DNA from: Penicillus capitatus | Taxonomy: Eukaryota; Plantae; Chlorophyta | NCBI GenBank assembly: GCA_965649825.1 | Contig: OZ287714.1 | Coordinates: 243,527 to 307,526, forward strand | Direction of reading: 5' to 3' | Length of the DNA stretch: 64,000 nt | Shown here: positions 1-64,000 of the stretch, in pieces | How positions within the stretch are numbered: position 1 is the first letter of the stretch | Layout: every line of letters begins with the position of its first letter | Position numbers and translations under genes: made by a program | Notes under the pieces: model-generated | Database searches by the model: none | Told to the model about the DNA's origin: nothing | Seen by the model: only the letters and a program-made list of their open reading frames with translations

Positions 1-3000
1 CGACATTGAACGACAGCATTGGAGCGTTGCGTGGCTTCCAGTTCTGGATGAGCTGCCAGTCCTGGGCAGTAACATCGAAGGCGAAGTCGGCAGGCGGTTG
101 CAGACACACGACAAAGCTCATCTCTTTTCCAGTCTCTGTGACAAACACGATTCTGTGTTCTGACTCCTTCAGCTGCTTGACCTTCCAGGTCATCTGGAAT
201 TCTTGTTCGCTGCCCTTTTCGAGATAATACTCCTCTTGGTCAAAATGAAAATATTCACTCTTTGGTGGATACACTGTGACAGCAATCTGTTTGTGCACGA
301 GGGTATTAGCCGCTGTGAGGCACAGTTCTTTGCCATCTTCACTCTCTCTTACGATAGACGCCAGCTTCTTAGGATCGACGCTAAAGACGACCTTCTGCTT
401 TTCGAAAGAGGGTGTCGGATCTTGCCAAGATGCATTGATTCGTAGACCCCGAGATGCAGCTCCTTCGACAAAGATCTTGAGCTCCTCGGTGTGCTGGCCT
501 TCTTTGTCATGGCTGATGGACAACTTCACGGGGTATGTCTTCCCCACGTCAACTGTCCCACGCGAAAAGGAGAGCTTTACATTTCGACTGTCTGTTCGGA
601 GTTCAAAGACAACGGGCACTTGGCCGACATTCTTGATCTGGAAAGCGCGACGGGCTGTTCGCCGGACTTTGATATCTGAGAGATACCAGGTATCATCGAT
701 TTTTCGATGACGGTTATCAAACAGTTCGAAATGGGGCTTCTTTATCTGGACAGTGAGCGGCAGGTATCTGTAATTCTGCATGGCGCCTATGACAAGAAAC
801 GTTTCGACTGACTCTTCCTTCAATCCCGACTTCAACCAGACGGTAAAGGGTCTCTCGTTCCCTGCTTGGAGAGTCATGCGTGATTCCTCCAAGGACAGAG
901 AGCTGGTAATGCGCATGTGCTGGATCTGGGATTTGACGAGAACGGGCAGAGTTGTCATGTTCTTGACAGACACAGAGCGTTTCTGCGCTTCAGATGCAGT
1001 TCGTACAACTCCGAAATTAATCTTCGACATGCTCAGCTGAATGGCTAGTCTCTGAATGTTGACTTTCAGAACAAATGTGGCATCCAGCTCTTTATCGCCA
1101 GAGGTTATGCACCACGTCTCTCGTATCTCTCCATGTGCAGAGTCTTTGAGTGCGAACTCCAGATTCTTCGAAGCCTCGCCAGCTAACTGGATATTCTCTG
1201 TGGCTCTCAAAAGAAAGCAGGCGGCGTTAGAGTCTTCGGGTGTGATTTGGATCTGCAAATTGAAAGAAGATCGATTGACAATCTCCATTGTGTAGACACG
1301 GGTCTGTCCATGCTTTTTGCTAAGGTCTTTGGCATGTAAGAGAGTTCCAAAATCGATCTCCTTTCTTGCATCGCTCAGAATCAAGCCTCTACTCTCCGAA
1401 TGAATGATAACAATCTTGGGAATGTTGCTGAGGTTCGTTTGGGAGAGGTATTTTGGAGTGTGATTTCTGCAAGTCCCTAGTTCCCTCTTCCGTTTGACGA
1501 GGTCGGAAAAACAGCCAGACCACTGCACTTGTGCTTGGGCAAGTGCTTTAACAGCCTTCAACCAGTTGCTTGTCTTGAATTCAATGAGATCCTTCTCTCC
1601 GTGCAGTAGACAAGATTGTTTCATACGACTGATCAGCTCTAACTGCTTGGTATCGAACAAGTCGAGTCTTCTTTCGGTTGGAGATCTTAGACAGTCCAAG
1701 CATGAACGACAGAATTCATCCAGATAAGAATTCTGCACTGCCCTTCGACTGAAGACTTCCATTTTGATAACAATGGATTGGATCTCTTCAAACGCTTCTT
1801 GCACCTTAGGCGACCAGCCTTTTTTCGAGCTCGAGGTGGAAGGACAACTGGATTCGCGTGTGCTCATTCTCCAGGTGGAAAACTGAGAACGCTTGGCGAC
1901 TGCCTTGGCTAGTGCACCTGCTGCTTGTTCGATTTTGAAACGGTCGTGAACAAGAACTTCATTGGCTTTATTGAAATTCCTTATGGCAGATCTCCATTCT
2001 TCCACTTGGTGAAACTGCTTACGAGCTTGATGATACCACTGCATCTCTTCAACTTGTCGAGAAGGAGGCAGTTGCCGAAGTGCATAACGATCCCGATATC
2101 CGTATTCAGGGACGTCCTCGAGAGATCTGCGATGCTCCTCTCTCTCGAAGTTCTCCGCTAAGCATCTCATGCGGTTCGTGTAATCCAGGATACCCCCTCG
2201 GGATGATGGTTCGTAACCTGTCTCTGATGTTTCCAGACTCACGTAGATCGCCTTGGTGTCAATCGAAAAAGTAATGCTGGGACCATGATATTCCATTGGT
2301 TTGCACTCGAGGTTGGTGTAATCGCTTTCCAACTCCTTCATTGTGTAGCGCTTTCTGTATTCTTTTCTTCTTTCGTTGTAAACCACGGTCAATCGAAAAG
2401 ACTCATCATCATTGACGTCGTACGAAATCTCTTTGTTCTCTGCGGAATAGGTTTGCAGCGAGACGTGGTGCACGTTTCCAGCAGTGACGCCATTCTCGTC
2501 TGCATAGATCTGAAAGAAAGTGCCTGGGTTTGTTATGCCGATCGACAAAATGCTCAAAGTGATCTTGACAACCTTTCTCCTCAGAGGACCATAATCTAAA
2601 GGGGCATCTGTCATATTGACTCTCTGTTGCCGAGAAGTCTGCCCACGCTGTTCCCGTTGCACCCGTTGCGCCTTTTGTTGCTTTGGGCGACGTTTCATAA
2701 GCATTTCCAGATAGCTGCTCATGGCGACGAAGGCATCCAAATTCTCAAAACGCAAACGGTCTGGCAGATTCTTGGACTGGGGTCCAAAAAGCCTCCATGC
2801 TTGTTGATAGCAATCAAACATCTGCTCTGTCGAAAGAGTGAGATTGTCATCGTCAAAGAACGCAGTGGACAGCCTTTCTTGCATTTGCCAGCCTGTGTCT
2901 TCTACCATGAGATGCCTCATCAACGGTTGGTTTTCGATCAATTCATCAAATCCCTTCTCGCAGGTCGTGTACAGTTCTTCAAACTTCTCTGTGAGATGCT

Positions 3001-6000
3001 TGACATTTTTTCTCAAGTCGTCGACATCCTCTCCAATCTTCGCCGAATAAATAAACATGTCTTTATGAATGCCTGCATACAGACATCGCAAGATGGCGCA
3101 TGCTTCATCAAGAACACCAACTGTTCCTTCTTTATTATCATTCTCTGGTTGGAGCACCAGCTCTGCGGGTTGCTTCATCAACTGACTGTGTGCATTAAGG
3201 AACACGACACTCTTTTCAATCAGAGTTCTGGATGATTGCAGCACGCTACATGTCTTCCACCATTCGAAAAGCTTCTGTCCCGCAGATGCTGGGAGTTGGT
3301 TTACTAGGAGGGATATTGCGTGCAACCGGTCCATGAGTTCTCTGTCATTGAGTGAGCTAAGACCAGCTGACCCCTCTCCTTTCACATTTGGAGGTTCTTT
3401 TTGGAGATGCAAAGGTTGCAAGAACTGCTCTAAAGGCAACCGCGTTATGCTACCGGCACCGGACTCGTCTTTCTCACAGTTCGAGGCCACTGGGTCGACG
3501 TCTCTTTTTGATTCTCGGAGAGATCGCATGCAACACTCAGCGCTTTCAAACCACCAGTGATCCAGTGCTCTTGTCAAGAATTCCACGAGAAAAGGACCAG
3601 GCCGCTGTCGGTGTCGAAGCATCACTTCTGTCAGCTCGGAGAACTGTTCCTTCAGCTCCTTGAATACATCTTGCATCTCGTTTATTTGGAGGGACAGAGG
3701 TCGCTGTCGACAGGCTTCGAGCAGCACATCTTTGACTTTTAGCAGAAGCTCTTTTTCCTTCTCTTGTCCTGAACAGCTGAACATTCGAAAATTATTTATT
3801 TTCTTGACCATGTCTCGCATTCCCTGGATAAACAGTCGAGATGTGTAGGAGACGGAGGCGTACAGATGTCCATATTTCGTCAGGAAAGTCTCGATATTCC
3901 ACAAAAGCTCAAAAGGATCTGCCAGAAATTCATCCACTGTTCTTTCTGTGGAAAGGAACCAGTTATGCCAGATGCATTGAACCGACTCAAATACGCGCCG
4001 CAATTCTGGTGCATCATTCAGTGGCAGTGGTTGAAAATGACCTTCCTTTTTGGCCTCTTGAACCCTCGGAAGCAACTTCATTGTGTACAGATCTGTTTTT
4101 TCGATGCTGTCTATCTTTGAACAGCAAAGACTGACGGTGGACAGGATCAGGTTCTGTGTGTAAGCTGCAGATGCGAAGGCATCTGGTTTGCCGATGCAAC
4201 GCTCCTTCCATTCCCTATATTTGCTTTCGTCCTCCAAGAGATCCACACACAGTTCCCGGATTCCACCATCATTCGCCGCAGGACCTGTGCAGGCCTCTCG
4301 AAGTGTCTCCCACTTCTCTCTGAGCTTTTTGGAATCTTGATGCGGACTGTTTTGGTTTTTACTGAATTCCAGACTTGAGGCCGTGCGAAGGAGATACAGA
4401 ATGCGTTCATTGCCAATCGAGAGCAAAGTACACACGTCTTGAATCGCTTCTCGCACAGGATCACCCTTTTCGAGGGAACACAGGTCTTTTGTGCAAAAAT
4501 CTTCAAGTTTTTTTATCCATCCATTCAACTTGTTTTCGACGGATCCCTCGGGGGATGGATGATCCTTCAGGAAATCATTCGCCTGCCGTCCAACTTCCTT
4601 GCAGACCTCCCCTGCGGCCTCTTGGTTTGCAGCTGTCTCTCCATTGAGCATCTCGTGGAGTTCTGGCAAATCAGTTCCCAGCATTGACTCACACAGGTCT
4701 AGACCTTTGGTGGCTAATCCTTGAAATCTGCTCGACAAGTCTGCGCACAAATCCATCTTTCGTCTGTCGATTGCGTTTTTATTTTCTTCTATCTTTATCT
4801 GTAAATTCCTTAGATCTTTTTTTGTATCATCTAGCTCTTGTAGGGAGCGGATAACGTCAGCCTGGCAATGTTGTGAGAACATCGTTTCTGACATAGGATA
4901 TCTTTGGTACTGTATTATCCTCTCTTCCAGTCTTCTTTGGTTTTTGAGCCGAGTGCTCCATCCTGCATCCAGATCTGCTGCTCGTTTTTGAACTTCCTCT
5001 TTGGATGACAATCGTATTTCCTTAACAAATTGAACGAACTTTGTACGAGACAGCCAGACGGACAGCCAGACGAATTGGAAAGCGATCACGATTTCTCGAA
5101 CGATTGGTTGTTTGTCCTGATCCTCGATGCATCCCAGAAACGAATCCCACTTTCCATCTTTAAGTGCTTCAACTGCAGTGTTCATTTTTTCGGCGAAATC
5201 TCTAAAGATCTGTGCTTTGGTGCCGCGATCAGTCAACAATGCATGACGCGCCAACAGTCCTCCACTCCCATCGACATCCAGACAAGCGGATTTTCTTGGC
5301 TGGTGTGTGATACAGTCATGGGCGACGCTTCTGTTAAAACTGAAAATGACTGCAACATCGTCTTCCGTGAGCTCAGGGCATAAGAATGAGAAGTTTGCAC
5401 TTGCCATCGACGAATGCGAAGCAAGGCGTGTTCTCAGTTTTGCTGCATGCTCCCTCAGTTTCTCAAAGGTCGAAATGGCTTGCAGCACCGTCAGCGTCTT
5501 TCCAGAACACATGTCGAGTAGACCGATGATTCCATTTTTTATGTCCTCAGCTCGCCACGCCCGCAGCAGTTCACGATATGGTCCTAAGAGATGTTTAGCT
5601 TTCATGCTGATGAGCTCGTCGACAGCTGCATGGATAAGAACATCGTGTACCTCTTGTTTACTGGCTTCAAAAGTCAACTGCAGCTCCAGTTTGTCAGAGA
5701 ATACATGCAGCTGAGATAATTCAGTGACCCTTTTACTCTTTTCCTTTGGATCCTCCGCCTTTTTGTAACACCGGATGATTTCAGCTGCTTTCTTCGATAG
5801 AGCTTGATGTTGACAAGACTGCATCCATGACATCAGCTGTTCCAAGAACTTTTCGGTATCTTCTGGTCTCTCAAGTTCCTCTGTCAAGCACTTCTCTAGA
5901 TCGTTCATCGGATTCGTGTTCGTCCAGCCACTTTCAGCAAAAGTGGACGGTAAGTTATTCACTGGAGCGAAGGAGGATTCTCGCAGACAGCTGTCATACA

Positions 6001-9000
6001 TTATGCTCAACTCTTTGCTTTCTTGTGCCACTGAGAAGTGTTTTTCACTGTCCTCATTCAACATCGATCTATTCAGATCTTGAAGATTGCCCAATTTGTC
6101 GCCGTATCTGTCCAATGTATCCATACTGCACGTTGACGGGTCCAGCCTATCCAGTTCCTTACACGTCTTGATGGCTTCCCTCATTATGGTGGCAGACGTT
6201 TGCTGGGGGCTCTTCTTCGCTTCTTGCCACAGACTTTGATACTTGCTCTTCAGGGTGCGAATCTCATACTTGTATCGGTCCAACTGTGAACTCCATCCTG
6301 AATCGGGCCTACTCCTCATCAGATTGACATCACTGTCACCGAGTAGATTGCTGTCTTTTATTTCTTTCAGTTGCGCATACATACACTTCATTTCACCGAA
6401 TACATCATTCAGACCATTTCTTTGCAGCAAGTCTTCTGAAATGCCCAATTCTTTAATGAGGCCCGTGTATCTCTCTTTCCAGGTATCAAATATGGCAAGC
6501 TCTTTCTCTTTGTCGAGAACCATGACATCCGAATGGCTCTGTTGCAAAAGTCCGACAAAGTAGTCAACTGCTTCTGGCAGAAATTCAAGCATACGTGAGA
6601 ACTTGGAGCAAAGATTGTCGTCTCCAGTGTCCAATCTGGTAGCTGCGTACTGGATGATGAATTCTTTTGCTTTAAGGATCGGTTTCAGGAAATCCACTGC
6701 TTCGAATACGCCTTCAAACTTCTTTCTGATGATCCTGTCCAGTTTGCTCATTTCGTTCACAAGATCTCGATCAGGATGGTCTTTCAGTCTCTCGAAGAGA
6801 TCATGAAATCCGTATGCGATGGACGTCGATCCCCAATCAGACGAAGATACCTTGCTTTCAATGAAGCTCAGCTGTTCTCTGACAGCATTCGTCCCTTGTT
6901 TCTTCCGTTCTTCATTGAACTTCTCGAGGGACGCCGTCAATCTCTTACGGCACTCCGGTTTCATGTGTTCTCGTTGGACTTCTCTGAGGCAGGTGTCGAC
7001 GGTTAGCGTATCACACAGCAGGGTGGTCTCATCAGTTCTCTGTCCCAGTGACTCCATCCGGTCTTTATAGACGGTCAATAGTTCTATCATTTGTGTTCGC
7101 AAAATACTTGTTCTCTTATCCACTTGTCTGTGATCCGCCGATTGACATCTGTGCTCGATCAGTGTACGAAGACATGACATCAGGACAAGCCCCAGGCTGG
7201 ACATATTTCCTTCAACGTTCTCCCAGACGATCAGTTCTTCCTTTCTCAGGTGCAGTTTGTCACCATGAACACCTTTCCATCGCAGCAACCATTCCTCTTG
7301 TTGAGATACCCTTTCGTCTGTCCGAGGACAACAGTACAGACAGAGTTGTTGGCATTCTCTGTTATCAAATACGACGAGCGCCACTAAACCATACAACGAT
7401 TCACAGCAAGACGGGTCTCCAATCAGAATAGCCGCTTGCATGCCGCCATCTCTAGAGAAGTGTTCATGCTTTGCTGTTTCTTCGTCGCATTTCAGCAGTT
7501 TTAGGGGGACATCCGAATCTCTCTCGCATTCGCAAAACAGCGAGATCCAAGTCAAGCAAAATTCACTGTTCCGAGTGCTTGTCGAACATGCGTCGAATCG
7601 GAATCCAATTTGATTGGACACAACTTCACAGAGATTCCATTGAATTGGGGCTTTGGACTTCTTCCTCTCAGCCAGAAGGTCTTCAAGAACTTGAGAATGA
7701 AACTTCACAGCATCGTCCAGATCTTTACACAATGTCGCCTCTGAACCCGGCGATCTGACAATTGTATCCAATCTCTCGAGGGCTGCTGAGATTCTTAGAC
7801 CGGTGTCTAAGGATGTCGCCTGATGACTACTGTGTGACGATGAAGGAATGGCACTTGAGATCGGATGTGCGTGAAGTTTGCTGCCTGAGCCATACGCATC
7901 TGACCAGAATGGTTCGTCCTCCTCGCGGCACAAGATCTTGTATCGCATCTTCCACATCTCTGTCACGAGTCTCGCTCGACTGATCAGTATTTGGAGTTTG
8001 AGCACTTCTCCAGCGGAGAACTGTGCTCGATGCATGAGAACAAGGCGTTCGTGCAGACGCAATGATGTCTTCCAGTCGAGGACAACAAGTGAGAAACACA
8101 ACACCAAGTGGTTTTCCTCTCTCTTCGTGATACTTGAATCCCTCAGTGCTGTGATTGAATCCCTCAGCCTCGGGCCTGAGTCCGTCACTTTCTTGGACAG
8201 CTCCTTCTGCAGTGCAAATTTTAATGCCTTGTTCTGACACCGGTTTTGCAGCTCATGCAGAGAATTGACACTCTTTGTGAAGTACTCTTTCTCAAATGCA
8301 CGGAAGTAGTGAGTCAGGTGTCGTATACAGAGCAAACTCTTGGCTTTTTTCATCATACTCGGAATCTCTAACTCCTGACAATGTGGATTTCCATCCGCCA
8401 ATTCTATCAGCGAACGAAGGACTTCGTGTGTGTCTTCCAGAAAGCTCCTTCTTTGCTGCCAGTCGGAGAATGTGGAGTTTGACATGAGCTCTTTGTACAT
8501 GGCAATGAGCCGTTGCAGGTTCTTGTTGACGTATTCGTTGACTGTCATCTTCCTGGTTTCGCTGATTTGCTCCGTGATTCTTCGCAGTTGATGACATCCG
8601 TGCGTTCCGCAGTGTGCCCGAAACTTCCTCATGTCGGCATGACAATCGTGGAGATGGTTCTGGAGTTCTTGACAAGCCTCCTTCTCTTCCGGATAGATCT
8701 TTGTGAACACCGTATCCAGAAAGGACTTCATTGCTTCTCTGAATTCATTCCTGTTTTGCACTTTCAGAAACTGTGTCACCAACTGCTCCAAGATGACATG
8801 AATGAACGACGCGAAAACAATTCGGAGTTCTCTGGTCTCTCTCTGGAAAGGCGTGAAGATGCGTTTGTCTCTTCTTTCGGATAGATTCACAAGAGACAGA
8901 GAACGCGCCTCTCTGCATGACTGCAACATCGCTTCGTACAGCCATTGCAGATCATCGGTTTCCTTGACAACTGCAGCATACGTCCTCCAGAGACCCCATA

Positions 9001-12000
9001 CGACAGCAGTGAACAGTTGTTCACCGCGATCCAGCCAAGTCCGAGCAACGGATATTGCTTGCTTCAGAGTTCGGAAGGTGATGGATGTGTCTTTCAACAC
9101 CATCAGCTTCGATGTCCGCACATTGTTTCTCACTTGGGCGTGAAACAGTGCCGACAGTAATGCAGCGACGTCGCCACCGGCATGAGATCCCAATTGCTCT
9201 GAAACAATGTCGACAATTTCGTGCCTCTTCAGCTCGTTTGTTTTCATCTCGGATACATCACCTACAATGAAAAGGGTTAAAGAAGATAAAAATTCAAGAC
9301 CGCCCTGCTGCTTACTATCGATCTCTGGAAGCCAGATCTTGATCATTCTGTTGAGCAAGGGGTTTGACATTTTATAGGTGTTGATTCGCTTCCTATCTGC
9401 AGCAGCGAATATTCTGGTCTCTGGGTGAATGCCACTCGCACGAGTCAACACTTTTCCATCCGAGTGTTCGTAGAGGTTAAGACTTGGGGTTTCTTCGAAC
9501 AGAGAAAGAACTCTCTCGATCACATCTGGCGGCGCAGCATTGATGTCGTCGAAGAAAACAAAGTGTCCAGATTCGAGGGCTTTGATGAGGTCGGCTTCGA
9601 CGAAGGTGAAGACGAGTCCTTCTGGAGAATCCACGTTCGATCTGCACTCGTACTCAAGCAGCCGGAATCTGCGACGGAATTCTGTAGATCGTTTCGATTC
9701 TCCCTTTTCCAGCACGACCATCAGGTCATTCAGTCTCTTTACTGTGTCGCTCAGTGTATCTTCATTTCGGGCACTTGCTGCAGGCATGTACGCCCATCTC
9801 GCGCTCATGAAGAATTCCCTTTTCAGCACCTCGTCATTCCAACTCTCGGTCATTTTCATACCATGGAGTAACATTTCATCTCTCAGAAAGAAGATACTCT
9901 GCTTCAGTTTCTCCGAAATGGTTTTGGGCGAAAGAGGCAACCATTGTCCAATCAGGTTAGAGACTTCGCAGTCGCGATGCAGAGAGAGCACCAACAGCGG
10001 TCTTCCTGTGAGCAGGGCCAATTCTCTGACAAGGGCTGTCTTCTTGGAACACGTTCCACCCTCGAGCAGCACCGTCCTTTGTGACTCGCACGCGGAAGCT
10101 AGCAAACTCAGCTGCTTTACGGTCCTCTCTGAGTGCACCAGTGACCCAGATGATGACAGTCCTTCTGTCCTGTCCATGTAGACACATCCGATACGCACAA
10201 CGTCTGCCACAGATGCATCGATCGTCATGCTGCTCATCTCATCGGTATCGATGCAAGGTGGCGTCACAATCCGATCAATGATGTTTTGGACTTGATCTTG
10301 AGCCTCTCGGCTCTCGAAACGATGTTTGAAGACAAGTTCCAAAGCACTGCGAAGAACGAGATCGACAATGGCAGATCGATCAAACTCTGATTGCTCCATA
10401 CCATCGTGCTCACGCCACTTTACTTCATAGTGAGAAATCTGCGCTTCCACATTTCCTAACATAATGTCCCGAACAGCAACAAGGTCTCTCAGATTGAACT
10501 TATGTCTTCTGTAAGTTCCCTTCAATGTGCCAGACTCAACCAGCTGCGTTACTTCTCTGTACACACTGAAAATCTGCTCCACGATTTCCTTGCGCACAAG
10601 GGTTTGTCTTTCCTTCGCCGTCATCGTGCTGAAGATGACATCCAGTATCTCAGAGAGCTCATCATCCGACTGACTTTCGCAAAACACGACTGTGAAGAGG
10701 TTCTTGAACGATCTGGCCAGTTTTACGCGTCCTCCGCCTTCGATTGCAGGGTTCATTGTGGCAAACAGACGAATTCCCTTGACCTGCATGCGTCCAGATC
10801 CTGCCTGTCCAGGAATGGCAAAGCCGTTCTCGATAGCAGATCCATTCAGCAGCGGAATAAGGGACTCCAGCACCTCGGGGCGCAGAAGATTGATCTCATC
10901 GAGCAAGATCCATTTTTTATGCGCGAGAGCTGAAAGCAGTTTGCCATTTCTCCATTCGAATGTTCGGCAGTTGTTGTTATATACAGGCACAACAGAGCCA
11001 AAGAGTTGCTCGATTGTTGTGTCCCTCGAACAATTGATGCGTTCGAGATCTGTCTTCATCTGACGAGCGACTTGAATGACAACAGCCGTTTTGCCTAAAA
11101 ACGGATGCGTCGGCGAAAGATTCGGAGTTTTGTAAGAAGACGCTTACCAATTCCGGGCTGGCCTTCCAACAGAAGTGGGGAGTCTGTGTTGATGGCGGCG
11201 AAGATCAGGGCCATGTTCTTCAAGACGGTTCTGGTCGAGCAGAATGGTACGTCTTCCTTTTGTTCAGTCAAAGGCTGTCGTTCATCTAGGGATATTTCTA
11301 AAGAGAGTTGAGTTCCTGTCAGAGAGACGGTCATTTTGTTGTCATGCGTCTTGATGCAAATGGGATTCTCGCTCTTCTCCGGCATCTCAAAATGCATTTG
11401 GCAGTAGTCTTCCTCGAAGCACTTCTTGAGCATCTTATCTTGCATATCAAGTGAATATCCGGAGAGATAGAAGAATCTGGCACCCAGCATACATCTCTCC
11501 TTGACACTCACGTTGTCTGGATGATTCACGATGAAATTGGTCCATCGCAAAACTCTCCTCACATCTCTGCTCGATTGTTCAAAAGGGCCTTCTGTCACCT
11601 CCTCGTGCACACGCCGAATCATCTTCCTTAAATCTTTGATGTGTGTCTGATCTTCATTGGACAGGTCGTGCGTCAGTTTTTCTTTGACAATTGACAGGAC
11701 ATCTTCGAATGTGTATGAAGGGACATAAATCTGAGTGATTCTGCTCTTGGTGGCATCACTCAATCGTGGCTTTTTCGTTGAGGATTCTAGATGTACGGTG
11801 GCAATGAAGCTGTATCCTTCTCTTGGAATGTCCAGCTTTGTCGTTTCTGCTCTGCAGGACAAAATGTCTTCAGGGATAGAGAATGTCGGATCGATTTCGA
11901 GAGCGCTGTTCAGCCGTTCTGTAACGGACTGAGGACACAGGTCATAGTCCTCGACGACGAAAATATGTTTCATTGTGATGGCCTTCACGAATGGGCCATC

Positions 12001-15000
12001 TCTGAAAAGGAAGATTGGCCCGTGATCATCGAAGCTAGTCTTCGCCACGTACTCTTTGAGGAGCTTCAATCGTTTCAGCAGTCTCTCAATCGCAGGCCTG
12101 TTGCCATCATTGATCTTACTTGCCTGATCAATGAGCTGATCAATGGATTCCAGCAATACCGACGGATCGATACTGGGTTTATATTTTGTTTCAGTGTCTG
12201 GCTCATTGATCGCTGTCTGCATTCCATCCGTCTCTGCATTCATGGTAAGAAGACTTGTACTGTGTTCGTCCTTCTTGGCCACTTCTGCTTCCGGCACAGG
12301 CTGATCGTTGTCACGTACTCGTTGCTGTTCGAGACCTATGGAAAAGTCGTCATACTCTGGTGTTCCCTCACTTCCTGAGTTGTCGTCAGGGATATCCTCT
12401 TTTGATACACCTTCATCATGAAGAGCATCCGGAGATGGCACAGCTGCGGATGACACTTGTCCACCCTCTGCACGAGAAGAACTTTCTGCGAAAGTTATAT
12501 TCTGCTGTCCAGCAATGTTGCTTCTGCTCTTGTTATCCTGGACAATATCTCTAAGATGTCTCATCGAAGTCTGGATGCTTTCGATTTCCTTTCCCAATGC
12601 GTCTTTGTCGTTTCTTTGATCATCCACATGTGCCAGAATGCAGTCGCCGGTTGTGATCAGGACGTCCAATATGTCAACGACGGATGTCAACTGCACCTGA
12701 CCAATCAACTCCGTAGCCTCCGAATCCGAAGTCAGATGCACCATCTGCACTTTGTCTGTCATTCCAGAGATCTTGAGCCATGTCTTGATCAGCTCAGTCT
12801 TAAACCCTGCTTCGCCCCACAAGAGGACGGGTTCCTTTGCTTTGAGAGCAAATGCCAACTCAACGAGCTTGTCCTTAAACACTTTTGGCGGTTCGACTCT
12901 CGAGTCACTTTCTCTCCACAGTGGACTGTTCTTCAGCTTGAAGTTAGGGAAGGAAACTGATAGTGGTCCATGCCTGAAGATCACTTCAGACTCGGTCTGC
13001 TGAATGTTTTTGATCATGCAACGATCATTCGTTAGTGTTCCGGCATCGTCGGGGAATGCTTTATCCAGCAGAGGATACAGTCTTTCCTGTTGTTCAACAG
13101 TTGTCATCGGCTGGAGCACGGACATGGCAACAGCTTTCCAAGAGAACTTGTTCTTGCTCTCGTCTCGGAAAATCTTGAATCTACGGACAATTTTTATCAA
13201 GTCTCTCATCGTGAGATTGTATGCGCCAGCTGATTCGAAGTAGAGTCGTGAGAGTGCCTTGGCATCTTCTTCCTCGACAAGTCCTTTGAATTCTTGTTTC
13301 TGGAACCTTCTGAAAATGATGTCAGAAAATTCGTTCTCTGGGAAATCTTCAACGGTGACTTCAAGGAAACGATTACGCACGGTGATTGGCAATAACTTTC
13401 TTCCATTTCTGCCACCGTGAAACGGATTCTGCGTTGCAAAGAATCTGAATTCTGGATGGACTGTCACAGCAATATGCGTTCCTGGAATCCGGACGACCCG
13501 ATCGCCTTCCAAGAAAGGCATTAAAGCAGCTGTGACGGAAAGAGGAGCAAGATTGAACTCATCGGCCACAAACCAATCCCCACTTTCCATTGCCTGGATT
13601 AGGATGCCTTTTGCAAATGCAAATCCTGAGCTCGATGGCATCCAGGTTCCAAAGTAATCCTGCAGTGTGGTCGTTTCGCTGTTATTCAACATTTTGACTT
13701 GGTGATGGCGTTGGCGAAATCGTCTCAGGCCGTGAATCAAGGCTGTCTTTCCGACAGCTGGTTTTCCTTCGAGTAGGACGGGTGTGTTTGTACGGACACC
13801 CAACAGAACAGCTTGCGCATGGGTCTCTCTCGAGTCTGTCAATACCAGTTCTGGGTCAACGTCGACATCCTTCAGCAACTCCAGACGGTTGAGAGCATCA
13901 GGTGGACATCCCATTTGTGTGAGAAGATCCTCTCTCTGCTGCAGATCTTTCATCGGATAGACAAATACGACAATCAATGCACAATGAAGAGCATCCGTAA
14001 TATCTATCCCTTCGAACTGTGCGATTAAGATCGTTGCAATGTCCAGCAGCTTGACAAACTGTCTGAAAATGATACTGGATTGTTGGCATTTGTTGAGAAA
14101 CTCTCTGATCTTCAAACAGTAGGTACAGATGATGTCGCAGTCTTTTTCAAAGCTCTCGGAATCCTTTCCAGTCAGACAACACTTAAGGATGGATTGCAGC
14201 GTTCTCTTGAATCTTTCCGACTGTTGACCCGGGTCTTCAACATGAACGGTGATGAAACGATTGAACAGAGCAGCTGTGAGCTCTTTTGACAAACTGTCAT
14301 AGCCTCTGGATGCAATGCCCTTTGGTGTGTAAGTGGCAATGAACTGAAATCCTGTCGCAGGGCCTGGCTCATCGGACATCTGTCCATCTCTTGTGCGACG
14401 ACAGCACAAAGGCTTAGTGTCTCCTCTCTCTGTTAGCCACAGAGCTTTCGGCGATTCCAGTACAGGGTTGATTCGCTCTTGAAGTACAGCTTCTGCTTGG
14501 CCAATGTTGTCGACGATGAAGACACTTCCTTCGATAAAGGACTTTGTCAATGGGCCGTTTCGCCACTCCACTGTGTATTGCTGATCATTCTTAACTGGAA
14601 GGTGTTCTCCGAGCATCGCCGATGGTTCACTCTCTGTTGTCAGTGTGACCTGGGCGTATTGATTTCCTAAGAGGAAAGCAATCGCCTTTCCCAGGCATGT
14701 CTTTCCAGATCCGGCACGTCCTTCGATTAGGATCGGCCGTTCACTCCGGAGAGCGGCGAGTAAGTCAATCAGGAGCTGACAATTATGATCATTAAGAGCT
14801 GTTGGCATCTCTGGCACGATGGATCTCATTGGCTTGACTGCGTCTCGTGTCACCTCACATTCCCTTACGAAAATGTTCATGACTTGTTCTCTTGCCTTCT
14901 CGTGCCTCAAAGAATAGCAGTAGAGTTCAGCTCCTAGCTTTCCCAACTGGACGAGCGAATCCAAGCTGAAGATGTCCTCTTTCACTGCTTCGGCGATCCA

Positions 15001-18000
15001 CTTCACCAGCCAAAACTCAGAGAAGGACGTGTACACTCCATAGTCCATCATGAAATCTGGTTCAGTGATCGTCTTTTGCACTTCCTCATGGATTTGTATA
15101 CACTTTTCAAGCGCACCACGGGTTTCTTCCGACAGAGCAGTTTGGTGTGGAAAGTGGACCTTCCAGAATTCTGCCGCATCAATATCCATTGTCCTCTTGT
15201 TCTCATCTCTCAATTCGGCATACGCTTCTCTCACACGCGTGACCTTATCAGAAAGAGAAGAGCTGTCCACATTCTCATCAGAAGGAAGTAAATGTTGTTG
15301 CTCCAACAGTTTTCTGATGATATCGCGTCCATCTGATCTGAACCGACATCCGTAAATTAACCAGGCATAGCTTCCCAGTTTTTCGTCTGTTTCTGGAAGA
15401 CGGTGTTCTGTCGCAATCATGTCCGTCCATGTCAACAACTCGCGGTTTGTGATGGTCGTGTATGCCTCGACCTCGGTACACCGTTGTTCAATAGCAGTTC
15501 TGGCTTTGCAGTGAAACTCTGTCATGTTCTCAGCCACTCTCAAGAGCGGCTCGGAGTTCTTCTCTCTCAATGTCGCGATGCTTAGCTTTAGCTTCACAAT
15601 CTCTTTCCATTCCTCTTTGGGAAGCTCTCTGAAGTTCATGATGGAGAACTGCGAAAAGAAGGCAGTGCTCATGCGTTCTCTCTTTCCTGCTTGCCATGGA
15701 TTCTGTGTGGCAAACAGTCGAAACCTGGGATCCTTCTTTATGACTCTCGTGGCTGCATCTGCTGCACTCTGATCGCTCAGAACAATCTCTCCCCTTTCCA
15801 TCGCATCCGTGATGACCTTTAAAGCGCCTTCTTCTGCCAAGTTCATCTCATCGAGCAACACCCAATCACCATTTTGGAAACTCTTCGAGAAAGGTTGCAA
15901 TGTGAAATCCGGAACATCCCCTGCGGTTATGGATAGTTTGCCCAAGAAATCATCAGGTGTCAAATTTGACGACATGTTGATGCGAATGAGATCGACATGC
16001 TCCCGTTTTGCAATCTCCATCAGGGTCGCCGTCTAAAACATGACAATCGTAAGATGCTTTTGATTGCATAGAGCTGCACGATACTTTTCCGACGCCAGTT
16101 GTTCCGATCAACAACACGGGAGATCCATCGTCGATCTTCTCTTTGATCATTCTGATGTTCTCTTCTGTCGTTTCTGTTGGTATAAATGCGCCCTGCGTAA
16201 GTTCACCACTTGTCAATCCGATGCTGCAGTGCCTTCTGAGTCCCACTCGTCTACCCCTCTTGAGAATAGCCTGACGCATGGAGACGTTTTCAAGGTTCGG
16301 GGTTTTGCTCTTAAAGGTCGTGATGAGCGCATCCAGATCTTCAATGGATGCTTCTCCGGCTTGAATATCTTCTCCTTCGGGAAATTTTGCCGAAGAGAAA
16401 GGATTGAGTTGATACGACTGCGGCACATCAACACTGCTCACTTCGACCTGCTTCTCACGTGATCCTTTGTTTATGACAAAGCGGACAAGTTCCTTCAATG
16501 TCTCGGAGTCTGGTCTGTCTTCTTCAAGAAGCTCGAAGATTCTGTGCAGAATGGGTGCCAGCGCATGGCAAGAAGCATTCCTCTGCGATTGCGGCAGTGT
16601 CTTTAGATACTTAAGCAGGTTGTCAAAAAACTTGACTTCCTTAGAAGCGTCAATTTGATTGACACAGTTGAGAAACGTCAACAGGAGGTTATCCAATCGC
16701 CTTGAGTCCTCCTCCTGATTAAAGAGAAAGATGTCTAATAGTTTCTTAAACCCCTCCTCAGGCATCTCCCCGTGCACAAGAGTTTCGGGGGTCAGCATGA
16801 GAGTATTGACAACATGTGACTTCCAGTGGCAATCCATCAGCAAAGCCAGTTTGTTCAGACAATCTCTGGCGATGTCTGCAAAACCTGGCTGACTGACTGC
16901 GACGTCAATCAAGAGTTGGCAGACAGTTCGGCACACGGTGTCGTCATCGACCCTTGCCACTGCCGATGATCCTCCAACTGTTTGGAGACGCATTCGAAGG
17001 GCCTTTAATGGCCACTCGCAGAATCTAGGATTCATCTGCGACAAAACTTTGAGCAGATCGCTAGTATCCTCCATGTCTCCTTTCATTGCCCAGGTTCGAA
17101 GCATGTCACCAGACCCTGCGGCGTCAAACAGCATTCTAAAATTGTTGGCGTTCTGTGATGAGACTTTCAAGAAAGAAGAAAAAACAATGTGGGAAGTATG
17201 TTGTTGACAGTAATGCATGATGCTGCGGAATGCAGGAAATACAGATTCGCCTAGTTCCCAAACAAACAGAAAAACTTTGCAGACATACTCGATAAGACTT
17301 GTGTTAATGACAAAGGTATCCACAAAACTGCCCTCTCTTTCAAAGAAAAAAGACAAGAACACCAAACGCTCGTGTAACCAACCCCGATTATGTTGAGACG
17401 TACATTCCTTGCTCACAAAACAGTCTATACAGGATTTGAAGAACAATGGTGGAACAAACTTCGGGTCACTGTTCTCGACAAGGAAGGCTGTAAGAGAACG
17501 AACTTGATCATAAGATGGCTCATTGCCTCGATAAACGACAGGGGAAACAAAAAAATACTCAACAGTGGAAAGCACCAAACAGCGATTCATTCTCAGATTC
17601 TCTGTAAGCTTGTCGCAAAGAATCTGAAATGCATCTACTTCTTTCGAAAGAGTGACTTCCAGAGCTGCGTGAAGCTGCGTCTTAGAAAAATCGAATGTGT
17701 CATCATAACAATTGACCAGATTTGCGAAAAAACAATTGATGGCACTTGCAGACACTGCGCTTCTCAAGATGTGGAAGATCAGGTCGTCAGGGCGACGTCT
17801 GGGACCAACGTCTCCTCGCTTTTTGTAGTCCGTCTTGTTGTCTGACCACGTGACTGTCGTGGGATAGCCGACGGATAGTTTCTCGCAGTTCTCTGGCACC
17901 ACTTGTCTCGATGTCACTTTTTTGATGATGAGTGGATTGAAGAACAGCTTCATCAGTTCTTCGGATCCGAGTGCCATTGTCCATGAATTCAAAAGAGTGG

Positions 18001-18616
18001 AATTCTCTTCGGCATCGCTGACTGCGCCGGACAGTTTCCGCAGGTGAAGGAGAGACAAACTCAGCAAACCGATCACCGCATCTGTTTCCTGGCCGGCGAG
18101 TCCGATGGATAGCAAGTTCAGGAGCATGCTGATACTGGGCTGCTCTCTTTTGGATGTCGCTCGTGGTAGATGTTTAATGTTTGTACGTGGGTTTGTTATT
18201 CTCTCGACAGTGAGTTGTTCCGCATCGAATTCCTCTTCGCGGAGCAGTAGGCGAAAGGTTGAGTCGTGCCTTGCTGGATCAATCGAGTTCAAAAACCAGT
18301 GAATGAATCGCGCTAACTGACCGCAGATGCACTTCCTGGCTTTAAAGACTCTCACCGAGTGGGCTTGAATGATACAACGACCCAGGTGATATATGGTTTC
18401 TGGCTTGAGAAGGCCAGCGTTGGCAGTTTTTTCTTCTTCTTTCAGTTGAATGATGGAATCGACGATTTCTCGTGTTTCTTCGTAGTCGTCGAGTTCCTTA
18501 CACGAAGAATCCGCCGTCGAGCTTGCCGTCGCAGTGGAAGACGATTCTTCTGCTCCATTTCTTCGCAGGACGTTGAATAACGACTGCAGCAAATGCTTCT
18601 CTCGCGGCGACGACAT
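1..18616 (-). CDS. Giant midasin-like six-AAA+ protein (>=6,150 aa, 3' end outside window): ARM-like N-terminus, 6 AAA_5/MoxR-type modules, long helical linker, tandem Ig-like/ASH domains
   Basis: Manual splicing joins ORF 15953-18616, ORF 11095-16020 and a stop-free frame from 11094 to base 1. Exons are 18616-16085, 16032-11148, 11094-9316 and 9261-<1. GT-AG introns are 16033-16084 (52 nt), 11095-11147 (53 nt) and 9262-9315 (54 nt); removing the first two restores the Walker A motifs GTTGVGK|T and GQPGIG|KT. Walker A/B pairs: GTTGVGKT/WVLLDE, GRAGSGKT/VFIVDN, GKPAVGKT/WFVADE, GEAGFKT/IFVVED, GQPGIGKT/WILLDE, GGTCSKKT/FVFFDD. Midasin-style FRLFATQNP and RMS/KL-FFSQF/RNRF sensor-I and R-finger motifs are present. 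Confidence 0.88.
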
Positions 18617-19639
18617 TTGGACCTAAGATTCACACACGCGTCAAAACATGACCACCCGAGTTACACTAAAAAAATCTTTCTGTATGTTTAGAAAGAGAGT
18701 AGCAAAGATTGTGCTGTAGTTGCCGCCGCCAATGCCATTAAACGCGCAACAAAGAGTGTACGTGCGGCGAGACGTATATATCAAGTATAGTCGCCAAAGA
18801 AATCATATGGTGTACCGTGTCTCTTCTGGAGACCAGCTTCGGCTGCGTGTTGTCCACAAAGATACAAAGTCGACTTCGCTTTCGTCGAGCGAAGAAGGGC
18901 TCTTTTTACACAGTTTCGGGTCAGCTATCACCTGTCATGTCATTGACCGGTTTCGTGAAGGCCTATCATAGACAATCAACCAACACATTCGGCACATGAG
19001 TGACCGATATGTGTTGTCATGCCTTGTTTCTTCTTCTTCCTGTTCAATCAGTCACACACACGTTACCATCACCAGACTGCTTTCAGATAGCGCCCATGGG
19101 ACATTGATCGCAATCTATGGACGATCTGATTAAACTAATCAGTGTCTCCATGCATCGAGGATCATTTGCATTGCATTTCGATCTCTCTCTAGAGATGTTC
19201 AATGCATGCCCTTAGATTTCAAACTTGTCTTTTTGCTATCCTTGCGCTCATTCTAACGGCATTGGAAGAATCGCTTCTCGAATTGTTACATCATCCTGTT
19301 TTCGGCAGACAGTGACTGGCCATTCGGACCATGATTGACTACACTCTCTATTCATTCGAAGATGCTTGAATTCAATGCTGCATGCAACAAACGTGTATCG
19401 AATTGCTGCTAGACTTCTACATTGTCAGTGTCGTCTTTCTCATAGTTTCCTTGAGTCACACACGGGGAGTCGATCGGTCTATCAAATCCTGTATCGTCCT
19501 CGCGGCAATGCCGACGACGCGTCAGCTCTGGTGCAAATAGGCCAATCATCCGAGCCGCATTTCACGAATCATTCTTGTAATTATTAATGAAAGCACCTTC
19601 GCCTTTCCAATCAGGCACTTCTGAAAGGCGACGTTTCTG

Positions 19640-21289
19640 ATGACGCCGACGAGAAGAAAGCGTGTTTGTTTCTGGATCGTCGACTGTCTCGATAAAGATT
19701 CTCTTGACGCCATGAAGACATCTCTTAAGAAGGCGGCCAACACCGCTCAACTGTCCGAGGTCCCATTGGAGGACTTTGACATAGGACTCGCATGTGTGCG
19801 TTTGAACGCGACAGCAAAGGTCGAGTTGAAGATCTTGCTCAGTCCTGGGAGAATGTGTTTATCCAATTTCCACGCCGCAGTTGATCAACTGCAGCCTTCC
19901 GACGAACGAAGCGATCATCAGAAACTGGCAGCCGTGCTGAAGAAGATCATGGAAAGACTTCCATCGGACACTGCTGCAGGCGGCGGCGCAATAATGTCTC
20001 GCATAGATGGAGAGAATTGCGCCGCCGAGGAACGTCAAAATGAGATTCATGTCGTTTCTATGCGGCTCGAATCTGGACCTGGTATGATCAAAGTGTTGAA
20101 GCAGTCGAGTCGGCGAGGAATTCGTATTCACTTTCATCTGTTCATCAGTGACGACGTCTTTCGTAGAACAGTGAGCTGCTGAGCATCACCGATGAATCAT
20201 TCTCTGTATTTTTGTATCAAGGGAGCGGATGGAGGAGAGAGTTCGTCCACGGCAGAGACCATGCGCGAGCGTCTGGTGCAGGATATCTATGATATTGAGA
20301 CGGTTTCGTTGGAGAACTCTATTGCCAGTGTGCTCGCATTCGAGCGGATGATGATGTCTTGGATTCGGGACCTGCTTCCAAACACATCGCTCTCGATACT
20401 TGTCAGCTTTCCTTTGCCGACAAGTGAAACGGATCTCAGATTTCCCTGCGTTGCTGCAACCCCGTGCATCAAGCTCGCGTCAGTGATTTCAAAATCTGTG
20501 CTCTGTTCATGCAAAGAGACCCGACTGGATGCGAAGTCAGACAAGTACGTATGTCTGCCTGCATCTTCGTCATTAGGTAGAAGTCAATCTCTCCTGTCCC
20601 CCTTCTCCGTCTTAGGTATTCAACATTGGAGACACATTGGGAATACGGCAGAGAAACAAGTTTAAATCGTCAGAAATGCAAAGGCCTTGCCGACGATGTC
20701 CAGTGGTTGGCTCGGTGTCAGGAAGGTCGGATCCGACAATCTGTGAATGGTGTCCCCGTGCTTTCCGTTTGTCATCGATTGCCGATGCGGCACCTTGAGA
20801 GGCACCATCTCGGCGACGGAGTGCAGCTCTTTCACGATACAGTGGACGAGGACACATCTCAAAATGCAAATACGTTGTTAGATATTTGCAGAGCAGCAAT
20901 CGAAAGCGAGGAAGTTTTTCTGTCAAATGGATACATGGATCTGGGAAGAGGTTGTCTCTGTCACACTCTTCAACACTATGCACTCATCCCTTCATGCGTA
21001 AGCGGCAAAAAATCTCTGCTTGTTCGCACACAAGTGCTTGATGCAGGACGGTTCGATGTTGCATGCATTCAAAGTGTATTCACCAGATGAACACTTGCCC
21101 AGAAAGATCACAGTAATCACACCGACCACGACGACAGAAGAAAGGAAACAGGCAGCCAGAGGGATACTGCAGAGGATTCCCTCGATGGAGAAGAGTGATG
21201 CTGACCTATGTCGCATCGCCACGGATGCACATGCACTTCTCAATCGAATTCTATCCGAATCTGCATCCTTCTGTCGCCGAGATCTGTGA
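19640..21289 (+). CDS. M1AP: Meiosis 1 arrest protein (M1AP)-like vWA-fold protein, multi-exon
   Basis: ORF pieces 19640-20182, 20192-20665, 20626-21090 and 21020-21289 form one colinear product. Segments DIETVSLENSIASVLAFERMMMSWI and QNANTLLDICRAAIESEEVFLSNG...HYALIPS...SMLHAFKVYSPDEHLP recall, from memory, human M1AP DIDLQTIDNDIVSMEIFFKAWL and NQQHFHALCHSLLKREWLLLAKG...FYVIMPS...LLVKAVATRELMLP. Exact exon boundaries are not resolved. Confidence 0.55.
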
Positions 21290-21639
21290 GAACTCAAAAC
21301 CATCAATTAGTATCATTCATCGCCACGACTACCCACCGCCCATGTCTAACCAAACCGGCCAGGACACAGCCCAGAATCTCTTTCCTAGAAGAAATTAAAT
21401 ATTCGACAACCAGTCATGATGCACACATCAACTGTGATCTTTTGTTGCATTTGCAATTGCTATGATCAACAAGCAAGCAGGTAGATAATCCGATCAATCG
21501 TTATTTCTTTCGGGGTTGTTTGAAAGACATCAAACAGAAAAGAGATTAATCCACAGACTTAAGGGACACACTGTCTTTATTCTAGCTTTGCGATCGGCTG
21601 AATTGGAAAGAGCGCGTAGAAGACCATGAACGATACTCA

Positions 21640-21725
21640 ACAACAACGACGACGACGACAACGATGACGAAAATGACACCACCACCACCATCACCAACAA
21701 CAACAACAACATACAATACAGAAAA
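21640..21725. repeat. Mixed trinucleotide microsatellite (CAA/CGA/CCA)n in convergent 3' UTR region
   Basis: caacaacaacgacgacgacgacaacgatgacg...accaccaccaccatcaccaacaacaacaacaac is read directly. Confidence 0.85.
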
Positions 21726-21892
21726 CAAAGTAGAGCCACCGTGTGAAGCAAGAACAAGAATAGACTTCTCCTGCAGATAGAAGATACAAGCGCAGGCGTC
21801 AAGAATACAACTGCTGAATGTCAATTGGTTGGTTAGTTGGTTGGCTGACGGAAAGTGTTGAGTGAACAGAAAACAACAACGACAACGACAAT

Positions 21893-24706
21893 TCATTCAG
21901 AACACAGATGGCCACTGGTCCATCTTAAAATGCGACTGGGATGCTGGTAAGATTTTACAAGACCCTCCCATTCGGCCAATTTTGCACGGACTAAGGGGAT
22001 GGTTTCTCCGTCCGATGTCTCTTCATCCTCGTCGTCGCAGTTGGAACTGGGTTCTACACTGGACTCAGGTACTCCTCTACTAGGCGTATCTGAATCGACA
22101 GTTGCCACTGCAGCAGCATCAGCATCTGCAAGGGGAGCAGATTCAGTCGGTCCGTCCATCATGCACATTCCGAAAAGTGAGTCCACCTCTGTCTCATCGC
22201 TCGCATTTTCGCTTGTACTGCTATCAAAGTCCATTCCTGTCTTTGTTGAGTTCTTGTTCGACTTACGTCTCTGTGAAGAGCTTTCCTGTTGTTGTCCAAC
22301 TGCCAGCAACTGCTTTAGTTGATTGAGTGCATCTTCATTGTTGGCTTCCAGTATTTCTTTTGTCTGTCCAAGCAGATTACGTGCATCTTCATATGATTCC
22401 ATCAAATGCTTCATGCATGCGACAATTCCATCAAATTCATCCTGCAGGCTCTTGCGTGCGTGAGCGCCGAGCCCAACTGTGGCCTTCCGGCCAATGAGAT
22501 TGCGCAAAGCTGAAGCAGTGAGGGGCTTGCGGCCATTCATGATTTCTCTGCAATGCATGCATTTCTGCAGATCTGTGTAGCGAAAAGCAGGGAGTCCATG
22601 ACTCTTGGCTGCAGTCAGCTGAACATTGTCATTGGAAAAAAGCACGACAGGGAAACAGAGGGGGTTTTTGGGATTGGGAAGTAGTTGCTGTTGTTGTTGA
22701 CCGCTGAACTGAGGTTCTTCAGAATGCAGCCGGAACTGACTGGCGGCTTGACACAGCTCTTGCTGAAAAAAGAGTGCCACCTCAACGATCTTGAGATCAA
22801 TCGCCTGGCCCTTGTTAAACACGTGATGGCTCCTCGAATCCAACACTTCGGCATTGCGATCCACGATGATACCTTCTCCTTCATGAGCGCCGAGAATGGT
22901 CAGGAAGTCCTGTCCGGCTGGACCGTATTTCTCGAGACCAGAATTCACCAGCTTTCTCACACAGAGTCCGACATGTGCGCTGTGCTTCTTAAGTCCGTCC
23001 AGTTGTTTCATCACACTGTCACACAGAACAAAGAAAACACGCTCATTTGCAGGTATGCATCTTCCAAAATTGCCTCTTTGGCAAAGGCTGTCCAACCAAT
23101 CGAAGCTCAAAAAAGGACAGCTACCCGCCTTTACTTTACATCCAATCAACCCCAACAATGCACTAGTGTCAGGAAATACCAATAAAGGACCGCTGGAATT
23201 ATAGACATCTTGGGGTTTATAGTTAAGCGCCTTCTTTACTTGACAGGGCGCAGAACCCGAAGAAGGATCCAAGCAGTGACCGAAATTTGAAACAGAACCA
23301 ACAACACACTGCTTTGCTGAATTGTTTGTATTGTCCTGCCAACTGAACTTTGCTTGCATCAAAACAGGTGCTTCAGATGGTCTCAGTCTCTGACACTGGA
23401 TCCATGGTAAACGCAAATGTGCAATCTTGCGCTCATTTATCAAACAGCTAGATGCCTTTCCTCTTGAGCGACGCAAGTGGAATCTAGGTATGTCGACGAC
23501 GGCACCTTTCTCTTTCTCGATCGCCGAGATAAACTCTTTCAGTTCGTCGTGATTGATCATGTTCCATTCCATTCTGAGCCAGAACGGTTTGCAGGTCGCC
23601 TCTCTGGTCGACACAGCTGCAGACATGATCTGTTGGGCTCCCGTGTTCGTCATCGAGTTGTGGGAGACATGAATTTCCAGAAGCTCGTCGTTAATCAATT
23701 GAGCAATGTGCTTTGCTCCAGAATCTGTGATCTTGTTGTCGAAGAGCCACAGTTTAACGATGCTCAGCACAGATGCGTTCTGCTTGTGCCATTTGGAGAT
23801 CATGTCCAATTCGACATCTGTGAGTCCCATGCGCTCGCATCGCAGAGAAATGCAAACCTTTCCCTTGAAGAATGAGCATATGCGATGGTGATGCCTCGCA
23901 GCAGCAGCGGAAGCAACAGCAGCACCAGATTTGGATCTTTGTCTGGTACGTCCATGTCTCCGAGGACCTTTATCTCTTGTGATGCTGCCGCAATTGCTGC
24001 TTGGTATTGTTGTTGGCGTAGGTAGAATTGGTGCTGTTGTCGATGACTGTCCCTCTGCTGTCGACTGCAGGTTGTCAGATGACTGCTCAATTTGGTGATG
24101 AAGCCCGTCAGCTGTTTCATTCAAAGAACAGGTGCTACCAGATAGACTCTGTTCTTTGTTTTCTGAGGAGAAGGAGTCGACAACGTTGTTGGACTCCTTA
24201 GTCAGGTCCAAAAGGGCATTTTTATATGCCAATGCCCATTCCAGTATAGCATCTAGCCACAGGGGAGAGAATCGACATCCAGGGACGGTCATCACCTATG
24301 TGGTCAACATCTGCCATCCTCATATGCTCGGAGTGGCGTCAGTGGATACCTTCCAAAAACCTTCCTCGACGTCCCTTTCGAGCAATACCTGACCACACCC
24401 GCTGCCGAAAAAATAGCGACAGTTGAGGTTGCCTGCTTCTTTCCATCTCCGTAGCCCTTCACTTGGTCTCCACGGTTTTACGAAACAGTTGGCGTTGCTG
24501 TTCTCAGGCGGCGATGACCGTCCTTTTCGGCGTCGTGGCAGCCCTCTTCGATTTTGACAACGGCGATTGTTTTGACGCTCTTCGGCGCCGAGAGCCCCAT
24601 TTGCAGATTCTGAGCTGCATTTTTCTTTGGGACTCTGGTCGTTCTTTGCTGCTTTTGTTCTGGAGCCACGGCGGTGTCGACTATTCCAACCACCTGGCGC
24701 GCTCAT
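21893..24706 (-). CDS. RNI-type LRR + PIN (PIN_4/SWT1-like) domain protein
   Basis: The 800-aa ORF 21893-24295 contains LRRs (IVKLWLFDNKITDSGAKHIAQLI, LLEIHVSHNSMTNTGAQQI, FWLRMEWNMI) and PIN motifs (LLVFPDTSALL, SVMKQLDGLKK, AIDLKIVEVA, VVLFSNDNVQLTAAKSHGLP). A probable first exon starts at MSAPGG (24706) and is joined by a ~54-nt GT-AG intron ending at catag (24296). Confidence 0.7.
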
Positions 24707-24849
24707 TTTCACCGTATTGCGCTCGCAAGGTATTGCCTGCTCACGAAACCCGAAGCTGATGCGACGTATGCACACACTGGCACCTGGTTCATTCTCCGAA
24801 GAGCATCGCGGGAGCGGCATTCTTGCTTCTCCTTTACAAACGAAAATGC

Positions 24850-27079
24850 TCACAGATGCTCGTACATCAGCAAATAGGGCGTCTCAGACAGCACATCCGT
24901 CACACTCGTCCTCTTGATCGTCGAATCATTGAAGTGGATCCAACTCCCGTCTCTCTGCACAACATTCGCCGTGTAGTGATCACCTGAACACCCATCCATC
25001 CATGCACACGGACAGCAATGAAGTCTCTGAAATGTGATAGGGGATAAGAGAGCACACCTCCACGTCCTTGACCATGGTGATTGCATGTGGCAACAAGTCT
25101 GTACCTCCAGGGCTTATGACCCGCTGATAACCAATTCTTCTTAAAGTCAAGTGTGGCTGCGAATCCAATCCGCTTATCGATCTTTTCAAATCCAATCTCC
25201 GTGTACGCGTACTGCTTAAGGCATATGATCAAGAAAGGAGGTAACTGCCGGAACAGATTGTTCTTTGTGGCAATCATACATTTGCCAGTATCCTGCGCCC
25301 TATAATCTGTATGGATTCCATAAACCCGTGCACACCGCAGGTATGGTGTCGAGAGAGGCGTCACCTTGAATGATATCACGAGCCGTGTACATGTCCAATG
25401 CGTCCTCAACCGTTTGGACATTCTTGTTGGCAATGTCCAATATCAATGTTGTGAAGGCATGCGTTGTTACTGAGGCTGTCATTCCAGTTGCCTTTACGGC
25501 ACTTTGGATGTATCCTCCAAAAATCGACGAAAGAATGGACGTCTCTCCAGCGCCCGTCGTCCTCTGCACGGAAACTTTATTCTTTTTGCCAACAACCAAC
25601 CATCCATCGTCCGCATCCTGTTCATCTTTATCTGCCGGCTCTAAGGTCAAATGTTGATGGAGATCAGATTGCTCATCTAGGGAGAGAGAATACGTTGGGG
25701 ATCAAAGAGTTGCCGAATGTGGACGATTTCTTTCTCGATCTGCTCCAAAATGAAGAGCATGAATTCCTGAACATCTTGGCCACCAACTCTCCTCTCTTCA
25801 CTGAACCTCGATTGAAACTTGGATACGACAGTGGAAAGCATGTCTGGAGCAATGGGGTGCAGTCGTCTCTGATCGCTAACGCTACCGCTCTGAAGAACAG
25901 CCAGCCATCCCTGATATGCTCTGCTAGCCAGATGCTCACTTCTCTCGCGCTGCTACAGTATTGTTGATTCTCTGGTTGTACTGTCAGAACGCTGGCAAGG
26001 GATCCCATTGAACACACAACTGGGAAGGGGTATTTGTCAAGAAAACGCCGTGCGGTTTTCATTTCTATCATCAGCGAACAGAATTGGGAAGAAGCAAGGA
26101 GGAACTGCATTGCACTCCCCAAGAAGCACGTATTTCCCAGATTTCGAATGCCCTGCTCTCGAAAACGTACATTGCTGTTTGGCATTGTGTCGCTCAGCAG
26201 AATTCTCAACTGTCTCCGTACTTCTGATGGCGCGGTGGCCATCGACGCATGATTCGCATCCGAAGCTGCATCCACGGCCTCAAATAGAGCATCAGTTGGA
26301 CAAATGCAGGAGAGCTTTGGCCATACAGCTTCTGTTTGTTTCTTCTGTTTCTTCTTCATTCTCCTCTTCGCGTTCTTGGACAGTTTCTTGTTCGTGTCCG
26401 ATTCGCCCGTGGCTGCCGAAGTCGTTGGACTTCTGTGCGTCAGCGAACTCGCTGCTGAGAGGGAAACAGGACTGTTATCCGAACGCCTGGACACAACCTC
26501 CGATCCATACCAGCCAGTTCCAGTTCGCGTCCACCTTGACTCTGCAGACTCTAACGAGAGATCATAGAAGCTAGGCACCAGTTCATGTTGTTCTGCACTG
26601 GGCATATCTCCATTCGTGTCAGTCACACGATTCAGACATTCCAGTCGTCTGTCCTCGAATCGCCTTCGCGAATCCATTCGATTGTCTGTACGCTGTGATG
26701 CACCGAAATGACGTGCCGGTTCTGTCGAACTTTCTACACAAGCTACTCTCCGAGTGCCAGACAAAGGACGACTCTCTTGAGAAAGCGGAGTCATTGATTC
26801 CGAAGAGGCCTCTCTTCTCCACTCGACGGCACACGAAGTGACACGTCCTCCTCTTAAGGGTGGGGGAATTTGAGCGCGGAAGTCGGACGACCCGTCGACC
26901 ATGTCCACAAACTGAGTCTGCGCTGTCCGTTCGGTTGGACACTGCGATGTATTCGCGTCCGAATAGCAACCTGGTCCAAAAGGGTCCCTGCGCAAAGGAT
27001 GGTGTTCCATGCTCTTCTTTTTGGTCTCGTCTGCCTTTGGCAGCAAATACGGACGTGACACCAAATACAAAGACGTCAC
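24850..27079 (-). CDS. UBP24: Ubiquitin-specific protease of the USP10/Ubp3/UBP24 group, multi-exon
   Basis: Cys box GIRNLGNTCF; GWLVVGKKNKVSVQRT...LSSIFGGYIQSAVKATG...LILDI...VEDAL segment typical of USP10/UBP24; His box NHHG...HYTANV; HFNDS; ends PYLLMYEHL*. The start could be at 27079 or 27010. Confidence 0.85.
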
Positions 27080-27085
27080 ATCATA

Positions 27086-28162
27086 TCAGAATATCGGACA
27101 ACTGTTAACGGCAACTCTTCCATTCAGTCCATGTCTGCCTTCCTTTGTTTCTCTGGGATGGATGATGTCTGTAAGTAATTCTGGGTACTCTGGGAGAATT
27201 GTAGCCAGTCTCTGATTAGAGATGACCCCTAACCCTTGCAGTGCCTCCACTCGTGGTTTCAGCTCTGTTTCGAAATCCATCTGCAAAACTCTCGGGGTGG
27301 AGCACAGCAGCCACATGAGACGACGACTGTTGATGCCCATTCCCAGAAGGTACTCGACGTTTCGTGAAAAATCGTCCAGCGATGCTTCAAAGAACTTTGG
27401 ATGTTCGACAAACAGTCGTGCCCCTCTTCTGTGACGAAAAACGAAGATCATGTATTGAATCCTTGGACGAATGACGTGATCGAAGGACAGCTGCAGTAGA
27501 GATGGGCGTTTTGCAATCATGGATACGAAGTCTCGATCCGACATCAGTTCCTGCTTCCAATAGGCATGGAATTGAAATAGTGTGCTCAGTGGCACATCCA
27601 GCACATCTGGCCATTTCTCCAGTATCTGTGCGATTTCGTCAACTTCGGCACTTCGGTTGTGAAAGAAGAATGTATGAGATTGCATGCGCGATAGCGGGAC
27701 ACTGAGGAGTTGAGGTGCAGAGATGACGAGCCGTGTTACCTGTTCTCGATTCATATGCAGATCTCGCATCCAAAGAAGAAAAAGCGGCTGGATATCCCTC
27801 TCGACTGAGAGACTGAGAACGGCAGGGTGCCTCATGACCATATCTCTGATCTCCTGTCTGCTAAGGTTCAACTGAAGATTCTCGTCGGAGTCATCGTCAT
27901 GCTCCAAGAAATGCACGATGTCTTGAACATCAGTTGGGGGAACCAATAGCAATGCTTTGTGTTCTCGAAACAGCTGCCGGACATCGGACAGAGCAAAACC
28001 GTAAGAACGAAGCAGCTGCCACTTTGGTTGTATCAGACGATCGAATGCCAGCGCTTCCCGAGTCGCCGTGGGAGTCGAAGAATGGAGGTTGCGTCTTTCC
28101 AATCGTCTAAGAAGAGCCGCGGCTCGTGAGCTTCCAACTGCCAGTCGCACAGTCATCGTCAT
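27086..28162 (-). CDS. mTERF family organellar protein
   Basis: 358-aa ORF with repeated mTERF-like units (IRDMVMRHPAVLSLSVERDIQP, LVISAPQLLSV, MIAKRPSLLQLSFDHVIRPRIQY, LLCSTPRVLQMDFETELKPRVEAL) and an Arg/Ser/Ala-rich presequence. Confidence 0.8.
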   Translation of the reverse strand: MTMTVRLAVGSSRAAALLRRLERRNLHSSTPTATREALAFDRLIQPKWQLLRSYGFALSDVRQLFREHKALLLVPPTDVQDIVHFLEHDDDSDENLQLNLSRQEIRDMVMRHPAVLSLSVERDIQPLFLLWMRDLHMNREQVTRLVISAPQLLSVPLSRMQSHTFFFHNRSAEVDEIAQILEKWPDVLDVPLSTLFQFHAYWKQELMSDRDFVSMIAKRPSLLQLSFDHVIRPRIQYMIFVFRHRRGARLFVEHPKFFEASLDDFSRNVEYLLGMGINSRRLMWLLCSTPRVLQMDFETELKPRVEALQGLGVISNQRLATILPEYPELLTDIIHPRETKEGRHGLNGRVAVNSCPIF

Positions 28163-28261
28163 TTTGTGTCGCTCTATGTTAGATTCTTTCGTTAGCCGTC
28201 TGTGAAGAAGACACTAGACAGAGTGCGGCCTGAAGAATACAGCATCTTTGAGTCTTGAAGT

Positions 28262-29312
28262 ATGGAAGAACGGTACCTGACAGAACAGGAAAGAATCGAC
28301 AATATGACAATGAAGATAGAGGTAGCTTTCTGGTCTCCCATTCGCGCGTGCGACGCCGAATGTAAAAACGTCGACCGTTCCTTCCCTATTCGTATTCGCC
28401 TTTCCGTCTTTATTGTCCATCTGTTCTCTCGGGAATTCTAGCGACAGTTAATTTGTGCTTAGAACGAGTCGGTTCAAGGATCTGGGTTTATTAAACATCC
28501 ACCCCAGCAGCGCAAAGCGCAACCACCTCCACATCTTAGAGATCAGAGAGTTGATGATTATTGCAAAATGTTGGTTACGGCAATAGGAATTTGTGTTCTG
28601 TAGCAAGGATATAACAGGAGAGGCAACAATTATTACGGAGGAGGAGATGATCGAAATTATCCTTATCGCCCGCGACAGAGACAGATGCGACCCAGATATT
28701 ATCCTCAGCATCAAAATGCCTATCAAAGACCACACTACAACGATTCAAGGGGTGGATATTATCGCGGACCGTCCTTTCAAGATCAGATGAGACATTCACC
28801 GCGTGAGCATACCCAACAGTCCTGGCAGGGTGATGATGTATAGCAACATGTCGAATGGATGGTGCAGGAATGGGTCAGTCAGCTGGCCGTGGTCCAAGAT
28901 TTGAACCACGTATGCATGGACCGCCAAGAAACAGGCCAGATTGGGAATACTTTCAGAGACATGCTTCTGGAGGTGGGCGACACATGCAAGGAACGCGTCC
29001 GCCGCATCGCCCTAATGACTATCGAATGGCTCATCAGATGCAAGGGTATGTGCCTTACTATCCACCACAAGCACAGCAACGCCAAGTTCGAGCCACCATC
29101 ACCCTACAAACAAATAAATTGACGCTTCCTCTGTCTGTTAACAGCCTCGGCCAGCTGGAATGCAGGAATACAGTCAACCAAGATACTCTGCTCCATCCAA
29201 TGACTGTCAGCCAGAGGCAGAGCCAGAACATGGTCCACAGGATCCTCCAGCTCCAAAAGAGGAACCGGTGGTCCAATCGACTGGCGATGCTGGCGAAGTC
29301 AAGCAGAATTAA
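28262..29312 (+). CDS. Low-complexity R/G/Y/Q/P-rich protein (hypothetical, multi-exon)
   Basis: Spliced reading gives QGYNRRGNNYYGGGDDRNYPYRPRQRQMRPRYYPQ...GRGPRFEPRMHGPP...QPRYSAPSNDCQPEAEPEHGPQDPPAPKEEPVVQ...KQN* (stop 29310-29312). Short GT-AG introns lie between these blocks. The start is uncertain. Confidence 0.5.
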
Positions 29313-29674
29313 CGACTACTGTTACTAAGTGGATCGTCAAGCAATCTTCTCATGCTTCTGGTGGCGCTGGATGATCATGACAGCCCATCTGCGCAATCGT
29401 AGAATGTCTTTTGAAGTACTGACTCAAGCGCATGTTCTAAGGGACACGCCTCTCTCTCACACACAGGACAATGCGACCTGCTGACGTTATGATGGCCTTT
29501 TGTTTCTTTCGACGTTGAACACTGCTCCACTTTAATGTGACTTGACTCTGCATGCATGCGATGTTCTGTTTTCGATGATGTTGTTGTTGTCACTGTCTGT
29601 CTGACGTCGGTCCTCGTCAGAAGGACGACAACGATTCATTCGCGCAGAAGTACGTTAATCATTCGTTAGTGGGG

Positions 29675-32121
29675 ATGGCGAAGGAACGCGTACATACCGA
29701 TGTCGATGCCTCGGGCATTGCTGTGTTAACACTGGACAACCCGCCAATGAATGCTCTGCATCCCACGGTGCTGTCAGAACTCTTTACGAAACTCGAAGCT
29801 TGTCACAAAAGCGATCGCGTGAAGGCGATCCTAATAACAGGCGCATCAGGAAAGTTCACGGCCGGCTTCGACATCCAGCTCTTTAGAGATAACTCTCGGA
29901 AGGCAGACGACGTGATCGGCTTCGACGTGAACAAGGAGTTCTGTGAACGAATCGAATCTGGACCGAAGCCTACTGTCGCTGCCATCGATGGCATCTGTTT
30001 GGGTGGCGGCTGCGAACTTGCTGTGGCCTGCAATGCACGTGTCTGTACTCCAGTGTCCAAGATCGGATTGCCAGAACTGCAACTAGGAATCATTCCAGGG
30101 TTCGGTGGCACTCAGCGACTGCCCAGATTGGTGGGTATTAAGAAAGGATTGGAAATGATGTTGACTTCGAAGCCATTGGCAGCAGAAGCTGCAAAAGCTA
30201 ATGGACTGGTCGATGAGATCACAACCAAGGAGCATCTGGTGGAAATTGCTTCGAAAATTGCATTGGAAATGGCAAATGGAGAACGGCCACGGATGAGGAC
30301 ACTTGAAAAGACAGATAAACTGGAGCCGTTCTCTGAGGCATTACAGATCTTTGACTTTGCACACTTTCAGGCCAAGAAGCAGGCACCCGCACTTGAGCAC
30401 CCCCACCTTTGCATTGATGTCGTGCGCCATGGCGTCGAACACGGTGGCTATCAAGGATTGGAGAAAGTAATCCCTCACGTGCACTGTGTCATATATGGTC
30501 AGAATGCGTGATATGGTTAGGAGAAGCTGTTCTTTGCCAAGTGCATTACTCTGGACACACACAAAGCACTTGTGCATGTATTCTTTTCGATGAGATCGAC
30601 TAAACGGGTAAAGGGCATCACAGATATTGGCTTGACTCCACGTCCCATTCGGAGAGTTGGTGTCCTGGGTGGTGGATTGATGGGGTCCGGGATTGCCACT
30701 TCTCTGATTCTTGCTGGTTGTCAAGTGCTTTTGAAAGAGATCAATGAAACTTACTTACAGAATGGACTGAAACGCATTCAAGCGAATTTGCAGAGCCAAA
30801 TCAAGAAAGGACGTCTCCGGAAAGATGCTGCCGACAGAGCAATGGCATTGGTAAGGGGTGTTCTGGATTACGGTGACTTCAAGAATCTAGACATGGTAAT
30901 CGAAGCGGCCTTGGAAGACATCCCCCTCAAGCAGCAGATCTTTGCAGATCTTGAAGAGCATTGCAATGAACAGTGCATCTTGGCAACGAACACGTCGACG
31001 ATAGATATTACTGTTGTTGGACAGAAAACACGAGCAGCCGATCGCATCGTGGGTGCTCATTTCTTTAGCCCTGCGCATCTGATGCCGTTACTGGAGATCG
31101 TTCGGTCGGAACACACATCAAAACAAGTCTTCATTGACAGCCACTTTTCTGGTTTCAGTGACAGATGGTGGTGGTCTCTTAGGTCTTGCTGGATTCCCTG
31201 GAACTGTCGTCTAAGATCAAGAAGACACCAGTCGTCGTCGGCAACTGTACTGGATTTGCAGTCAATCGCGTTTTCTTTCCATACACAATGAGTGCATGTC
31301 TACTGGTGGACATTGGATTCGATCCTTATTACATCGACAGTGTCATCAGTACCAAGTTTGGCATGCCCTATGGACCATTCAGGCATTCATCGATTTGGAA
31401 GGGACAATCACAAATGTGCACGGACTGACTGCCTAGGTTGAGTGATTTGGTGGGGACAGACATTGGAATGCACGTCGGGAAGAATTTTGTCGAGGCCTTT
31501 TCAGATCGTGTGTACATAACCCAGCTCTTGATGCTCATGAACAAACATAAGAGGCTGGGAGAGAAAAATGGGAAGGGATTTTACAAGGTATGGACTGGAA
31601 ACTGTTGGCGCTAACGGTGTCCAGCAAATTTGTGTCCTGCTATAGTTCAAGAAGGCCCGACAAGCTCTGCCAGATCCAGACTTGGCCAGTATCGTTGCAG
31701 AATCTCGTTCTGCTGCTGGTCTTTTGGATGCCAAGGCGAAACCACCAAAATTCACTGATCAAGATATCATCGAGTGCATTTTCTTCCCCGTTGTCAACGA
31801 AGTGAAAACCTCTTTCATTTGTGAGCCATTCTGAGTGCCTGTGTTCGTGAGGGATGTCGTGTGATTGCTGATGGCATCGTAGAGAAGCCCAGCGACCTGG
31901 ATATCGCATCCATTCTTGGAATGGGATTCCCTCCATATCGTGGCGGCTTGATATTCTGGGCAGATTTGATCGGGGCACGGTACATCTGCGAAAAACTTTC
32001 TGCCTTTGCAGAGATGTTGCCAAAACAAGCATCGTTCTTTCGACCATGTCCTTACCTGCAAAACTGTGCTGGACGTGGATGTACCCTGGAGTCTGGACCA
32101 GAGATGCCATCTCACTTATGA
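29675..32121 (+). CDS. MFP: Peroxisomal multifunctional beta-oxidation protein (enoyl-CoA hydratase / 3-hydroxyacyl-CoA dehydrogenase), AIM1/MFP2 family
   Basis: Crotonase motifs (FTAGFDI, CLGGGCELAVACNAR, GLPELQLGIIPGFGGTQRLPRLVG), Rossmann VGVLGGGLMGSGIA, VIEAALED, LATNTST, GAHFFSPAHLMPLLEIV, GNCTGFAVNR; C-terminal SHL* is a PTS1 variant. Several ~50-nt introns. Confidence 0.93.
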
Positions 32122-32330
32122 TATGAATGAATGAGTGAGTACATAAATAACAGAGAACAACTCTTGCGACATCTAATATGTCTTTCTTGAGCGAATCATG
32201 TGACAGCAAGCAGACAGTCCTCTGTCCAATGGCACAATGACATCTGTGCAAAGTTTGATCTTGATCTGTCTGTGTATATACAGTCTGTCTGTCCATCTGT
32301 CCATTGATTGCGACTGATGGACAACACTCG

Positions 32331-33383
32331 ATGCTGAAGATGTACCAACGAAGCGTCCACGCTCTCGCGCGACACAGATGTATGATCCATCACCGACGCC
32401 ACATGCTGCCGTCTGGAGCATTCCTGTCGGCCTCTCGCTCCAGATATCCGAGCTCGAGATGCGGGTGGCGGTCGAATCAACGCTCTCTTCAAGTCTTTTC
32501 CGTCTCGAACGAGTCGGAAGTGTCGAAGGCGTCTCCCGAACCAAGGACAAATGCCTCTTCTCCTCCAAAGAGACGGCGATCCAAACAGACGAAGAAGTTC
32601 TTCTCGCTGACACCGAGCAGATGGTTCTATCGCACAACAGCTGCTTTGATCATTGGCGGACAAGTGATATATCGAATCGTCACAGGGAAGATCCATCTGA
32701 AGAACACATTGGAGCAGCTTGAGATTGTGGGTCCCAAGACGCTCGGGGTGTCATTGTTGACAGCTGGATTTGTGGGGATGGTCTTCACGATACAGTTTGT
32801 TCGGGAGTTTGCGAAACTTGGACTGACGCGTTCTGTCGGTGGTGTGTTAGCATTAGCCCTGTCGAGGGAGTTGTCGCCAGTCGTGACATCGATCATCATG
32901 GCAGGTCGTGTCGGCAGTGCATTTGCTGCAGAACTGGGCACAATGGCCGTTTCTGAGCAAACAGATTCTCTTCGGGTACTGGATACAGATCCTGTCGATT
33001 ATCTGATCACGCCTCGCGTTCTCGCAAGCATGTTGGCCAGTCCCATCCTCAATGTCCTATGTTTCTGTATGGGGATGGGAGCAGCTGTCTTACTGGCAGA
33101 TGTTGTGTATAACGTTGCTGCGAACGTGATACTAGACAGTGCACTTCGGGCATTGACTGGATGGGATATCGTATCCTCCATGATCAAAGCCTGGGTCTTC
33201 GGAGGCATCATTTCCGTTGTGAGTTGTTCCTGGGGATATACGACGACGGGTGGAGCCAAAGGTGTTGGATTATCGACGACGAGTGCCGTTGTCATTTCTC
33301 TGGTTTGTATTTTTGTCTCCGATTTCTTTCTGTCTTTCCTTTTCTTTCAAGGACAGGGAGATGCACTGAGACAATGTGTATAA
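32331..33383 (+). CDS. TGD1: Trigalactosyldiacylglycerol 1 (MlaE-type plastid lipid ABC transporter permease)
   Basis: Intronless ORF with GRVGSAFAAELGTMAVSEQTDSLRVLDTDPVDYLITPR and WGYTTTGGAKGVG, preceded by a transit-peptide-like N-terminus. Confidence 0.93.
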   Translation: MLKMYQRSVHALARHRCMIHHRRHMLPSGAFLSASRSRYPSSRCGWRSNQRSLQVFSVSNESEVSKASPEPRTNASSPPKRRRSKQTKKFFSLTPSRWFYRTTAALIIGGQVIYRIVTGKIHLKNTLEQLEIVGPKTLGVSLLTAGFVGMVFTIQFVREFAKLGLTRSVGGVLALALSRELSPVVTSIIMAGRVGSAFAAELGTMAVSEQTDSLRVLDTDPVDYLITPRVLASMLASPILNVLCFCMGMGAAVLLADVVYNVAANVILDSALRALTGWDIVSSMIKAWVFGGIISVVSCSWGYTTTGGAKGVGLSTTSAVVISLVCIFVSDFFLSFLFFQGQGDALRQCV

Positions 33384-33431
33384 AAACATGAGGAACTGAA
33401 ACTTCAATGTCTGCTCGTCGCTGACCACGTT

Positions 33432-36131
33432 TTATGTCGCATCATCAGATTCGCCGGAATCGATCTCCGGCAATGATCCTTCTGAGTCTATCATTCTGTC
33501 ATCACACAATTCGTCTTCACCCGTTTTCTCAGGGGAATCTACGGTCTTCTCATTGGCACTCTCTGTTAATGGATTTCCGACCTTTTGCACACTGTCAACC
33601 TTGGGTAAGATGCTTGGCTGCCACAGAACAGATTCGCGAGACAGGAAAGCGCTAGTATCTGCGACTGGCGTCCTGTCTTGCGCGCCTGACTGGATGATAT
33701 CCCTATGCAGAGCTGGCTGTGTATCAGACATTTCCTGTCCATCTTCGTTCTCTTCTTCCTTATCGGCAACACTGGCTCCTTTAGATTCCAATTCAGGCGG
33801 TGGTGTTCTCTTTTCTATAAGTGGCGGAAAGTAGACAGTCTCGCAATTGTCAGACCAGCCTGTGGCCACAGAAATGCAATTAAAGGAGCTTAAAGAATCA
33901 CTAGAGGATATATTACTTGGCAGGCAAGTCAGCGTGGACTCGAAGGGATTTCGAAAGAGAAAAGGATCCAGTCGAGTAAGAGCTTGAGAACAAAATCTCC
34001 TTATTGAATCATCATGACTGCCACATCCAGCACGGTATGTCCAGTCGGCCTAGACAACAGTCATATGCTTCTCAACACTCGATCCATGTATGATACACAG
34101 GTGAGGCCTTACCACAGACAGCAACCGAGTGGCACCGTCTGTACCAACGATGCAGTTGAGCATAGCCTCATATGCAACAAGTGCGATTTGAACAGGAATG
34201 AAACCTGGTCTCGCGGCAGAGGCAGAGACAAAGACACATAGCTGAGCAAGCAATTCTTCACTGCGAACCATGGAGTCCTTCGGGAAGATGCGCACTCCTT
34301 CCTTCATGAGAACGGCCATCAATTGGAATGCGGCTATCCGGCAGTTCGATTCTGTCAAGCCACATGCATCTTCTGGAACTGTTTTCCCATGACCGGCCAT
34401 GAATGGCTCCACTTCAGCATCCAGATGTTCAGCGGAGAGTTTTCTTTTTTGTCTTCTTCCCTTCTTCTTCGCTTTCAGCGTTCCATCGCCCGTCAAATTT
34501 GTACGCTTAGAATTGTATTCTTCGAGAAAATCCACTAACTCCTTCTTGACAGCGTCCAAGATTGCCTGGTGGGTCTTTGCAATACCATATGTTCCTATAC
34601 ACAGCGTTCAGTCTAGTGCTACGCGATCGATAGTATGTGCACACCAGTGATGCTCAGATATACAGCTGTTGCATTGTAGAGCGCTTCTCTGATCGCTAAC
34701 GTGTTCTCTGCATCACTCAGGGATTGTACAATCAATCTGGTTAGTAGTCTCGTGTGCATCAAGATGGATGGAACACATTCTCTCATGAAGAGTGCCAGCA
34801 TATCCCAACACATGATCTGTAATCGAGGAAAGCATGCCAAGAATTCAAACGATTTCGGGGACCCCATTCTTCTCTTAATATCGCTGTAGCTCAGAAAAAG
34901 AACTCTACTCAAGATTTGCAGGACGAGATTCTGAGGAAGGGGAAAACAACCAGATCGACATGTCATGAGTCGCTCTAATAGATCGATTCCTCCTGCAAAA
35001 AGCTGAAACACATCAAAGATTCCTGAAAGTGTATGTGTATTCTATCACCTTAACAGTGGATATGACTGTCGCGTTTTGCGCCCCTGATGCCTCGAGTAAC
35101 GAGTAAGTATTAGTTTTTGTTATGAACTGGTCATCCCAGCGAAAACTCTCTTCCTCTAAAGGTCCGCAGAGAACATCAGTCAACTCTTTCAAGAAGAACA
35201 ACAGAGCATTCATCTGTGATGTCGCACGATCATTGAAGAATAGATGCTGGTAAAAACTATACGAGTTGACTCCATTCATGTGTGCGTTTGGTTCTGGCGA
35301 CGCTCAGTGCCAGAAATTCAGATGACACAAGGCGTGCACTATGTGCTGAGTCTGGTGATTTCATTTTGATCAACGCTTCAAATACAAGAGCGTCAATGCC
35401 TTTGGGGATGCTGCCCAGAGTGCGTAAAATAATGCAGGATACCCTCATCATCTCAGACCAATTACTTTCATCCGATGTGGCATCTGTAGAATCTCCAATG
35501 CATCGCTCTCCCTTAGCCACAGACGCGTGCTTACTCTCTTGTGCTATCATTTTCTGAATCTTGCGCAACACTTCGCTGCCAGCTGATGCAACCTTCTTTC
35601 TGGCTTCCTCCACCCCATTCAAACTCTGCAATCTATACCATCAATATAGTGTCGATTCTCACACCAAGAGAACGCCTCTCTTACCGTTGAAATATAGAAC
35701 ATATCACATTCCACAATGTGGCATGCACAGTGACAGACGCATCGTTCATGAAGAACAACAACTGCTTGATGCACATTTCCATATTCTTCAGCAAGCGCAT
35801 ATGACTACATCCTTCGATGAAGAAACGAAGAGACTGGACGTATGTCACTCTTTCCTCGTCATCCTCCTGAAAGACACTTGTGTTTCTCTGTCTACCGAAC
35901 AAGATCCTCGACCAATTGGCTCCATGTCTCGTTAAAGAGTTTGCTCTCGAAGGCGTCAATTGCCTCTATCACTATTCTCCTTTCGCTTTCTGACAGGCGA
36001 TTGTCTTTCTCTGCACTCAGTCCTTTCTCTACCACAACGGACGTAACCTTGCGTGTGTGCGGCGACGCAGTCGCGTTGATCGTTCCGATCACTGTCCGCA
36101 GCACCAGGGTATCGAATACGGCCTTCTCCAT
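33432..36131 (-). CDS. HEAT/ARM helical protein, probably RIX1/PELP1-like, many short introns
   Basis: Colinear helical ORF fragments (35892-36197, 35681-35959, 35257-35631, 35013-35279, 34619-35011, 34050-34559, 33432-33869) ending in an acidic tail DSEGSLPEIDSGESDDAT*, which resembles plant PELP1 C-termini. The family call is from memory only. Confidence 0.5.
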
Positions 36132-36235
36132 TTGAGATGCGACACGCTCTTTCCTTCCGCTACGTTGTAATTGATTGAGCCGGACTGTTAATCTCAAGTT
36201 GATCCTCGTTCGTGGATTGTCTTCTAAGACGTGTC

Positions 36236-36562
36236 ATGGAGAAAGCAAACTCGTCAGAATCCAATCGCGACTACTGTATCCAGAGAAGTATCTGGAAAGG
36301 TGATTTCAGTGAGACGCAGTTGTGATTCTGATTCTGTCGATTCTATCTCATAGGAATGAAATCTGGCGTCATGGCATTGGGGCTGTCAAGTGCACTTGTC
36401 CTGGCTGCAAATACTTACTTGCCGGCTTTTCGCAAGAGTCTGGGGGTCAGTGGAAAGACGGCTCTCATTGCCACTCCAACGATGTACATGTTCTTTCTCA
36501 GATCCGAACAAGAAATGGGTATATGCGTATTGGACATAGCTGAAAGGCAACGACGAGACTGA
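36236..36562 (+). CDS. Small membrane protein, ENOD93/HIG1-like (about 90 aa)
   Basis: Exon 36236-36299, 54-nt GT-AG intron 36300-36353 and exon 36354-36562 give MEKANSSESNRDYCIQRSIWKGMKSGVMALGLSSALVLAANTYLPAFRKSLGVSGKTALIATPTMYMFFLRSEQEM..., with two hydrophobic segments in the ENOD93-like arrangement. Confidence 0.55.
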
Positions 36563-36660
36563 ATCATTGTTACAATAAACAAGTCTGTGTGTCTATGGCA
36601 ATAATGGAAGAAAGATCCAAAAAGAATAAATGACCAGAGAGTCAACTCCTGACTATGAAC

Positions 36661-37560
36661 TCATGCCTCTTCTCGTTCGATCTCTTTTAAAGCATCGCGT
36701 GCGAAATTCCCTGTGATGAGCAATACGACAACTGTGACCACGAGACCCGCTCCAATCTCCCAGGGAGGCAATCCTGGTCCAGATCCGTCAATCACCTGCC
36801 GTCCGACGTTTCCTGCACTGATGTACGCCCATGTCCCAGGGAGCATGCCTATCCAACTGGCCACGACATAAGAACCCAGAGGAACAGAGGTTAATCCATA
36901 AAGATAGTTGCTGGCCGCGAAGGGAAGAAGAGGACTCAGCCGTAGCAGAAACACAAATCGAAATCCATCCTTCTCAATAGCACGATCGATGGCCAAGAAC
37001 TGCTTGTTTCCAGCCAAAAGCTCTGTGGCCTGGGTATCGGCCATGAAAGAAAGAACAGAGTATCAACCGGCAGTGGAAGGTACCTTTTGTCTGAAAAGAT
37101 AGCGAGAAAGAAGAAAGGCGATTGTTGCAGCCATCGTGGATGACAGCGATACAAGGCAGACTCCTGGAAGAACTCCGAAGAGATAACCAGCTGTCAGCGT
37201 CAAGGGAGTAGCAGGAACAGCTACAGTCTCTAATAAGATGTAGAGACCTGTAGACATATCGTTGGAAGTGGATATGCTTAGAGGAGTGATGACTACCAGC
37301 ATAGGAAACGTAGCCGAATGTGCCCATCATCTCAACCTTATCTGTAAACTCGATCAAGAACTGCTGAATCTCTTCTTTGAAGAGAAAACTCAATGCAAGC
37401 AAACAGCCAATCCCTGCCACTCCAGGGATCCACGTAGATGAGGACGATTCTGCTGCCAAAGCATCATTTCCGATATCCTCGCTGTCAGGCTCGAATCTTA
37501 AGCTCTCTATTCATTCCAACGACAAACTCACTCATCTGTCCCAGCTCTTCTGGCTGCCAT
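36661..37560 (-). CDS. VTT/TVP38-TMEM64 (SNARE-associated Golgi protein family) membrane protein
   Basis: GLYILLETVAVPATPLTLTAGYLFG...AATIAFLLSRYLFR and DRAIEKDGFRFVFLLRLSPLLPFAASNYLYGLTSVPLGSYVVASWIGMLPGTWAYISAG are the VTT signature. The start is approximate. Confidence 0.85.
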
Positions 37561-37885
37561 TCTCAGATCGGTCTCTGCTTGATGTCCATCTCTATTCTGC
37601 AGTTTTGTTTTAGAATCATAACAAAGGCACTTGAGGGGTATCCTTATTCTGCTCAATTTCTAGTCACAGCACAGGATGAGTCATACGAACAGCAAAGGTC
37701 GATCTGTACAGGTTGTACAGGCAACAGTGACCGTCGAGATCCGTAGAGAGCGCTGTCGGCCAGTCTCTTTGACGAAATGGCTTCCATTTCAAACGGCCAG
37801 CCAGGCTCTGTAAAGCACAATTGCTGCTCCAACGAATATTCTCGTCAGACAAATGTGTCCATCATACGCATCAAACTTGCCAGAC

Positions 37886-38236
37886 ATGACGGACCCAAAG
37901 ACGGCTTCAGAAGCCGTCGAGATTGCACAACAGGAAGTGGAGTACAGAGTAGAACTGTTCAACAAGTGTTTCTCGCTTTTAGATCTCACATATCGCAAGC
38001 ACAGTGGATCGCTCTTTAGGATGGTGTCTTCCTGTTATGAGAAGTGTGTGGACCAGAAGATGCGTGACGTCTCACTATCCGTCGGAGAGAACAGTTGCAT
38101 TGACAGATGTGCATCCAAGTATTGGCAAGTATGAGATGGACAGAAAGGGAAGAAATGCTATTCTCAAGGATGTCTTGTTGCACAGGTCGTTGCATTAGTC
38201 GGAGAATCGCTATTCAATCAAAAGCCTCCTGTTTAG
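37886..38236 (+). CDS. TIM10: Mitochondrial small Tim chaperone Tim10
   Basis: MTDPKTASEAVEIAQQEVEYRVELFNK|MVSSCYEKC...LSVGENSCIDRCASKYWQ|VVALVGESLFNQKPPV*, with the twin CX3C motif; introns 37966-38019 and ~38130-38185. Confidence 0.92.
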
Positions 38237-38240
38237 CGTA

Positions 38241-39279
38241 TCATTTCTCATGCGAGAATTCAGTGTTAAACACTCTCCAATGGTTTTCTTCTGCAAAAGG
38301 CTTTCCATTTGAGCCGCAGAATTCCCCCTGCGATACGTGTCGATTTTATGTTCCTCGATGAAACATTCGGAGATACTCGCGCCATGTGTTCGAGACAATT
38401 CCTTCTCGAGGGAGAATGAAGTGAGTGGACAGAGACTTTGCTCTCGATTCCGAAATTCGTCAAATGGATATCATCCGGAATGCAACAGAGAGCCCGATAT
38501 GACATAGAATGCAGGACAATGACATCGTCTCCACAGCGAACTGGAACACCTGGATAGCAAATGAAAAGTCCCATAGTCCACTGCTGTGCTCAGCGACAAG
38601 ATACGCGCCTTCGTTTTCTATCCATAGGTCTGGATCGGCAGGTCGTAGTTGCCAGATGGATTGTTTGTCTTGTTCTCGATCAAAGGAAGCGAGTGTTCCC
38701 GATTTGTGTTTTGAGAACCCACCATTGCTCTCGACAACATCATAAGACAGAAATTCGGGCTCTTCTGTTGCTCCAATGACGAGCTTCTGCCCATACCGAA
38801 CAGCGTTGTCTGCAAAAATGCTGTCGGCACTCGACAAGAACTCTTCAGGACATTTTTTCAATCTGTAAGTGTTTCTTCGAATGGCGGCAGGAACAGGAGT
38901 ACCCGAGGCCCTCTTTGGAGTACCTGCCTGTACAAGGCAACAAGATTGCACGTCTAAGATGAACAAACGATTAGCAGACACGCGTTGCGCAGCTTGCGAG
39001 TCGGTGGCCAGAGATGTGAACCAGTTGAACGACATCTCCGAAGGATATGTATTCTTCGCAAGTCCTCGTCAGTTGTAAAGGCCTCTGTTGGAATGAAATG
39101 TATTTTTGTCTCCTATAATATGCCATTGTCTGCATGGTGCATGCAAATCCACATTACAGATCCGCTGGAAGAACGCCTCTGCGTTTCTGTTCGCGCAGGT
39201 CCTTTGCAATGGCGTCAAGACGATCTTTCTCTTCTTTCCAGTTGTCGATCAGAACACCCGGTCCAAACTTAAAAGACAT
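38241..39279 (-). CDS. CFAP161: Cilia- and flagella-associated protein 161
   Basis: Starts MSFKFGPGVLIDNWKEE (the family begins YGPGVRIGNWNED). Contains RNTYRL...VRYGQKLVIG...WQLRPADPDLWIENEG..PVRCGDDVIVLH...LTNFGIESKVSVH. After a 49-nt intron it ends KPFAEENHWRVFNTEFSHEK* (stop 38241-38243). Confidence 0.8.
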
Positions 39280-39655
39280 GTGGACGTCGAAGGGATTGTC
39301 CTGTCAATCAATTCACTGTCAATTTCAAATGCCGGTTTCGATGCTATGATTGTGGCGTCTAGCATAATAAGAAAGGAGGAAAGGACAGCTTGAAAATGCC
39401 GTGTTAAGACCATTCATCGTGTAAAAAAGACTAAAAGTCGGAGTGTTTTCCGAGTGTTTTCGGACATCGACGTTCTCCACTTGTGCACCTATTTATCCTG
39501 GAACGACGCTCTCTTGACGACTGTTACATGTCGGCGTTTTTGCGTGTGCCATTCTTAGTCATCGTTATGTGTGTTTTAGATATCCAGTCATCGAAATTTG
39601 TTGAGCATGGAAGATCTTCTGTTGCAGTTGCAGGCGCAAAAAACGCGACTTGATT

Positions 39656-40695
39656 CTATCGGTAAGCATCGAGAAATGCGAAACGAGCGGCTGTGGTTTG
39701 TGCTCCGATACACTCTCTTATTGAATGCGCAGAGGAAAACACAGCGCGTCTCAAAGCAGAACAAAAGAAGCTTAGAAAGGTGAGGGAAGCCGTCTCACTT
39801 CCACATTCGAGGACGAGATCGTAGAACGTCGAGGAGTGGATGGACGCATTGAACCGAGAACGTCGTTCTAAGGATAAAGTCGACAACCTGTGCAGAATAT
39901 TAGAGGCTGATCGTGTAAGACATCAGATACATCTGGAACAAGCACAGGCGATATTCTCTTCCTTCGAGCACGCGATTCTGATATTCTTTGCTTAGAAACA
40001 AAAGATAGTATTGAAACAAAAGTTAGTAGATCTCGAGAACGCATTGTCAGCTTCTCATGCCAATAGACGGGCGGCGAAGGTGACATTTGTTGAGCAATGT
40101 CACGAACAAAGTGAAGCCTTGATGTCGCGATTCTTTCAAGAGTGAGCGTCGGGTTACGAAGATGTTGGATCTCACATCAGTGGTCAATCGCAATCGTTTT
40201 ATCTGAAGTACAATGTCATCCGTTGTCAAAGCATCTTGCTTGCTAGAGGTGCTTCATTGTGTCAGTGACCAGCACTCTTCGCTTCTTTTTAACCGATTTT
40301 TCGTTTGTCCTTACTTGAATGCGTTCGCACAGTGGAGGCTTGTTTATGCTACAGATTTTTGTTATTCCGACGTTGCTATTGATTTTTGCTTGCATTCAGG
40401 TGAAATATTCGACGGTCAACCCATCATCTGCTCTGAGTGCGGCGGTGCTGCGAAGGATTAACTTTCGGGGAGACTCGCAGCCGACTGATCAATACCGACA
40501 CCAGTTCTCATCAAACAGATCAGCTAATCGGTAGGAGATGATGGACGACCTCATAACGTTGATCTTATTGGATGTAGAGGAGCTTGTTTTCCGAGAGAAT
40601 GAATTGGCTGTCCAGATTTCTATATCGGTTATTTCGTCATTACGTGGCACCGAGAGTCTTTTTGAGTCCATTATATCGTTGATTGAATTAGGCAT
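39656..40695 (-). CDS. Hypothetical multi-exon protein
   Basis: A chain of short minus-strand ORFs (40489-40695, 40047-40229, 39656-39886) with intron-like GT...AG gaps fills the space between CFAP161 and the repeat protein. No family was recognised. Confidence 0.3.
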
Positions 40696-40762
40696 GAGTT
40701 AAACGAAACTCTCAAAACTGTCATTGGCGTCCTTGTATTGGATGAAGGCGAACGCCTCTGTC

Positions 40763-42363
40763 TCATGAACCAGTGGCATCCTTCTTATCTGTTCGGTCAT
40801 AAGAAAACCGAAGGCCCAAAAGAAAACGATCGACAGTCTTGTAGGTTCCTGTCAGGATCTTGTTTGTCGAGCTGTAGAGTGATGTGAGAGAATAGATGCA
40901 TCCGCCAAAAATGACCAGCATTAGAAATTGAGCAAGCCATAGGGGCAAAGGTCCTCTCTTCTTCAGATTCTTTGCCTCGATTCTCTTATTCGCCCTGTTG
41001 CTTCGCAATGCTTCTTTCCTCCTCTCGTCTGAAGGTGCAGGTTGGAGTTTGGTAAGTGAAGATGGTGGTGTAGATGACTGTTCTGCGCCACTCGAAAGCT
41101 TTGATGGTTGGGGGATAGGCAGAACTTTAGAGGACTCGCTGGAGTATTTCTTTTTCATTAGATCCAATACAGAATCGGATGGAGGAGATGAAGGCTCACG
41201 AGGTTGCACTTGCGGAAGTTGTGGTTCTTTCCCTTCGACGATTCTAGATGGAATCTCTTGAGATGATTCACTTTTCTTCATGGAGTTGGAAAAAGAGGTT
41301 GGATCTTTTGCCTTGAATGGGAATGTTTGTTGAGGAGCTGGAAATTGTTCTTGAGCTGGACTGCTGGTCTTGTTACTCTCCAAAAAACCTTGCTGTTGTG
41401 AACCATCGGGAGCCGAGAACTTCGGGAGATCGGGAGCCGAGAACTTCGGGAGATCGGGAGCCGAGAACTTCGGGAGATCGGGAGCCGAGAACTTCGGGAG
41501 ATCGGGAGCCGAGAACTTCGGGAGATCGGGAGCCGAGAACTTCGGGAGATCGGGAGCCGAGAACTTCGGGAGATCGGGAGCCGAGAACTTCGGGAGATCG
41601 GGAGCCGAGAACTTCGGGAGATCGGGAGCCGAGAACTTCGGGAGATCGGGAGCCGAGAACTTCGGGAGATCGGGAGCCGAGAACTTCGGGAGATCGGGAG
41701 CCGAGAACTTCGGGAGATCGGGAGCCGAGAACTTGGACATGTCCGGGACGGATGGCTTCGGGAGATCGGGAGCCGAGAACTTTGGGAAAGATGGAAAAGG
41801 AAAGCCGCTATCTTTGCTTGTTCGTGGCATGACTTTCTGCGATTCCGAGATTTCTTCGTCATACTTTTCTTGTCGCTTTTTTACATTTTCCGTCAACAAT
41901 TCCAATCTCGATTTCGTCGCTGGTTCCGAGTCCTCTTTGGATACAGCGTCATCTCTTTGTTTCTCCGTCTCTCCCTGAACAGAAAGCAGTTAGTATTTTT
42001 CAAACAATTGCGTGATACTTGACGCAGCACTCTTTCTCTGGCTGCCCTTAATAACTTCTTTCTTCGCTCTATCGTTGCCGATCTCAGTTCATCTGGAGTT
42101 TGAGTATCTTCCGCGTGCGCAAATGTCCATTCACCTAGCATGTCTGGTGAACTGACCACCAGACTTGCTGCCAAGACCGCTGCCGTCATTCTCGACACGC
42201 CATCCCACGAGACACATATACTGTTCGTTTCTCCTTCTTCACAGCGCGCTCTGCTTGTACAAACAAACTGACGGTCATGAGTCGCACGGTGTCTTCCGAT
42301 CGCACGCTTCGTTGCAAAATAGCGTTTCACGATCACGGTCGACGCCGATTCCATCGTGGGCAT
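40763..42363 (-). CDS. Putative thylakoid protein with an 8-aa KFSAPDLP tandem repeat and a C-terminal transmembrane helix
   Basis: Exon 1 (from 42363) encodes a transit-like N-terminus, a hydrophobic stretch AAVLAASLVVSSP and an AHA|E peptidase-type site. It splices (RVLRQ|GETEKQ) into ORF 40763-41905, which carries ~16 repeats, a Ser/Pro-rich tract and the TM segment PLPLWLAQFLMLVIFGGCIYSL. Confidence 0.7.
41405..41790. repeat. Coding 24-bp minisatellite ATCGGGAGCCGAGAACTTCGGGAG, 13 identical copies plus ~3 degenerate copies
   Basis: Units start at 41405+24n. They are identical through 41716, partial at 41717, divergent at 41741 and near-perfect at 41765. Confidence 0.97.
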
Positions 42364-43362
42364 TGAACGCGTCTGTCACTTCAGATCCGAGTTGGAATTA
42401 ACTCTATTGAAGGTGGTGCGTCTATTCCATCCGATCCTGTATTTATTTATCACATGCACAAACACAAACATCAAACCAAGAGATGGCTCAGAGAGACATG
42501 TGGATCCAAGCGACCGTTCCACAGAAGTGGCAGTTTATAACGCAAGAGAGTCTGTATCACGGCATCGCAACACGACACACTTATCTAGTAGGGACAATCA
42601 CTTAACTCTGCCCATTAGCACAAAAGAGATCACTGATTTTGAACGCAGTTTATAGCAGGAGTGTTTCAGTCGATTTTTAGGGTTAAACTCCAAGCTACGT
42701 CGTCTGAACTTCTTTAAAGAAAGGGATGCTCAACTGGATAATCGCTTGCACTATTCATGTTACCGTTAAAAATACAGAAGAGGCACGAGCTAAAGCCTGA
42801 TTGAAGGCTCTCATGATCCATCGAATAAGGAGTGTGTGGGTTTGTAGGAGCCTTTGTTGGGTGGAACGTCAGCCTTGATCAAGGATCTGGAAACGGCCGG
42901 TCCAAAATTCGATCTGTACGTGACAAGTCTCGTCATAAGAATAGGACAATCGAAGCAATCTCAACGAACACGAAGTCTGTCTTTTGATCTGGAGTGAAGT
43001 CACTAGCAGCAGATTCTAACAACCTCAGAGATCAATGCAAGCTCAACATCTGCTTCGTGTAATGCATCTAATAAGCAGCTGCAGCTAGTTGAAGTCAAGG
43101 TGCAGAGTGCAAGCAGCAAACCTGAGTCTTCTACAGAAGGTTGACACGATTCTCTAGACTGCACAAAGTGGCCAATTACCACAGACGATCGGCTATCGTT
43201 ATCGCGATAAGATCTCGACATTTCCAGGCCACACGCTGCAGTGGCTCTGAAGACTATAAGGACATGACATGTACAGTATTCTCTCAAAAAACCTTTAAAT
43301 TGGTTCTCCCTGCTGAATTTGTCCGATTGGTAAAAGTGCCAAAAATGAAGAACTGGGGAGAT

Positions 43363-44700
43363 TTATTTTTTTACGACTGTTGCTAGGTCGGCCTTCACTG
43401 CAACATTGGTTGCACTCAGATTTGGTTCCTGTGTCACCGGAACTTTAAAATCCAGCTCAACACCCTTTTCAAAGACCAAACAGTGTGTCGAACCCCCAAA
43501 ATGAAACATTCCAATGTCATCTCCCCTCTTAACCACTTGACCTGCCACGACTGTAATTTCGCAGCTCGATACCTCTGCCATTCCCACTGTCACCATGGCA
43601 ATCAAACCAATAGCAGGATTATCTGCACGAATAAAAATAATGCCCCGTGTTGCCACAGATGTAATAAATGGTTGAGATTCATTTGGTGCTGCCGGATCAG
43701 GACTGTCGCTGTAAACACTCTCCGACGGACTTTGAAGATAGAAAGTTCCGTCAACGATCGAAGTTTTCTCAATAACCCCATCCACTGGACTGTGCCAGCA
43801 GTGATAGCTTAAAGCACTCAAATATGCTTGATATACTATACCGCCAGCAAATTGAAGAGCAAGGGAATCATCATTAAGCATATCCCTCAGTGAATACGGC
43901 TGACCCTTCAAGATTATGTCAGCAGACAGCCGCACACCTGTCTTGTACTGCAATGGTGCCGATTCACAAGCATTGACTATTTCTGCTTCACCAACTGGCC
44001 GTTGGCCTTCTCTAAACTTCCTTATGAAGAAGTCATCCCAGCTATTAAAACCGAGATACTTATCGTTCTCATCTGGCACTTCAAAGATTTGTTCGAATGT
44101 CAAATCGGGCTTGTTATCGAATGGCTGCAGTGCCACCTCGACCATCTGCTGTTTGGCAGGATCACTAAACCAAGGAATAGAATGCACAGGTCCAGAATTA
44201 TCACCTTCAGCAAGTACATATCTCGATTTCTCTCCGGCCAAAAAAGCACTCCAGTACTGCAAGACATCCTTGAAGTATCTGTTAAATTTGACATTTGCAA
44301 ACGTGTAGTAACCAGATGATGTTCCCATGGGCCAGTCTAACAGTGCATTGATTGGGAAACCGACCAAACCTTGCGCCTCATTATCATCTGCGTCCACGAT
44401 GAACTCCGGAGCGGTGGTCATAATCGCGTTCAGCAGATCCAAAAATTCCTTCCATGTCTTTACGGCTGGCGCCGAGGTCGGATCTTCTTTGTCATGGTTC
44501 AGGGCTTCGACGAACATGCCTTGCGTCGAAATGTCTAACAGTGGATCGTTGGCGACCATGTTGTATAACATTCGAACAGGAAAGTGATACTCTGACACTT
44601 CAGTGACCGTAGCCCTCTCTTTAAGCTTCGAAATCCATTTCTCTAGTAGCGTTTGATTTTTCAACCAGCTGCCCGGTCGTTTTTTGGAACAGCAAAACAT
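43363..44700 (-). CDS. Phosphatidylserine-decarboxylase-related (PSDC N-domain, PsiD-like) pyruvoyl-dependent decarboxylase, intronless
   Basis: 445-aa single ORF: RPGSWL..LLEKWI, QGMF, GLVGFPINALLDWPMGT, FNSWDDFFIRKFREGQRP, VNACES, KGQPYSL, YQAYLSALSYHCWHSPVDG, GMAEVSSC, GMFHFGG-STHCLVF (self-cleavage/pyruvoyl site). This pattern is characteristic of the fungal/bacterial PsiD-like PSD subfamily. Confidence 0.88.
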   Translation of the reverse strand: MFCCSKKRPGSWLKNQTLLEKWISKLKERATVTEVSEYHFPVRMLYNMVANDPLLDISTQGMFVEALNHDKEDPTSAPAVKTWKEFLDLLNAIMTTAPEFIVDADDNEAQGLVGFPINALLDWPMGTSSGYYTFANVKFNRYFKDVLQYWSAFLAGEKSRYVLAEGDNSGPVHSIPWFSDPAKQQMVEVALQPFDNKPDLTFEQIFEVPDENDKYLGFNSWDDFFIRKFREGQRPVGEAEIVNACESAPLQYKTGVRLSADIILKGQPYSLRDMLNDDSLALQFAGGIVYQAYLSALSYHCWHSPVDGVIEKTSIVDGTFYLQSPSESVYSDSPDPAAPNESQPFITSVATRGIIFIRADNPAIGLIAMVTVGMAEVSSCEITVVAGQVVKRGDDIGMFHFGGSTHCLVFEKGVELDFKVPVTQEPNLSATNVAVKADLATVVKK

Positions 44701-46535
44701 GTCGCGCCAAACGTTTCTCGGAGATTAAGAAAAGCGATGGACTTAAAAACACTCGTCGAGAACAAAAGAGAATTGCGTCGGCGCTCCGACCAGGATGCCT
44801 CGGGAAGCGAAATTTGCACAAAGCATCCATGCCAGACGATTTTTATATTCTGGCCTGATGTGACTGAACCTCCGTCGTCAACAAAGATCCGCGATCGAAA
44901 ATGAAGGATCTGCTTGTTTTGACAACGGCGGTTGACCGCCGACGAAGACGCGTTTTGAAGGACGATTACCATCTTCTATATCCCGAGGCGTATGTTTCTG
45001 ACTAGAACTCGTATGGCGACATGCAAGTGTTAATTCTCTTTATTGGTAAGCAGCGCATCGCAGAGAAGGAGAGAGAAGAGTTGTTCGTAAGATCTAACCT
45101 GTCGAGGCAGTCATCTCACACCTCTGAAGCTTGATATCACATTACTTCAAGGTCATAGCCGCGTTCCGTGGCAGTCACAGGCTCATTCTTCCTCAATTCC
45201 ATTCCCCGGCACTGCCTAGTTGAAAGTGTTGGGACAAAAGGATCCTTGCAGAATGGGAGAATCTGTTGAAACTAACTGACACATCTCTTATTCTGGCATT
45301 CGTGCAATGTATTTTCGTCATTAGAGTCCATTTGCTTTCCGGATGATGATGATCTGTCAACGCAAATTGAGCTATAGAATTCCTTTTATGAAAACGGACT
45401 CTCATCGCATTCGATTCGGAAATGTGCAACGTTCTTTCAAAGAGAGGGTATTGTTCCTTCAGGAAATGGCGATCATTAATTCAAAAACGGATTGCCTTGT
45501 GGGAGCTGTAGATGGTTGGACATCCAGAAGTGTCTCGTGACGCGAACGCGCTTCGACAATAGAAAACTCCGATGAATCAGTTTCAATACCGGATGTTTGT
45601 CGCTTATGAGCATGATGCATATGCAGTCAGTCAGGTGTAGAAATATCCATTGACGCAAGTGTCATTTACTAATATGCTGTAATGGCAGTCAGAATTGCAC
45701 TAGAGTAATTATTGTAGGCGAAGGCACCAACCATCGTTAGAAATCTATTTCACATATGGATCTTTTTGTCCTGTGAAACACTAGGAAACGCCATTTTCAC
45801 AAAAGGGTTGATGCAATAAGTTAGCAATTGTGAGAGACGACAATGCATGGTACGATGTATTTTGTTCTCGCAGAACTATTGTTGCAACCAGTCAGGACAG
45901 GTGGTCCAGTTGAACGATACTGTTCTAGTCCACCTACGACGCGTCAGAACTGCAGCACGAGGACCGTTTTTTTACAAACGAGTGAAACTTTTCCTGTCTG
46001 CGATATATAAATCTACTGTTGAGGACGACTTCTTCCTTGTTACATCTTTCTTCGCCGATGAGAGCATTTACACATATAGATCATAAAGTTGTTGATCCTA
46101 GTGAACTGTGCACAGCGGCCAAATGACATGCAAAGACATCATCGCAGCCAAATTCCGCAACAGTGAGTTTTTATGAGCATCCCTTCGAAGTGCTCGTCAA
46201 CAGTGTTTCTAGAAGTGTGTGTTCGCATAGCTGAGCAGCTTGTATGCTCTGTGCGCACGCACTTTTCACTTGCACGTCAAAGAATTCGTCTTGTGTAGGT
46301 ACTCGATGTCGAATGACAATATCTCGGCGACGGGAAGCCCCGTACGGAACGATGTAATGAGTGCCAACAGCAGTGAAGTTGCTGCTGTCGGCTTAGCATC
46401 TGATAACGTATACCTACAAAGACTAGTGATTGATTCACTAAGTTATGTTTTGTAGGGAAACGGAGTTTAAACAAGAACTCTAGAAAGTATGGCCATAGCC
46501 ATAACACTGTCATGCACCTGAAGGGCAGGATGGAA

Positions 46536-46582
46536 ATGACGGGAAGCATGACGAGATCATGACGTCATGCTCAGATATAAAA
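46536..46582 (+). promoter_or_regulatory. Three ATGACG motifs, the palindrome CATGACGTCATG and TATAAAA: candidate Pol II promoter
   Basis: ATGACG at 46536, 46548 and 46559; a 12-bp perfect palindrome at 46558-46569; TATAAAA at 46576-46582. It lies ~130 bp upstream of the interrupted ORF starting at 46709. Confidence 0.35.
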
Positions 46583-46708
46583 CGGGGGAATGAAGGAAAC
46601 TAACGCTTTGTTTTCAAGAATCGTTTCTCTGTTTCCTACGAACGGACTCACGTACCCGCGAAGCGAATCGCAGCCTTATAATTCCAGGTCTACATAACAA
46701 CACAAAGA

Positions 46709-47530
46709 ATGGAAAGCAATCTAAAGAAAGCAGAAGAATGTTTATGTGCGCAACAAGAAAGAGATCGCGTCGAGATCCAAGGACTACTCTAGCAGATGAA
46801 AAATGTAATGACAGAATCGAAGCCAAACAAAGCAATACCTGAGCGTGGTGACGTTGAGAAAGCATCAGAAGAAACGAAACAACCGAAGAAGATGGACACC
46901 ATTGATCTTTTATCGCCTTCACCTCGCATTACATATAATTTTAACACTGAAACGCCGACCAAACTCGACCTGGCAAGGACTCCCTCGGTCAATTTGCAAA
47001 CAACGCCGATCATTCGTCGGAATACTAATTATGCCTTAAAGCACGCCTTCACTATCTGCCCTTTCTCAGCAACGCCGCGCTTGCCAATGTCTTGGAAAAG
47101 ACCTGCCAGATTGATCCAAATACTCTGTCCCGAGGCGCACGCAAGGAATCAATCTGTTTGCGCTTACGCTGATAAGAAACACCTAAGCTTAATTGATAAA
47201 GATTGGCAATAAAGCCTGAGTCAAACGTCGTCGGAGCACGAGAAGACAGCGAACCTTAAAGAAATAACTTTAGCTCCGCCATTCAAAAATAAAGAAGCTT
47301 TGAAGCGCAAAACGCCCGTAGAAGAGGGTGGTGCGACTCAAGAAACCTGGAATGCACATCCGACACGCAGCAACCCTCGATGTTGCGCCCAACGATGCCA
47401 CCAGTTGCAAAAACTAAGCTTTCAAAAGAAGGCTTGCCTATAATCCTCCAGCAAATTAATAAATCGACTAGAAAAAACGATACGCTACAGACTCAATTAG
47501 TGGGCCTCCTTCAGAACCTACTTACTGTCT
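46709..47530 (+). pseudogene. Decayed ORF (possible transposon gag-like or gene relic) abutting the satellite
   Basis: MESNLKKAEECLCAQQERDRVEIQGLL*(TAG 46790)QMKNVMTESKPNK... continues in frame into ORF 46796-47212. Further protein-like stretches in a shifted frame (HYLPFLSNAALANVLEKTCQIDPNTLSRGARKE...) are broken by stops. Confidence 0.35.
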
Positions 47531-47554
47531 AAAGTCCAACCACAGAAGATACTC

Positions 47555-50500
47555 CTAAAAAGACTTTTGCGCAGTCACGGTGTCCAATGGCTCGTCTGAG
47601 CAAACCTGCATGCTATCTAGGTGCTCCTCAACAACCTTGAGACCTTGGGCAGAGATAGACGTACTCTGGCCGCTCGGTGGTGGTGCGCCGAACGCGACCC
47701 TTGAAAATGGGACGTCATCCTCGACCACCAAGACGGCGGCGAACGCCCCGTCCGAGCGACCCTGCGCGTTGGCACCGTGGTGCCCCACGTCCCCGTGGCG
47801 AGAGAATCCAGCTAAGCCGGCTAGATCGTGGTGATCCGGACCCGCGGCTCGATTACGGTTGGATTTTTCCGAGACCCCTTGCGCACGGCAACGGCGTCCA
47901 ATGTCTCGCGTGAGTGTTCCTGCATGCTAGTTAGGTACATCCCTACGCCCTTGTACACAGAAAGCCGAACTCCGGGGGCTCGGTGGTGGTGCGCCGAACG
48001 CGACCCCGAAAAATGGGACTTCATCCTCGACCACCAAGACGGCGGCGAACGCCCCGTCCGAGCGACCCTGCACGTTGGCACCGTGGTGCCCCACTCCCCG
48101 GTGGCGAGAGAATCCAGCTAAGCCGGCTAGATCGTGGTGATCCGGACCCGCGGCTCGGTTACGGTTGGATTTTTTCGAGACCCCTTGCGCACGGCAACGG
48201 CGACCAATGTCTCGGGTGAGTGTTCCTGCATGCTAGTTAGGTACATCCCTACGCCCTTGTACACAGAAAGCCGAACTCCGGGGGCTCGGTGGTGGTGCGC
48301 CGATCGCGACCCCGAAAAATGGGACTTCATCCTCGACCACCAAGACGGCGGCGAACGCCCCGTCCGAGCGACCCTGCACGTTGGCACCGTGGTGCCACAC
48401 GCCCCCGTGGCGAGAGAATCAAGCGAAGCCGGCTAGATCGTGGTGATCCGGACCCGCGGCTCGGTTACACTTGTGTTTTTCCGAGACCCCTTGCGCACGG
48501 CAACGGCGACCAATGTCTCGCGTGAGTGTTCCTGCATGCTAGTTAGGTACATCCCTACGCCCTTAAGCAGAGATGGCCGCACTCCGGGGGCTCGGCGGTG
48601 GTGCGCCGAACGCGACCCTTGAAAATGGGACGTCATCCTCGACCACCAAGACGGCAGCGAACGCCCCGTCCGAGCGACCCTGCGCGTTGGCACCGTGGTG
48701 CCCCACGCCCCCGTGGCGAGAGAATCCAGCGAAGCCGGCTAGATCGTGGTGATCCGGACCCGCGGCTCGGTTACACTTGTGTTTTTCCGAGACCCCTTGC
48801 GCACGGCAACGGCGACCAATGTCTCGCGTGAGTGTTCCTGCATGCTAGTTAGGTACATCCCTACGCCCTTGTACAAAGAATGCCGCACTCCGGGGGCTCG
48901 GCGGTGGTGCGCCGATCGCGACCCTTGAAAATGGGACTTCATCCTCGACCACCAAGACGGCGGCGAACGCCCCGTCCGAGCGACCCTGCGCGTTGGCACC
49001 GTGGTGCCACACGCCCCCGTGGCGAGAGAATCCAGCGAAGCCGGCTAGATCGTGGTGATCCGGACCCGCGGCTCGGTTACGGTTGGATTTTTTCGAGACC
49101 CCTTGCGCACCCCACCGGCGTCCAATGTCTCGGGTGAGTGTTCCTGCACGCTAGTTAGGTACATCCCCACGCCCTTGTACAAAGAATGCCGCACTCCGGG
49201 GGCTCGGCGGTGGTGCGCCGATCGCGACCCTTGAAAATGGGACTTCATCCTCGACCACCAAGACGGCGGCGAACGCCCCGTCCGAGCGACCCTGCGCGTT
49301 GGCACCGTGGTGCCACACGCCCCCGTGGCGAGAGAATCCAGCGAAGCCGGCTAGATCGTGGTGATCCGGACCCGCGGCTCGGTTACGGTTGGATTTTTTC
49401 GAGACCCCTTGCGCACCCCACCGGCGTCCAATGTCTCGGGTGAGTGTTCCTGCACGCTAGTTAGGTACATCCCCACGCCCTTGTACAAAGAATGCCGCAC
49501 TCCGGGGGCTCGGCGGTGGTGCGCCGAGCGCGACCCTTGAAAATGGGACTTCATCCTCGACCACCAAGACGGCGGCGAACGCCCCGTCCGAGCGACCCTG
49601 CGCGTTGGCACCGTGGTGCCACACGCCCCCGTGGCGAGAGAATCAAGCGAAGCCGGCTAGATCGTGGTGATCCGGACCCGCGGCTCGGTTACACTTGTGT
49701 TTTTTCGAGACCCCTTGCGCACCCCACCGGCGTCCAATGTCTCGGGTGAGTGTTCCTGCACGCTAGTTAGGTACATCCCCACGCCCTTGTACAAAGAATG
49801 CCGCACTCCGGGGGCTCGGCGGTGGTGCGCCGATCGCGACCCTTGAAAATGGGACTTCATCCTCGACCACCAAGACGGCGGCGAACGCCCCGTCCGAGCG
49901 ACCCTGCGCGTTGGCACCGTGGTGCCACACGCCCCCGTGGCGAGAGAATCCAGCGAAGCCGGCTAGATCGTGGTGATCCGGACCCGCGGCTCGGTTACGG
50001 TTGGATTTTTTCGAGACCCCTTGCGCACCCCACCGGCGTCCAATGTCTCGGGTGAGTGTTCCTGCACGCTAGTTAGGTACATCCCCACGCCCTTGTACAA
50101 AGAATGCCGCACTCCGGGGGCTCGGCGGTGGTGCGCCGATCGCGACCCTTGAAAATGGGACTTCATCCTCGACCACCAAGACGGCGGCGAACGCCCCGTC
50201 CGAGCGACACTGCGCGTTGGCACCGTGGTGCCCCACGCCCCCGTGGCGAGAGAATCAAGCGAAGCCGGCTAGATCGTGGTGATCCGGACCCGCGGCTCGG
50301 TTACGGTTGGATTTTTTCGAGACCCCTTGCGCACCCCACCGGCGTCCAATGTCTCGGGTGAGTGTTCCTGCACGCTAGTTAGGTACATCCCCACGCCCTT
50401 GTACAAAGAATGCCGCACTCCGGGGGCTCGGCGGTGGTGCGCCGAACGCGACCCCGAAAAATGGGACTTCATCCTCGACCACCAAGACGGCGGCGAACGC

Positions 50501-53500
50501 CCCGTCCGAGCGACCCTGCGCGTTGGCACCGTGGTGCCACACGCCCCCGTGGCGAGAGAATCAAGCGAAGCCGGCTAGATCGTGGTGATCCGGACCCGCG
50601 GCTCGGTTACGGTTGGATTATTTCGAGACCCCTTGCGCACCCCACCGGCGTCCAATGTCTCGGGTGAGTGTTCCTGCATGCTAGTTAGGTACATCCCTAC
50701 GCCCTTGTACAAAGAATGCCGCACTCCGGGGGCTCGGCGGTGGTGCGCCGATCGCGACCCTTGAAAATGGGACTTCATCCTCGACCACCAAGACGGCGGC
50801 GAACGCCCCGTCCGAGCGACACTGCGCGTTGGCACCGTGGTGCCCCACGCCCCCGTGGCGAGAGAATCCAGCGAAGCCGGCTAGATCGTGGTGATCCGGA
50901 CCCGCGGCTCGGTTACGGTTGGATTTTTTCGAGACCCCTTGCGCACCCCACCGGCGTCCAATGTCTCGGGTGAGTGTTCCTGCACGCTAGTTAGGTACAT
51001 CCCCACGCCCTTGTACAAAGAATGCCGCACTCCGGGGGCTCGGTGGTGGTGCGCCGATCGCGACCCTTGAAAATGGGACTTCATCCTCGACCACCAAGAC
51101 GGCGGCGAACGCCCCGTCCGAGCGACACTGCGCGTTGGCACCGTGGTGCCACACGCCCCCGTGGCGAGAGAATCAAGCGAAGCCGGCTAGATCGTGGTGA
51201 TCCGGACCCGCGGCTCGGTTACGGTTGGATTTTTTCGAGACCCCTTGCGCACCCCACCGGCGTCCAATGTCTCGGGTGAGTGTTCCTGCACGCTAGTTAG
51301 GTACATCCCCACGCCCTTGTACAAAGAATGCCGCACTCCGGGGGCTCGGCGGTGGTGCGCCGAACGCGACCCCGAAAAATGGGACGTCATCCTCGACCAC
51401 CAAGACGGCGGCGAACGCCCCGTCCGAGCGACACTGCGCGTTGGCACCGTGGTGCCACACGCCCCCGTGGCGAGAGAATCCAGCGAAGCCGGCTAGATCG
51501 TGGTGATCCGGACCCGCGGCTCGGTTACGGTTGGATTTTTTCGAGACCCCTTGCGCACCCCACCGGCGTCCAATGTCTCGGGTGAGTGTTCCTGCACGCT
51601 AGTTAGGTACATCCCCACGCCCTTGTACAAAGAATGCCGCACTCCGGGGGCTCGGCGGTGGTGCGCCGAACGCGACCCCGAAAAATGGGACGTCATCCTC
51701 GACCACCAAGACGGCGGCGAACGCCCCGTCCGAGCGACACTGCGCGTTGGCACCGTGGTGCCACACGCCCCCGTGGCGAGAGAATCAAGCGAAGCCGGCT
51801 AGATCGTGGTGATCCGGACCCGCGGCTCGGTTACGGTTGGATTTTTTCGAGACCCCTTGCGCACCCCACCGGCGTCCAATGTCTCGGGTGAGTGTTCCTG
51901 CACGCTAGTTAGGTACATCCCCACGCCCTTGTACAAAGAATGCCGCACTCCGGGGGCTCGGCGGTGGTGCGCCGATCGCGACCCTTGAAAATGGGACTTC
52001 ATCCTCGACCACCAAGACGGCGGCGAACGCCCCGTCCGAGCGACCCTGCGCGTTGGCACCGTGGTGCCACACGCCCCCGTGGCGAGAGAATCAAGCGAAG
52101 CCGGCTAGATCGTGGTGATCCGGACCCGCGGCTCGGTTACACTTGTGTTTTTTCGAGACCCCTTGCGCACCCCACCGGCGTCCAATGTCTCGGGTGAGTG
52201 TTCCTGCACGCTAGTTAGGTACATCCCCACGCCCTTGTACAAAGAATGCCGCACTCCGGGGGCTCGGCGGTGGTGCGCCGATCGCGACCCTTGAAAATGG
52301 GACTTCATCCTCGACCACCAAGACGGCGGCGAACGCCCCGTCCGAGCGACCCTGCGCGTTGGCACCGTGGTGCCACACGCCCCCGTGGCGAGAGAATCAA
52401 GCGAAGCCGGCTAGATCGTGGTGATCCGGACCCGCGGCTCGGTTACGGTTGGATTTTTTCGAGACCCCTTGCGCACCCCACCGGCGTCCAATGTCTCGGG
52501 TGAGTGTTCCTGCACGCTAGTTAGGTACATCCCCACGCCCTTGTACAAAGAATGCCGCACTCCGGGGGCTCGGCGGTGGTGCGCCGAACGCGACCCTTGA
52601 AAATGGGACTTCATCCTCGACCACCAAGACGGCGGCGAACGCCCCGTCCGAGCGACCCTGCACGTTGGCACCGTGGTGCCCCACGCCCCGGTGGCGAGAG
52701 AATCCAGCTAAGCCGGCTAGATCGTGGTGATCCGGACCCGCGGCTCGGTTACGGTTGGATTTTTTCGAGACCCCTTGCGCACCCCACCGGCGTCCAATGT
52801 CTCGGGTGAGTGTTCCTGCATGCTAGTTAGGTACATCCCTACGCCCTTGTACAAAGAATGCCGCACTCCGGGGGCTCGGCGGTGGTGCGCCGATCGCGAC
52901 CCTTGAAAATGGGACTTCATCCTCGACCACCAAGACGGCGGCGAACGCCCCGTCCGAGCGACACTGCGCGTTGGCACCGTGGTGCCCCACGCCCCCGTGG
53001 CGAGAGAATCCAGCGAAGCCGGCTAGATCGTGGTGATCCGGACCCGCGGCTCGGTTACGGTTGGATTTTTTCGAGACCCCTTGCGCACCCCACCGGCGTC
53101 CAATGTCTCGGGTGAGTGTTCCTGCACGCTAGTTAGGTACATCCCCACGCCCTTGTACAAAGAATGCCGCACTCCGGGGGCTCGGCGGTGGTGCGCCGAA
53201 CGCGACCCCGAAAAATGGGACGTCATCCTCGACCACCAAGACGGCGGCGAACGCCCCGTCCGAGCGACCCTGCACGTTGGCACCGTGGTGCCACACGCCC
53301 CCGTGGCGAGAGAATCAAGCGAAGCCGGCTAGATCGTGGTGATCCGGACCCGCGGCTCGGTTACGGTTGGATTTTTTCGAGACCCCTTGCGCACCCCACC
53401 GGCGTCCAATGTCTCGGGTGAGTGTTCCTGCACGCTAGTTAGGTACATCCCCACGCCCTTGTACAAAGAATGCCGCACTCCGGGGGCTCGGCGGTGGTGC

Positions 53501-56500
53501 GCCGAACGCGACCCCGAAAAATGGGACGTCATCCTCGACCACCAAGACGGCGGCGAACGCCCCGTCCGAGCGACCCTGCACGTTGGCACCGTGGTGCCAC
53601 ACGCCCCCGTGGCGAGAGAATCAAGCGAAGCCGGCTAGATCGTGGTGATCCGGACCCGCGGCTCGGTTACGGTTGGATTTTTTCGAGACCCCTTGCGCAC
53701 CCCACCGGCGTCCAATGTCTCGGGTGAGTGTTCCTGCACGCTAGTTAGGTACATCCCCACGCCCTTGTACAAAGAATGCCGCACTCCGGGGGCTCGGTGG
53801 TGGTGCGCCGATCGCGACCCTTGAAAATGGGACTTCATCCTCGACCACCAAGACGGCGGCGAACGCCCCGTCCGAGCGACACTGCGCGTTGGCACCGTGG
53901 TGCCACACGCCCCCGTGGCGAGAGAATCAAGCGAAGCCGGCTAGATCGTGGTGATCCGGACCCGCGGCTCGGTTACACTTGTGTTTTTTCGAGACCCCTT
54001 GCGCACCCCACCGGCGTCCAATGTCTCGGGTGAGTGTTCCTGCATGCTAGTTAGGTACATCCCTACGCCCTTGTACAAAGAATGCCGCACTCCGGGGGCT
54101 CGGCGGTGGTGCGCCGATCGCGACCCTTGAAAATGGGACTTCATCCTCGACCACCAAGACGGCGGCGAACGCCCCGTCCGAGCGACACTGCGCGTTGGCA
54201 CCGTGGTGCCACACGCCCCCGTGGCGAGAGAATCAAGCGAAGCCGGCTAGATCGTGGTGATCCGGACCCGCGGCTCGGTTACGGTTGGATTTTTTCGAGA
54301 CCCCTTGCGCACCCCACCGGCGTCCAATGTCTCGGGTGAGTGTTCCTGCACGCTAGTTAGGTACATCCCCACGCCCTTGTACAAAGAATGCCGCACTCCG
54401 GGGGCTCGGCGGTGGTGCGCCGAACGCGACCCTTGAAAATGGGACTTCATCCTCGACCACCAAGACGGCGGCGAACGCCCCGTCCGAGCGACCCTGCACG
54501 TTGGCACCGTGGTGCCCCACGCCCCGGTGGCGAGAGAATCCAGCTAAGCCGGCTAGATCGTGGTGATCCGGACCCGCGGCTCGGTTACGGTTGGATTTTT
54601 TCGAGACCCCTTGCGCACCCCACCGGCGTCCAATGTCTCGGGTGAGTGTTCCTGCACGCTAGTTAGGTACATCCCCACGCCCTTGTACAAAGAATGCCGC
54701 ACTCCGGGGGCTCGGTGGTGGTGCGCCGATCGCGACCCTTGAAAATGGGACTTCATCCTCGACCACCAAGACGGCGGCGAACGCCCCGTCCGAGCGACCC
54801 TGCGCGTTGGCACCGTGGTGCCACACGCCCCCGTGGCGAGAGAATCAAGCGAAGCCGGCTAGATCGTGGTGATCCGGACCCGCGGCTCGGTTACGGTTGG
54901 ATTTTTTCGAGACCCCTTGCGCACCCCACCGGCGTCCAATGTCTCGGGTGAGTGTTCCTGCACGCTAGTTAGGTACATCCCCACGCCCTTGTACAAAGAA
55001 TGCCGCACTCCGGGGGCTCGGCGGTGGTGCGCCGATCGCGACCCCGAAAAATGGGACTACATCCTCGACCACCAAGACGGCGGCGAACGCCCCGTCCGAG
55101 CGACACTGCGCGTTGGCACCGTGGTGCCACACGCCCCCGTGGCGAGAGAATCAAGCGAAGCCGGCTAGATCGTGGTGATCCGGACCCGCGGCTCGGTTAC
55201 GGTTGGATTTTTCCGAGACCCGTTGCGCACCCCACCGGCGTCCAATGTCTCGGGTGAGTGTTCCTGCATGCTAGTTAGGTACATCCCTACGCCCTTAAGC
55301 AGAGATGGCCGCACTCCGGGGGCTCGGCGGTGGTGCGCCGATCGCGACCCTTGAAAATGGGACTTCATCCTCGACCACCAAGACGGCGGCGAACGCCCCG
55401 TCCGAGCGACCCTGCACGTTGGCACCGTGGTGCCACACGCCCCCGTGGCGAGAGAATCAAGCGAAGCCGGCTAGATCGTGGTGATCCGGACCCGCGGCTC
55501 GGTTACGGTTGGATTTTTCCGAGACCCCTTGCGCACCCCACCGGCGTCCAATGTCTCGGGTGAGTGTTCCTGCATGCTAGTTAGGTACATCCCTACGCCC
55601 TTGGGCAGAGATGGCCGCACTCCGGGGGCTCGGCGGTGGTGCGCCGAACGCGACCCTTGAAAATGGGACTTCATCCTCGACCACCAAGACGGCGGCGAAC
55701 GCCCCGTCCGAGCGACCCTGCACGTTGGCACCGTGGTGCCACACGCCCCCGTGGCGAGAGAATCAAGCGAAGCCGGCTAGATCGTGGTGATCCGGACCCG
55801 CGGCTCGGTTACACTTGTGTTTTTCCGAGACACCTTGCGCACGGCAACGGCGACCAATGTCTCGCGTGAGTGTTCCTGCATGCTAGTTAGGTACATCCCT
55901 ACGCCCTTGTACAAAGAAAGCCGCACTCCGGGGGCTCGGCGGTGGTGCGCCGAACGCGACCCTTGAAAATGGGACTTCATCCTCGACCACCAAGACGGCG
56001 GCGAACGCCCCGTCCGAGCGACCCTGCGCGTTGGCACCGTGGTGCCACACGCCCCCGTGGCGAGAGAATCCAGCGAAGCCGGCTAGATCGTGGTGATCCG
56101 GACCCGCGGCTCGGTTACACTTGTGTTTTTCCGAGACACCTTGCGCACGGCTACGGCGTCCAATGTCTCGGGTGAGTGTTCCTGCACGCTAGTTAGGTAC
56201 ATCCCCACGCTTTTAAGCAGAGATGGCCGCACTCCGGGGGCTCGGCGGTGGCGCGCCGAACGCGACCCCGAAAAATGGGACTACATCCTCGACCACCAAG
56301 ACGGCGGCGAACGCCCCGTCCGAGCGACCCTGCACGTTGGCACCGTGGTGCCCCACGCCCCCGTGGCGAGAGAATCCAGCGAAGCCGGCTAGATCGTGGT
56401 GATCCGGACCCGCGGCTCGGTTACGGTTGGATTTTTCCGAGACCCCTTGCGCACGGCAACGGCGACCAATGTCTCGTGTGAGTGTTCCTGCATGCTAGTT

Positions 56501-59500
56501 AGGTACATCCCTACGCCCTTGGGCAGAGATGGCCGCACTCCGGGGGCTCGGCGGTGGTGCGCCGATCGCGACCCTTGAAAATGGGACTTCATCCTCGACC
56601 ACCAAGACGGCGGCGAACGCCCCGTCCGAGCGACCCTGCGCGTTGGCACCGTGGTGCCACACGCCCCCGTGGCGAGAGAATCCAGCGAAGCCGGCTAGAT
56701 CGTGGTGATCCGGACCCGCGGCTCGGTTACGGTTGGATTTTTTTCGAGACCCCTTGCGCACCCCACCGGCGTCCAATGTCTCGGGTGAGTGTTCCTGCAT
56801 GCTAGTTAGGTACATCCCTACGCCCTTGTACACAGAATGCCGCACTCCGGGGGCTCGGTGGTGGTGCGCCGAACGCGACCCTTGAAAATGGGACTTCATC
56901 CTCGACCACCAAGACGGCGGCGAACGCCCCGTCCGAGCGACCCTGCGCGTTGGCACCGTGGTGCCACACGCCCCCGTGGCGAGAGAATCAAGCGAAGCCG
57001 GCTAGATCGTGGTGATCCGGACCCGCGGCTCGGTTACGGTTGGATTTTTTCGAGACCCCTTGCGCACCCCACCGGCGTCCAATGTCTCGGGTGAGTGTTC
57101 CTGCATGCTAGTTAGGTACATCCCTACGCCCTTAAGCAGAGATGGCCGCACTCCGGGGGCTCGGCGGTGGTGCGCCGATCGCGACCCTTGAAAATGGGAC
57201 TTCATCCTCGACCACCAAGACGGCGGCGAACGCCCCGTCCGAGCGACCCTGCGCGTTGGCACCGTGGTGCCCCACGCCCCCGTGGCGAGAGAATCAAGCG
57301 AAGCCGGCTAGATCGTGGTGATCCGGACCCTCGGCTCGGTTACACTTGTGTTTTTCCGAGACCCCTTGCGCACGGCAACGGCGACCAATGTCTCGCGTGA
57401 GTGTTCCTGCATGCTAGTTAGGTACATCCCTACGCCCTTAAGCAGAGATGGCCACACTCCGGGGGCTCGGCGGTGGTGCGCCGAACGCGACCCTTGAAAC
57501 TGGGACGTCATCCTCGACCACCAAGACGGCAGCGAACGCCCCGTCCGAGCGACCCTGCGCGTTGGCACCGTGGTGCCCCACCCCCCCGTGGCGAGAGAAT
57601 CCAGCGAAGCCGGCTAGATCGTGGTGATCCGGACCCGCGGCTCGGTTACACTTGTGTTTTTCCGAGACCCCTTGCGCACGGCAACGGCGACCAATGTCTC
57701 GCGTGAGTGTTCCTGCATGCTAGTTAGGTACATCCCTACCCCCTTAAGCAGAGATGGCCGCACTCCGGGGGCTCGGCGGTGGTGCGCCGATCGCGACCCT
57801 TGAAAATGGGACTTCATCCTCGACCACCAAGACGGCGGCGAACGCCCCGTCCGAGCGACCCTGCACGTTGGCACCGTGGTGCCCCACGCCCCCGTGGCGA
57901 GAGAATCAAGCGAAGCCGGCTAGATCGTGGTGATCCGGACCCGCGGCTCGGTTACACTTGTGTTTTTCCGAGACCCCTTGCGCACGGCAACGGCGACCAA
58001 TGTCTCGCGTGAGTGTTCCTGCATGCTAGTTAGGTACATCCCTACGCCCTTAAGCAGAGATGGCCGCACTCCGGGGGCTCGGCGGTGGTGCGCCGAACGC
58101 GACCCCGAAAAATGGGACGTCATCCTCGACCACCAAGACGGCGGCGAACGCCCCGTCCGAGCGACCCTGCACGTTGGCACCGTGGTGCCACACGCCCCCG
58201 TGGCGAGAGAATCAAGCGAAGCCGGCTAGATCGTGGTGATCCGGACCCGCGGCTCGGTTACGGTTGGATTTTTTCGAGACCCCTTGCGCACCCCACCGGC
58301 GTCCAATGTCTCGGGTGAGTGTTCCTGCACGCTAGTTAGGTACATCCCCACGCCCTTGTACAAAGAATGCCGCACTCCGGGGGCTCGGCGGTGGTGCGCC
58401 GATCGCGACCCCGAAAAATGGGACTTCATCCTCGACCACCAAGACGGCGGCGAACGCCCCGTCCGAGCGACCCTGCGCGTTGGCACCGTGGTGCCCCACG
58501 CCCCCGTGGCGAGAGAATCCAGCGAAGCCGGCTAGATCGTGGTGATCCGGACCCGCGGCTCGGTTACACTTGTGTTTTTCCGAGACCCCTTGCGCACGGC
58601 AACGGCGTCCAATGTCTCGCGTGAGTGTTCCTGCATGCTAGTTAGGTACATCCCTACGCCCTTAAGCAGAGATGGCCGCACTCCGGGGGCTCGGCGGTGG
58701 TGCGCCGATCGCGACCCTTGAAAATGGGACTTCATCCTCGACCACCAAGACGGCGGCGAACGCCCCGTCCGAGCGACCCTGCGCGTTGGCACCGTGGTGC
58801 CACACGCCCCCGTGGCGAGAGAATCAAGCGAAGCCGGCTAGATCGTGGTGATCCGGACCCGCGGCTCGGTTACGGTTGGATTTTTCCGAGACCCCTTGCG
58901 CACCCCACCGGCGACCAATGTCTCGCGTGAGTGTTCCTGCATGCTAGTTAGGTACATCCCTACGCCCTTAAGCAGAGATGGCCGCACTCCGGGGGCTCGG
59001 CGGTGGTGCGCCGAACGCGACCCTTGAAAATGGGACTTCATCCTCGACCACCAAGACGGCGGCGAACGCCCCGTCCGAGCGACCCTGCACGTTGGCACCG
59101 TGGTGCCACACGCCCCCGTGGCGAGAGAATCAAGCGAAGCCGGCTAGATCGTGGTGATCCGGACCCGCGGCTCGGTTACACTTGTGTTTTTCCGAGACAC
59201 CTTGCGCACGGCAACGGCGACCAATGTCTCGCGTGAGTGTTCCTGCATGCTAGTTAGGTACATCCCTACGCCCTTGTACAAAGAAAGCCGCACTCCGGGG
59301 GCTCGGCGGTGGTGCGCCGAACGCGACCCTTGAAAATGGGACTTCATCCTCGACCACCAAGACGGCGGCGAACGCCCCGTCCGAGCGACCCTGCGCGTTG
59401 GCACCGTGGTGCCCCACGCCCCCGTGGCGAGAGAATCAAGCGAAGCCGGCTAGATCGTGGTGATCCGGACCCGCGGCTCGGTTACACTTGTGTTTTTCCG

Positions 59501-62500
59501 AGACCCCTTGCGCACGGCAACGGCGACCAATGTCTCGCGTGAGTGTTCCTGCATGCTAGTTAGGTACATCCCTACGCCCTTAAGCAGAGATGGCCGCACT
59601 CCGGGGGCTCGGCGGTGGTGCGCCGAACGCGACCCCGAAAAATGGGACGTCATCCTCGACCACCAAGACGGCGGCGAACGCCCCGTCCGAGCGACCCTGC
59701 ACGTTGGCACCGTGGTGCCACACGCCCCCGTGGCGAGAGAATCAAGCGAAGCCGGCTAGATCGTGGTGATCCGGACCCGCGGCTCGGTTACGGTTGGATT
59801 TTTTCGAGACCCCTTGCGCACCCCACCGGCGTCCAATGTCTCGGGTGAGTGTTCCTGCATGCTAGTTAGGTACATCCCTACGCCCTTGTACAAAGAAAGC
59901 CGCACTCCGGGGGCTCGGCGGTGGTGCGCCGAACGCGACCCTTGAAAATGGGACTTCATCCTCGACCACCAAGACGGCGGCGAACGCCCCGTCCGAGCGA
60001 CCCTGCGCGTTGGCACCGTGGTGCCCCACGCCCCCGTGGCGAGAGAATCAAGCGAAGCCGGCTAGATCGTGGTGATCCGGACCCGCGGCTCGGTTACACT
60101 TGTGTTTTTCCGAGACACCTTGCGCACGGCAACGGCGACCAATGTCTCGCGTGAGTGTTCCTGCATGCTAGTTAGGTACATCCCTACGCCCTTGTACAAA
60201 GAAAGCCGCACTCCGGGGGCTCGGCGGTGGTGCGCCGAACGCGACCCTTGAAAATGGGACTTCATCCTCGACCACCAAGACGGCGGCGAACGCCCCGTCC
60301 GAGCGACCCTGCGCGTTGGCACCGTGGTGCCCCACGCCCCCGTGGCGAGAGAATCAAGCGAAGCCGGCTAGATCGTGGTGATCCGGACCCGCGGCTCGGT
60401 TACACTTGTGTTTTTCCGAGACCCCTTGCGCACGGCAACGGCGACCAATGTCTCGCGTGAGTGTTCCTGCATGCTAGTTAGGTACATCCCTACGCCCTTA
60501 AGCAGAGATGGCCGCACTCCGGGGGCTCGGCGGTGGTGCGCCGAACGCGACCCCGAAAAATGGGACGTCATCCTCGACCACCAAGACGGCGGCGAACGCC
60601 CCGTCCGAGCGACCCTGCACGTTGGCACCGTGGTGCCACACGCCCCCGTGGCGAGAGAATCAAGCGAAGCCGGCTAGATCGTGGTGATCCGGACCCGCGG
60701 CTCGGTTACGGTTGGATTTTTTCGAGACCCCTTGCGCACCCCACCGGCGTCCAATGTCTCGGGTGAGTGTTCCTGCATGCTAGTTAGGTACATCCCTACG
60801 CCCTTGTACAAAGAAAGCCGCACTCCGGGGGCTCGGCGGTGGTGCGCCGATCGCGACCCTTGAAAATGGGACTTCATCCTCGACCACCAAGACGGCGGCG
60901 AACGCCCCGTCCGAGCGACCCTGCGCGTTGGCACCGTGGTGCCCCACGCCCCCGTGGCGAGAGAATCCAGCGAAGCCGGCTAGATCGTGGTGATCCGGAC
61001 CCGCGGCTCGGTTACACTTGTGTTTTTCCGAGACACCTTGCGCACGGCAACGGCGACCAATGTCTCGCGTGAGTGTTCCTGCATGCTAGTTAGGTACATC
61101 CCTACGCCCTTGTACAAAGAAAGCCGCACTCCGGGGGCTCGGCGGTGGTGCGCCGAACGCGACCCTTGAAAATGGGACTTCATCCTCGACCACCAAGACG
61201 GCGGCGAACGCCCCGTCCGAGCGACCCTGCGCGTTGGCACCGTGGTGCCACACGCCCCCGTGGCGAGAGAATCAAGAGAAGCCGGCTAGATCGTGGTGAT
61301 CCGGACCCGCGGCTCGGTTACGGTTGTGTTTTTCCGAGACCCCTTGCGCACCCCACCGGCGTCCAATGTCTCGGGTGAGTGTTCCTGTATGCTAGTTAGG
61401 TACATCCCTACGCCCTTGTACAAAGAAAGCCGAACTCCGGGGGCTCGGTGGTGGTGCGCCGATCGCGACCCTTGAAAATGGGACTTCATCCTCGACCACC
61501 AAGACGGCGGCGAACGCCCCGTCCGAGCGACCCTGCGCGTTGGCACCGTGGTGCCACACGCCCCCGTGGCGAGAGAATCAAGCGAAGCCGGCTAGATCGT
61601 GGTGATCCGGACCCGCGGCTCGGTTACACTTGTGTTTTTCCGAGACACCTTGCGCACGGCTACGGCGTCCAATGTCTCGGGTGAGTGTTCCTGCACGCTA
61701 GTTAGGTACATCCCCACGCCCTTGGGCAGAGATGGCCGCACTCTGGGTGCTCGGCGGTGGTGCGCCGAACGCGACCCCGAAAAATGGGACGTCATCCTCG
61801 ACCACCAAGACGGCGGCGAACGCCCCGTCCGAGCGACCCTGCGCGTTGGCACCGTGGTGCCACACGCCCCCGTGGCGAGAGAATCCAGCGAAGCCGGCTA
61901 GATCGTGGTGATCCGGACCCGCGGCTCGGTTACACTTGTGTTTTTCCGAGACACCTTGCGCACGGCTACGGCGTCCAATGTCTCGGGTGAGTGTTCCTGC
62001 ATGCTAGTTAGGTACATCCCTACGCCCTTAAGCAGAGATGGCCGCACTCCGGGGGCTCGGCGGTGGTGCGCCGATCGCGACCCTTGAAAATGGGACTTCA
62101 TCCTCGACCACCAAGACGGCGGCGAACGCCCCGTCCGAGCGACCCTGCGCGTTGGCACCGTGGTGCCCCACGCCCCCGTGGCGAGAGAATCCAGCGAAGC
62201 CGGCTAGATCGTGGTGATCCGGACCCGCGGCTCGGTTACGGTTGGATTTTTCCGAGACCCCTTGCGCACGGCAACGGCGACCAATGTCTCGTGTGAGTGT
62301 TCCTGCATGCTAGTTAGGTACATCCCTACGCCCTTAAGCAGAGATGGCCGCACTCCGGGGGCTCGGCGGTGGTGCGCCGATCGCGACCCTTGAAAATGGG
62401 ACTTCATCCTCGACCACCAAGACGGCGGCGAACGCCCCGTCCGAGCGACCCTGCGCGTTGGCACCGTGGTGCCCCACGCCCCCGTGGCGAGAGAATCCAG

Positions 62501-64000
62501 CGAAGCCGGCTAGATCGTGGTGATCCGGACCCGCGGCTCGGTTACGGTTGGATTTTTCCGAGACACCTTGCGCACGGCTACGGCGTCCAATGTCTCGGGT
62601 GAGTGTTCCTGCATGCTAGTTAGGTACATCCCTACGCCCTTAAGCAGAGATGGCCGCACTCCGGGGGCTCGGCGGTGGTGCGCCGAACGCGACCCTTGAA
62701 ATGGGACTACATCCTCGACCACCAAGACGGCGGCGAACGCCCCGTCCGAGCGACACTGCGCGTTGGCACCGTGGTGCCACACGCCCCCGTGGCGAGAGAA
62801 TCAAGCGAAGCCGGCTAGATCGGGGTGATCCGGACCCGCGGCTCGGTTACGGTTGGATTTTTCCGAGACCCCTTGCGCACCCCACCGGCGTCCAATGTCT
62901 CGGGTGAGTGTTCCTGCACGCTAGTTAGGTACATCCCCACGCCCTTGTACAAAGAATGCTGCACTCCGGGGGCTCGGTGGTGGTGCGCCGATCGCGACCC
63001 TTGAAAATGGGACTTCATCCTCGACCACCAAGACGGCGGCGAACGCCCCGTCCGAGCGACCCTGCACGTTGGCACCGTGGTGCCACACGCCCCCGTGGCG
63101 AGAGAATCAAGCGAAGCCGGCTAGATCGTGGTGATCCGGACCCGCGGCTCGGTTACGGTTGGATTTTTCCGAGACCCCTTGCGCACCCCACCGGCGTCCA
63201 ATGTCTCGGGTGAGTGTTCCTGCATGCTAGTTAGGTACATCCCCACGCCCTTGGGCAGAGATGGCCGCACTCCGGGGGCTCGGCGGTGGTGCGCCGAACG
63301 CGACCCTTGAAAATGGGACTTCATCCTCGACCACCAAGACGGCGGCGAACGCCCCGTCCGAGCGACCCTGCACGTTGGCACCGTGGTGCCACACGCCCCC
63401 GTGGCGAGAGAATCAAGCGAAGCCGGCTAGATCGTGGTGATCCGGACCCGCGGCTCGGTTACACTTGTGTTTTTCCGAGACACCTTGCGCACCCCACCGG
63501 CGTCCAATGTCTCGGGTGAGTGTTCCTGCATGCTAGTTAGGTACATCCCTACGCCCTTGGGCAGAGATGGCCGCACTCCGGGGGCTCGGTGGTGGTGCGC
63601 CGAACGCGACCCTTGAAAATGGGACTTCATCCTCGACCACCAAGACGGCGGCGAACGCCCCGTCCGAGCGACCCTGCGCGTTGGCACCGTGGTGCCACAC
63701 GCCCCCGTGGCGAGAGAATCAAGCGAAGCCGGCTAGATCGTGGTGATCCGGACCCGCGGCTCGGTTACACTTGTGTTTTTCCGAGACACCTTGCGCACGG
63801 CTACGGCGTCCAATGTCTCGGGTGAGTGTTCCTGCACGCTAGTTAGGTACATCCCCACGCCCTTGGGCAGAGATGGCCGCACTCTGGGTGCTCGGCGGTG
63901 GTGCGCCGAACGCGACCCCGAAAAATGGGACGTCATCCTCGACCACCAAGACGGCGGCGAACGCCCCGTCCGAGCGACCCTGCGCGTTGGCACCGTGGTG
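47555..64000. repeat. 306-bp GC-rich tandem satellite array (~53 full monomers, continues past window end); candidate centromeric or subtelomeric satellite
   Basis: CTAGATCGTGGTGATCCGG recurs at 47821+306n up to 56695, shifts +1 at 57002 and shifts back at 62815. A hand count of one monomer gives 196/306 GC (~64%). The first unit (47555-47680) is degenerate. Confidence 0.98.

Follow-up and report, generated by a model that had tools for sequence, protein, structure and literature searches.

What does a giant reading frame with six AAA modules in tandem, lying at one end of the window (the whole 64,000-nucleotide stretch of DNA analysed here), encode? The motor that it most resembles is midasin (named MDN1 in humans and S. 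pombe, and Rea1 in S. cerevisiae), a ring-shaped machine that removes assembly factors from immature ribosomes. Midasin binds the UBL domains of Ytm1 and Rsa4 (WDR12 and NLE1) and acts in 60S maturation, and it has an alpha-helical N-terminal domain and a linker divided, in Rea1, into stem, middle and top. Midasin is normally the sole gene of its kind in a genome and is treated as universally conserved, with one job. We suggest, as the reading that we favour on balance, that the frame encodes a protein of ~8,400 aa from an undescribed family sister to midasin, a paralogous machine that would act on a non-ribosomal target with a pull like that of Rea1, the latter by analogy. In the literature that we searched, no relevant report of a paralogue of midasin, or of a giant protein resembling it, came up.

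Gene model and continuation past the window edge

On the minus strand, positions 18616..1 form a single spliced frame of 18,511 nt (6,170 codons) with no stops, in line with the spliced frame of at least 18,457 nt described in an earlier note on this DNA; it begins at an ATG at 18616, 5' of which an extra exon could lie, and it is open at the left edge of the window. Three open stretches make up the frame, namely 18622..15956, 16032..11098 and 11143..2, and the third, with 3,714 codons, leaves the window at its edge; by our own calculation, the chance of an open frame of that length is about (61/64)^3714, or ~1e-77. Two GT..AG introns, of 52 nt (16033..16084) and 53 nt (11095..11147), join the exons in frame, and both sit within Walker A motifs: the first interrupts that of AAA1 (GVGK|T), where splicing rebuilds GVGK|TATL within GTTGVGKTATL, and the second that of AAA5 (GIG|KT), where it rebuilds GIG|KTAV. 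Exon 1 (16085..18616, aa 1-844) thus holds an N-terminal region of ~805 aa and the start of AAA1 up to its Walker A lysine.

The gene extends ~6.7 kb to the left of the window, a part that was read on a 99.4%-identical public contig (ERZ25074695 ctg340592_344x_l, locus L007). The composite protein, from window and public contig together, is 8,377 aa long (~954 kDa). Its last 2,207 aa, encoded on the same strand to the left of position 1, comprise the rest of an Ig array, ~1,200 aa without a Pfam match, and three vWA domains, with intron 3 (56 nt) between vWA2 and vWA3 and intron 4 (56 nt) after vWA3, followed by the stop codon.

Ring, linker and tail

The stretch ahead of the ring measures ~805-840 aa (the first P-loop is at aa 838), and of the earlier note's claim of a helical region here it is the length that stands. 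No Pfam family is matched within the N-terminal ~805 aa at E<=0.01, the one weak match being of HEAT type (E 0.018), and hhalign finds no similarity to the N-terminus of canonical MDN1 (probability 0.1%), than which the region is ~2.5 times longer.

The six AAA_5-type modules previously proposed are recovered both by Pfam (exon 2 has four stretches and exon 3 two; E 3e-45 and 1e-24) and by a custom module HMM, with P-loops at aa 838, 1282, 1600, 1917, 2468 and 2819, and the midasin AAA lid family is also matched. The odd-numbered modules have intact motifs: GTTGVGKT and LLDE in AAA1 (15265..16201, aa ~806-1100, spanning intron 1); GKPAVGKT and VADE in AAA3 (12925..13857, aa ~1570-1880), the best-conserved module, at 111.5 bits against AAA3 of Mdn1; and GQPGIGKT and LLDE in AAA5 (10232..11253, aa ~2438-2760, spanning intron 2), at 65 bits against AAA5 of Mdn1. 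AAA2 (13885..14802, aa ~1255-1560) has a Walker A of GRAGSGKT and a degenerate Walker B, IVDN, with no glutamate; within S. pombe Mdn1 it matches AAA2 best. AAA4 (11305..12897, aa ~1890-2420) has a degenerate Walker A, GEAGFKT, and a mildly acidic insert of ~250 aa that matches no module lies between this motif and the module's latter half; the C-terminal half of AAA4 matches the corresponding half of Mdn1 AAA4. In AAA6 (9152..10144, aa ~2790-3120; 28 bits against Mdn1 AAA6), a variant Walker A, GGTCSKKT, is paired with a Walker B of FFDD, which is DN in relatives, and an insert splits the module, as it does in midasin.

This pattern holds across the family: AAA1, AAA3 and AAA5 keep GxxGxGKT and DE, and the other three sites are degenerate, with VDN in AAA2, a shortened P-loop in AAA4, and TCSKKT with DN or DD in AAA6. 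From these motifs we predict that AAA1, AAA3 and AAA5 are the hydrolysis-competent sites and that hydrolysis has been lost in AAA2, AAA4 and AAA6. In Rea1, by contrast, AAA2 to AAA5 are functional, and AAA1 and AAA6 are without Walker B (PMC6286127).

The ring is followed by a linker (1562..9151, aa ~3121-5650) whose predicted fold is largely helical apart from a small beta insert. The ~2,500 aa given for it in the earlier note, longer than the linker of midasin, stand (no Pfam domain falls within aa ~3120-5650); its helical character comes from a low-confidence AlphaFold model of aa 3120-4300 (pLDDT 54), nearly all helix, for which Foldseek returns no match at E<0.3. Neither phmmer nor hhalign detects any similarity between this linker and that of midasin.

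Beta-rich Ig-like repeats, also correctly anticipated, occupy the final ~520 aa that the window encodes (1..1561, aa ~5651-6170) as an array of ASH/HYDIN/PapD-like type that reaches ~aa 6280 beyond the edge. HYDIN_VesB_CFA65-like_Ig is matched at 39.8 bits (cut-off 25.5) and Cep192_D3 at 32.8 bits in two stretches (cut-off 27), ASH lies barely below its cut-off of 27 at 26.6 bits, and the Ig matches recur in two relatives (P0123 and P0125). We know of no midasin with Ig-like repeats. The cilium and centrosome proteins HYDIN, CFAP65 and Cep192 share this domain type only, being without an AAA ring and without vWA, and no firm conclusion on a ciliary location follows from the match.

The protein ends in three vWA domains with a DxSxS MIDAS, where midasin has one and the relative from the green alga Bryopsis four: vWA1 (aa ~7535-7720, DNSGS), vWA2 (aa ~7905-8090, DISVS) and vWA3 (aa ~8145-8377, DCTSS). 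Pfam VWA (47.2 bits), VWA_2 (43.8 bits) and VWA_4 (29.9 bits) all pass their cut-offs, and the MIDAS residues of vWA1 and vWA2 (DxSxS, Thr and Asp) show no variation among seven members. The tail has no direct phmmer match in the PDB, but in a Foldseek search of the whole PDB with a model of vWA1-2 the best matches are the MIDAS domains of human MDN1 and Chaetomium Rea1 (8ql1, E 1.5e-8, then 6qt8, 6ylf and 6qta), with NorQ and NorD lower. By hhalign, vWA2 aligns with the canonical MIDAS at a probability of 90% (E 2e-6), and the alignment covers a shared segment just upstream of DxSxS, which reads KKIF..KK....Y in the giant family and DKIWLRR.... in canonical midasin. The middle domain, vWA2, is likely the counterpart of the midasin MIDAS domain.

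Since the most conserved vWA is closest to the MDN1/Rea1 MIDAS in both fold and profile, the midasin layout has been kept and enlarged, not replaced. This runs against two parts of the earlier proposal, namely an overall architecture unlike that of midasin, since the order of ring, linker and MIDAS is preserved, and a different cargo-binding tail. Canonical midasin also has a D/E-rich tract before its MIDAS, and of these two elements, with which the earlier note expected a true MDN1 to end, the MIDAS is found at the C-terminus on the 99.4%-identical contig and the acidic tract is absent: D+E peaks at 27% per 100 aa (~aa 7391) across the composite protein, against up to 46%, with 35-44% held over ~400 aa, in a canonical MDN1 taken for comparison (L005).

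Relationship to midasin and to other AAA machines

In a phmmer search of the PDB, midasin chains are matched at E 1.5e-101 and 8.6e-62, and the next matches are solely NorQ/CbbQ (NorQ at 1e-5). The six tandem modules stand in the same order as in midasin and each best matches its like-numbered counterpart, the best-scoring pairs with Mdn1 joining AAA2, AAA3, AAA4 (C-terminal half), AAA5 and AAA6; the family ring aligns collinearly with that of canonical MDN1 by hhalign (E 3e-79). Further points in common are the midasin-type lid, the inserts that split even-numbered modules, and a long linker after AAA6. The giant protein is longer, at ~8,400 aa against ~4,400-5,100 aa in the canonical examples compared.

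Collinear relatives of the giant protein occur in at least six other assemblies. That of Bryopsis (GMH42204.1) is annotated as one protein of 6,477 aa, and another (L004) is collinear over aa 52-5190 (36% identity) and 5564-5843 (29%), and the Walker A motifs of its AAA1 and AAA5 likewise contain introns, one of 45 nt at the codon position of intron 1 and one of 47 nt five bases from that of intron 2. Within the family, identity is 22-40% in the N-terminal region, 20-33% in the linker and 37-55% in the vWA region, which equals the conservation of the ring. One contig, of 944,726 bp, is listed for two members that share only 34% identity across an overlap of 2,000 residues, which suggests that there are probably several giant-family copies per genome. 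Synteny, compared as a means of separating orthologue from paralogue, was not found with the relative in ERZ26696514, where the PSD gene lies 1.8 Mb from the giant gene.

In a neighbor-joining tree of the odd-numbered modules (AAA1, AAA3 and AAA5; 179 columns, 200 bootstrap replicates), each of the three giant-family clades has 100% support. The canonical AAA5 clade (fungi, plants and some unnamed sequences) is supported at 98% and the canonical AAA3 clade (fungi, animals and plants) at 65%. The pairing of giant with canonical modules has modest support (69% for AAA5 and 56% for AAA3), and the giant modules group with one another in just 3 of the 200 replicates. In this tree the midasins of plants, fungi and animals make up a canonical clade that excludes the giant family, whose position outside it fast evolution or long branches could exaggerate, given a neighbor-joining tree on 179 columns. 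Module identity is 61% inside the giant family and 63-69% among canonical midasins, against 37% between the two groups. The separate lineage of giant six-AAA ring ATPases put forward in the earlier note is hence upheld, with a midasin-type ring, a different active-site pattern, a longer N-terminal region and linker, and Ig repeats, and clustering inside the MDN1 clade is not what the module tree gives.

A collinear ring and a terminal MIDAS nearest to that of MDN1 are also what one would see if the giant protein were its lineage's only MDN1, a derived and enlarged orthologue still removing Ytm1/Rsa4-type factors from pre-60S particles. We regard this as unlikely. The protein of the green alga Bryopsis groups with the giants and not with plant midasins; the family's modules are much further from canonical midasins than those are from one another; and the N-terminal region and linker show no detectable similarity to midasin's. 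The suggested several copies per genome would be unusual for an essential single-copy gene, and canonical MDN1 is, to our knowledge, present throughout eukaryotes. The missing acidic tract and the active-site pattern, which differs from that of Rea1 (PMC6286127), point the same way. Three candidates for a canonical MDN1 from the same sample proved to come from other samples: P0083 is a canonical midasin in GCA_013332935.1, P0017 is one in ERZ25074310, and P0106 is bacterial.

Could the likeness to midasin be superficial, and the protein instead a relative of dynein, of RNF213 or of another lineage that combines AAA_5 with vWA, such as VWA8 or the bacterial MoxR-vWA fusions? VWA8 (AAA_5 modules and one C-terminal vWA in ~1,900 aa) and the MoxR/NorQ-NorD systems likewise have an AAA_5 ATPase working with vWA/MIDAS, so that the chemistry and the AAA-plus-vWA logic are held in common, and NorQ and the NorQD complex are among the weaker PDB and Foldseek matches. 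These systems, however, are far smaller, have no collinear six-module ring of midasin type and score at least 95 orders of magnitude below midasin, with VWA8 set apart by its description only; size and six-module collinearity with midasin argue against membership in VWA8. Dynein heavy chain and RNF213 also carry a six-AAA ring and a long mechanical element on one polypeptide. Dynein has a DHC N-terminal tail and linker, the families AAA_6 to AAA_9 and, in AAA4, a coiled-coil stalk bearing a microtubule-binding domain, and RNF213 has a RING and an E3 module following its AAA ring. Pfam searches gave weak AAA_7 P-loop matches, no stretch of which passes alone, but none of the dynein families (DHC tail, linker, stalk or microtubule-binding domain), and no RING, zinc-finger or E3 family anywhere in the 8,377 aa. 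With midasin far ahead in the PDB, matched module for module and in its lid, the sequence affinity is to midasin, and another parentage seems very improbable.

It is scarcely credible that several neighbouring genes (one for a midasin-like ATPase, one for a protein of Ig repeats and one for a protein with vWA) have been read together here, or that the gene is a decaying pseudogene: a 1-bp insertion near window position 7082 does split the frame of the public allele, but that allele is open for 4,388 codons beyond it, so that the insertion is either a recent change or an error of assembly, no stop interrupts the frame of the window allele, the two (alleles or strains) differ by 50 synonymous and 33 non-synonymous changes (pN/pS 0.19), unbroken single ORFs of 5,842 aa (P0128) and 5,642 aa (P0122) in other assemblies cover ring, linker, Ig and vWA in the same order, and the Bryopsis gene is annotated as one protein.

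A possible machine for another target

We return to the reading that we favour, a paralogous midasin-type machine on a non-ribosomal target, which is suggested by the position outside the canonical clade, the different N-terminal region and active sites, the missing acidic tract and the probable paralogues in one genome. By analogy with Rea1 (PMC6286127), ATP turnover at the three competent sites would alter the ring, the change in the ring would remodel the linker, and the linker would pull on a ligand that a MIDAS domain grips by way of a metal ion, thereby freeing a protein from a larger assembly; that linker and MIDAS are mechanically coupled is proposed purely by analogy. Further docking or anchoring sites may be provided by the Ig array and perhaps also by the additional vWA domains.

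More tentatively, and with less confidence than we place in the sister family itself, these proteins may form a small multigene family of near-megadalton motors derived from midasin, present in certain algae, among them Bryopsis with its giant single cells. Their ring, in which active and inactive sites alternate, and their Ig-studded tail with several MIDAS domains would then serve a non-ribosomal target, possibly one that is cytoskeletal, belongs to cilia or centrosomes, or organises the cytoplasm; if true, dynein and midasin would be joined by a third functional class of machines with six concatenated AAA modules. The existence of a conserved sister family would mean that the midasin design was re-used for another purpose, at twice the size, with other ATP sites at work, an array of Ig repeats and three domains that grip by way of a metal ion. 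Such proteins would also be natural variants for questions asked of Rea1, namely how the ring remodels the linker, whether a flexible acidic tract (lacking here) is needed, and which ATP sites are required. RNAi has reportedly been established in Bryopsis (PMC12961179), and the presence of a family member there makes its function testable.

We also note that ORF-based gene calling missed or split the giant gene, which is annotated merely as "hypothetical protein", and that one large protein database seems to contain no proteins above ~1,600 aa, the matches in one search of it being all of at most 1,579 aa. The tail and the linker, searched against that database, matched nothing there, the gene's own product included, a result that does not speak for orphan status. 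The neighbouring genes of plastid type, an mTERF gene and a MlaE/TGD1-like gene, hint at an alga.

Gene model, missing C-terminus and second allele

On the minus strand the giant ring-ATPase gene is open over 18622..15956, 16032..11098 and 11143..2; the third of these stretches amounts to 3,714 codons and passes beyond the left window edge. Two GT..AG introns interrupt it, each within a Walker A motif: one of 52 nt at 16084..16033 in AAA1, whose removal joins GTTGVGK to TATLMEI, and one of 53 nt at 11147..11095 in AAA5, whose removal joins GQPGIG to KTAVVIQ. Read from the ATG at 18616, the spliced product in the window is 6,170 aa long, stop-free and incomplete at its C-terminus. This is the first ATG downstream of the frame-opening stop, which sits just upstream of 18622, and an additional exon might lie further upstream. 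Pfam places six AAA_5 modules in the protein (four from the exon-2 piece and two from exon 3), with P-loops at aa 838, 1282, 1600, 1917, 2468 and 2819 and a weak match to the 'Midasin AAA lid'. The first ~805 aa gave no Pfam domain match beyond a weak HEAT-type one, no Pfam family matched the ~2,500 aa after AAA6, and the last ~520 aa in the window yielded matches to HYDIN/CFA65/VesB-like Ig at 39.8 bits, to Cep192_D3 in two stretches at 32.8 bits, and to ASH domains at 26.6 bits. The earlier note, working from the bare sequence, had described a spliced frame with six AAA_5 modules, a linker and Ig-like repeats; this description is correct, since the open reading frames, the introns and the Pfam and P-loop content all agree with it.

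The same locus is present on a public 6.93 Mb ENA/NCBI contig (ERZ25074695 ctg340592_344x_l), which is 99.4% identical to the window over the 18,616-base gene region (84 substitutions, 3 indels) and 99.58% identical over the wider 22.6-kb locus L003. When the final 1,200 aa of the window protein were used as query in an exhaustive HMMER search, P0121 came back, the 4,388-aa product predicted on that contig (100% identical over the query), and it supplied the missing C-terminus. The DNA of L007, on the same contig, holds two further 56-nt introns with GT..AG borders and, ~6.7 kb to the left of window position 1, a TGA stop; the composite protein is 8,377 aa long (~954 kDa). Beyond the window it comprises the end of the Ig array, ~1,200 aa without a Pfam match, and three vWA domains with the MIDAS motifs ILIDNSGSM (vWA1), VLDISVSM (vWA2) and VMDCTSSM (vWA3). 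In Pfam these domains score as VWA (47.2 bits), VWA_2 (43.8 bits) and VWA_4 (29.9 bits), each above the curated cut-off.

On the public contig an ORF-based gene caller split the gene into products of 887, 1,621, 1,338 and 4,388 aa, the last two being separated because of one extra T near window ~7082. The public allele carries three insertions relative to the window (+1 T, +18 and +3 bases, at ~7082 and also ~7258 and ~7511), of which the +3 and +18 preserve the frame. The window allele is intact near 7082, so that the frame break is confined to the public allele, where the 1-bp insertion reflects an assembly error or else marks a null allele or haplotype. Over the coding part, the two alleles differ by 50 synonymous and 33 non-synonymous changes (pN/pS 0.19). 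We note that all 115 of 115 matches in a word-indexed protein search were of at most 1,579 aa and that the giant's own products of 1,621 and 4,388 aa were not among them; that collection seemingly lacks very long proteins, and the absence of a match there is hence no sign of orphan status.

Ancestry and predicted active sites of the ring

Against all PDB sequences, the exon-2 piece matched S. pombe Mdn1 at 1.5e-101 and S. cerevisiae Rea1 at ~3e-99, and the exon-3 piece matched Mdn1 at 8.6e-62; the next families after midasin were NorQ and CbbQ, at ~1e-5. The best stretches pair like-numbered modules: the giant's AAA2 P-loop aligns with that of Mdn1 AAA2, AAA3 with AAA3 (111.5 bits), AAA5 with AAA5 (65 bits), AAA6 with AAA6 (28 bits), and the second half of AAA4 with the second half of Mdn1 AAA4. 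A ring profile of the giant family is likewise collinear with the canonical MDN1 of locus L005 (E 3e-79). This locus (6342-20067, GCA_013332935.1; open reading frames of 1,176, 914, 1,801 and 543 aa that encode a D/E-rich tract and one MIDAS) and L009 (10001-24296, ERZ25074310; 1,431 and 3,620 aa) served as canonical yardsticks. Three matches considered as candidates for a canonical MDN1 of the giant's own genome proved to come from other samples.

A neighbour-joining tree was built from 57 well-scoring AAA modules over 179 columns, covering the odd-numbered modules and one canonical AAA4. In it, AAA1, AAA3 and AAA5 of the giant family each form one clade with 100% bootstrap support. Canonical AAA5 (fungi, plants and unnamed sequences) is monophyletic at 98% and canonical AAA3 (fungi, animals, plants and unnamed sequences) at 65%, and giant and canonical modules group together in 69% of replicates for AAA5 and 56% for AAA3; the giant's own modules clustered with each other in 3 of 200 replicates. 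Mean module identity is 61% within giants and 63-69% among canonical midasins, against 37% between the groups. These groupings and identities argue that the six-module ring goes back to an ancestor shared with midasin and that the giant family is a distinct, deep branch. One might instead regard the giant as a simple divergent midasin orthologue, the more so because long-branch effects are possible in a distance tree; this is unlikely, since the member from the green alga Bryopsis sits with the giants while angiosperm midasins fall in the canonical clade. The earlier note's separate lineage is thus upheld by the fully supported giant clades and the low identity to canonical midasins, and in the literature that we searched we found no description of a midasin paralogue of this type.

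The ATP sites also set the deep branch apart. Across the giant family, AAA1, AAA3 and AAA5 conserve a canonical Walker A (GxxGxGKT) and Walker B (hhhhDE). AAA2 keeps its Walker A and has a Walker B of VDN, with no glutamate; AAA4 has a shortened Walker A (G..FKT) and the Walker B VVEDYD; and AAA6 has TCSKKT and DN or DD, and these variants too are conserved across the family. In Rea1 the functional sites are AAA2-AAA5, with AAA1 and AAA6 lacking Walker B (PMC6286127). Because of this motif pattern, and unlike Rea1, the giant family appears to run on alternating ATP sites. Within AAA4 of the giant, ~250 aa are inserted downstream of Walker A, ahead of the module's second half; AAA4 of the canonical midasin of L005 is contiguous. 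The insert (window ~12300-11700, aa ~1990-2180) is mildly acidic and apparently of low complexity.

Linker, tail and a proposed mechanism

Outside the ring, neither phmmer nor hhalign detected similarity to canonical MDN1 in the N-terminal region, the linker, the Ig array or the second region without a Pfam match. An AlphaFold model of linker residues 3120-4300 is almost all helix, at low confidence (pLDDT 54, pTM 0.34, five-sequence alignment), and a Foldseek search with this model returned nothing below E 0.3. The D/E-rich tract is absent: the richest 100-aa window of the giant has 27% D+E, whereas the canonical example peaks at 46% and sustains 35-44% over ~400 aa.

The end of the protein is another matter. 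A family profile of the vWA region matched the canonical D/E-plus-MIDAS end (probability 92%, E 7e-7), and vWA2 alone matched the canonical MIDAS (probability 90%, E 2e-6, 32% identity over 128 columns) in an alignment that takes in a segment upstream of DxSxS, EKKIFASRKGGGKSEYSVAIVLDISVSM in the giant family and RDKIWLRRTRPARRECRIAVAVDDSSSM in the canonical protein. Profile alignment gave a probability of 56% for vWA1 and no match for vWA3. An AlphaFold model of vWA1-vWA2 (pLDDT 54 overall, 73-87 over most of vWA2) found as its best match in the whole PDB the human MDN1 MIDAS/NLE1-UBL complex (8ql1; E 1.5e-8, TM 0.61 on target), followed by Chaetomium Rea1 MIDAS (6qt8, 6qta) and Rea1 on the pre-60S particle (6ylf), with NorD, integrin I domains and TRAP ranking below them. 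The MIDAS residues of vWA1 and vWA2 (DxSxS, Thr, Asp) are invariant in 7 giant-family members. Judged by profile and predicted fold, the vWA region does relate to midasin's MIDAS end. The interpretation in the earlier note was hence half right: the separate lineage stands, and the proposed non-midasin overall architecture does not, as the midasin layout, a ring followed by a linker and MIDAS, persists in expanded form. The giant family is an enlarged variant of that layout, not a replacement for it.

We suggest a mechanism modeled on Rea1 (PMC6286127, PMC11603028). ATP binding and hydrolysis in the ring would move the modules, and this shift would reach the linker by way of AAA6 and the N-terminal region; the MIDAS domain would dock on the ring and hold an acidic residue of the ligand via a metal ion, and remodeling of the linker would pull the ligand from its assembly. 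The giant family would perform the same kind of stroke driven by AAA1, AAA3 and AAA5, with vWA2 as the putative counterpart of the midasin MIDAS domain and with vWA1, vWA3 and the Ig array as possible additional sites for binding or anchoring. As a resemblance of domain type only, the ASH-type Ig match points loosely to partners associated with cilia, centrosomes or membrane traffic. We lean toward the giant being a paralogous midasin-type remodeler with MIDAS-dependent substrate capture, and not a 60S factor.

Relatives, probable paralogues and neighborhood

A parallel in gene structure is seen in the relative at L004 (Logan SRR33785046), which has the same three-ORF layout (895, 1,570 and 5,642 aa) and is collinear with the giant over aa 52-5190 (36% identity) and aa 5564-5843 (29%). 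Its introns, at 9860-9904 (45 nt) and 14681-14727 (47 nt), likewise interrupt the Walker A motifs of AAA1 and AAA5, the first at an identical codon and the second displaced by five bases; P0128, another family member, has no intron at either site. Ring, linker, Ig array and vWA domains occur in unbroken reading frames in P0128 (5,842 aa), P0124 (5,553 aa) and P0127 (4,766 aa), and are also covered by locus L008 (4,617 and 3,657 aa). A more distant subgroup (P0005, P0008 and P0011, locus L010) keeps the order of ring, linker and HYDIN-type Ig, and further relatives are encoded on two JGI metagenome contigs. The green-algal member, GMH42204.1 ('hypothetical protein BSKO_10123', Bryopsis sp. KO-2023, 6,477 aa), carries a fourth DxSxS motif downstream of vWA3, as read by eye from its C-terminal sequence. 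Between the giant and its relatives, identity is 45-66% in the ring, 20-33% in the linker, 26-36% in the Ig array, 16-26% in the second region without a Pfam match and 37-55% in the vWA region; at the sequence level, the strongest constraint is on the ring and the vWA2 domain.

Long representatives of the family differ from the window protein and from each other by ~55-70%; pairs from different lineages share 29-33% identity, and two more closely related pairs 42-45%. Over the ~2,000 homologous residues in which P0128 and P0140 can be compared, identity is 33.6%. Each of these two is listed on a contig of 944,726 bp, probably the same one given the equal length, which points to two or more paralogues within a single genome. 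In ERZ26696514, the phosphatidylserine decarboxylase (PSD; 446 aa) shares a 90%-identity cluster with that of the window (445 aa), and the giant gene has only ~30% identity in the tail and other neighbors, with PSD 1.8 Mb away. The most distant kind of match to an AAA3-AAA5 query was a bacterial protein, P0106 (L006 6001-9078, ERZ26693861 ctg138347_12x_c; 1,025 aa, AAA_3/AAA_5 matches), which may be a prokaryotic concatenated MoxR-type ATPase, similar matches being named 'MoxR-like ATPase'.

The giant's neighboring genes span window 19640-44700. On the minus strand are an 800-aa ORF with a PIN_4 domain (21893-24295), UCH fragments (24900-27079), an mTERF gene (27086-28162) and PSD (43363-44700). 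The plus strand carries enoyl-CoA hydratase and 3-hydroxyacyl-CoA dehydrogenase ORFs (29669-31291), probably one split gene, and an MlaE/TGD1-like permease extended by ~135 aa at its N-terminus (32304-33383). Together these genes mark the window as eukaryotic and point to an organism with plastids. From 47672 to 64000 the window is occupied by a tandem array of a 306-bp unit, in which Rfam matched nothing and ORFs are nearly absent. The array has at least 53 copies with 96% matches and a G+C content of 64%, against ~47% in the remaining window; on the left it is bounded by a degenerate unit copy, and it continues past the right edge.

What the first reader, a model, noticed from the sequence alone, without database searches (positions are those of the whole stretch)
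43363..44700. Intronless PsiD-like decarboxylase as the last gene before the satellite: candidate horizontal acquisition with specialised-metabolism potential
Seen: a complete 445-aa ORF with the PSDC-type N-domain and the GG-ST pyruvoyl site. It has no introns, targeting peptide or TM anchor, and it sits isolated in wide spacers, unlike its tightly packed neighbours. Established: this subfamily is mainly fungal and bacterial and includes the Psilocybe L-tryptophan decarboxylase PsiD; housekeeping PSD1/PSD2 have membrane anchors or C2 domains. Inference: a transferred, soluble, PLP-independent decarboxylase that may make tryptamine or other amines in an alga. The substrate cannot be read from sequence.
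Basis: partly seen in the sequence, partly recalled or inferred. Interest (0 to 1): 0.72.

Follow-up and report, generated by a model that had tools for sequence, protein, structure and literature searches.

The report
Bacterial-origin pyruvoyl decarboxylase in siphonous alga
A green seaweed of the Caulerpa/Bryopsis order carries an intact, selected, intronless gene of bacterial origin for a self-cleaving (pyruvoyl, PLP-independent) amino-acid decarboxylase, but its substrate pocket differs from the psilocybin enzyme PsiD, so it is a solid old gene transfer of unknown substrate, not a likely tryptamine maker.

Summary
Window 43363-44700 (-) is an intact 445-aa ORF with PSDC (PF12588) and PS_Dcarbxylase (PF02666) domains, a GGST cleavage site (G402-T405) and the catalytic His300. 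It has no intron, no N-terminal extension and no membrane anchor.

The host is a eukaryote, a siphonous green alga (Bryopsidales), although the public record (OZ245997.1) is titled as a bacterial MAG, 'Putridiphycobacter sp.'.

The protein is 64-69% identical to proteins in verified or named bacterial genomes, but only 38-40% identical to the fungal enzymes. Close eukaryotic relatives are few: a 93% ortholog, two 76-77% copies, two Caulerpa lentillifera genes and four unnamed algal-type contigs. No close ortholog appears in Bryopsis, Ostreobium, Ulva or Chlamydomonas.

Bacterial origin is therefore well supported, but the transfer is old. Codon usage matches the host, and dN/dS is 0.07.

The tryptamine idea is not supported. 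Only 1 of 10 PsiD indole-contact residues is kept. The pocket matches the bacterial consensus and resembles the A. oryzae arginine decarboxylase Ao-ADC1, but it lacks two Asp residues found in Ao-ADC1. The substrate remains unknown.

Overall this is a new member of a known kind, of moderate-low interest.

The parts
43363..44700 (-). Complete intronless CDS (445 aa incl. stop) of a PSDC-type pyruvoyl-dependent decarboxylase proenzyme
   Evidence: identical to P0121 on the 6.93 Mb contig
44143..44580 (-). N-terminal helical PSDC domain (PF12588), aa 41-186
   Evidence: E 5e-36; helical in the AF2 model
43426..44037 (-). Catalytic PS_Dcarbxylase domain (PF02666), aa 222-425
   Evidence: E 1e-37; Foldseek matches to PsiD, Ao-ADC1 and E. 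coli PSD
43486..43497 (-). GGST autocleavage motif (G402 G403 S404 T405). Ser404 is the predicted pyruvoyl precursor. Cleavage would give a beta chain (aa 1-403) and an alpha chain (aa 404-445).
   Evidence: sequence read; alignment to the chain ends of 9jer and 8x4q; invariant in 150 homologs
43801..43803 (-). His300, equivalent to PsiD His296 and Ao-ADC1 His332 (self-cleavage base)
   Evidence: invariant
43963..43965 (-). Glu246 of the invariant C-E-S motif. It aligns with the Asp of E. coli PSD 'PADG' (the acidic position of the triad); this role is inferred.
44701..45552 (-). 5' flank conserved with the orthologous locus L001 (77% nt identity); presumed promoter/5'UTR
42457..43362 (-). 3' flank conserved with L001 (74% nt identity); presumed 3'UTR
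47672..64000 (.). 306-bp GC-rich (64%) tandem satellite, >53 copies, running off the window. It is context, not part of the gene.

Best explanation
The ORF encodes a functional, cytosolic-type, pyruvoyl-dependent (PLP-independent) amino-acid decarboxylase of the PSDC/PsiD/Ao-ADC1 branch of the phosphatidylserine-decarboxylase superfamily.

Mechanism, inferred from the solved homologs: the ~50 kDa proenzyme cleaves itself between Gly403 and Ser404, with His300 acting as the base and Glu246 in the acidic triad position. This yields a beta chain (1-403) and a 42-residue alpha chain whose N-terminal Ser becomes a pyruvoyl group. The pyruvoyl group forms a Schiff base with the alpha-amino group of a free amino acid, which drives CO2 loss and releases an amine.

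Origin: the gene came from bacteria. The nearest named relatives are marine Alphaproteobacteria such as Amorphus, followed by cyanobacteria and Endozoicomonas. It entered an ancestor within the siphonous green algae (Bryopsidales, Caulerpa side), and it has since been inherited vertically, brought to host composition and kept under purifying selection.

Substrate: the pocket is essentially identical to the consensus of its bacterial relatives, so it most likely keeps their still uncharacterised substrate. That substrate is most likely a free amino acid other than tryptophan, and probably other than arginine.

Shown here: domains, motifs, fold, bacterial affinity, eukaryotic host context, selection, pocket residues. 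Inferred: self-cleavage, catalysis, donor group, timing of the transfer, substrate class.
For: Domains and motif.

Solved homologs: Ao-ADC1 9jer E 2e-80 (profile 1.8e-109), PsiD E 2e-54 (2e-86), E. coli PSD 2.5e-5. The AF2 model has pLDDT 84.5. Foldseek target-normalised TM-scores are 0.83-0.86 to PsiD, 0.82-0.84 to Ao-ADC1 and 0.60-0.68 to E. coli PSD.

Catalytic residues: His300, G402, G403 and S404 are invariant in 150 homologs.

Bacterial affinity: 65-69% identity to P0005, P0009 and P0012, which lie in clear bacterial contexts (DnaG, CobS/T, Tn7, chorismate synthase), and 64-65% to Amorphus. The clade of the window plus P0001-58, separate from the 456-aa clade and the fungal enzymes, has 92% NJ bootstrap.

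Eukaryotic host: mTERF, UCH split by an intron, midasin-like AAA_5, and TGD1 with best hits to Caulerpa (82%), Bryopsis (73%) and Ostreobium (65%).

Other algal copies lie on eukaryotic contigs. A profile search found no further eukaryotic members.

Composition: GC3 is 0.446, against 0.48-0.53 for host neighbours and 0.72-0.78 for the three bacterial homolog genes examined (L005, L008, L009). The RSCU correlation is r = 0.49 with host genes and 0.05-0.12 for the bacterial genes.

Selection: dN/dS 0.073 against the 93% ortholog.

Pocket: the loops equal the bacterial consensus.

Free amino-acid context: 6 of 72 bacterial loci with the same pocket signature sit next to LodA-like amino-acid oxidase and LodB genes.
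Against: There is no biochemical evidence for any member of this pocket class. There is no transcript evidence for the window gene: no poly(A)-bearing contig was found and no TGTAA signal in the 3' flank.

Monophyly of the algal copies is weak. The 10-member algal clade has 33% NJ bootstrap and is lost under another taxon sampling. Only 2 shared derived residues support it, against 0 in controls. One transfer versus several is therefore unresolved.

Only distance (NJ) trees could be built; no ML program was available.

The host order was assigned from a single marker (TGD1).

The role assigned to the two Ao-ADC1 Asp residues (binding the guanidinium group) is my inference, because the structure paper is not held.

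The public record labels the contig as bacterial.
Confidence: 0.8

Rival explanations
1. It is a PsiD-like L-tryptophan (or 4-hydroxytryptophan) decarboxylase that makes tryptamine-type indole amines in the alga.
For: It has the same two-domain architecture and fold as PsiD. Caulerpa-type algae are known, from my own knowledge, to make indole alkaloids such as caulerpin.
Against: Of the 10 residues enclosing the indole in PsiD (L112, P114, Y117, F289, V292, Y338, L339, M373, T374, I376), only M373 is conserved. Y117, Y338 and L339 are N118, P339 and N340 here. Among 101 diverse family representatives, a PsiD-like pocket forms a separate class (11 representatives) from the window's class (14). 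Sequence similarity is higher to Ao-ADC1 than to PsiD (274 vs 188 bits; 370 vs 294). No psilocybin-cluster partners (PsiK, PsiM or PsiH types) are nearby.
Confidence: 0.05
2. It is a pyruvoyl-dependent arginine decarboxylase like A. oryzae Ao-ADC1, making agmatine for polyamine synthesis.
For: Ao-ADC1 is the closest characterised and solved relative by sequence. At the PsiD-defined pocket positions, 6 of 10 are identical and 4 are conservative.
Against: Identity is only 38%. The two Asp residues in the Ao-ADC1 pocket loops (SADS, GPDV) are Leu297 and Asn340 in the window and in nearly all of its bacterial relatives. The D297 + D/E340 signature is a separate small class (3 of 101 representatives). 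Whether these Asp residues bind the guanidinium group is my inference.
Confidence: 0.12
3. It is a genuine phosphatidylserine decarboxylase that makes phosphatidylethanolamine.
For: It has the PF02666 domain and the PSD fold, and databases name its relatives 'phosphatidylserine decarboxylase family protein'.
Against: All NCBIfam PSD equivalog models score far below their cut-offs (best 92.6 vs 371). There is no membrane anchor or amphipathic N-terminal membrane-binding region. The match to E. coli PSD is weak (E 2.5e-5, TM 0.6-0.68). The characterised subfamily member Ao-ADC1 has no PSD activity. The motif is GGST, not the canonical LGST.
Confidence: 0.04
4. There was no transfer: the gene is bacterial because the contig is bacterial, as the record title says ('MAG: Putridiphycobacter sp.'), or it is a bacterial contaminant or chimeric join in an algal assembly.
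For: The record title of OZ245997.1, and its inclusion in a GTDB-derived collection.
Against: The window holds eukaryote-type genes: mTERF, a UCH split over two ORFs, a midasin-like AAA_5, and plastid TGD1 that is 82% identical to a Caulerpa cluster. It also holds a satellite longer than 16 kb. The gene's GC3 (0.45) and codon usage fit the neighbours and not the bacterial homologs (0.72-0.78). An independent assembly from another sample has the 93% ortholog with conserved non-coding flanks on a 4.08 Mb contig that also carries the 99% TGD1 match. Contig coverage is 344x.
Confidence: 0.03
5. It is a recent, lineage-specific acquisition whose insertion is tied to the satellite or subtelomere-like region.
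For: The gene is the last recognisable gene before the satellite. In the related genome the ortholog also sits 5.3 kb from a different GC-rich satellite, and only 3.1 kb around the gene is alignable between the two genomes.
Against: Composition is host-like. dS is 0.44 between orthologs, with dN/dS 0.07. Copies at 76-77% and 54-63% identity exist in other algae, including Caulerpa. The gene therefore predates the split of these lineages.
Confidence: 0.05

Closest known systems
Uncharacterised bacterial 'phosphatidylserine decarboxylase family protein' of ~446-450 aa (e.g. Amorphus orientalis, Amorphus sp. MBR-141, Breoghania sp. L-A4, Hoeflea sp., Symploca sp., Endozoicomonas sp.)
   Same: Same length and PSDC+PSD architecture, 57-65% identity (named examples; up to 69% for unnamed bacterial contigs), colinear end to end. 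The pocket loops are identical (GLVGFPINALLDW, YQAFLSALSYHRWHS, DPSAPNASQP, VGMAEVSSC), as is the GGST site.
   Different: The window copy sits in a eukaryotic chromosome with host-like GC3 (0.45 vs 0.72-0.78 in the three bacterial homolog genes examined). It has 18 residues specific to its group (e.g. R301C, F293Y in the window and P0001) and a Met-Phe-Cys-Cys start. None of these bacterial proteins has a tested function.
Ao-ADC1, pyruvoyl-dependent arginine decarboxylase of Aspergillus oryzae (PDB 9JER/9JF5/9JFN)
   Same: Best solved sequence match (E 2e-80; profile 1.8e-109). It shares the GGST cleavage site, the catalytic His, the N-terminal helical domain and the fold (TM 0.73/0.84). Six of 10 pocket positions are identical.
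   Different: Identity is only 38%. Ao-ADC1 has Asp where the window has Leu297 and Asn340, and Ser where the window has Ala375. It is fungal, with insertions.
PsiD, L-tryptophan decarboxylase of Psilocybe cubensis (PDB 8X4Q/8ZIA)
   Same: Same superfamily branch, self-cleavage at GG|S, catalytic His296 equivalent to His300, and the same fold (TM 0.83-0.86 normalised to the target).
   Different: About 40% identity over the aligned part. The hydrophobic/aromatic indole cage is not conserved (1 of 10 positions). There is no psilocybin-cluster context.
Canonical phosphatidylserine decarboxylase (E. coli Psd, PDB 6L06/7CNW; eukaryotic PSD1/PSD2)
   Same: PF02666 catalytic fold, pyruvoyl chemistry, His and Ser of the autoprocessing triad.
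   Different: The sequence match is weak (E 2.5e-5). The motif is GGST, not LGST. Glu sits in place of the triad Asp. There is no membrane-binding segment, transit peptide or C2 domain. All PSD equivalog HMMs score below their cut-offs.

Membership tests
PSD superfamily of pyruvoyl-dependent decarboxylases (PF02666) | PS_Dcarbxylase catalytic domain above the Pfam gathering score | tested here: met
   130.1 bits vs cut-off 22; Foldseek to E. coli PSD E 1e-10
PSD superfamily of pyruvoyl-dependent decarboxylases (PF02666) | (L/G)G-S-(T/S) autocleavage motif with the Ser that becomes pyruvoyl, plus the catalytic His | tested here: met
   G402-G403-S404-T405 and H300, invariant in 150 homologs and aligned to the chain break in 9jer and 8x4q
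PSD superfamily of pyruvoyl-dependent decarboxylases (PF02666) | Actual self-cleavage and pyruvoyl formation | not testable with these tools
   Needs SDS-PAGE and mass spectrometry of recombinant protein
PSDC-type (PsiD/Ao-ADC1) soluble subfamily | N-terminal PSDC domain PF12588 fused to PF02666 | tested here: met
   124.2 bits vs cut-off 23.4; best PDB matches are 9jer and 8x4q
PsiD L-tryptophan decarboxylase | Hydrophobic/aromatic indole-binding cage (L112 P114 Y117 F289 V292 Y338 L339 M373 T374 I376) | tested here: not met
   Only M373 is identical; Y117N, Y338P, L339N, P114F, V292A, T374A
PsiD L-tryptophan decarboxylase | Psilocybin-cluster context (PsiK kinase, PsiM methyltransferase, PsiH P450) | tested here: not met
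   No such domains among the neighbouring ORFs
Ao-ADC1-type arginine decarboxylase | Ao-ADC1 pocket signature including Asp in the SADS and GPDV loops (presumed guanidinium binders; my inference) | tested here: inconclusive
   6 of 10 pocket positions are identical, but both Asp residues are replaced (L297, N340). The role of these Asp residues could not be checked because the structure paper is not held.
Canonical phosphatidylserine decarboxylase (Psd / PSD1 / PSD2) | Score above the NCBIfam equivalog cut-off | tested here: not met
   Best 92.6 vs 371; 77.9 vs 307; 56.2 vs 111.75
Canonical phosphatidylserine decarboxylase (Psd / PSD1 / PSD2) | Membrane anchor, targeting peptide or C2 domain | tested here: not met
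   No N-terminal extension, maximum KD(19) 1.61 in a core strand, and no further Pfam domains
Horizontally acquired bacterial gene in a eukaryote | Nested among bacterial sequences, not with the host lineage's vertical homologs | tested here: met
   64-69% identity to verified or named bacterial proteins. The clade with bacterial P0004-58 has 92% NJ bootstrap. Fungal enzymes are at 38-40%. NJ only, no ML.
Horizontally acquired bacterial gene in a eukaryote | Patchy distribution in the recipient lineage | tested here: met
   Found only in Caulerpa and a few unnamed algal contigs. Bryopsis KO-2023, Ostreobium, Ulva, Chlamydomonas and Chlorella are in the database but absent from the best 120 hits of two searches. 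More distant homologs are not excluded.
Horizontally acquired bacterial gene in a eukaryote | Physical integration in the host chromosome (not contamination) | tested here: met
   Same contig as the algal genes and the satellite. Host-like codon usage. Ortholog with conserved flanks in an independent assembly.

The most novel reading that the evidence does not exclude
Siphonous green algae of the Caulerpa side of Bryopsidales captured a bacterial PsiD/ADC1-family decarboxylase and diversified it. The window-type copy keeps the bacterial pocket, while a Caulerpa paralog line (P0037/P0058) has remodelled its pocket towards a hydrophobic one (F115C, P339Q/L, N340L/I). On this reading, the small gene family supplies amines for specialised metabolism in these algae, possibly including their indole alkaloids. 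That would be a second, independent recruitment of this enzyme family for alkaloid synthesis outside fungi.
Probability: 0.08. Interest if true: 0.65.

Novelty: new member of a known kind. Interest (0 to 1): 0.36.

Why it matters
It adds a well-documented bacterium-to-alga gene transfer in the giant-celled siphonous seaweeds, which are known to house intracellular bacteria.

It also shows that the largest pocket class of the PsiD/Ao-ADC1 decarboxylase family (14 of 101 diverse representatives, spread over several bacterial phyla) has no known substrate. One enzyme assay would annotate thousands of proteins now called 'phosphatidylserine decarboxylase family protein'.

On the practical side, it flags a 6.9 Mb algal chromosome deposited and reused as a bacterial MAG. 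Such a record can seed bacterial databases with algal proteins and distort HGT screens in both directions.

Tried and rejected
- The first structure prediction, with the 10-sequence algal alignment, gave pLDDT 51 and was discarded. A 150-sequence alignment fixed this.
- A Biopython bootstrap timed out and was replaced by vectorised NJ. No ML tree program is installed.
- The Ao-ADC1 enzymology paper PMC11107147 is not held, and the Odagaki structure paper is not in the library. The residues of Ao-ADC1 that contact agmatine could therefore not be taken from the source.
- Rfam found no RNA gene in the window, so no rRNA marker for the host was available.
- The GTDB scan with the single protein returned only the source record and a 39% Lachnoclostridium hit.
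- The search for wider synteny between the window and L001, L002 or L004 found none beyond the gene and ~0.9 kb of flank.
- No TGTAA poly(A) signal lies in the 3' flank of the window or L001, and no poly(A) is present on the short algal contigs. There is therefore no expression evidence.
- The neighbourhood analysis of 72 bacterial loci gave no general operon partner, only LodA/LodB in 6 loci.
- Literature searches for this gene family in Bryopsidales or Caulerpa returned nothing.
- Contamination, canonical PSD and PsiD-type readings were considered and rejected for the reasons given under the rival explanations.
Full report
**1. Observation**

- Pfam finds the PSDC domain (PF12588, aa 41-186, E 5e-36) and the PS_Dcarbxylase domain (PF02666, aa 222-425, E 1e-37).
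- The motif G402-G403-S404-T405 (window 43486-43497, read) aligns with the position where the solved homologs are physically cleaved into beta and alpha chains.
- The ORF is colinear over 98-100% of its length with bacterial homologs, so it has no intron.
- It starts at the same position as the bacterial proteins (MFCCSKKRPG vs MSRPNKRRPG), and an in-frame stop lies 27 nt upstream. There is no room for a transit peptide in this exon.
- The highest 19-residue hydropathy is 1.61, in a conserved core strand, so there is no membrane anchor.
- A 306-bp, 64% GC satellite runs from 47672 to the end of the window. The ORFs in the 2,971-bp gap have no Pfam match.
- The 3' gap of 999 bp is ordinary for the 33-45 kb part of the window. 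'Isolated' therefore applies only to the satellite side.

**2. The host**

The window is part of OZ245997.1 (6,932,391 bp), the same contig as ENA ERZ25074695 ctg340592 at 344x coverage. Its title is 'MAG: Putridiphycobacter sp. ... chromosome 1'. The content contradicts that label.
- It holds mTERF, a ubiquitin hydrolase domain split over two ORFs (an intron), a midasin-like AAA_5 protein of more than 1,600 aa, and an ECH + 3HCDH multifunctional protein.
- It holds a TGD1/MlaE plastid lipid permease whose best hits are all green algae. The match is 82% to a cluster containing Caulerpa lentillifera g8650, 73% to Bryopsis sp. KO-2023 and 65% to Ostreobium quekettii.

The host is therefore a siphonous green alga (Bryopsidales), apparently nearer to Caulerpa. 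This rests on one marker.

**3. Relatives**

Bacterial relatives:
- The closest named relatives are bacterial: Amorphus (64-65%), Symploca (63%), Endozoicomonas (60%), Breoghania and Hoeflea (57-58%).
- Three unnamed hits at 65-69% sit in clearly bacterial neighbourhoods (DnaG, carA, CobS/CobT, BolA, chorismate synthase, Tn7) at 59-64% GC.

Eukaryotic relatives are few:
- A 93% ortholog (P0001) lies on a 4.08 Mb contig from a second sample. That contig also carries a 99% TGD1 match.
- Two 76-77% copies (P0002, P0003/P0123) each lie next to an ALO-type oxidase gene.
- There are two Caulerpa lentillifera genes (62% and 60%).
- P0041 lies on a 69.6 kb contig with histone, PUF, LRR and kinase genes and a fragmented PNTB gene.
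- P0022, P0025 and P0058 lie on short, gene-poor contigs.

A profile built from these ten sequences found no further eukaryotic member. Bryopsis, Ostreobium, Ulva, Chlamydomonas, Chlorella and others are in the same database but do not appear among the best hits.

**4. Phylogeny**

Only NJ trees could be built.
- Window + P0001, and P0002 + P0003, each have 100% bootstrap, and the four together also have 100%.
- The larger clade that joins them to the bacterial 446-450-aa proteins, separate from the 456-aa bacterial clade and the fungal enzymes, has 92%.
- A clade of all ten algal sequences was recovered in two of three taxon samplings, but with only 33% support.
- Two shared derived residues (V42, D261) support it, against none in 20 bacterial control quartets.

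Bacterial origin is therefore well supported. Whether there was one transfer or more is open.

**5. Age and functionality**

- GC3 is 0.446. Host neighbours are at 0.48-0.53 and the bacterial homolog genes at 0.72-0.78.
- The RSCU correlation with host genes is 0.49, within the range of host-gene controls (0.36-0.85). For the bacterial genes it is 0.05-0.12.
- Against the 93% ortholog, dS is 0.44 and dN/dS is 0.073. Against the 76-77% copies, dN/dS is 0.15-0.17.
- Non-coding flanks of about 0.9 kb on each side are alignable at 74-77%.

This is an old, selected, resident gene. It is neither a recent arrival nor a contaminant.

**6. Likely function**

Solved relatives are ranked as follows.
- By sequence: Ao-ADC1 of Aspergillus oryzae (9JER) at E 2e-80, PsiD at 2e-54, E. 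coli PSD at 2.5e-5. The profile search gives 1.8e-109, 2e-86 and 3.7e-13.
- PsiD cleaves at G402|S403, and needs His296 and Ser403 (PMC11929908).
- An AF2 model from a 150-sequence alignment (pLDDT 84.5) matches PsiD (TM 0.83-0.86 normalised to the target) and Ao-ADC1 (0.73/0.84). E. coli PSD is far behind (0.60-0.68).
- His300, G402, G403 and S404 are invariant across 150 homologs.
- Glu246 of the invariant CES motif aligns with the Asp of E. coli 'PADG'.

I therefore infer self-cleavage at Gly403|Ser404, followed by pyruvoyl-mediated decarboxylation of a free amino acid.

**7. Substrate**

- The ten residues that enclose the indole in PsiD map to V113, F115, N118, Y293, A296, P339, N340, M374, A375 and V377 in the window. 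Only the Met is shared, so the aromatic/hydrophobic cage is absent.
- Ao-ADC1 shares six of these ten positions, and the other four are conservative changes.
- Ao-ADC1 carries Asp in two pocket loops (SADS, GPDV) where the window and almost all of its bacterial relatives have Leu297 and Asn340.
- Among 101 diverse 50%-identity representatives, the window's signature is the commonest class (14). The Ao-ADC1-like class has 3 and the PsiD-like class has 11.
- The four pocket loops of the window protein equal the consensus of about 110 bacterial relatives, so the alga most likely kept the bacterial substrate.
- The gene is mostly stand-alone in bacteria. In 6 of 72 loci (about four lineages), same-signature decarboxylases are clustered on the same strand with a LodA-like quinoprotein amino-acid oxidase and its LodB flavoprotein. 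This fits a free amino-acid or amine substrate better than a phospholipid.

My estimates are: tryptophan about 5%, arginine about 12%, phosphatidylserine about 4%, and some other amino acid for the remainder.

**8. Comparison with the known, and novelty**

The protein is a member of the PSD superfamily and of its PSDC-type soluble branch, and all sequence-level defining features are met. It is not a PsiD (pocket and cluster context not met). It is not a canonical PSD (all NCBIfam equivalog cut-offs missed). Its membership of the Ao-ADC1 specificity class is doubtful.

No held paper links this family with Bryopsidales or Caulerpa. I rate it a new member of a known kind: a documented ancient bacterial transfer of an enzyme from an uncharacterised specificity class. 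Interest is moderate-low. It would rise if the substrate proved to feed specialised metabolism.

**9.

Noticed in passing
whole window (= OZ245997.1, about 194-258 kb of a 6,932,391-bp record): The public record is titled 'MAG: Putridiphycobacter sp. ... chromosome 1' and sits in a GTDB-derived bacterial collection. The window, however, is eukaryotic green-algal DNA (mTERF, intron-split UCH, TGD1 82% to Caulerpa, a satellite longer than 16 kb). It is probably a mis-binned algal chromosome, and it could contaminate bacterial protein databases.
   Followed up: partly
window 47672-64000; L001 1-4653: The 93% ortholog in a second genome also lies a few kb (5.3 kb vs 3.0 kb) from a GC-rich tandem satellite on its 5' side. 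The two satellites (306 bp, 64% GC vs 329 bp, 62% GC) share no detectable sequence. Only 3.1 kb around the gene is alignable between the two genomes, and there is no synteny in the 10 kb 3' of it.
   Followed up: partly
Caulerpa lentillifera P0037 (g6267) and relative P0058, vs P0026 (g7343): One Caulerpa paralog line has a remodelled pocket (F115C, P339Q/L, N340L/I; Loop1 GQVACPIN / RRQVSCPIN), while the other keeps the bacterial signature. This may be a substrate shift after duplication.
   Followed up: partly
L033/L035 834-5797, L078/L080 1023-4826, L057 1048-5912, L047 7652-11967: In 6 of 72 bacterial or metagenomic loci, the same-class decarboxylase is clustered on the same strand with a LodA-like quinoprotein amino-acid oxidase (LodA_N + LodA_C; in L080 fused to an iron-containing redox domain PF14518) and a LodB-like flavoprotein. 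No function is known for this trio.
   Followed up: partly
ERZ25074695 ctg340143 (8x, L002) vs ctg340592 (344x, window); ERZ26696514 ctg303815 (116x, L004) vs ctg303836 (180x, L001): The 76-77% copies lie on contigs whose coverage ratio to the window-type contigs differs greatly between the two samples (1:43 vs 1:1.6). They probably belong to a second, related alga in the same samples, not to a paralog in the same genome. In both samples they lie next to an ALO/FAD_binding_4 oxidase gene.
   Followed up: no
window 44689-44700 (aa 1-4, MFCC): The window protein and its 93% ortholog begin Met-Phe-Cys-Cys-Ser-Lys-Lys-Arg, where bacteria have Met-Ser-Arg-Pro-Asn-Lys-Arg-Arg. A Cys-Cys pair next to basic residues resembles N-terminal S-acylation sites. 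This is speculative, but it could give peripheral membrane attachment.
   Followed up: no
window 24900-25433 and 25673-27079 (-); 29669-30511 and 30572-31291 (+); 11095-16020 and 15953-18616 (-): Neighbouring genes are split over adjacent ORFs in different frames: the UCH domain in two pieces, ECH and 3HCDH as two ORFs 60 bp apart, and two long overlapping ORFs (the AAA_5-containing 1,641-aa ORF and a following 887-aa ORF with no Pfam hit). The neighbours therefore have short introns, while the decarboxylase has none.
   Followed up: partly

Follow-up and report, generated by a model that had tools for sequence, protein, structure and literature searches.

At one end of the 64,000-nucleotide stretch of Penicillus capitatus DNA analyzed here (the window), a large GC-rich tandem repeat begins close to an intact gene. 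The initial annotation proposed it as a candidate centromere or, failing that, a subtelomeric block, and the question is which kind of repeat it is. The 306-bp array belongs to a fast-turnover, probably multi-locus satellite family near a synteny breakpoint, since a sister species carries an unrelated satellite, related sequences are found on several contigs, and synteny breaks nearby. Its identity as a centromere is neither supported nor refuted.

A GC-rich satellite array close to a phosphatidylserine decarboxylase gene

Tandem Repeats Finder detected a single array on the forward strand (47672-64000) with a period of 306 bp, 53.4 copies, 96% matches, and 0% indels, and monomer BLAST, base composition, and alignment to a consensus delineate the same feature. 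The array holds 53 complete monomers and part of another and runs off the end of the window, giving a measured extent of at least 16.3 kb. BLAST of one monomer against the window returned 54 consecutive matches, all in the same orientation and with nothing inserted among them. Units are 305-307 bp long, and the sole irregularity is a run of 24 diverged bases at 57440-57463. Pairwise monomer identity averages 95.2% (range 90.5-100%), and the unit contains no internal 153-bp half-repeat. The initial description of highly similar, head-to-tail monomers free of transposable-element insertions is thereby borne out; with many such copies, high identity, and no coding capacity, the array is satellite DNA.

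The array also stands out in composition, as had been claimed: GC content is 0.636-0.644 in each 2-kb bin from 48001 on and 0.448-0.499 in all earlier bins (64% in the array overall versus 47% in the flank). The CpG observed/expected ratio is 1.17 in the array versus 0.89 in the flank, with 36 CpGs per 306-bp unit, and no methyl-CpG decay signature is evident in the spectrum of monomer variants. The array had been said to start at 47555. The first full monomer begins about 117 bp later, at 47672, and the proposed start coincides roughly with a decayed partial monomer at 47567-47640 (forward strand) that local alignment places in register with the array, at consensus positions 209-283. This segment scores 44, versus 17.5 ± 2.1 for shuffled sequences, with 56 of 76 positions identical and a GC content of 0.53 versus 0.59 in the matching consensus segment. 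The relic is an old array edge.

The nearest intact gene lies on the reverse strand at 43363-44700 and encodes a 445-residue bacterial-type phosphatidylserine decarboxylase (PSD; Pfam PSDC and PS_Dcarbxylase). It ends 2,972 bp from the array, in agreement with the distance of about 2.9 kb first noted, and its upstream side faces a satellite array both here and in the sister species. All open reading frames (ORFs) in the 2.9-kb spacer (44701-47566) are 138 residues or shorter, and blastn conservation of this spacer with the sister species is limited to 44701-45549. The flank is gene-dense. One flanking gene product, TGD1, has best named homologues that are all from Viridiplantae, mostly green algae, the top one being from Bryopsis sp. 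KO-2023 (73%), which confirms the green-algal origin first assumed. We found no transposon domains (reverse transcriptase or integrase) in the flanking ORFs scanned. With an intact gene so near, these are not the gene-poor, repeat-rich surroundings expected of a satellite-type centromere, and neither the array nor the scanned flanking ORFs contain the LINE or LTR cluster expected of a transposon-based chlorophyte centromere.

The satellite unit is non-coding

Every one of the six reading frames of the 306-bp consensus contains at least one stop per unit, and the unit is therefore non-coding; the longest stop-free stretch across the 16.3-kb array is 168 codons. Exact look-ups of the 153-residue array ORF and of ten 67-residue array ORFs found none of them in the records, and scans of JGI metagenomes gave no match to a 32-mer and only two chance matches to a 22-mer. 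Small RNA genes in tandem (similar to 5S, spliced-leader, or snRNA genes) or a coding exon built of repeats would fit a period divisible by three (306 = 3 × 102) and a 45-nt core that is invariant across 52-54 copies. Given the stops in each unit, we rejected a coding repeat in spite of this period. We rejected an array of RNA genes as well: cmscan of the unit against Rfam gave no family at the gathering score or even at E ≤ 10, ARAGORN found no tRNAs, and the dyad/hairpin fold shows no excess over shuffled sequences (z = +0.99). We regard both versions as highly improbable and already largely refuted.

The array evolves through local exchange

The variant-site table reveals two kinds of local structure, both on the forward strand. 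Array uniformity is highest across monomers m5-m24 (48895-55014), which have one block of linked variants in common, pointing to local expansion. Further along (58994-61135) is a local three-monomer higher-order repeat in which m38 resembles m41 and m44, m39 resembles m42, and m40 resembles m43, with a maximum identity of 100% at lag 3. Identity declines with distance: it is 96.2% for units at lag 1 and 94.4% for those at lag 24. These slightly more similar neighbors, the single-subtype blocks, the three-unit higher-order repeat, the decayed edge unit, and the rapid divergence of two haplotypes or assemblies inside the array show that the array evolves through local unequal exchange or gene conversion. 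GC-biased gene conversion, acting while the units are constantly homogenized, would be the simplest explanation for the high GC content and undepleted CpG.

Two assemblies of this species differ inside the array

In a second P. capitatus assembly, this locus contains only ~5.5 kb of satellite, located ~205 kb (~3% of the length) from one end of its 6.93-Mb contig (ctg340592). The two assemblies are 99.4-99.6% identical in the flank; inside the array, identity is 99.7% for m1 and 98.0% for m2, and pairing with m3 is lost at the third unit. The second assembly has four units before a blunt strand switch (at about position 209,596 of the contig record), then 14 units in the opposite orientation, and then unique DNA with 0.44-0.47 GC and called ORFs, versus at least 53 direct units in the window. 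Each arm runs away from its unique flank, and the two start at roughly equal monomer positions (1-13); their junction contains no telomere tract. The near and far flanks have nothing in common beyond the monomers, and the far flank shows no homology to the four relative loci tested. We rejected a fold-back read artefact as the source of the strand switch, since the arms are only ~95% alike, as are any two units. The locus would thus appear interstitial, with unique DNA on both sides and a strand switch within the block, a picture that comes from one contig of a metagenome assembler; the inverted 5.5-kb version may reflect a collapsed repeat or a misjoin.

An unrelated satellite lies upstream of the orthologous gene in a sister species

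An exhaustive search identified five ORFs derived from the 306-bp unit, on five further contigs (a six-frame consensus search gave none among the matches listed). These contigs are short (2.8-36 kb), except for one of 295 kb whose ORF is only 48% identical, and they may belong to this very locus as unplaced fragments or come from another species. The initial annotation had named two sequence-level findings that would count against a centromere, an array unique in the genome and an array adjacent to a telomere. Neither is what we see: the further contigs speak against uniqueness, and telomere-type repeats are absent from the window, which covers the array as far as the window end, and from eight compared loci, the sister contig being covered past its initial 1,214 bp. 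The second assembly has unique DNA beyond the block.

The sister species, ~88% identical in genes, carries a 329-bp satellite (62% GC, CpG observed/expected 1.08) upstream of its PSD orthologue (P0121, 93%). The 306-bp and 329-bp units share no detectable homology (alignment score 14.5 versus 13.9 ± 2.1 for shuffled sequences). An A-rich patch common to the two (14 of 17 positions) is within chance. A cluster of 102-residue ORFs from the sister satellite comprises 50 members, spread over at least 9 contigs. Unrelated, species-specific units are thus found at several loci, with multi-locus status directly shown solely for the 329-bp satellite.

Comparison of the sister loci with the window by blastn and tblastx revealed a synteny breakpoint at 42400-42430. 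Sequence to its left corresponds to position 2.19 Mb of the 4.08-Mb sister contig ctg303836 (ERZ26696514), and the PSD block to its right corresponds to 9-12.3 kb of the same contig; the sister array sits beside the orthologous PSD gene, yet its wider neighborhood is rearranged. The contig starts inside its satellite, 5.3 kb from the PSD gene, and probably carries a second array ~2.2 Mb further in, judging from its haplotig (ctg303070), which holds the window's left block together with satellite at some position and ends 8.7 kb past the stretch examined. These data at least partly show that the 306-bp family belongs to a class of ~300-bp GC-rich satellites present at several loci in this lineage. 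They also show, again at least in part, that such satellites give way to unrelated sequence from one sister species to the other and are located at or close to rearrangement breakpoints.

Centromere, chromosome end, or dispersed block

If the 306-bp array, or a larger block holding it, were a centromere, it would carry CENH3 nucleosomes and nucleate the kinetochore, with one array per chromosome and a position kept while the repeat is replaced. We consider this doubtful, and think the same of the idea that this array is the centromere of its chromosome and the 329-bp array its sister-species counterpart. The homogenized array with its local higher-order repeat, a unit about two nucleosomes long, the unique DNA on both sides and internal strand switch of the second assembly, and the lack of telomere repeats are all consistent with a centromere. 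So are the satellite at the sister's PSD-adjacent site, which is comparable in size and GC content but unrelated in sequence, its presence on multiple contigs, and a whole-arm-type rearrangement breakpoint adjoining the array. However, chlorophyte centromeres described so far are transposon-rich and span tens to hundreds of kb, with CENH3 ChIP validation in Chlorella: Zepp/L1 LINE clusters in Chlamydomonas and Coccomyxa, Copia elements in Chromochloris, and mixed transposons in Chlorella (PMC11005252). In Auxenochlorella, short AT-rich regions are unconfirmed centromere candidates (PMC12633428). Known examples being transposon-rich or candidate AT-rich regions, and none a GC-rich satellite (PMC11005252, PMC12633428), the prior does not favor a GC-rich satellite centromere. 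The nearby intact gene, the lack of flanking transposons, and the lack of a dyad-symmetry excess also count against it, and one array per chromosome is indirectly argued against by one array and probably a second on the sister contig and by a small block near a contig end in the second assembly. A true centromere here would be the first satellite-based one described in chlorophytes, adding a satellite type beside transposon clusters and candidate AT-rich regions; it would be unusually GC- and CpG-rich and span tens of kb or less, its repeat would have been fully replaced between species this similar in their genes, and the sister pair would offer a compact system for studying centromere repeat replacement.

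An array of subtelomere type, a species-specific repeat common to chromosome ends as in Sultan of Chlamydomonas and Subrel of Coccomyxa, we judge unlikely. On this reading, the head-to-head arrangement in the second assembly would be a false join of two ends or a relic of an end-to-end fusion, which agrees with both arms leaving unique flank from about the same monomer position. Green algae repeatedly carry species-specific, mutually unrelated subtelomeric arrays (PMC8287924), in the window's species the distance from the array to a contig end is ~0.2 Mb, the sister contig opens inside its array, the satellite-bearing haplotig with the left block ends 8.7 kb past the stretch examined around that block, and the small PSD block, terminal on its contig, has shifted from one array-adjacent site to another. 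Against this stand the lack of telomere repeats in the window, the second-assembly locus, and the sister PSD locus, a blunt strand-switch junction free of any telomere tract, and unique DNA with called ORFs beyond the block, ~205 kb before the 6.93-Mb contig ends. The conserved proximal spacer of Sultan/Subrel-type arrays is also missing, the two block flanks sharing only monomers. If the array is subtelomeric, it extends the species-specific end-repeat pattern to another algal lineage. The subtelomere-type and plain dispersed satellite readings are at least as likely as a centromere. Our tentative preference, at a little under even chances, is for a species-specific, non-coding green-algal satellite family, which we treat as a dispersed block pending its genome-wide placement; such a block would most likely be a small heterochromatic island. 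Whether centromeric or subtelomeric, the locus cleanly illustrates how a satellite block can sit at a synteny breakpoint and how two assemblies of one species can disagree inside a repeat.

Comparison with known repeat systems

Satellite centromeres of plants and animals, such as Arabidopsis CEN180 and human alpha satellite, bear CENH3 and are found once on each chromosome; their arrays, as a rule AT-rich, extend over hundreds of kb to Mb. The 306-bp array resembles them in its head-to-tail homogenized units, local higher-order repeats, and strand switch, in fast sequence replacement between close species, and in its association with a rearrangement breakpoint. It differs in scale, at possibly 5.5 kb, and in having a gene 2.9 kb away. 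With chlorophyte centromeres it shares the broad organism group and rapid turnover between relatives; those centromeres are transposon-based or AT-rich and non-repetitive, whereas the 306-bp array is a GC-rich tandem repeat free of transposons.

Species-specific tandem arrays are known at green-algal subtelomeres, namely Sultan in Chlamydomonas reinhardtii and Subrel-I in Coccomyxa subellipsoidea (PMC8287924). Their units are about 850 and 166 bp, respectively (PMC8287924), versus 306 bp here, and Sultan is GC-poor relative to its own genome, whereas the 306-bp satellite is GC-rich relative to its genome. We saw neither a telomere tract nor a shared spacer in the present case, and one assembly has unique far-side DNA, in contrast to Sultan and Subrel-I. 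Like those arrays, the satellite is species-specific and unrelated between relatives, occurs at several loci in gene-bordering blocks of kb to tens of kb, and has units that are more alike within one array than between arrays.

A homogenised, GC-rich 306-bp satellite array

Tandem Repeats Finder detected one large array in the window, at 47672-64000, with a period of 306 bp, 96% matches, no indels and 53.4 copies up to the window end, which truncates it. Monomer BLAST gave 54 consecutive matches, all in the same orientation, with units of 305-307 bp, no insertions across 47672-64000, and a single irregularity of 24 diverged bases (57440-57463). GC content is 0.636-0.644 in all 2-kb bins from 48001 on versus 0.448-0.499 in all earlier bins, the CpG observed/expected ratio is 1.17 versus 0.89 in the flank, and each unit contains 36 CpGs. 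The nearest intact ORF, encoding phosphatidylserine decarboxylase (PSD; 43363-44700, minus strand), lies 2,972 bp away. The GC-rich tandem array described in the initial annotation is confirmed, and its reported lack of TE insertions and intact gene about 2.9 kb away are likewise borne out. Its proposed start, 47555, falls ~117 bp ahead of the first full unit but roughly fits a decayed partial unit, in register with the array, at 47567-47640 (alignment score 44, versus 17.5 ± 2.1 for shuffles).

No Rfam family matched at gathering score across the full window or, over 47400-49000, at E ≤ 10, and no tRNA was found in the 306-bp unit, making an RNA gene unit very unlikely. A coding repeat (306 is divisible by three) was rejected because all frames of the consensus meet a stop at least once per unit; the longest stretch without a stop is 168 codons within 16.3 kb of array. 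The unit has no internal half-repeat, its fold as single-stranded DNA is not better than that of shuffles (z = +0.99), and the remaining 47.5 kb of the window holds no dispersed copies.

Pairwise monomer identity averages 95.2% and declines gently from 96.2% for neighbours to 94.4% at 24 units apart, with no array-wide higher-order period. A variant table of the monomers, numbered from the flank, shows a distinct array edge (m1-m4), then a long block dominated by one subtype (m5-m24, 48895-55014), and a distal part of mixed subtypes that includes a clear higher-order repeat of three units (m38-m44, 58994-61135). Such a pattern is expected of local unequal exchange and gene conversion. The variants show no clear excess of CpG transitions (7 alleles at 72 CpG positions versus 8 at 123 other C/G positions), so methyl-CpG decay is not visible in the array.

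A shorter, strand-switched block in a second assembly

Exact matches to the PSD, mTERF and 887-aa proteins were found on contig ctg340592 (ENA ERZ25074695; 6,932,391 bp), with PSD at 213,766-215,103. Identity of its flank with the window is 99.4-99.6%, identifying this contig as another haplotype or assembly of the same species. Its satellite block spans only ~5.5 kb: four units are followed by a strand switch at window-equivalent 48873, with a blunt junction joining unit position 285 to 32, and then by 14 units in opposite orientation and unique DNA (0.44-0.47 GC) with called ORFs. The two arms are only ~95% alike, so a fold-back read artefact was rejected. Next to unique flank both arms start at unit position 1-13, and the far flank carries a weak in-register unit relic, alone not significant. 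Between the two assemblies m1 is 99.7% and m2 98.0% identical, and by the third unit the pairing with m3 is lost; divergence between the haplotypes is rapid within the array.

If ctg340592 is right, the block is interstitial, ~205-210 kb from a contig end. Its four units before the switch conflict with at least 53 direct units in the window; collapse, a misjoin or true structural heterozygosity could each account for the difference. No telomere-type repeats were found in the window or in eight related loci (L001-L008).

An exhaustive HMMER search with the array's 153-aa ORF returned five ORFs, four 72-87% identical and one 48%, located on another five ENA contigs (2.8, 2.9, 4.5, 36 and 295 kb). 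The 306-bp family extends beyond the window's contig, which does not in itself prove separate chromosomal loci.

Flanking genes and their host

Encoded in the flank are a midasin-like AAA_5 protein, mTERF, enoyl-CoA hydratase, 3-hydroxyacyl-CoA dehydrogenase, the plastid lipid permease TGD1/MlaE, and PSD, an ordinary set of eukaryotic nuclear genes. Named TGD1 homologues are all from Viridiplantae, mostly green algae (top, Bryopsis sp. KO-2023, 73%); judged by sequence, the host is a chlorophyte. An intron-poor genome is suggested by the long, unbroken ORFs throughout the window. The AAA_5 gene (11095-18616, minus strand) takes the form of a pair of long ORFs (1641 and 887 aa), whose 68-bp overlap in different frames points to a short intron or frameshift. 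A 24-bp tandem repeat (16 copies, 93% identity, 41405-41787) lies inside a 380-aa ORF (40763-41905, minus strand); it also occurs in the sister species, and its interval is ~155 bp shorter in the same-species second assembly.

PSD is of bacterial type, with PSDC and PS_Dcarbxylase domains. Its three closest matches (93%, the sister-species orthologue; 77%; 76%) are followed by best named matches from bacteria (Amorphus 64-65%, Symploca 63%, Endozoicomonas 60%), and its gene neighbours differ across all three algal genomes seen. Horizontal transfer may be the source of PSD. A second copy, 76% identical to the window PSD, sits on a 28-kb sister-species contig (ERZ26696514 ctg279314) whose 192x coverage equals that of the main genome, so PSD was probably duplicated in that lineage.

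An unrelated satellite faces PSD in a sister species

In ENA ERZ26696514, two haplotype contigs are ~88% identical to window 22.6-42.4 kb: ctg303836 (4.08 Mb; equivalent region at 2.17-2.19 Mb) and ctg303070 (271 kb; equivalent region stopping 8.7 kb short of the contig end). The PSD orthologue, P0121 (93%), lies elsewhere, at 11.2 kb of ctg303836; synteny breaks at window 42,400-42,430, and only 42,430-45,550 moves with PSD. Upstream of this orthologue is a 329-bp satellite (positions 1-4653 of the extracted stretch, L006) with 14 copies, 95% matches, 62% GC and CpG observed/expected 1.08. L006 starts 1.2 kb into ctg303836, so the satellite probably reaches the contig start.

The 329-bp and 306-bp units share no detectable similarity. 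Each monomer has a single A-rich patch, GAAAATG.GA.T.CATC, with 14 of 17 bases in common (306-bp consensus 33-49, for example window 48009-48025; L006 64-80), a likeness within chance by our own count (~0.6 expected). In both species PSD is faced by a satellite, and the two repeats are unrelated but alike in size and GC. The 102-aa ORF of the 329-bp satellite falls in a cluster of 50, and the 15 members listed occupy contigs of nine different lengths (64 kb to 4.08 Mb), the 271-kb haplotig among them. The 329-bp satellite is multi-locus, and two arrays ~2.2 Mb apart are probably present on the 4.08-Mb contig, the second of which we infer rather than see. Between satellite and PSD (L006 4653-10000) are broken-frame fragments resembling MnmE GTPase and HSP90, and a 165-aa ORF (5003-5500) with cluster members on 4.08-Mb, 757-kb, 445-kb and 88-kb contigs, a second repeated element beside the sister array. 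In the third, more distant genome (PSD 77%), satellite is absent within 10 kb.

Nature of the array and comparison with known systems

The 306-bp repeat is a real and new satellite family, located at a site prone to rearrangement. We tentatively prefer to read it as a dispersed or interstitial satellite block without a demonstrated landmark role. The initial annotation proposed a candidate centromere, or else a subtelomeric block; a centromere we consider unlikely. The array resembles satellite centromeres in its homogenisation, higher-order repeats, strand switch and turnover, but an intact gene stands close by, the block in ctg340592 is short, and the green-algal centromeres known to date lie in regions rich in transposons, with CENH3 ChIP confirmation in Chlorella; short AT-rich regions are candidates in Auxenochlorella (PMC11005252, PMC12633428). 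A satellite centromere would further call for one array per chromosome, large size, gene-poor surroundings and CENH3, none of which the evidence here demonstrates.

Slightly less probable again is a subtelomere-type array, which would entail either a misjoin or an ancient fusion of ends, and other readings share a small remainder. Typical of green-algal subtelomeres are tandem arrays that are species-specific and unrelated to one another, together with a conserved spacer (PMC8287924). The 306-bp array differs from these in having no visible telomere tract or common spacer, and is like them in being species-specific and probably multi-locus.
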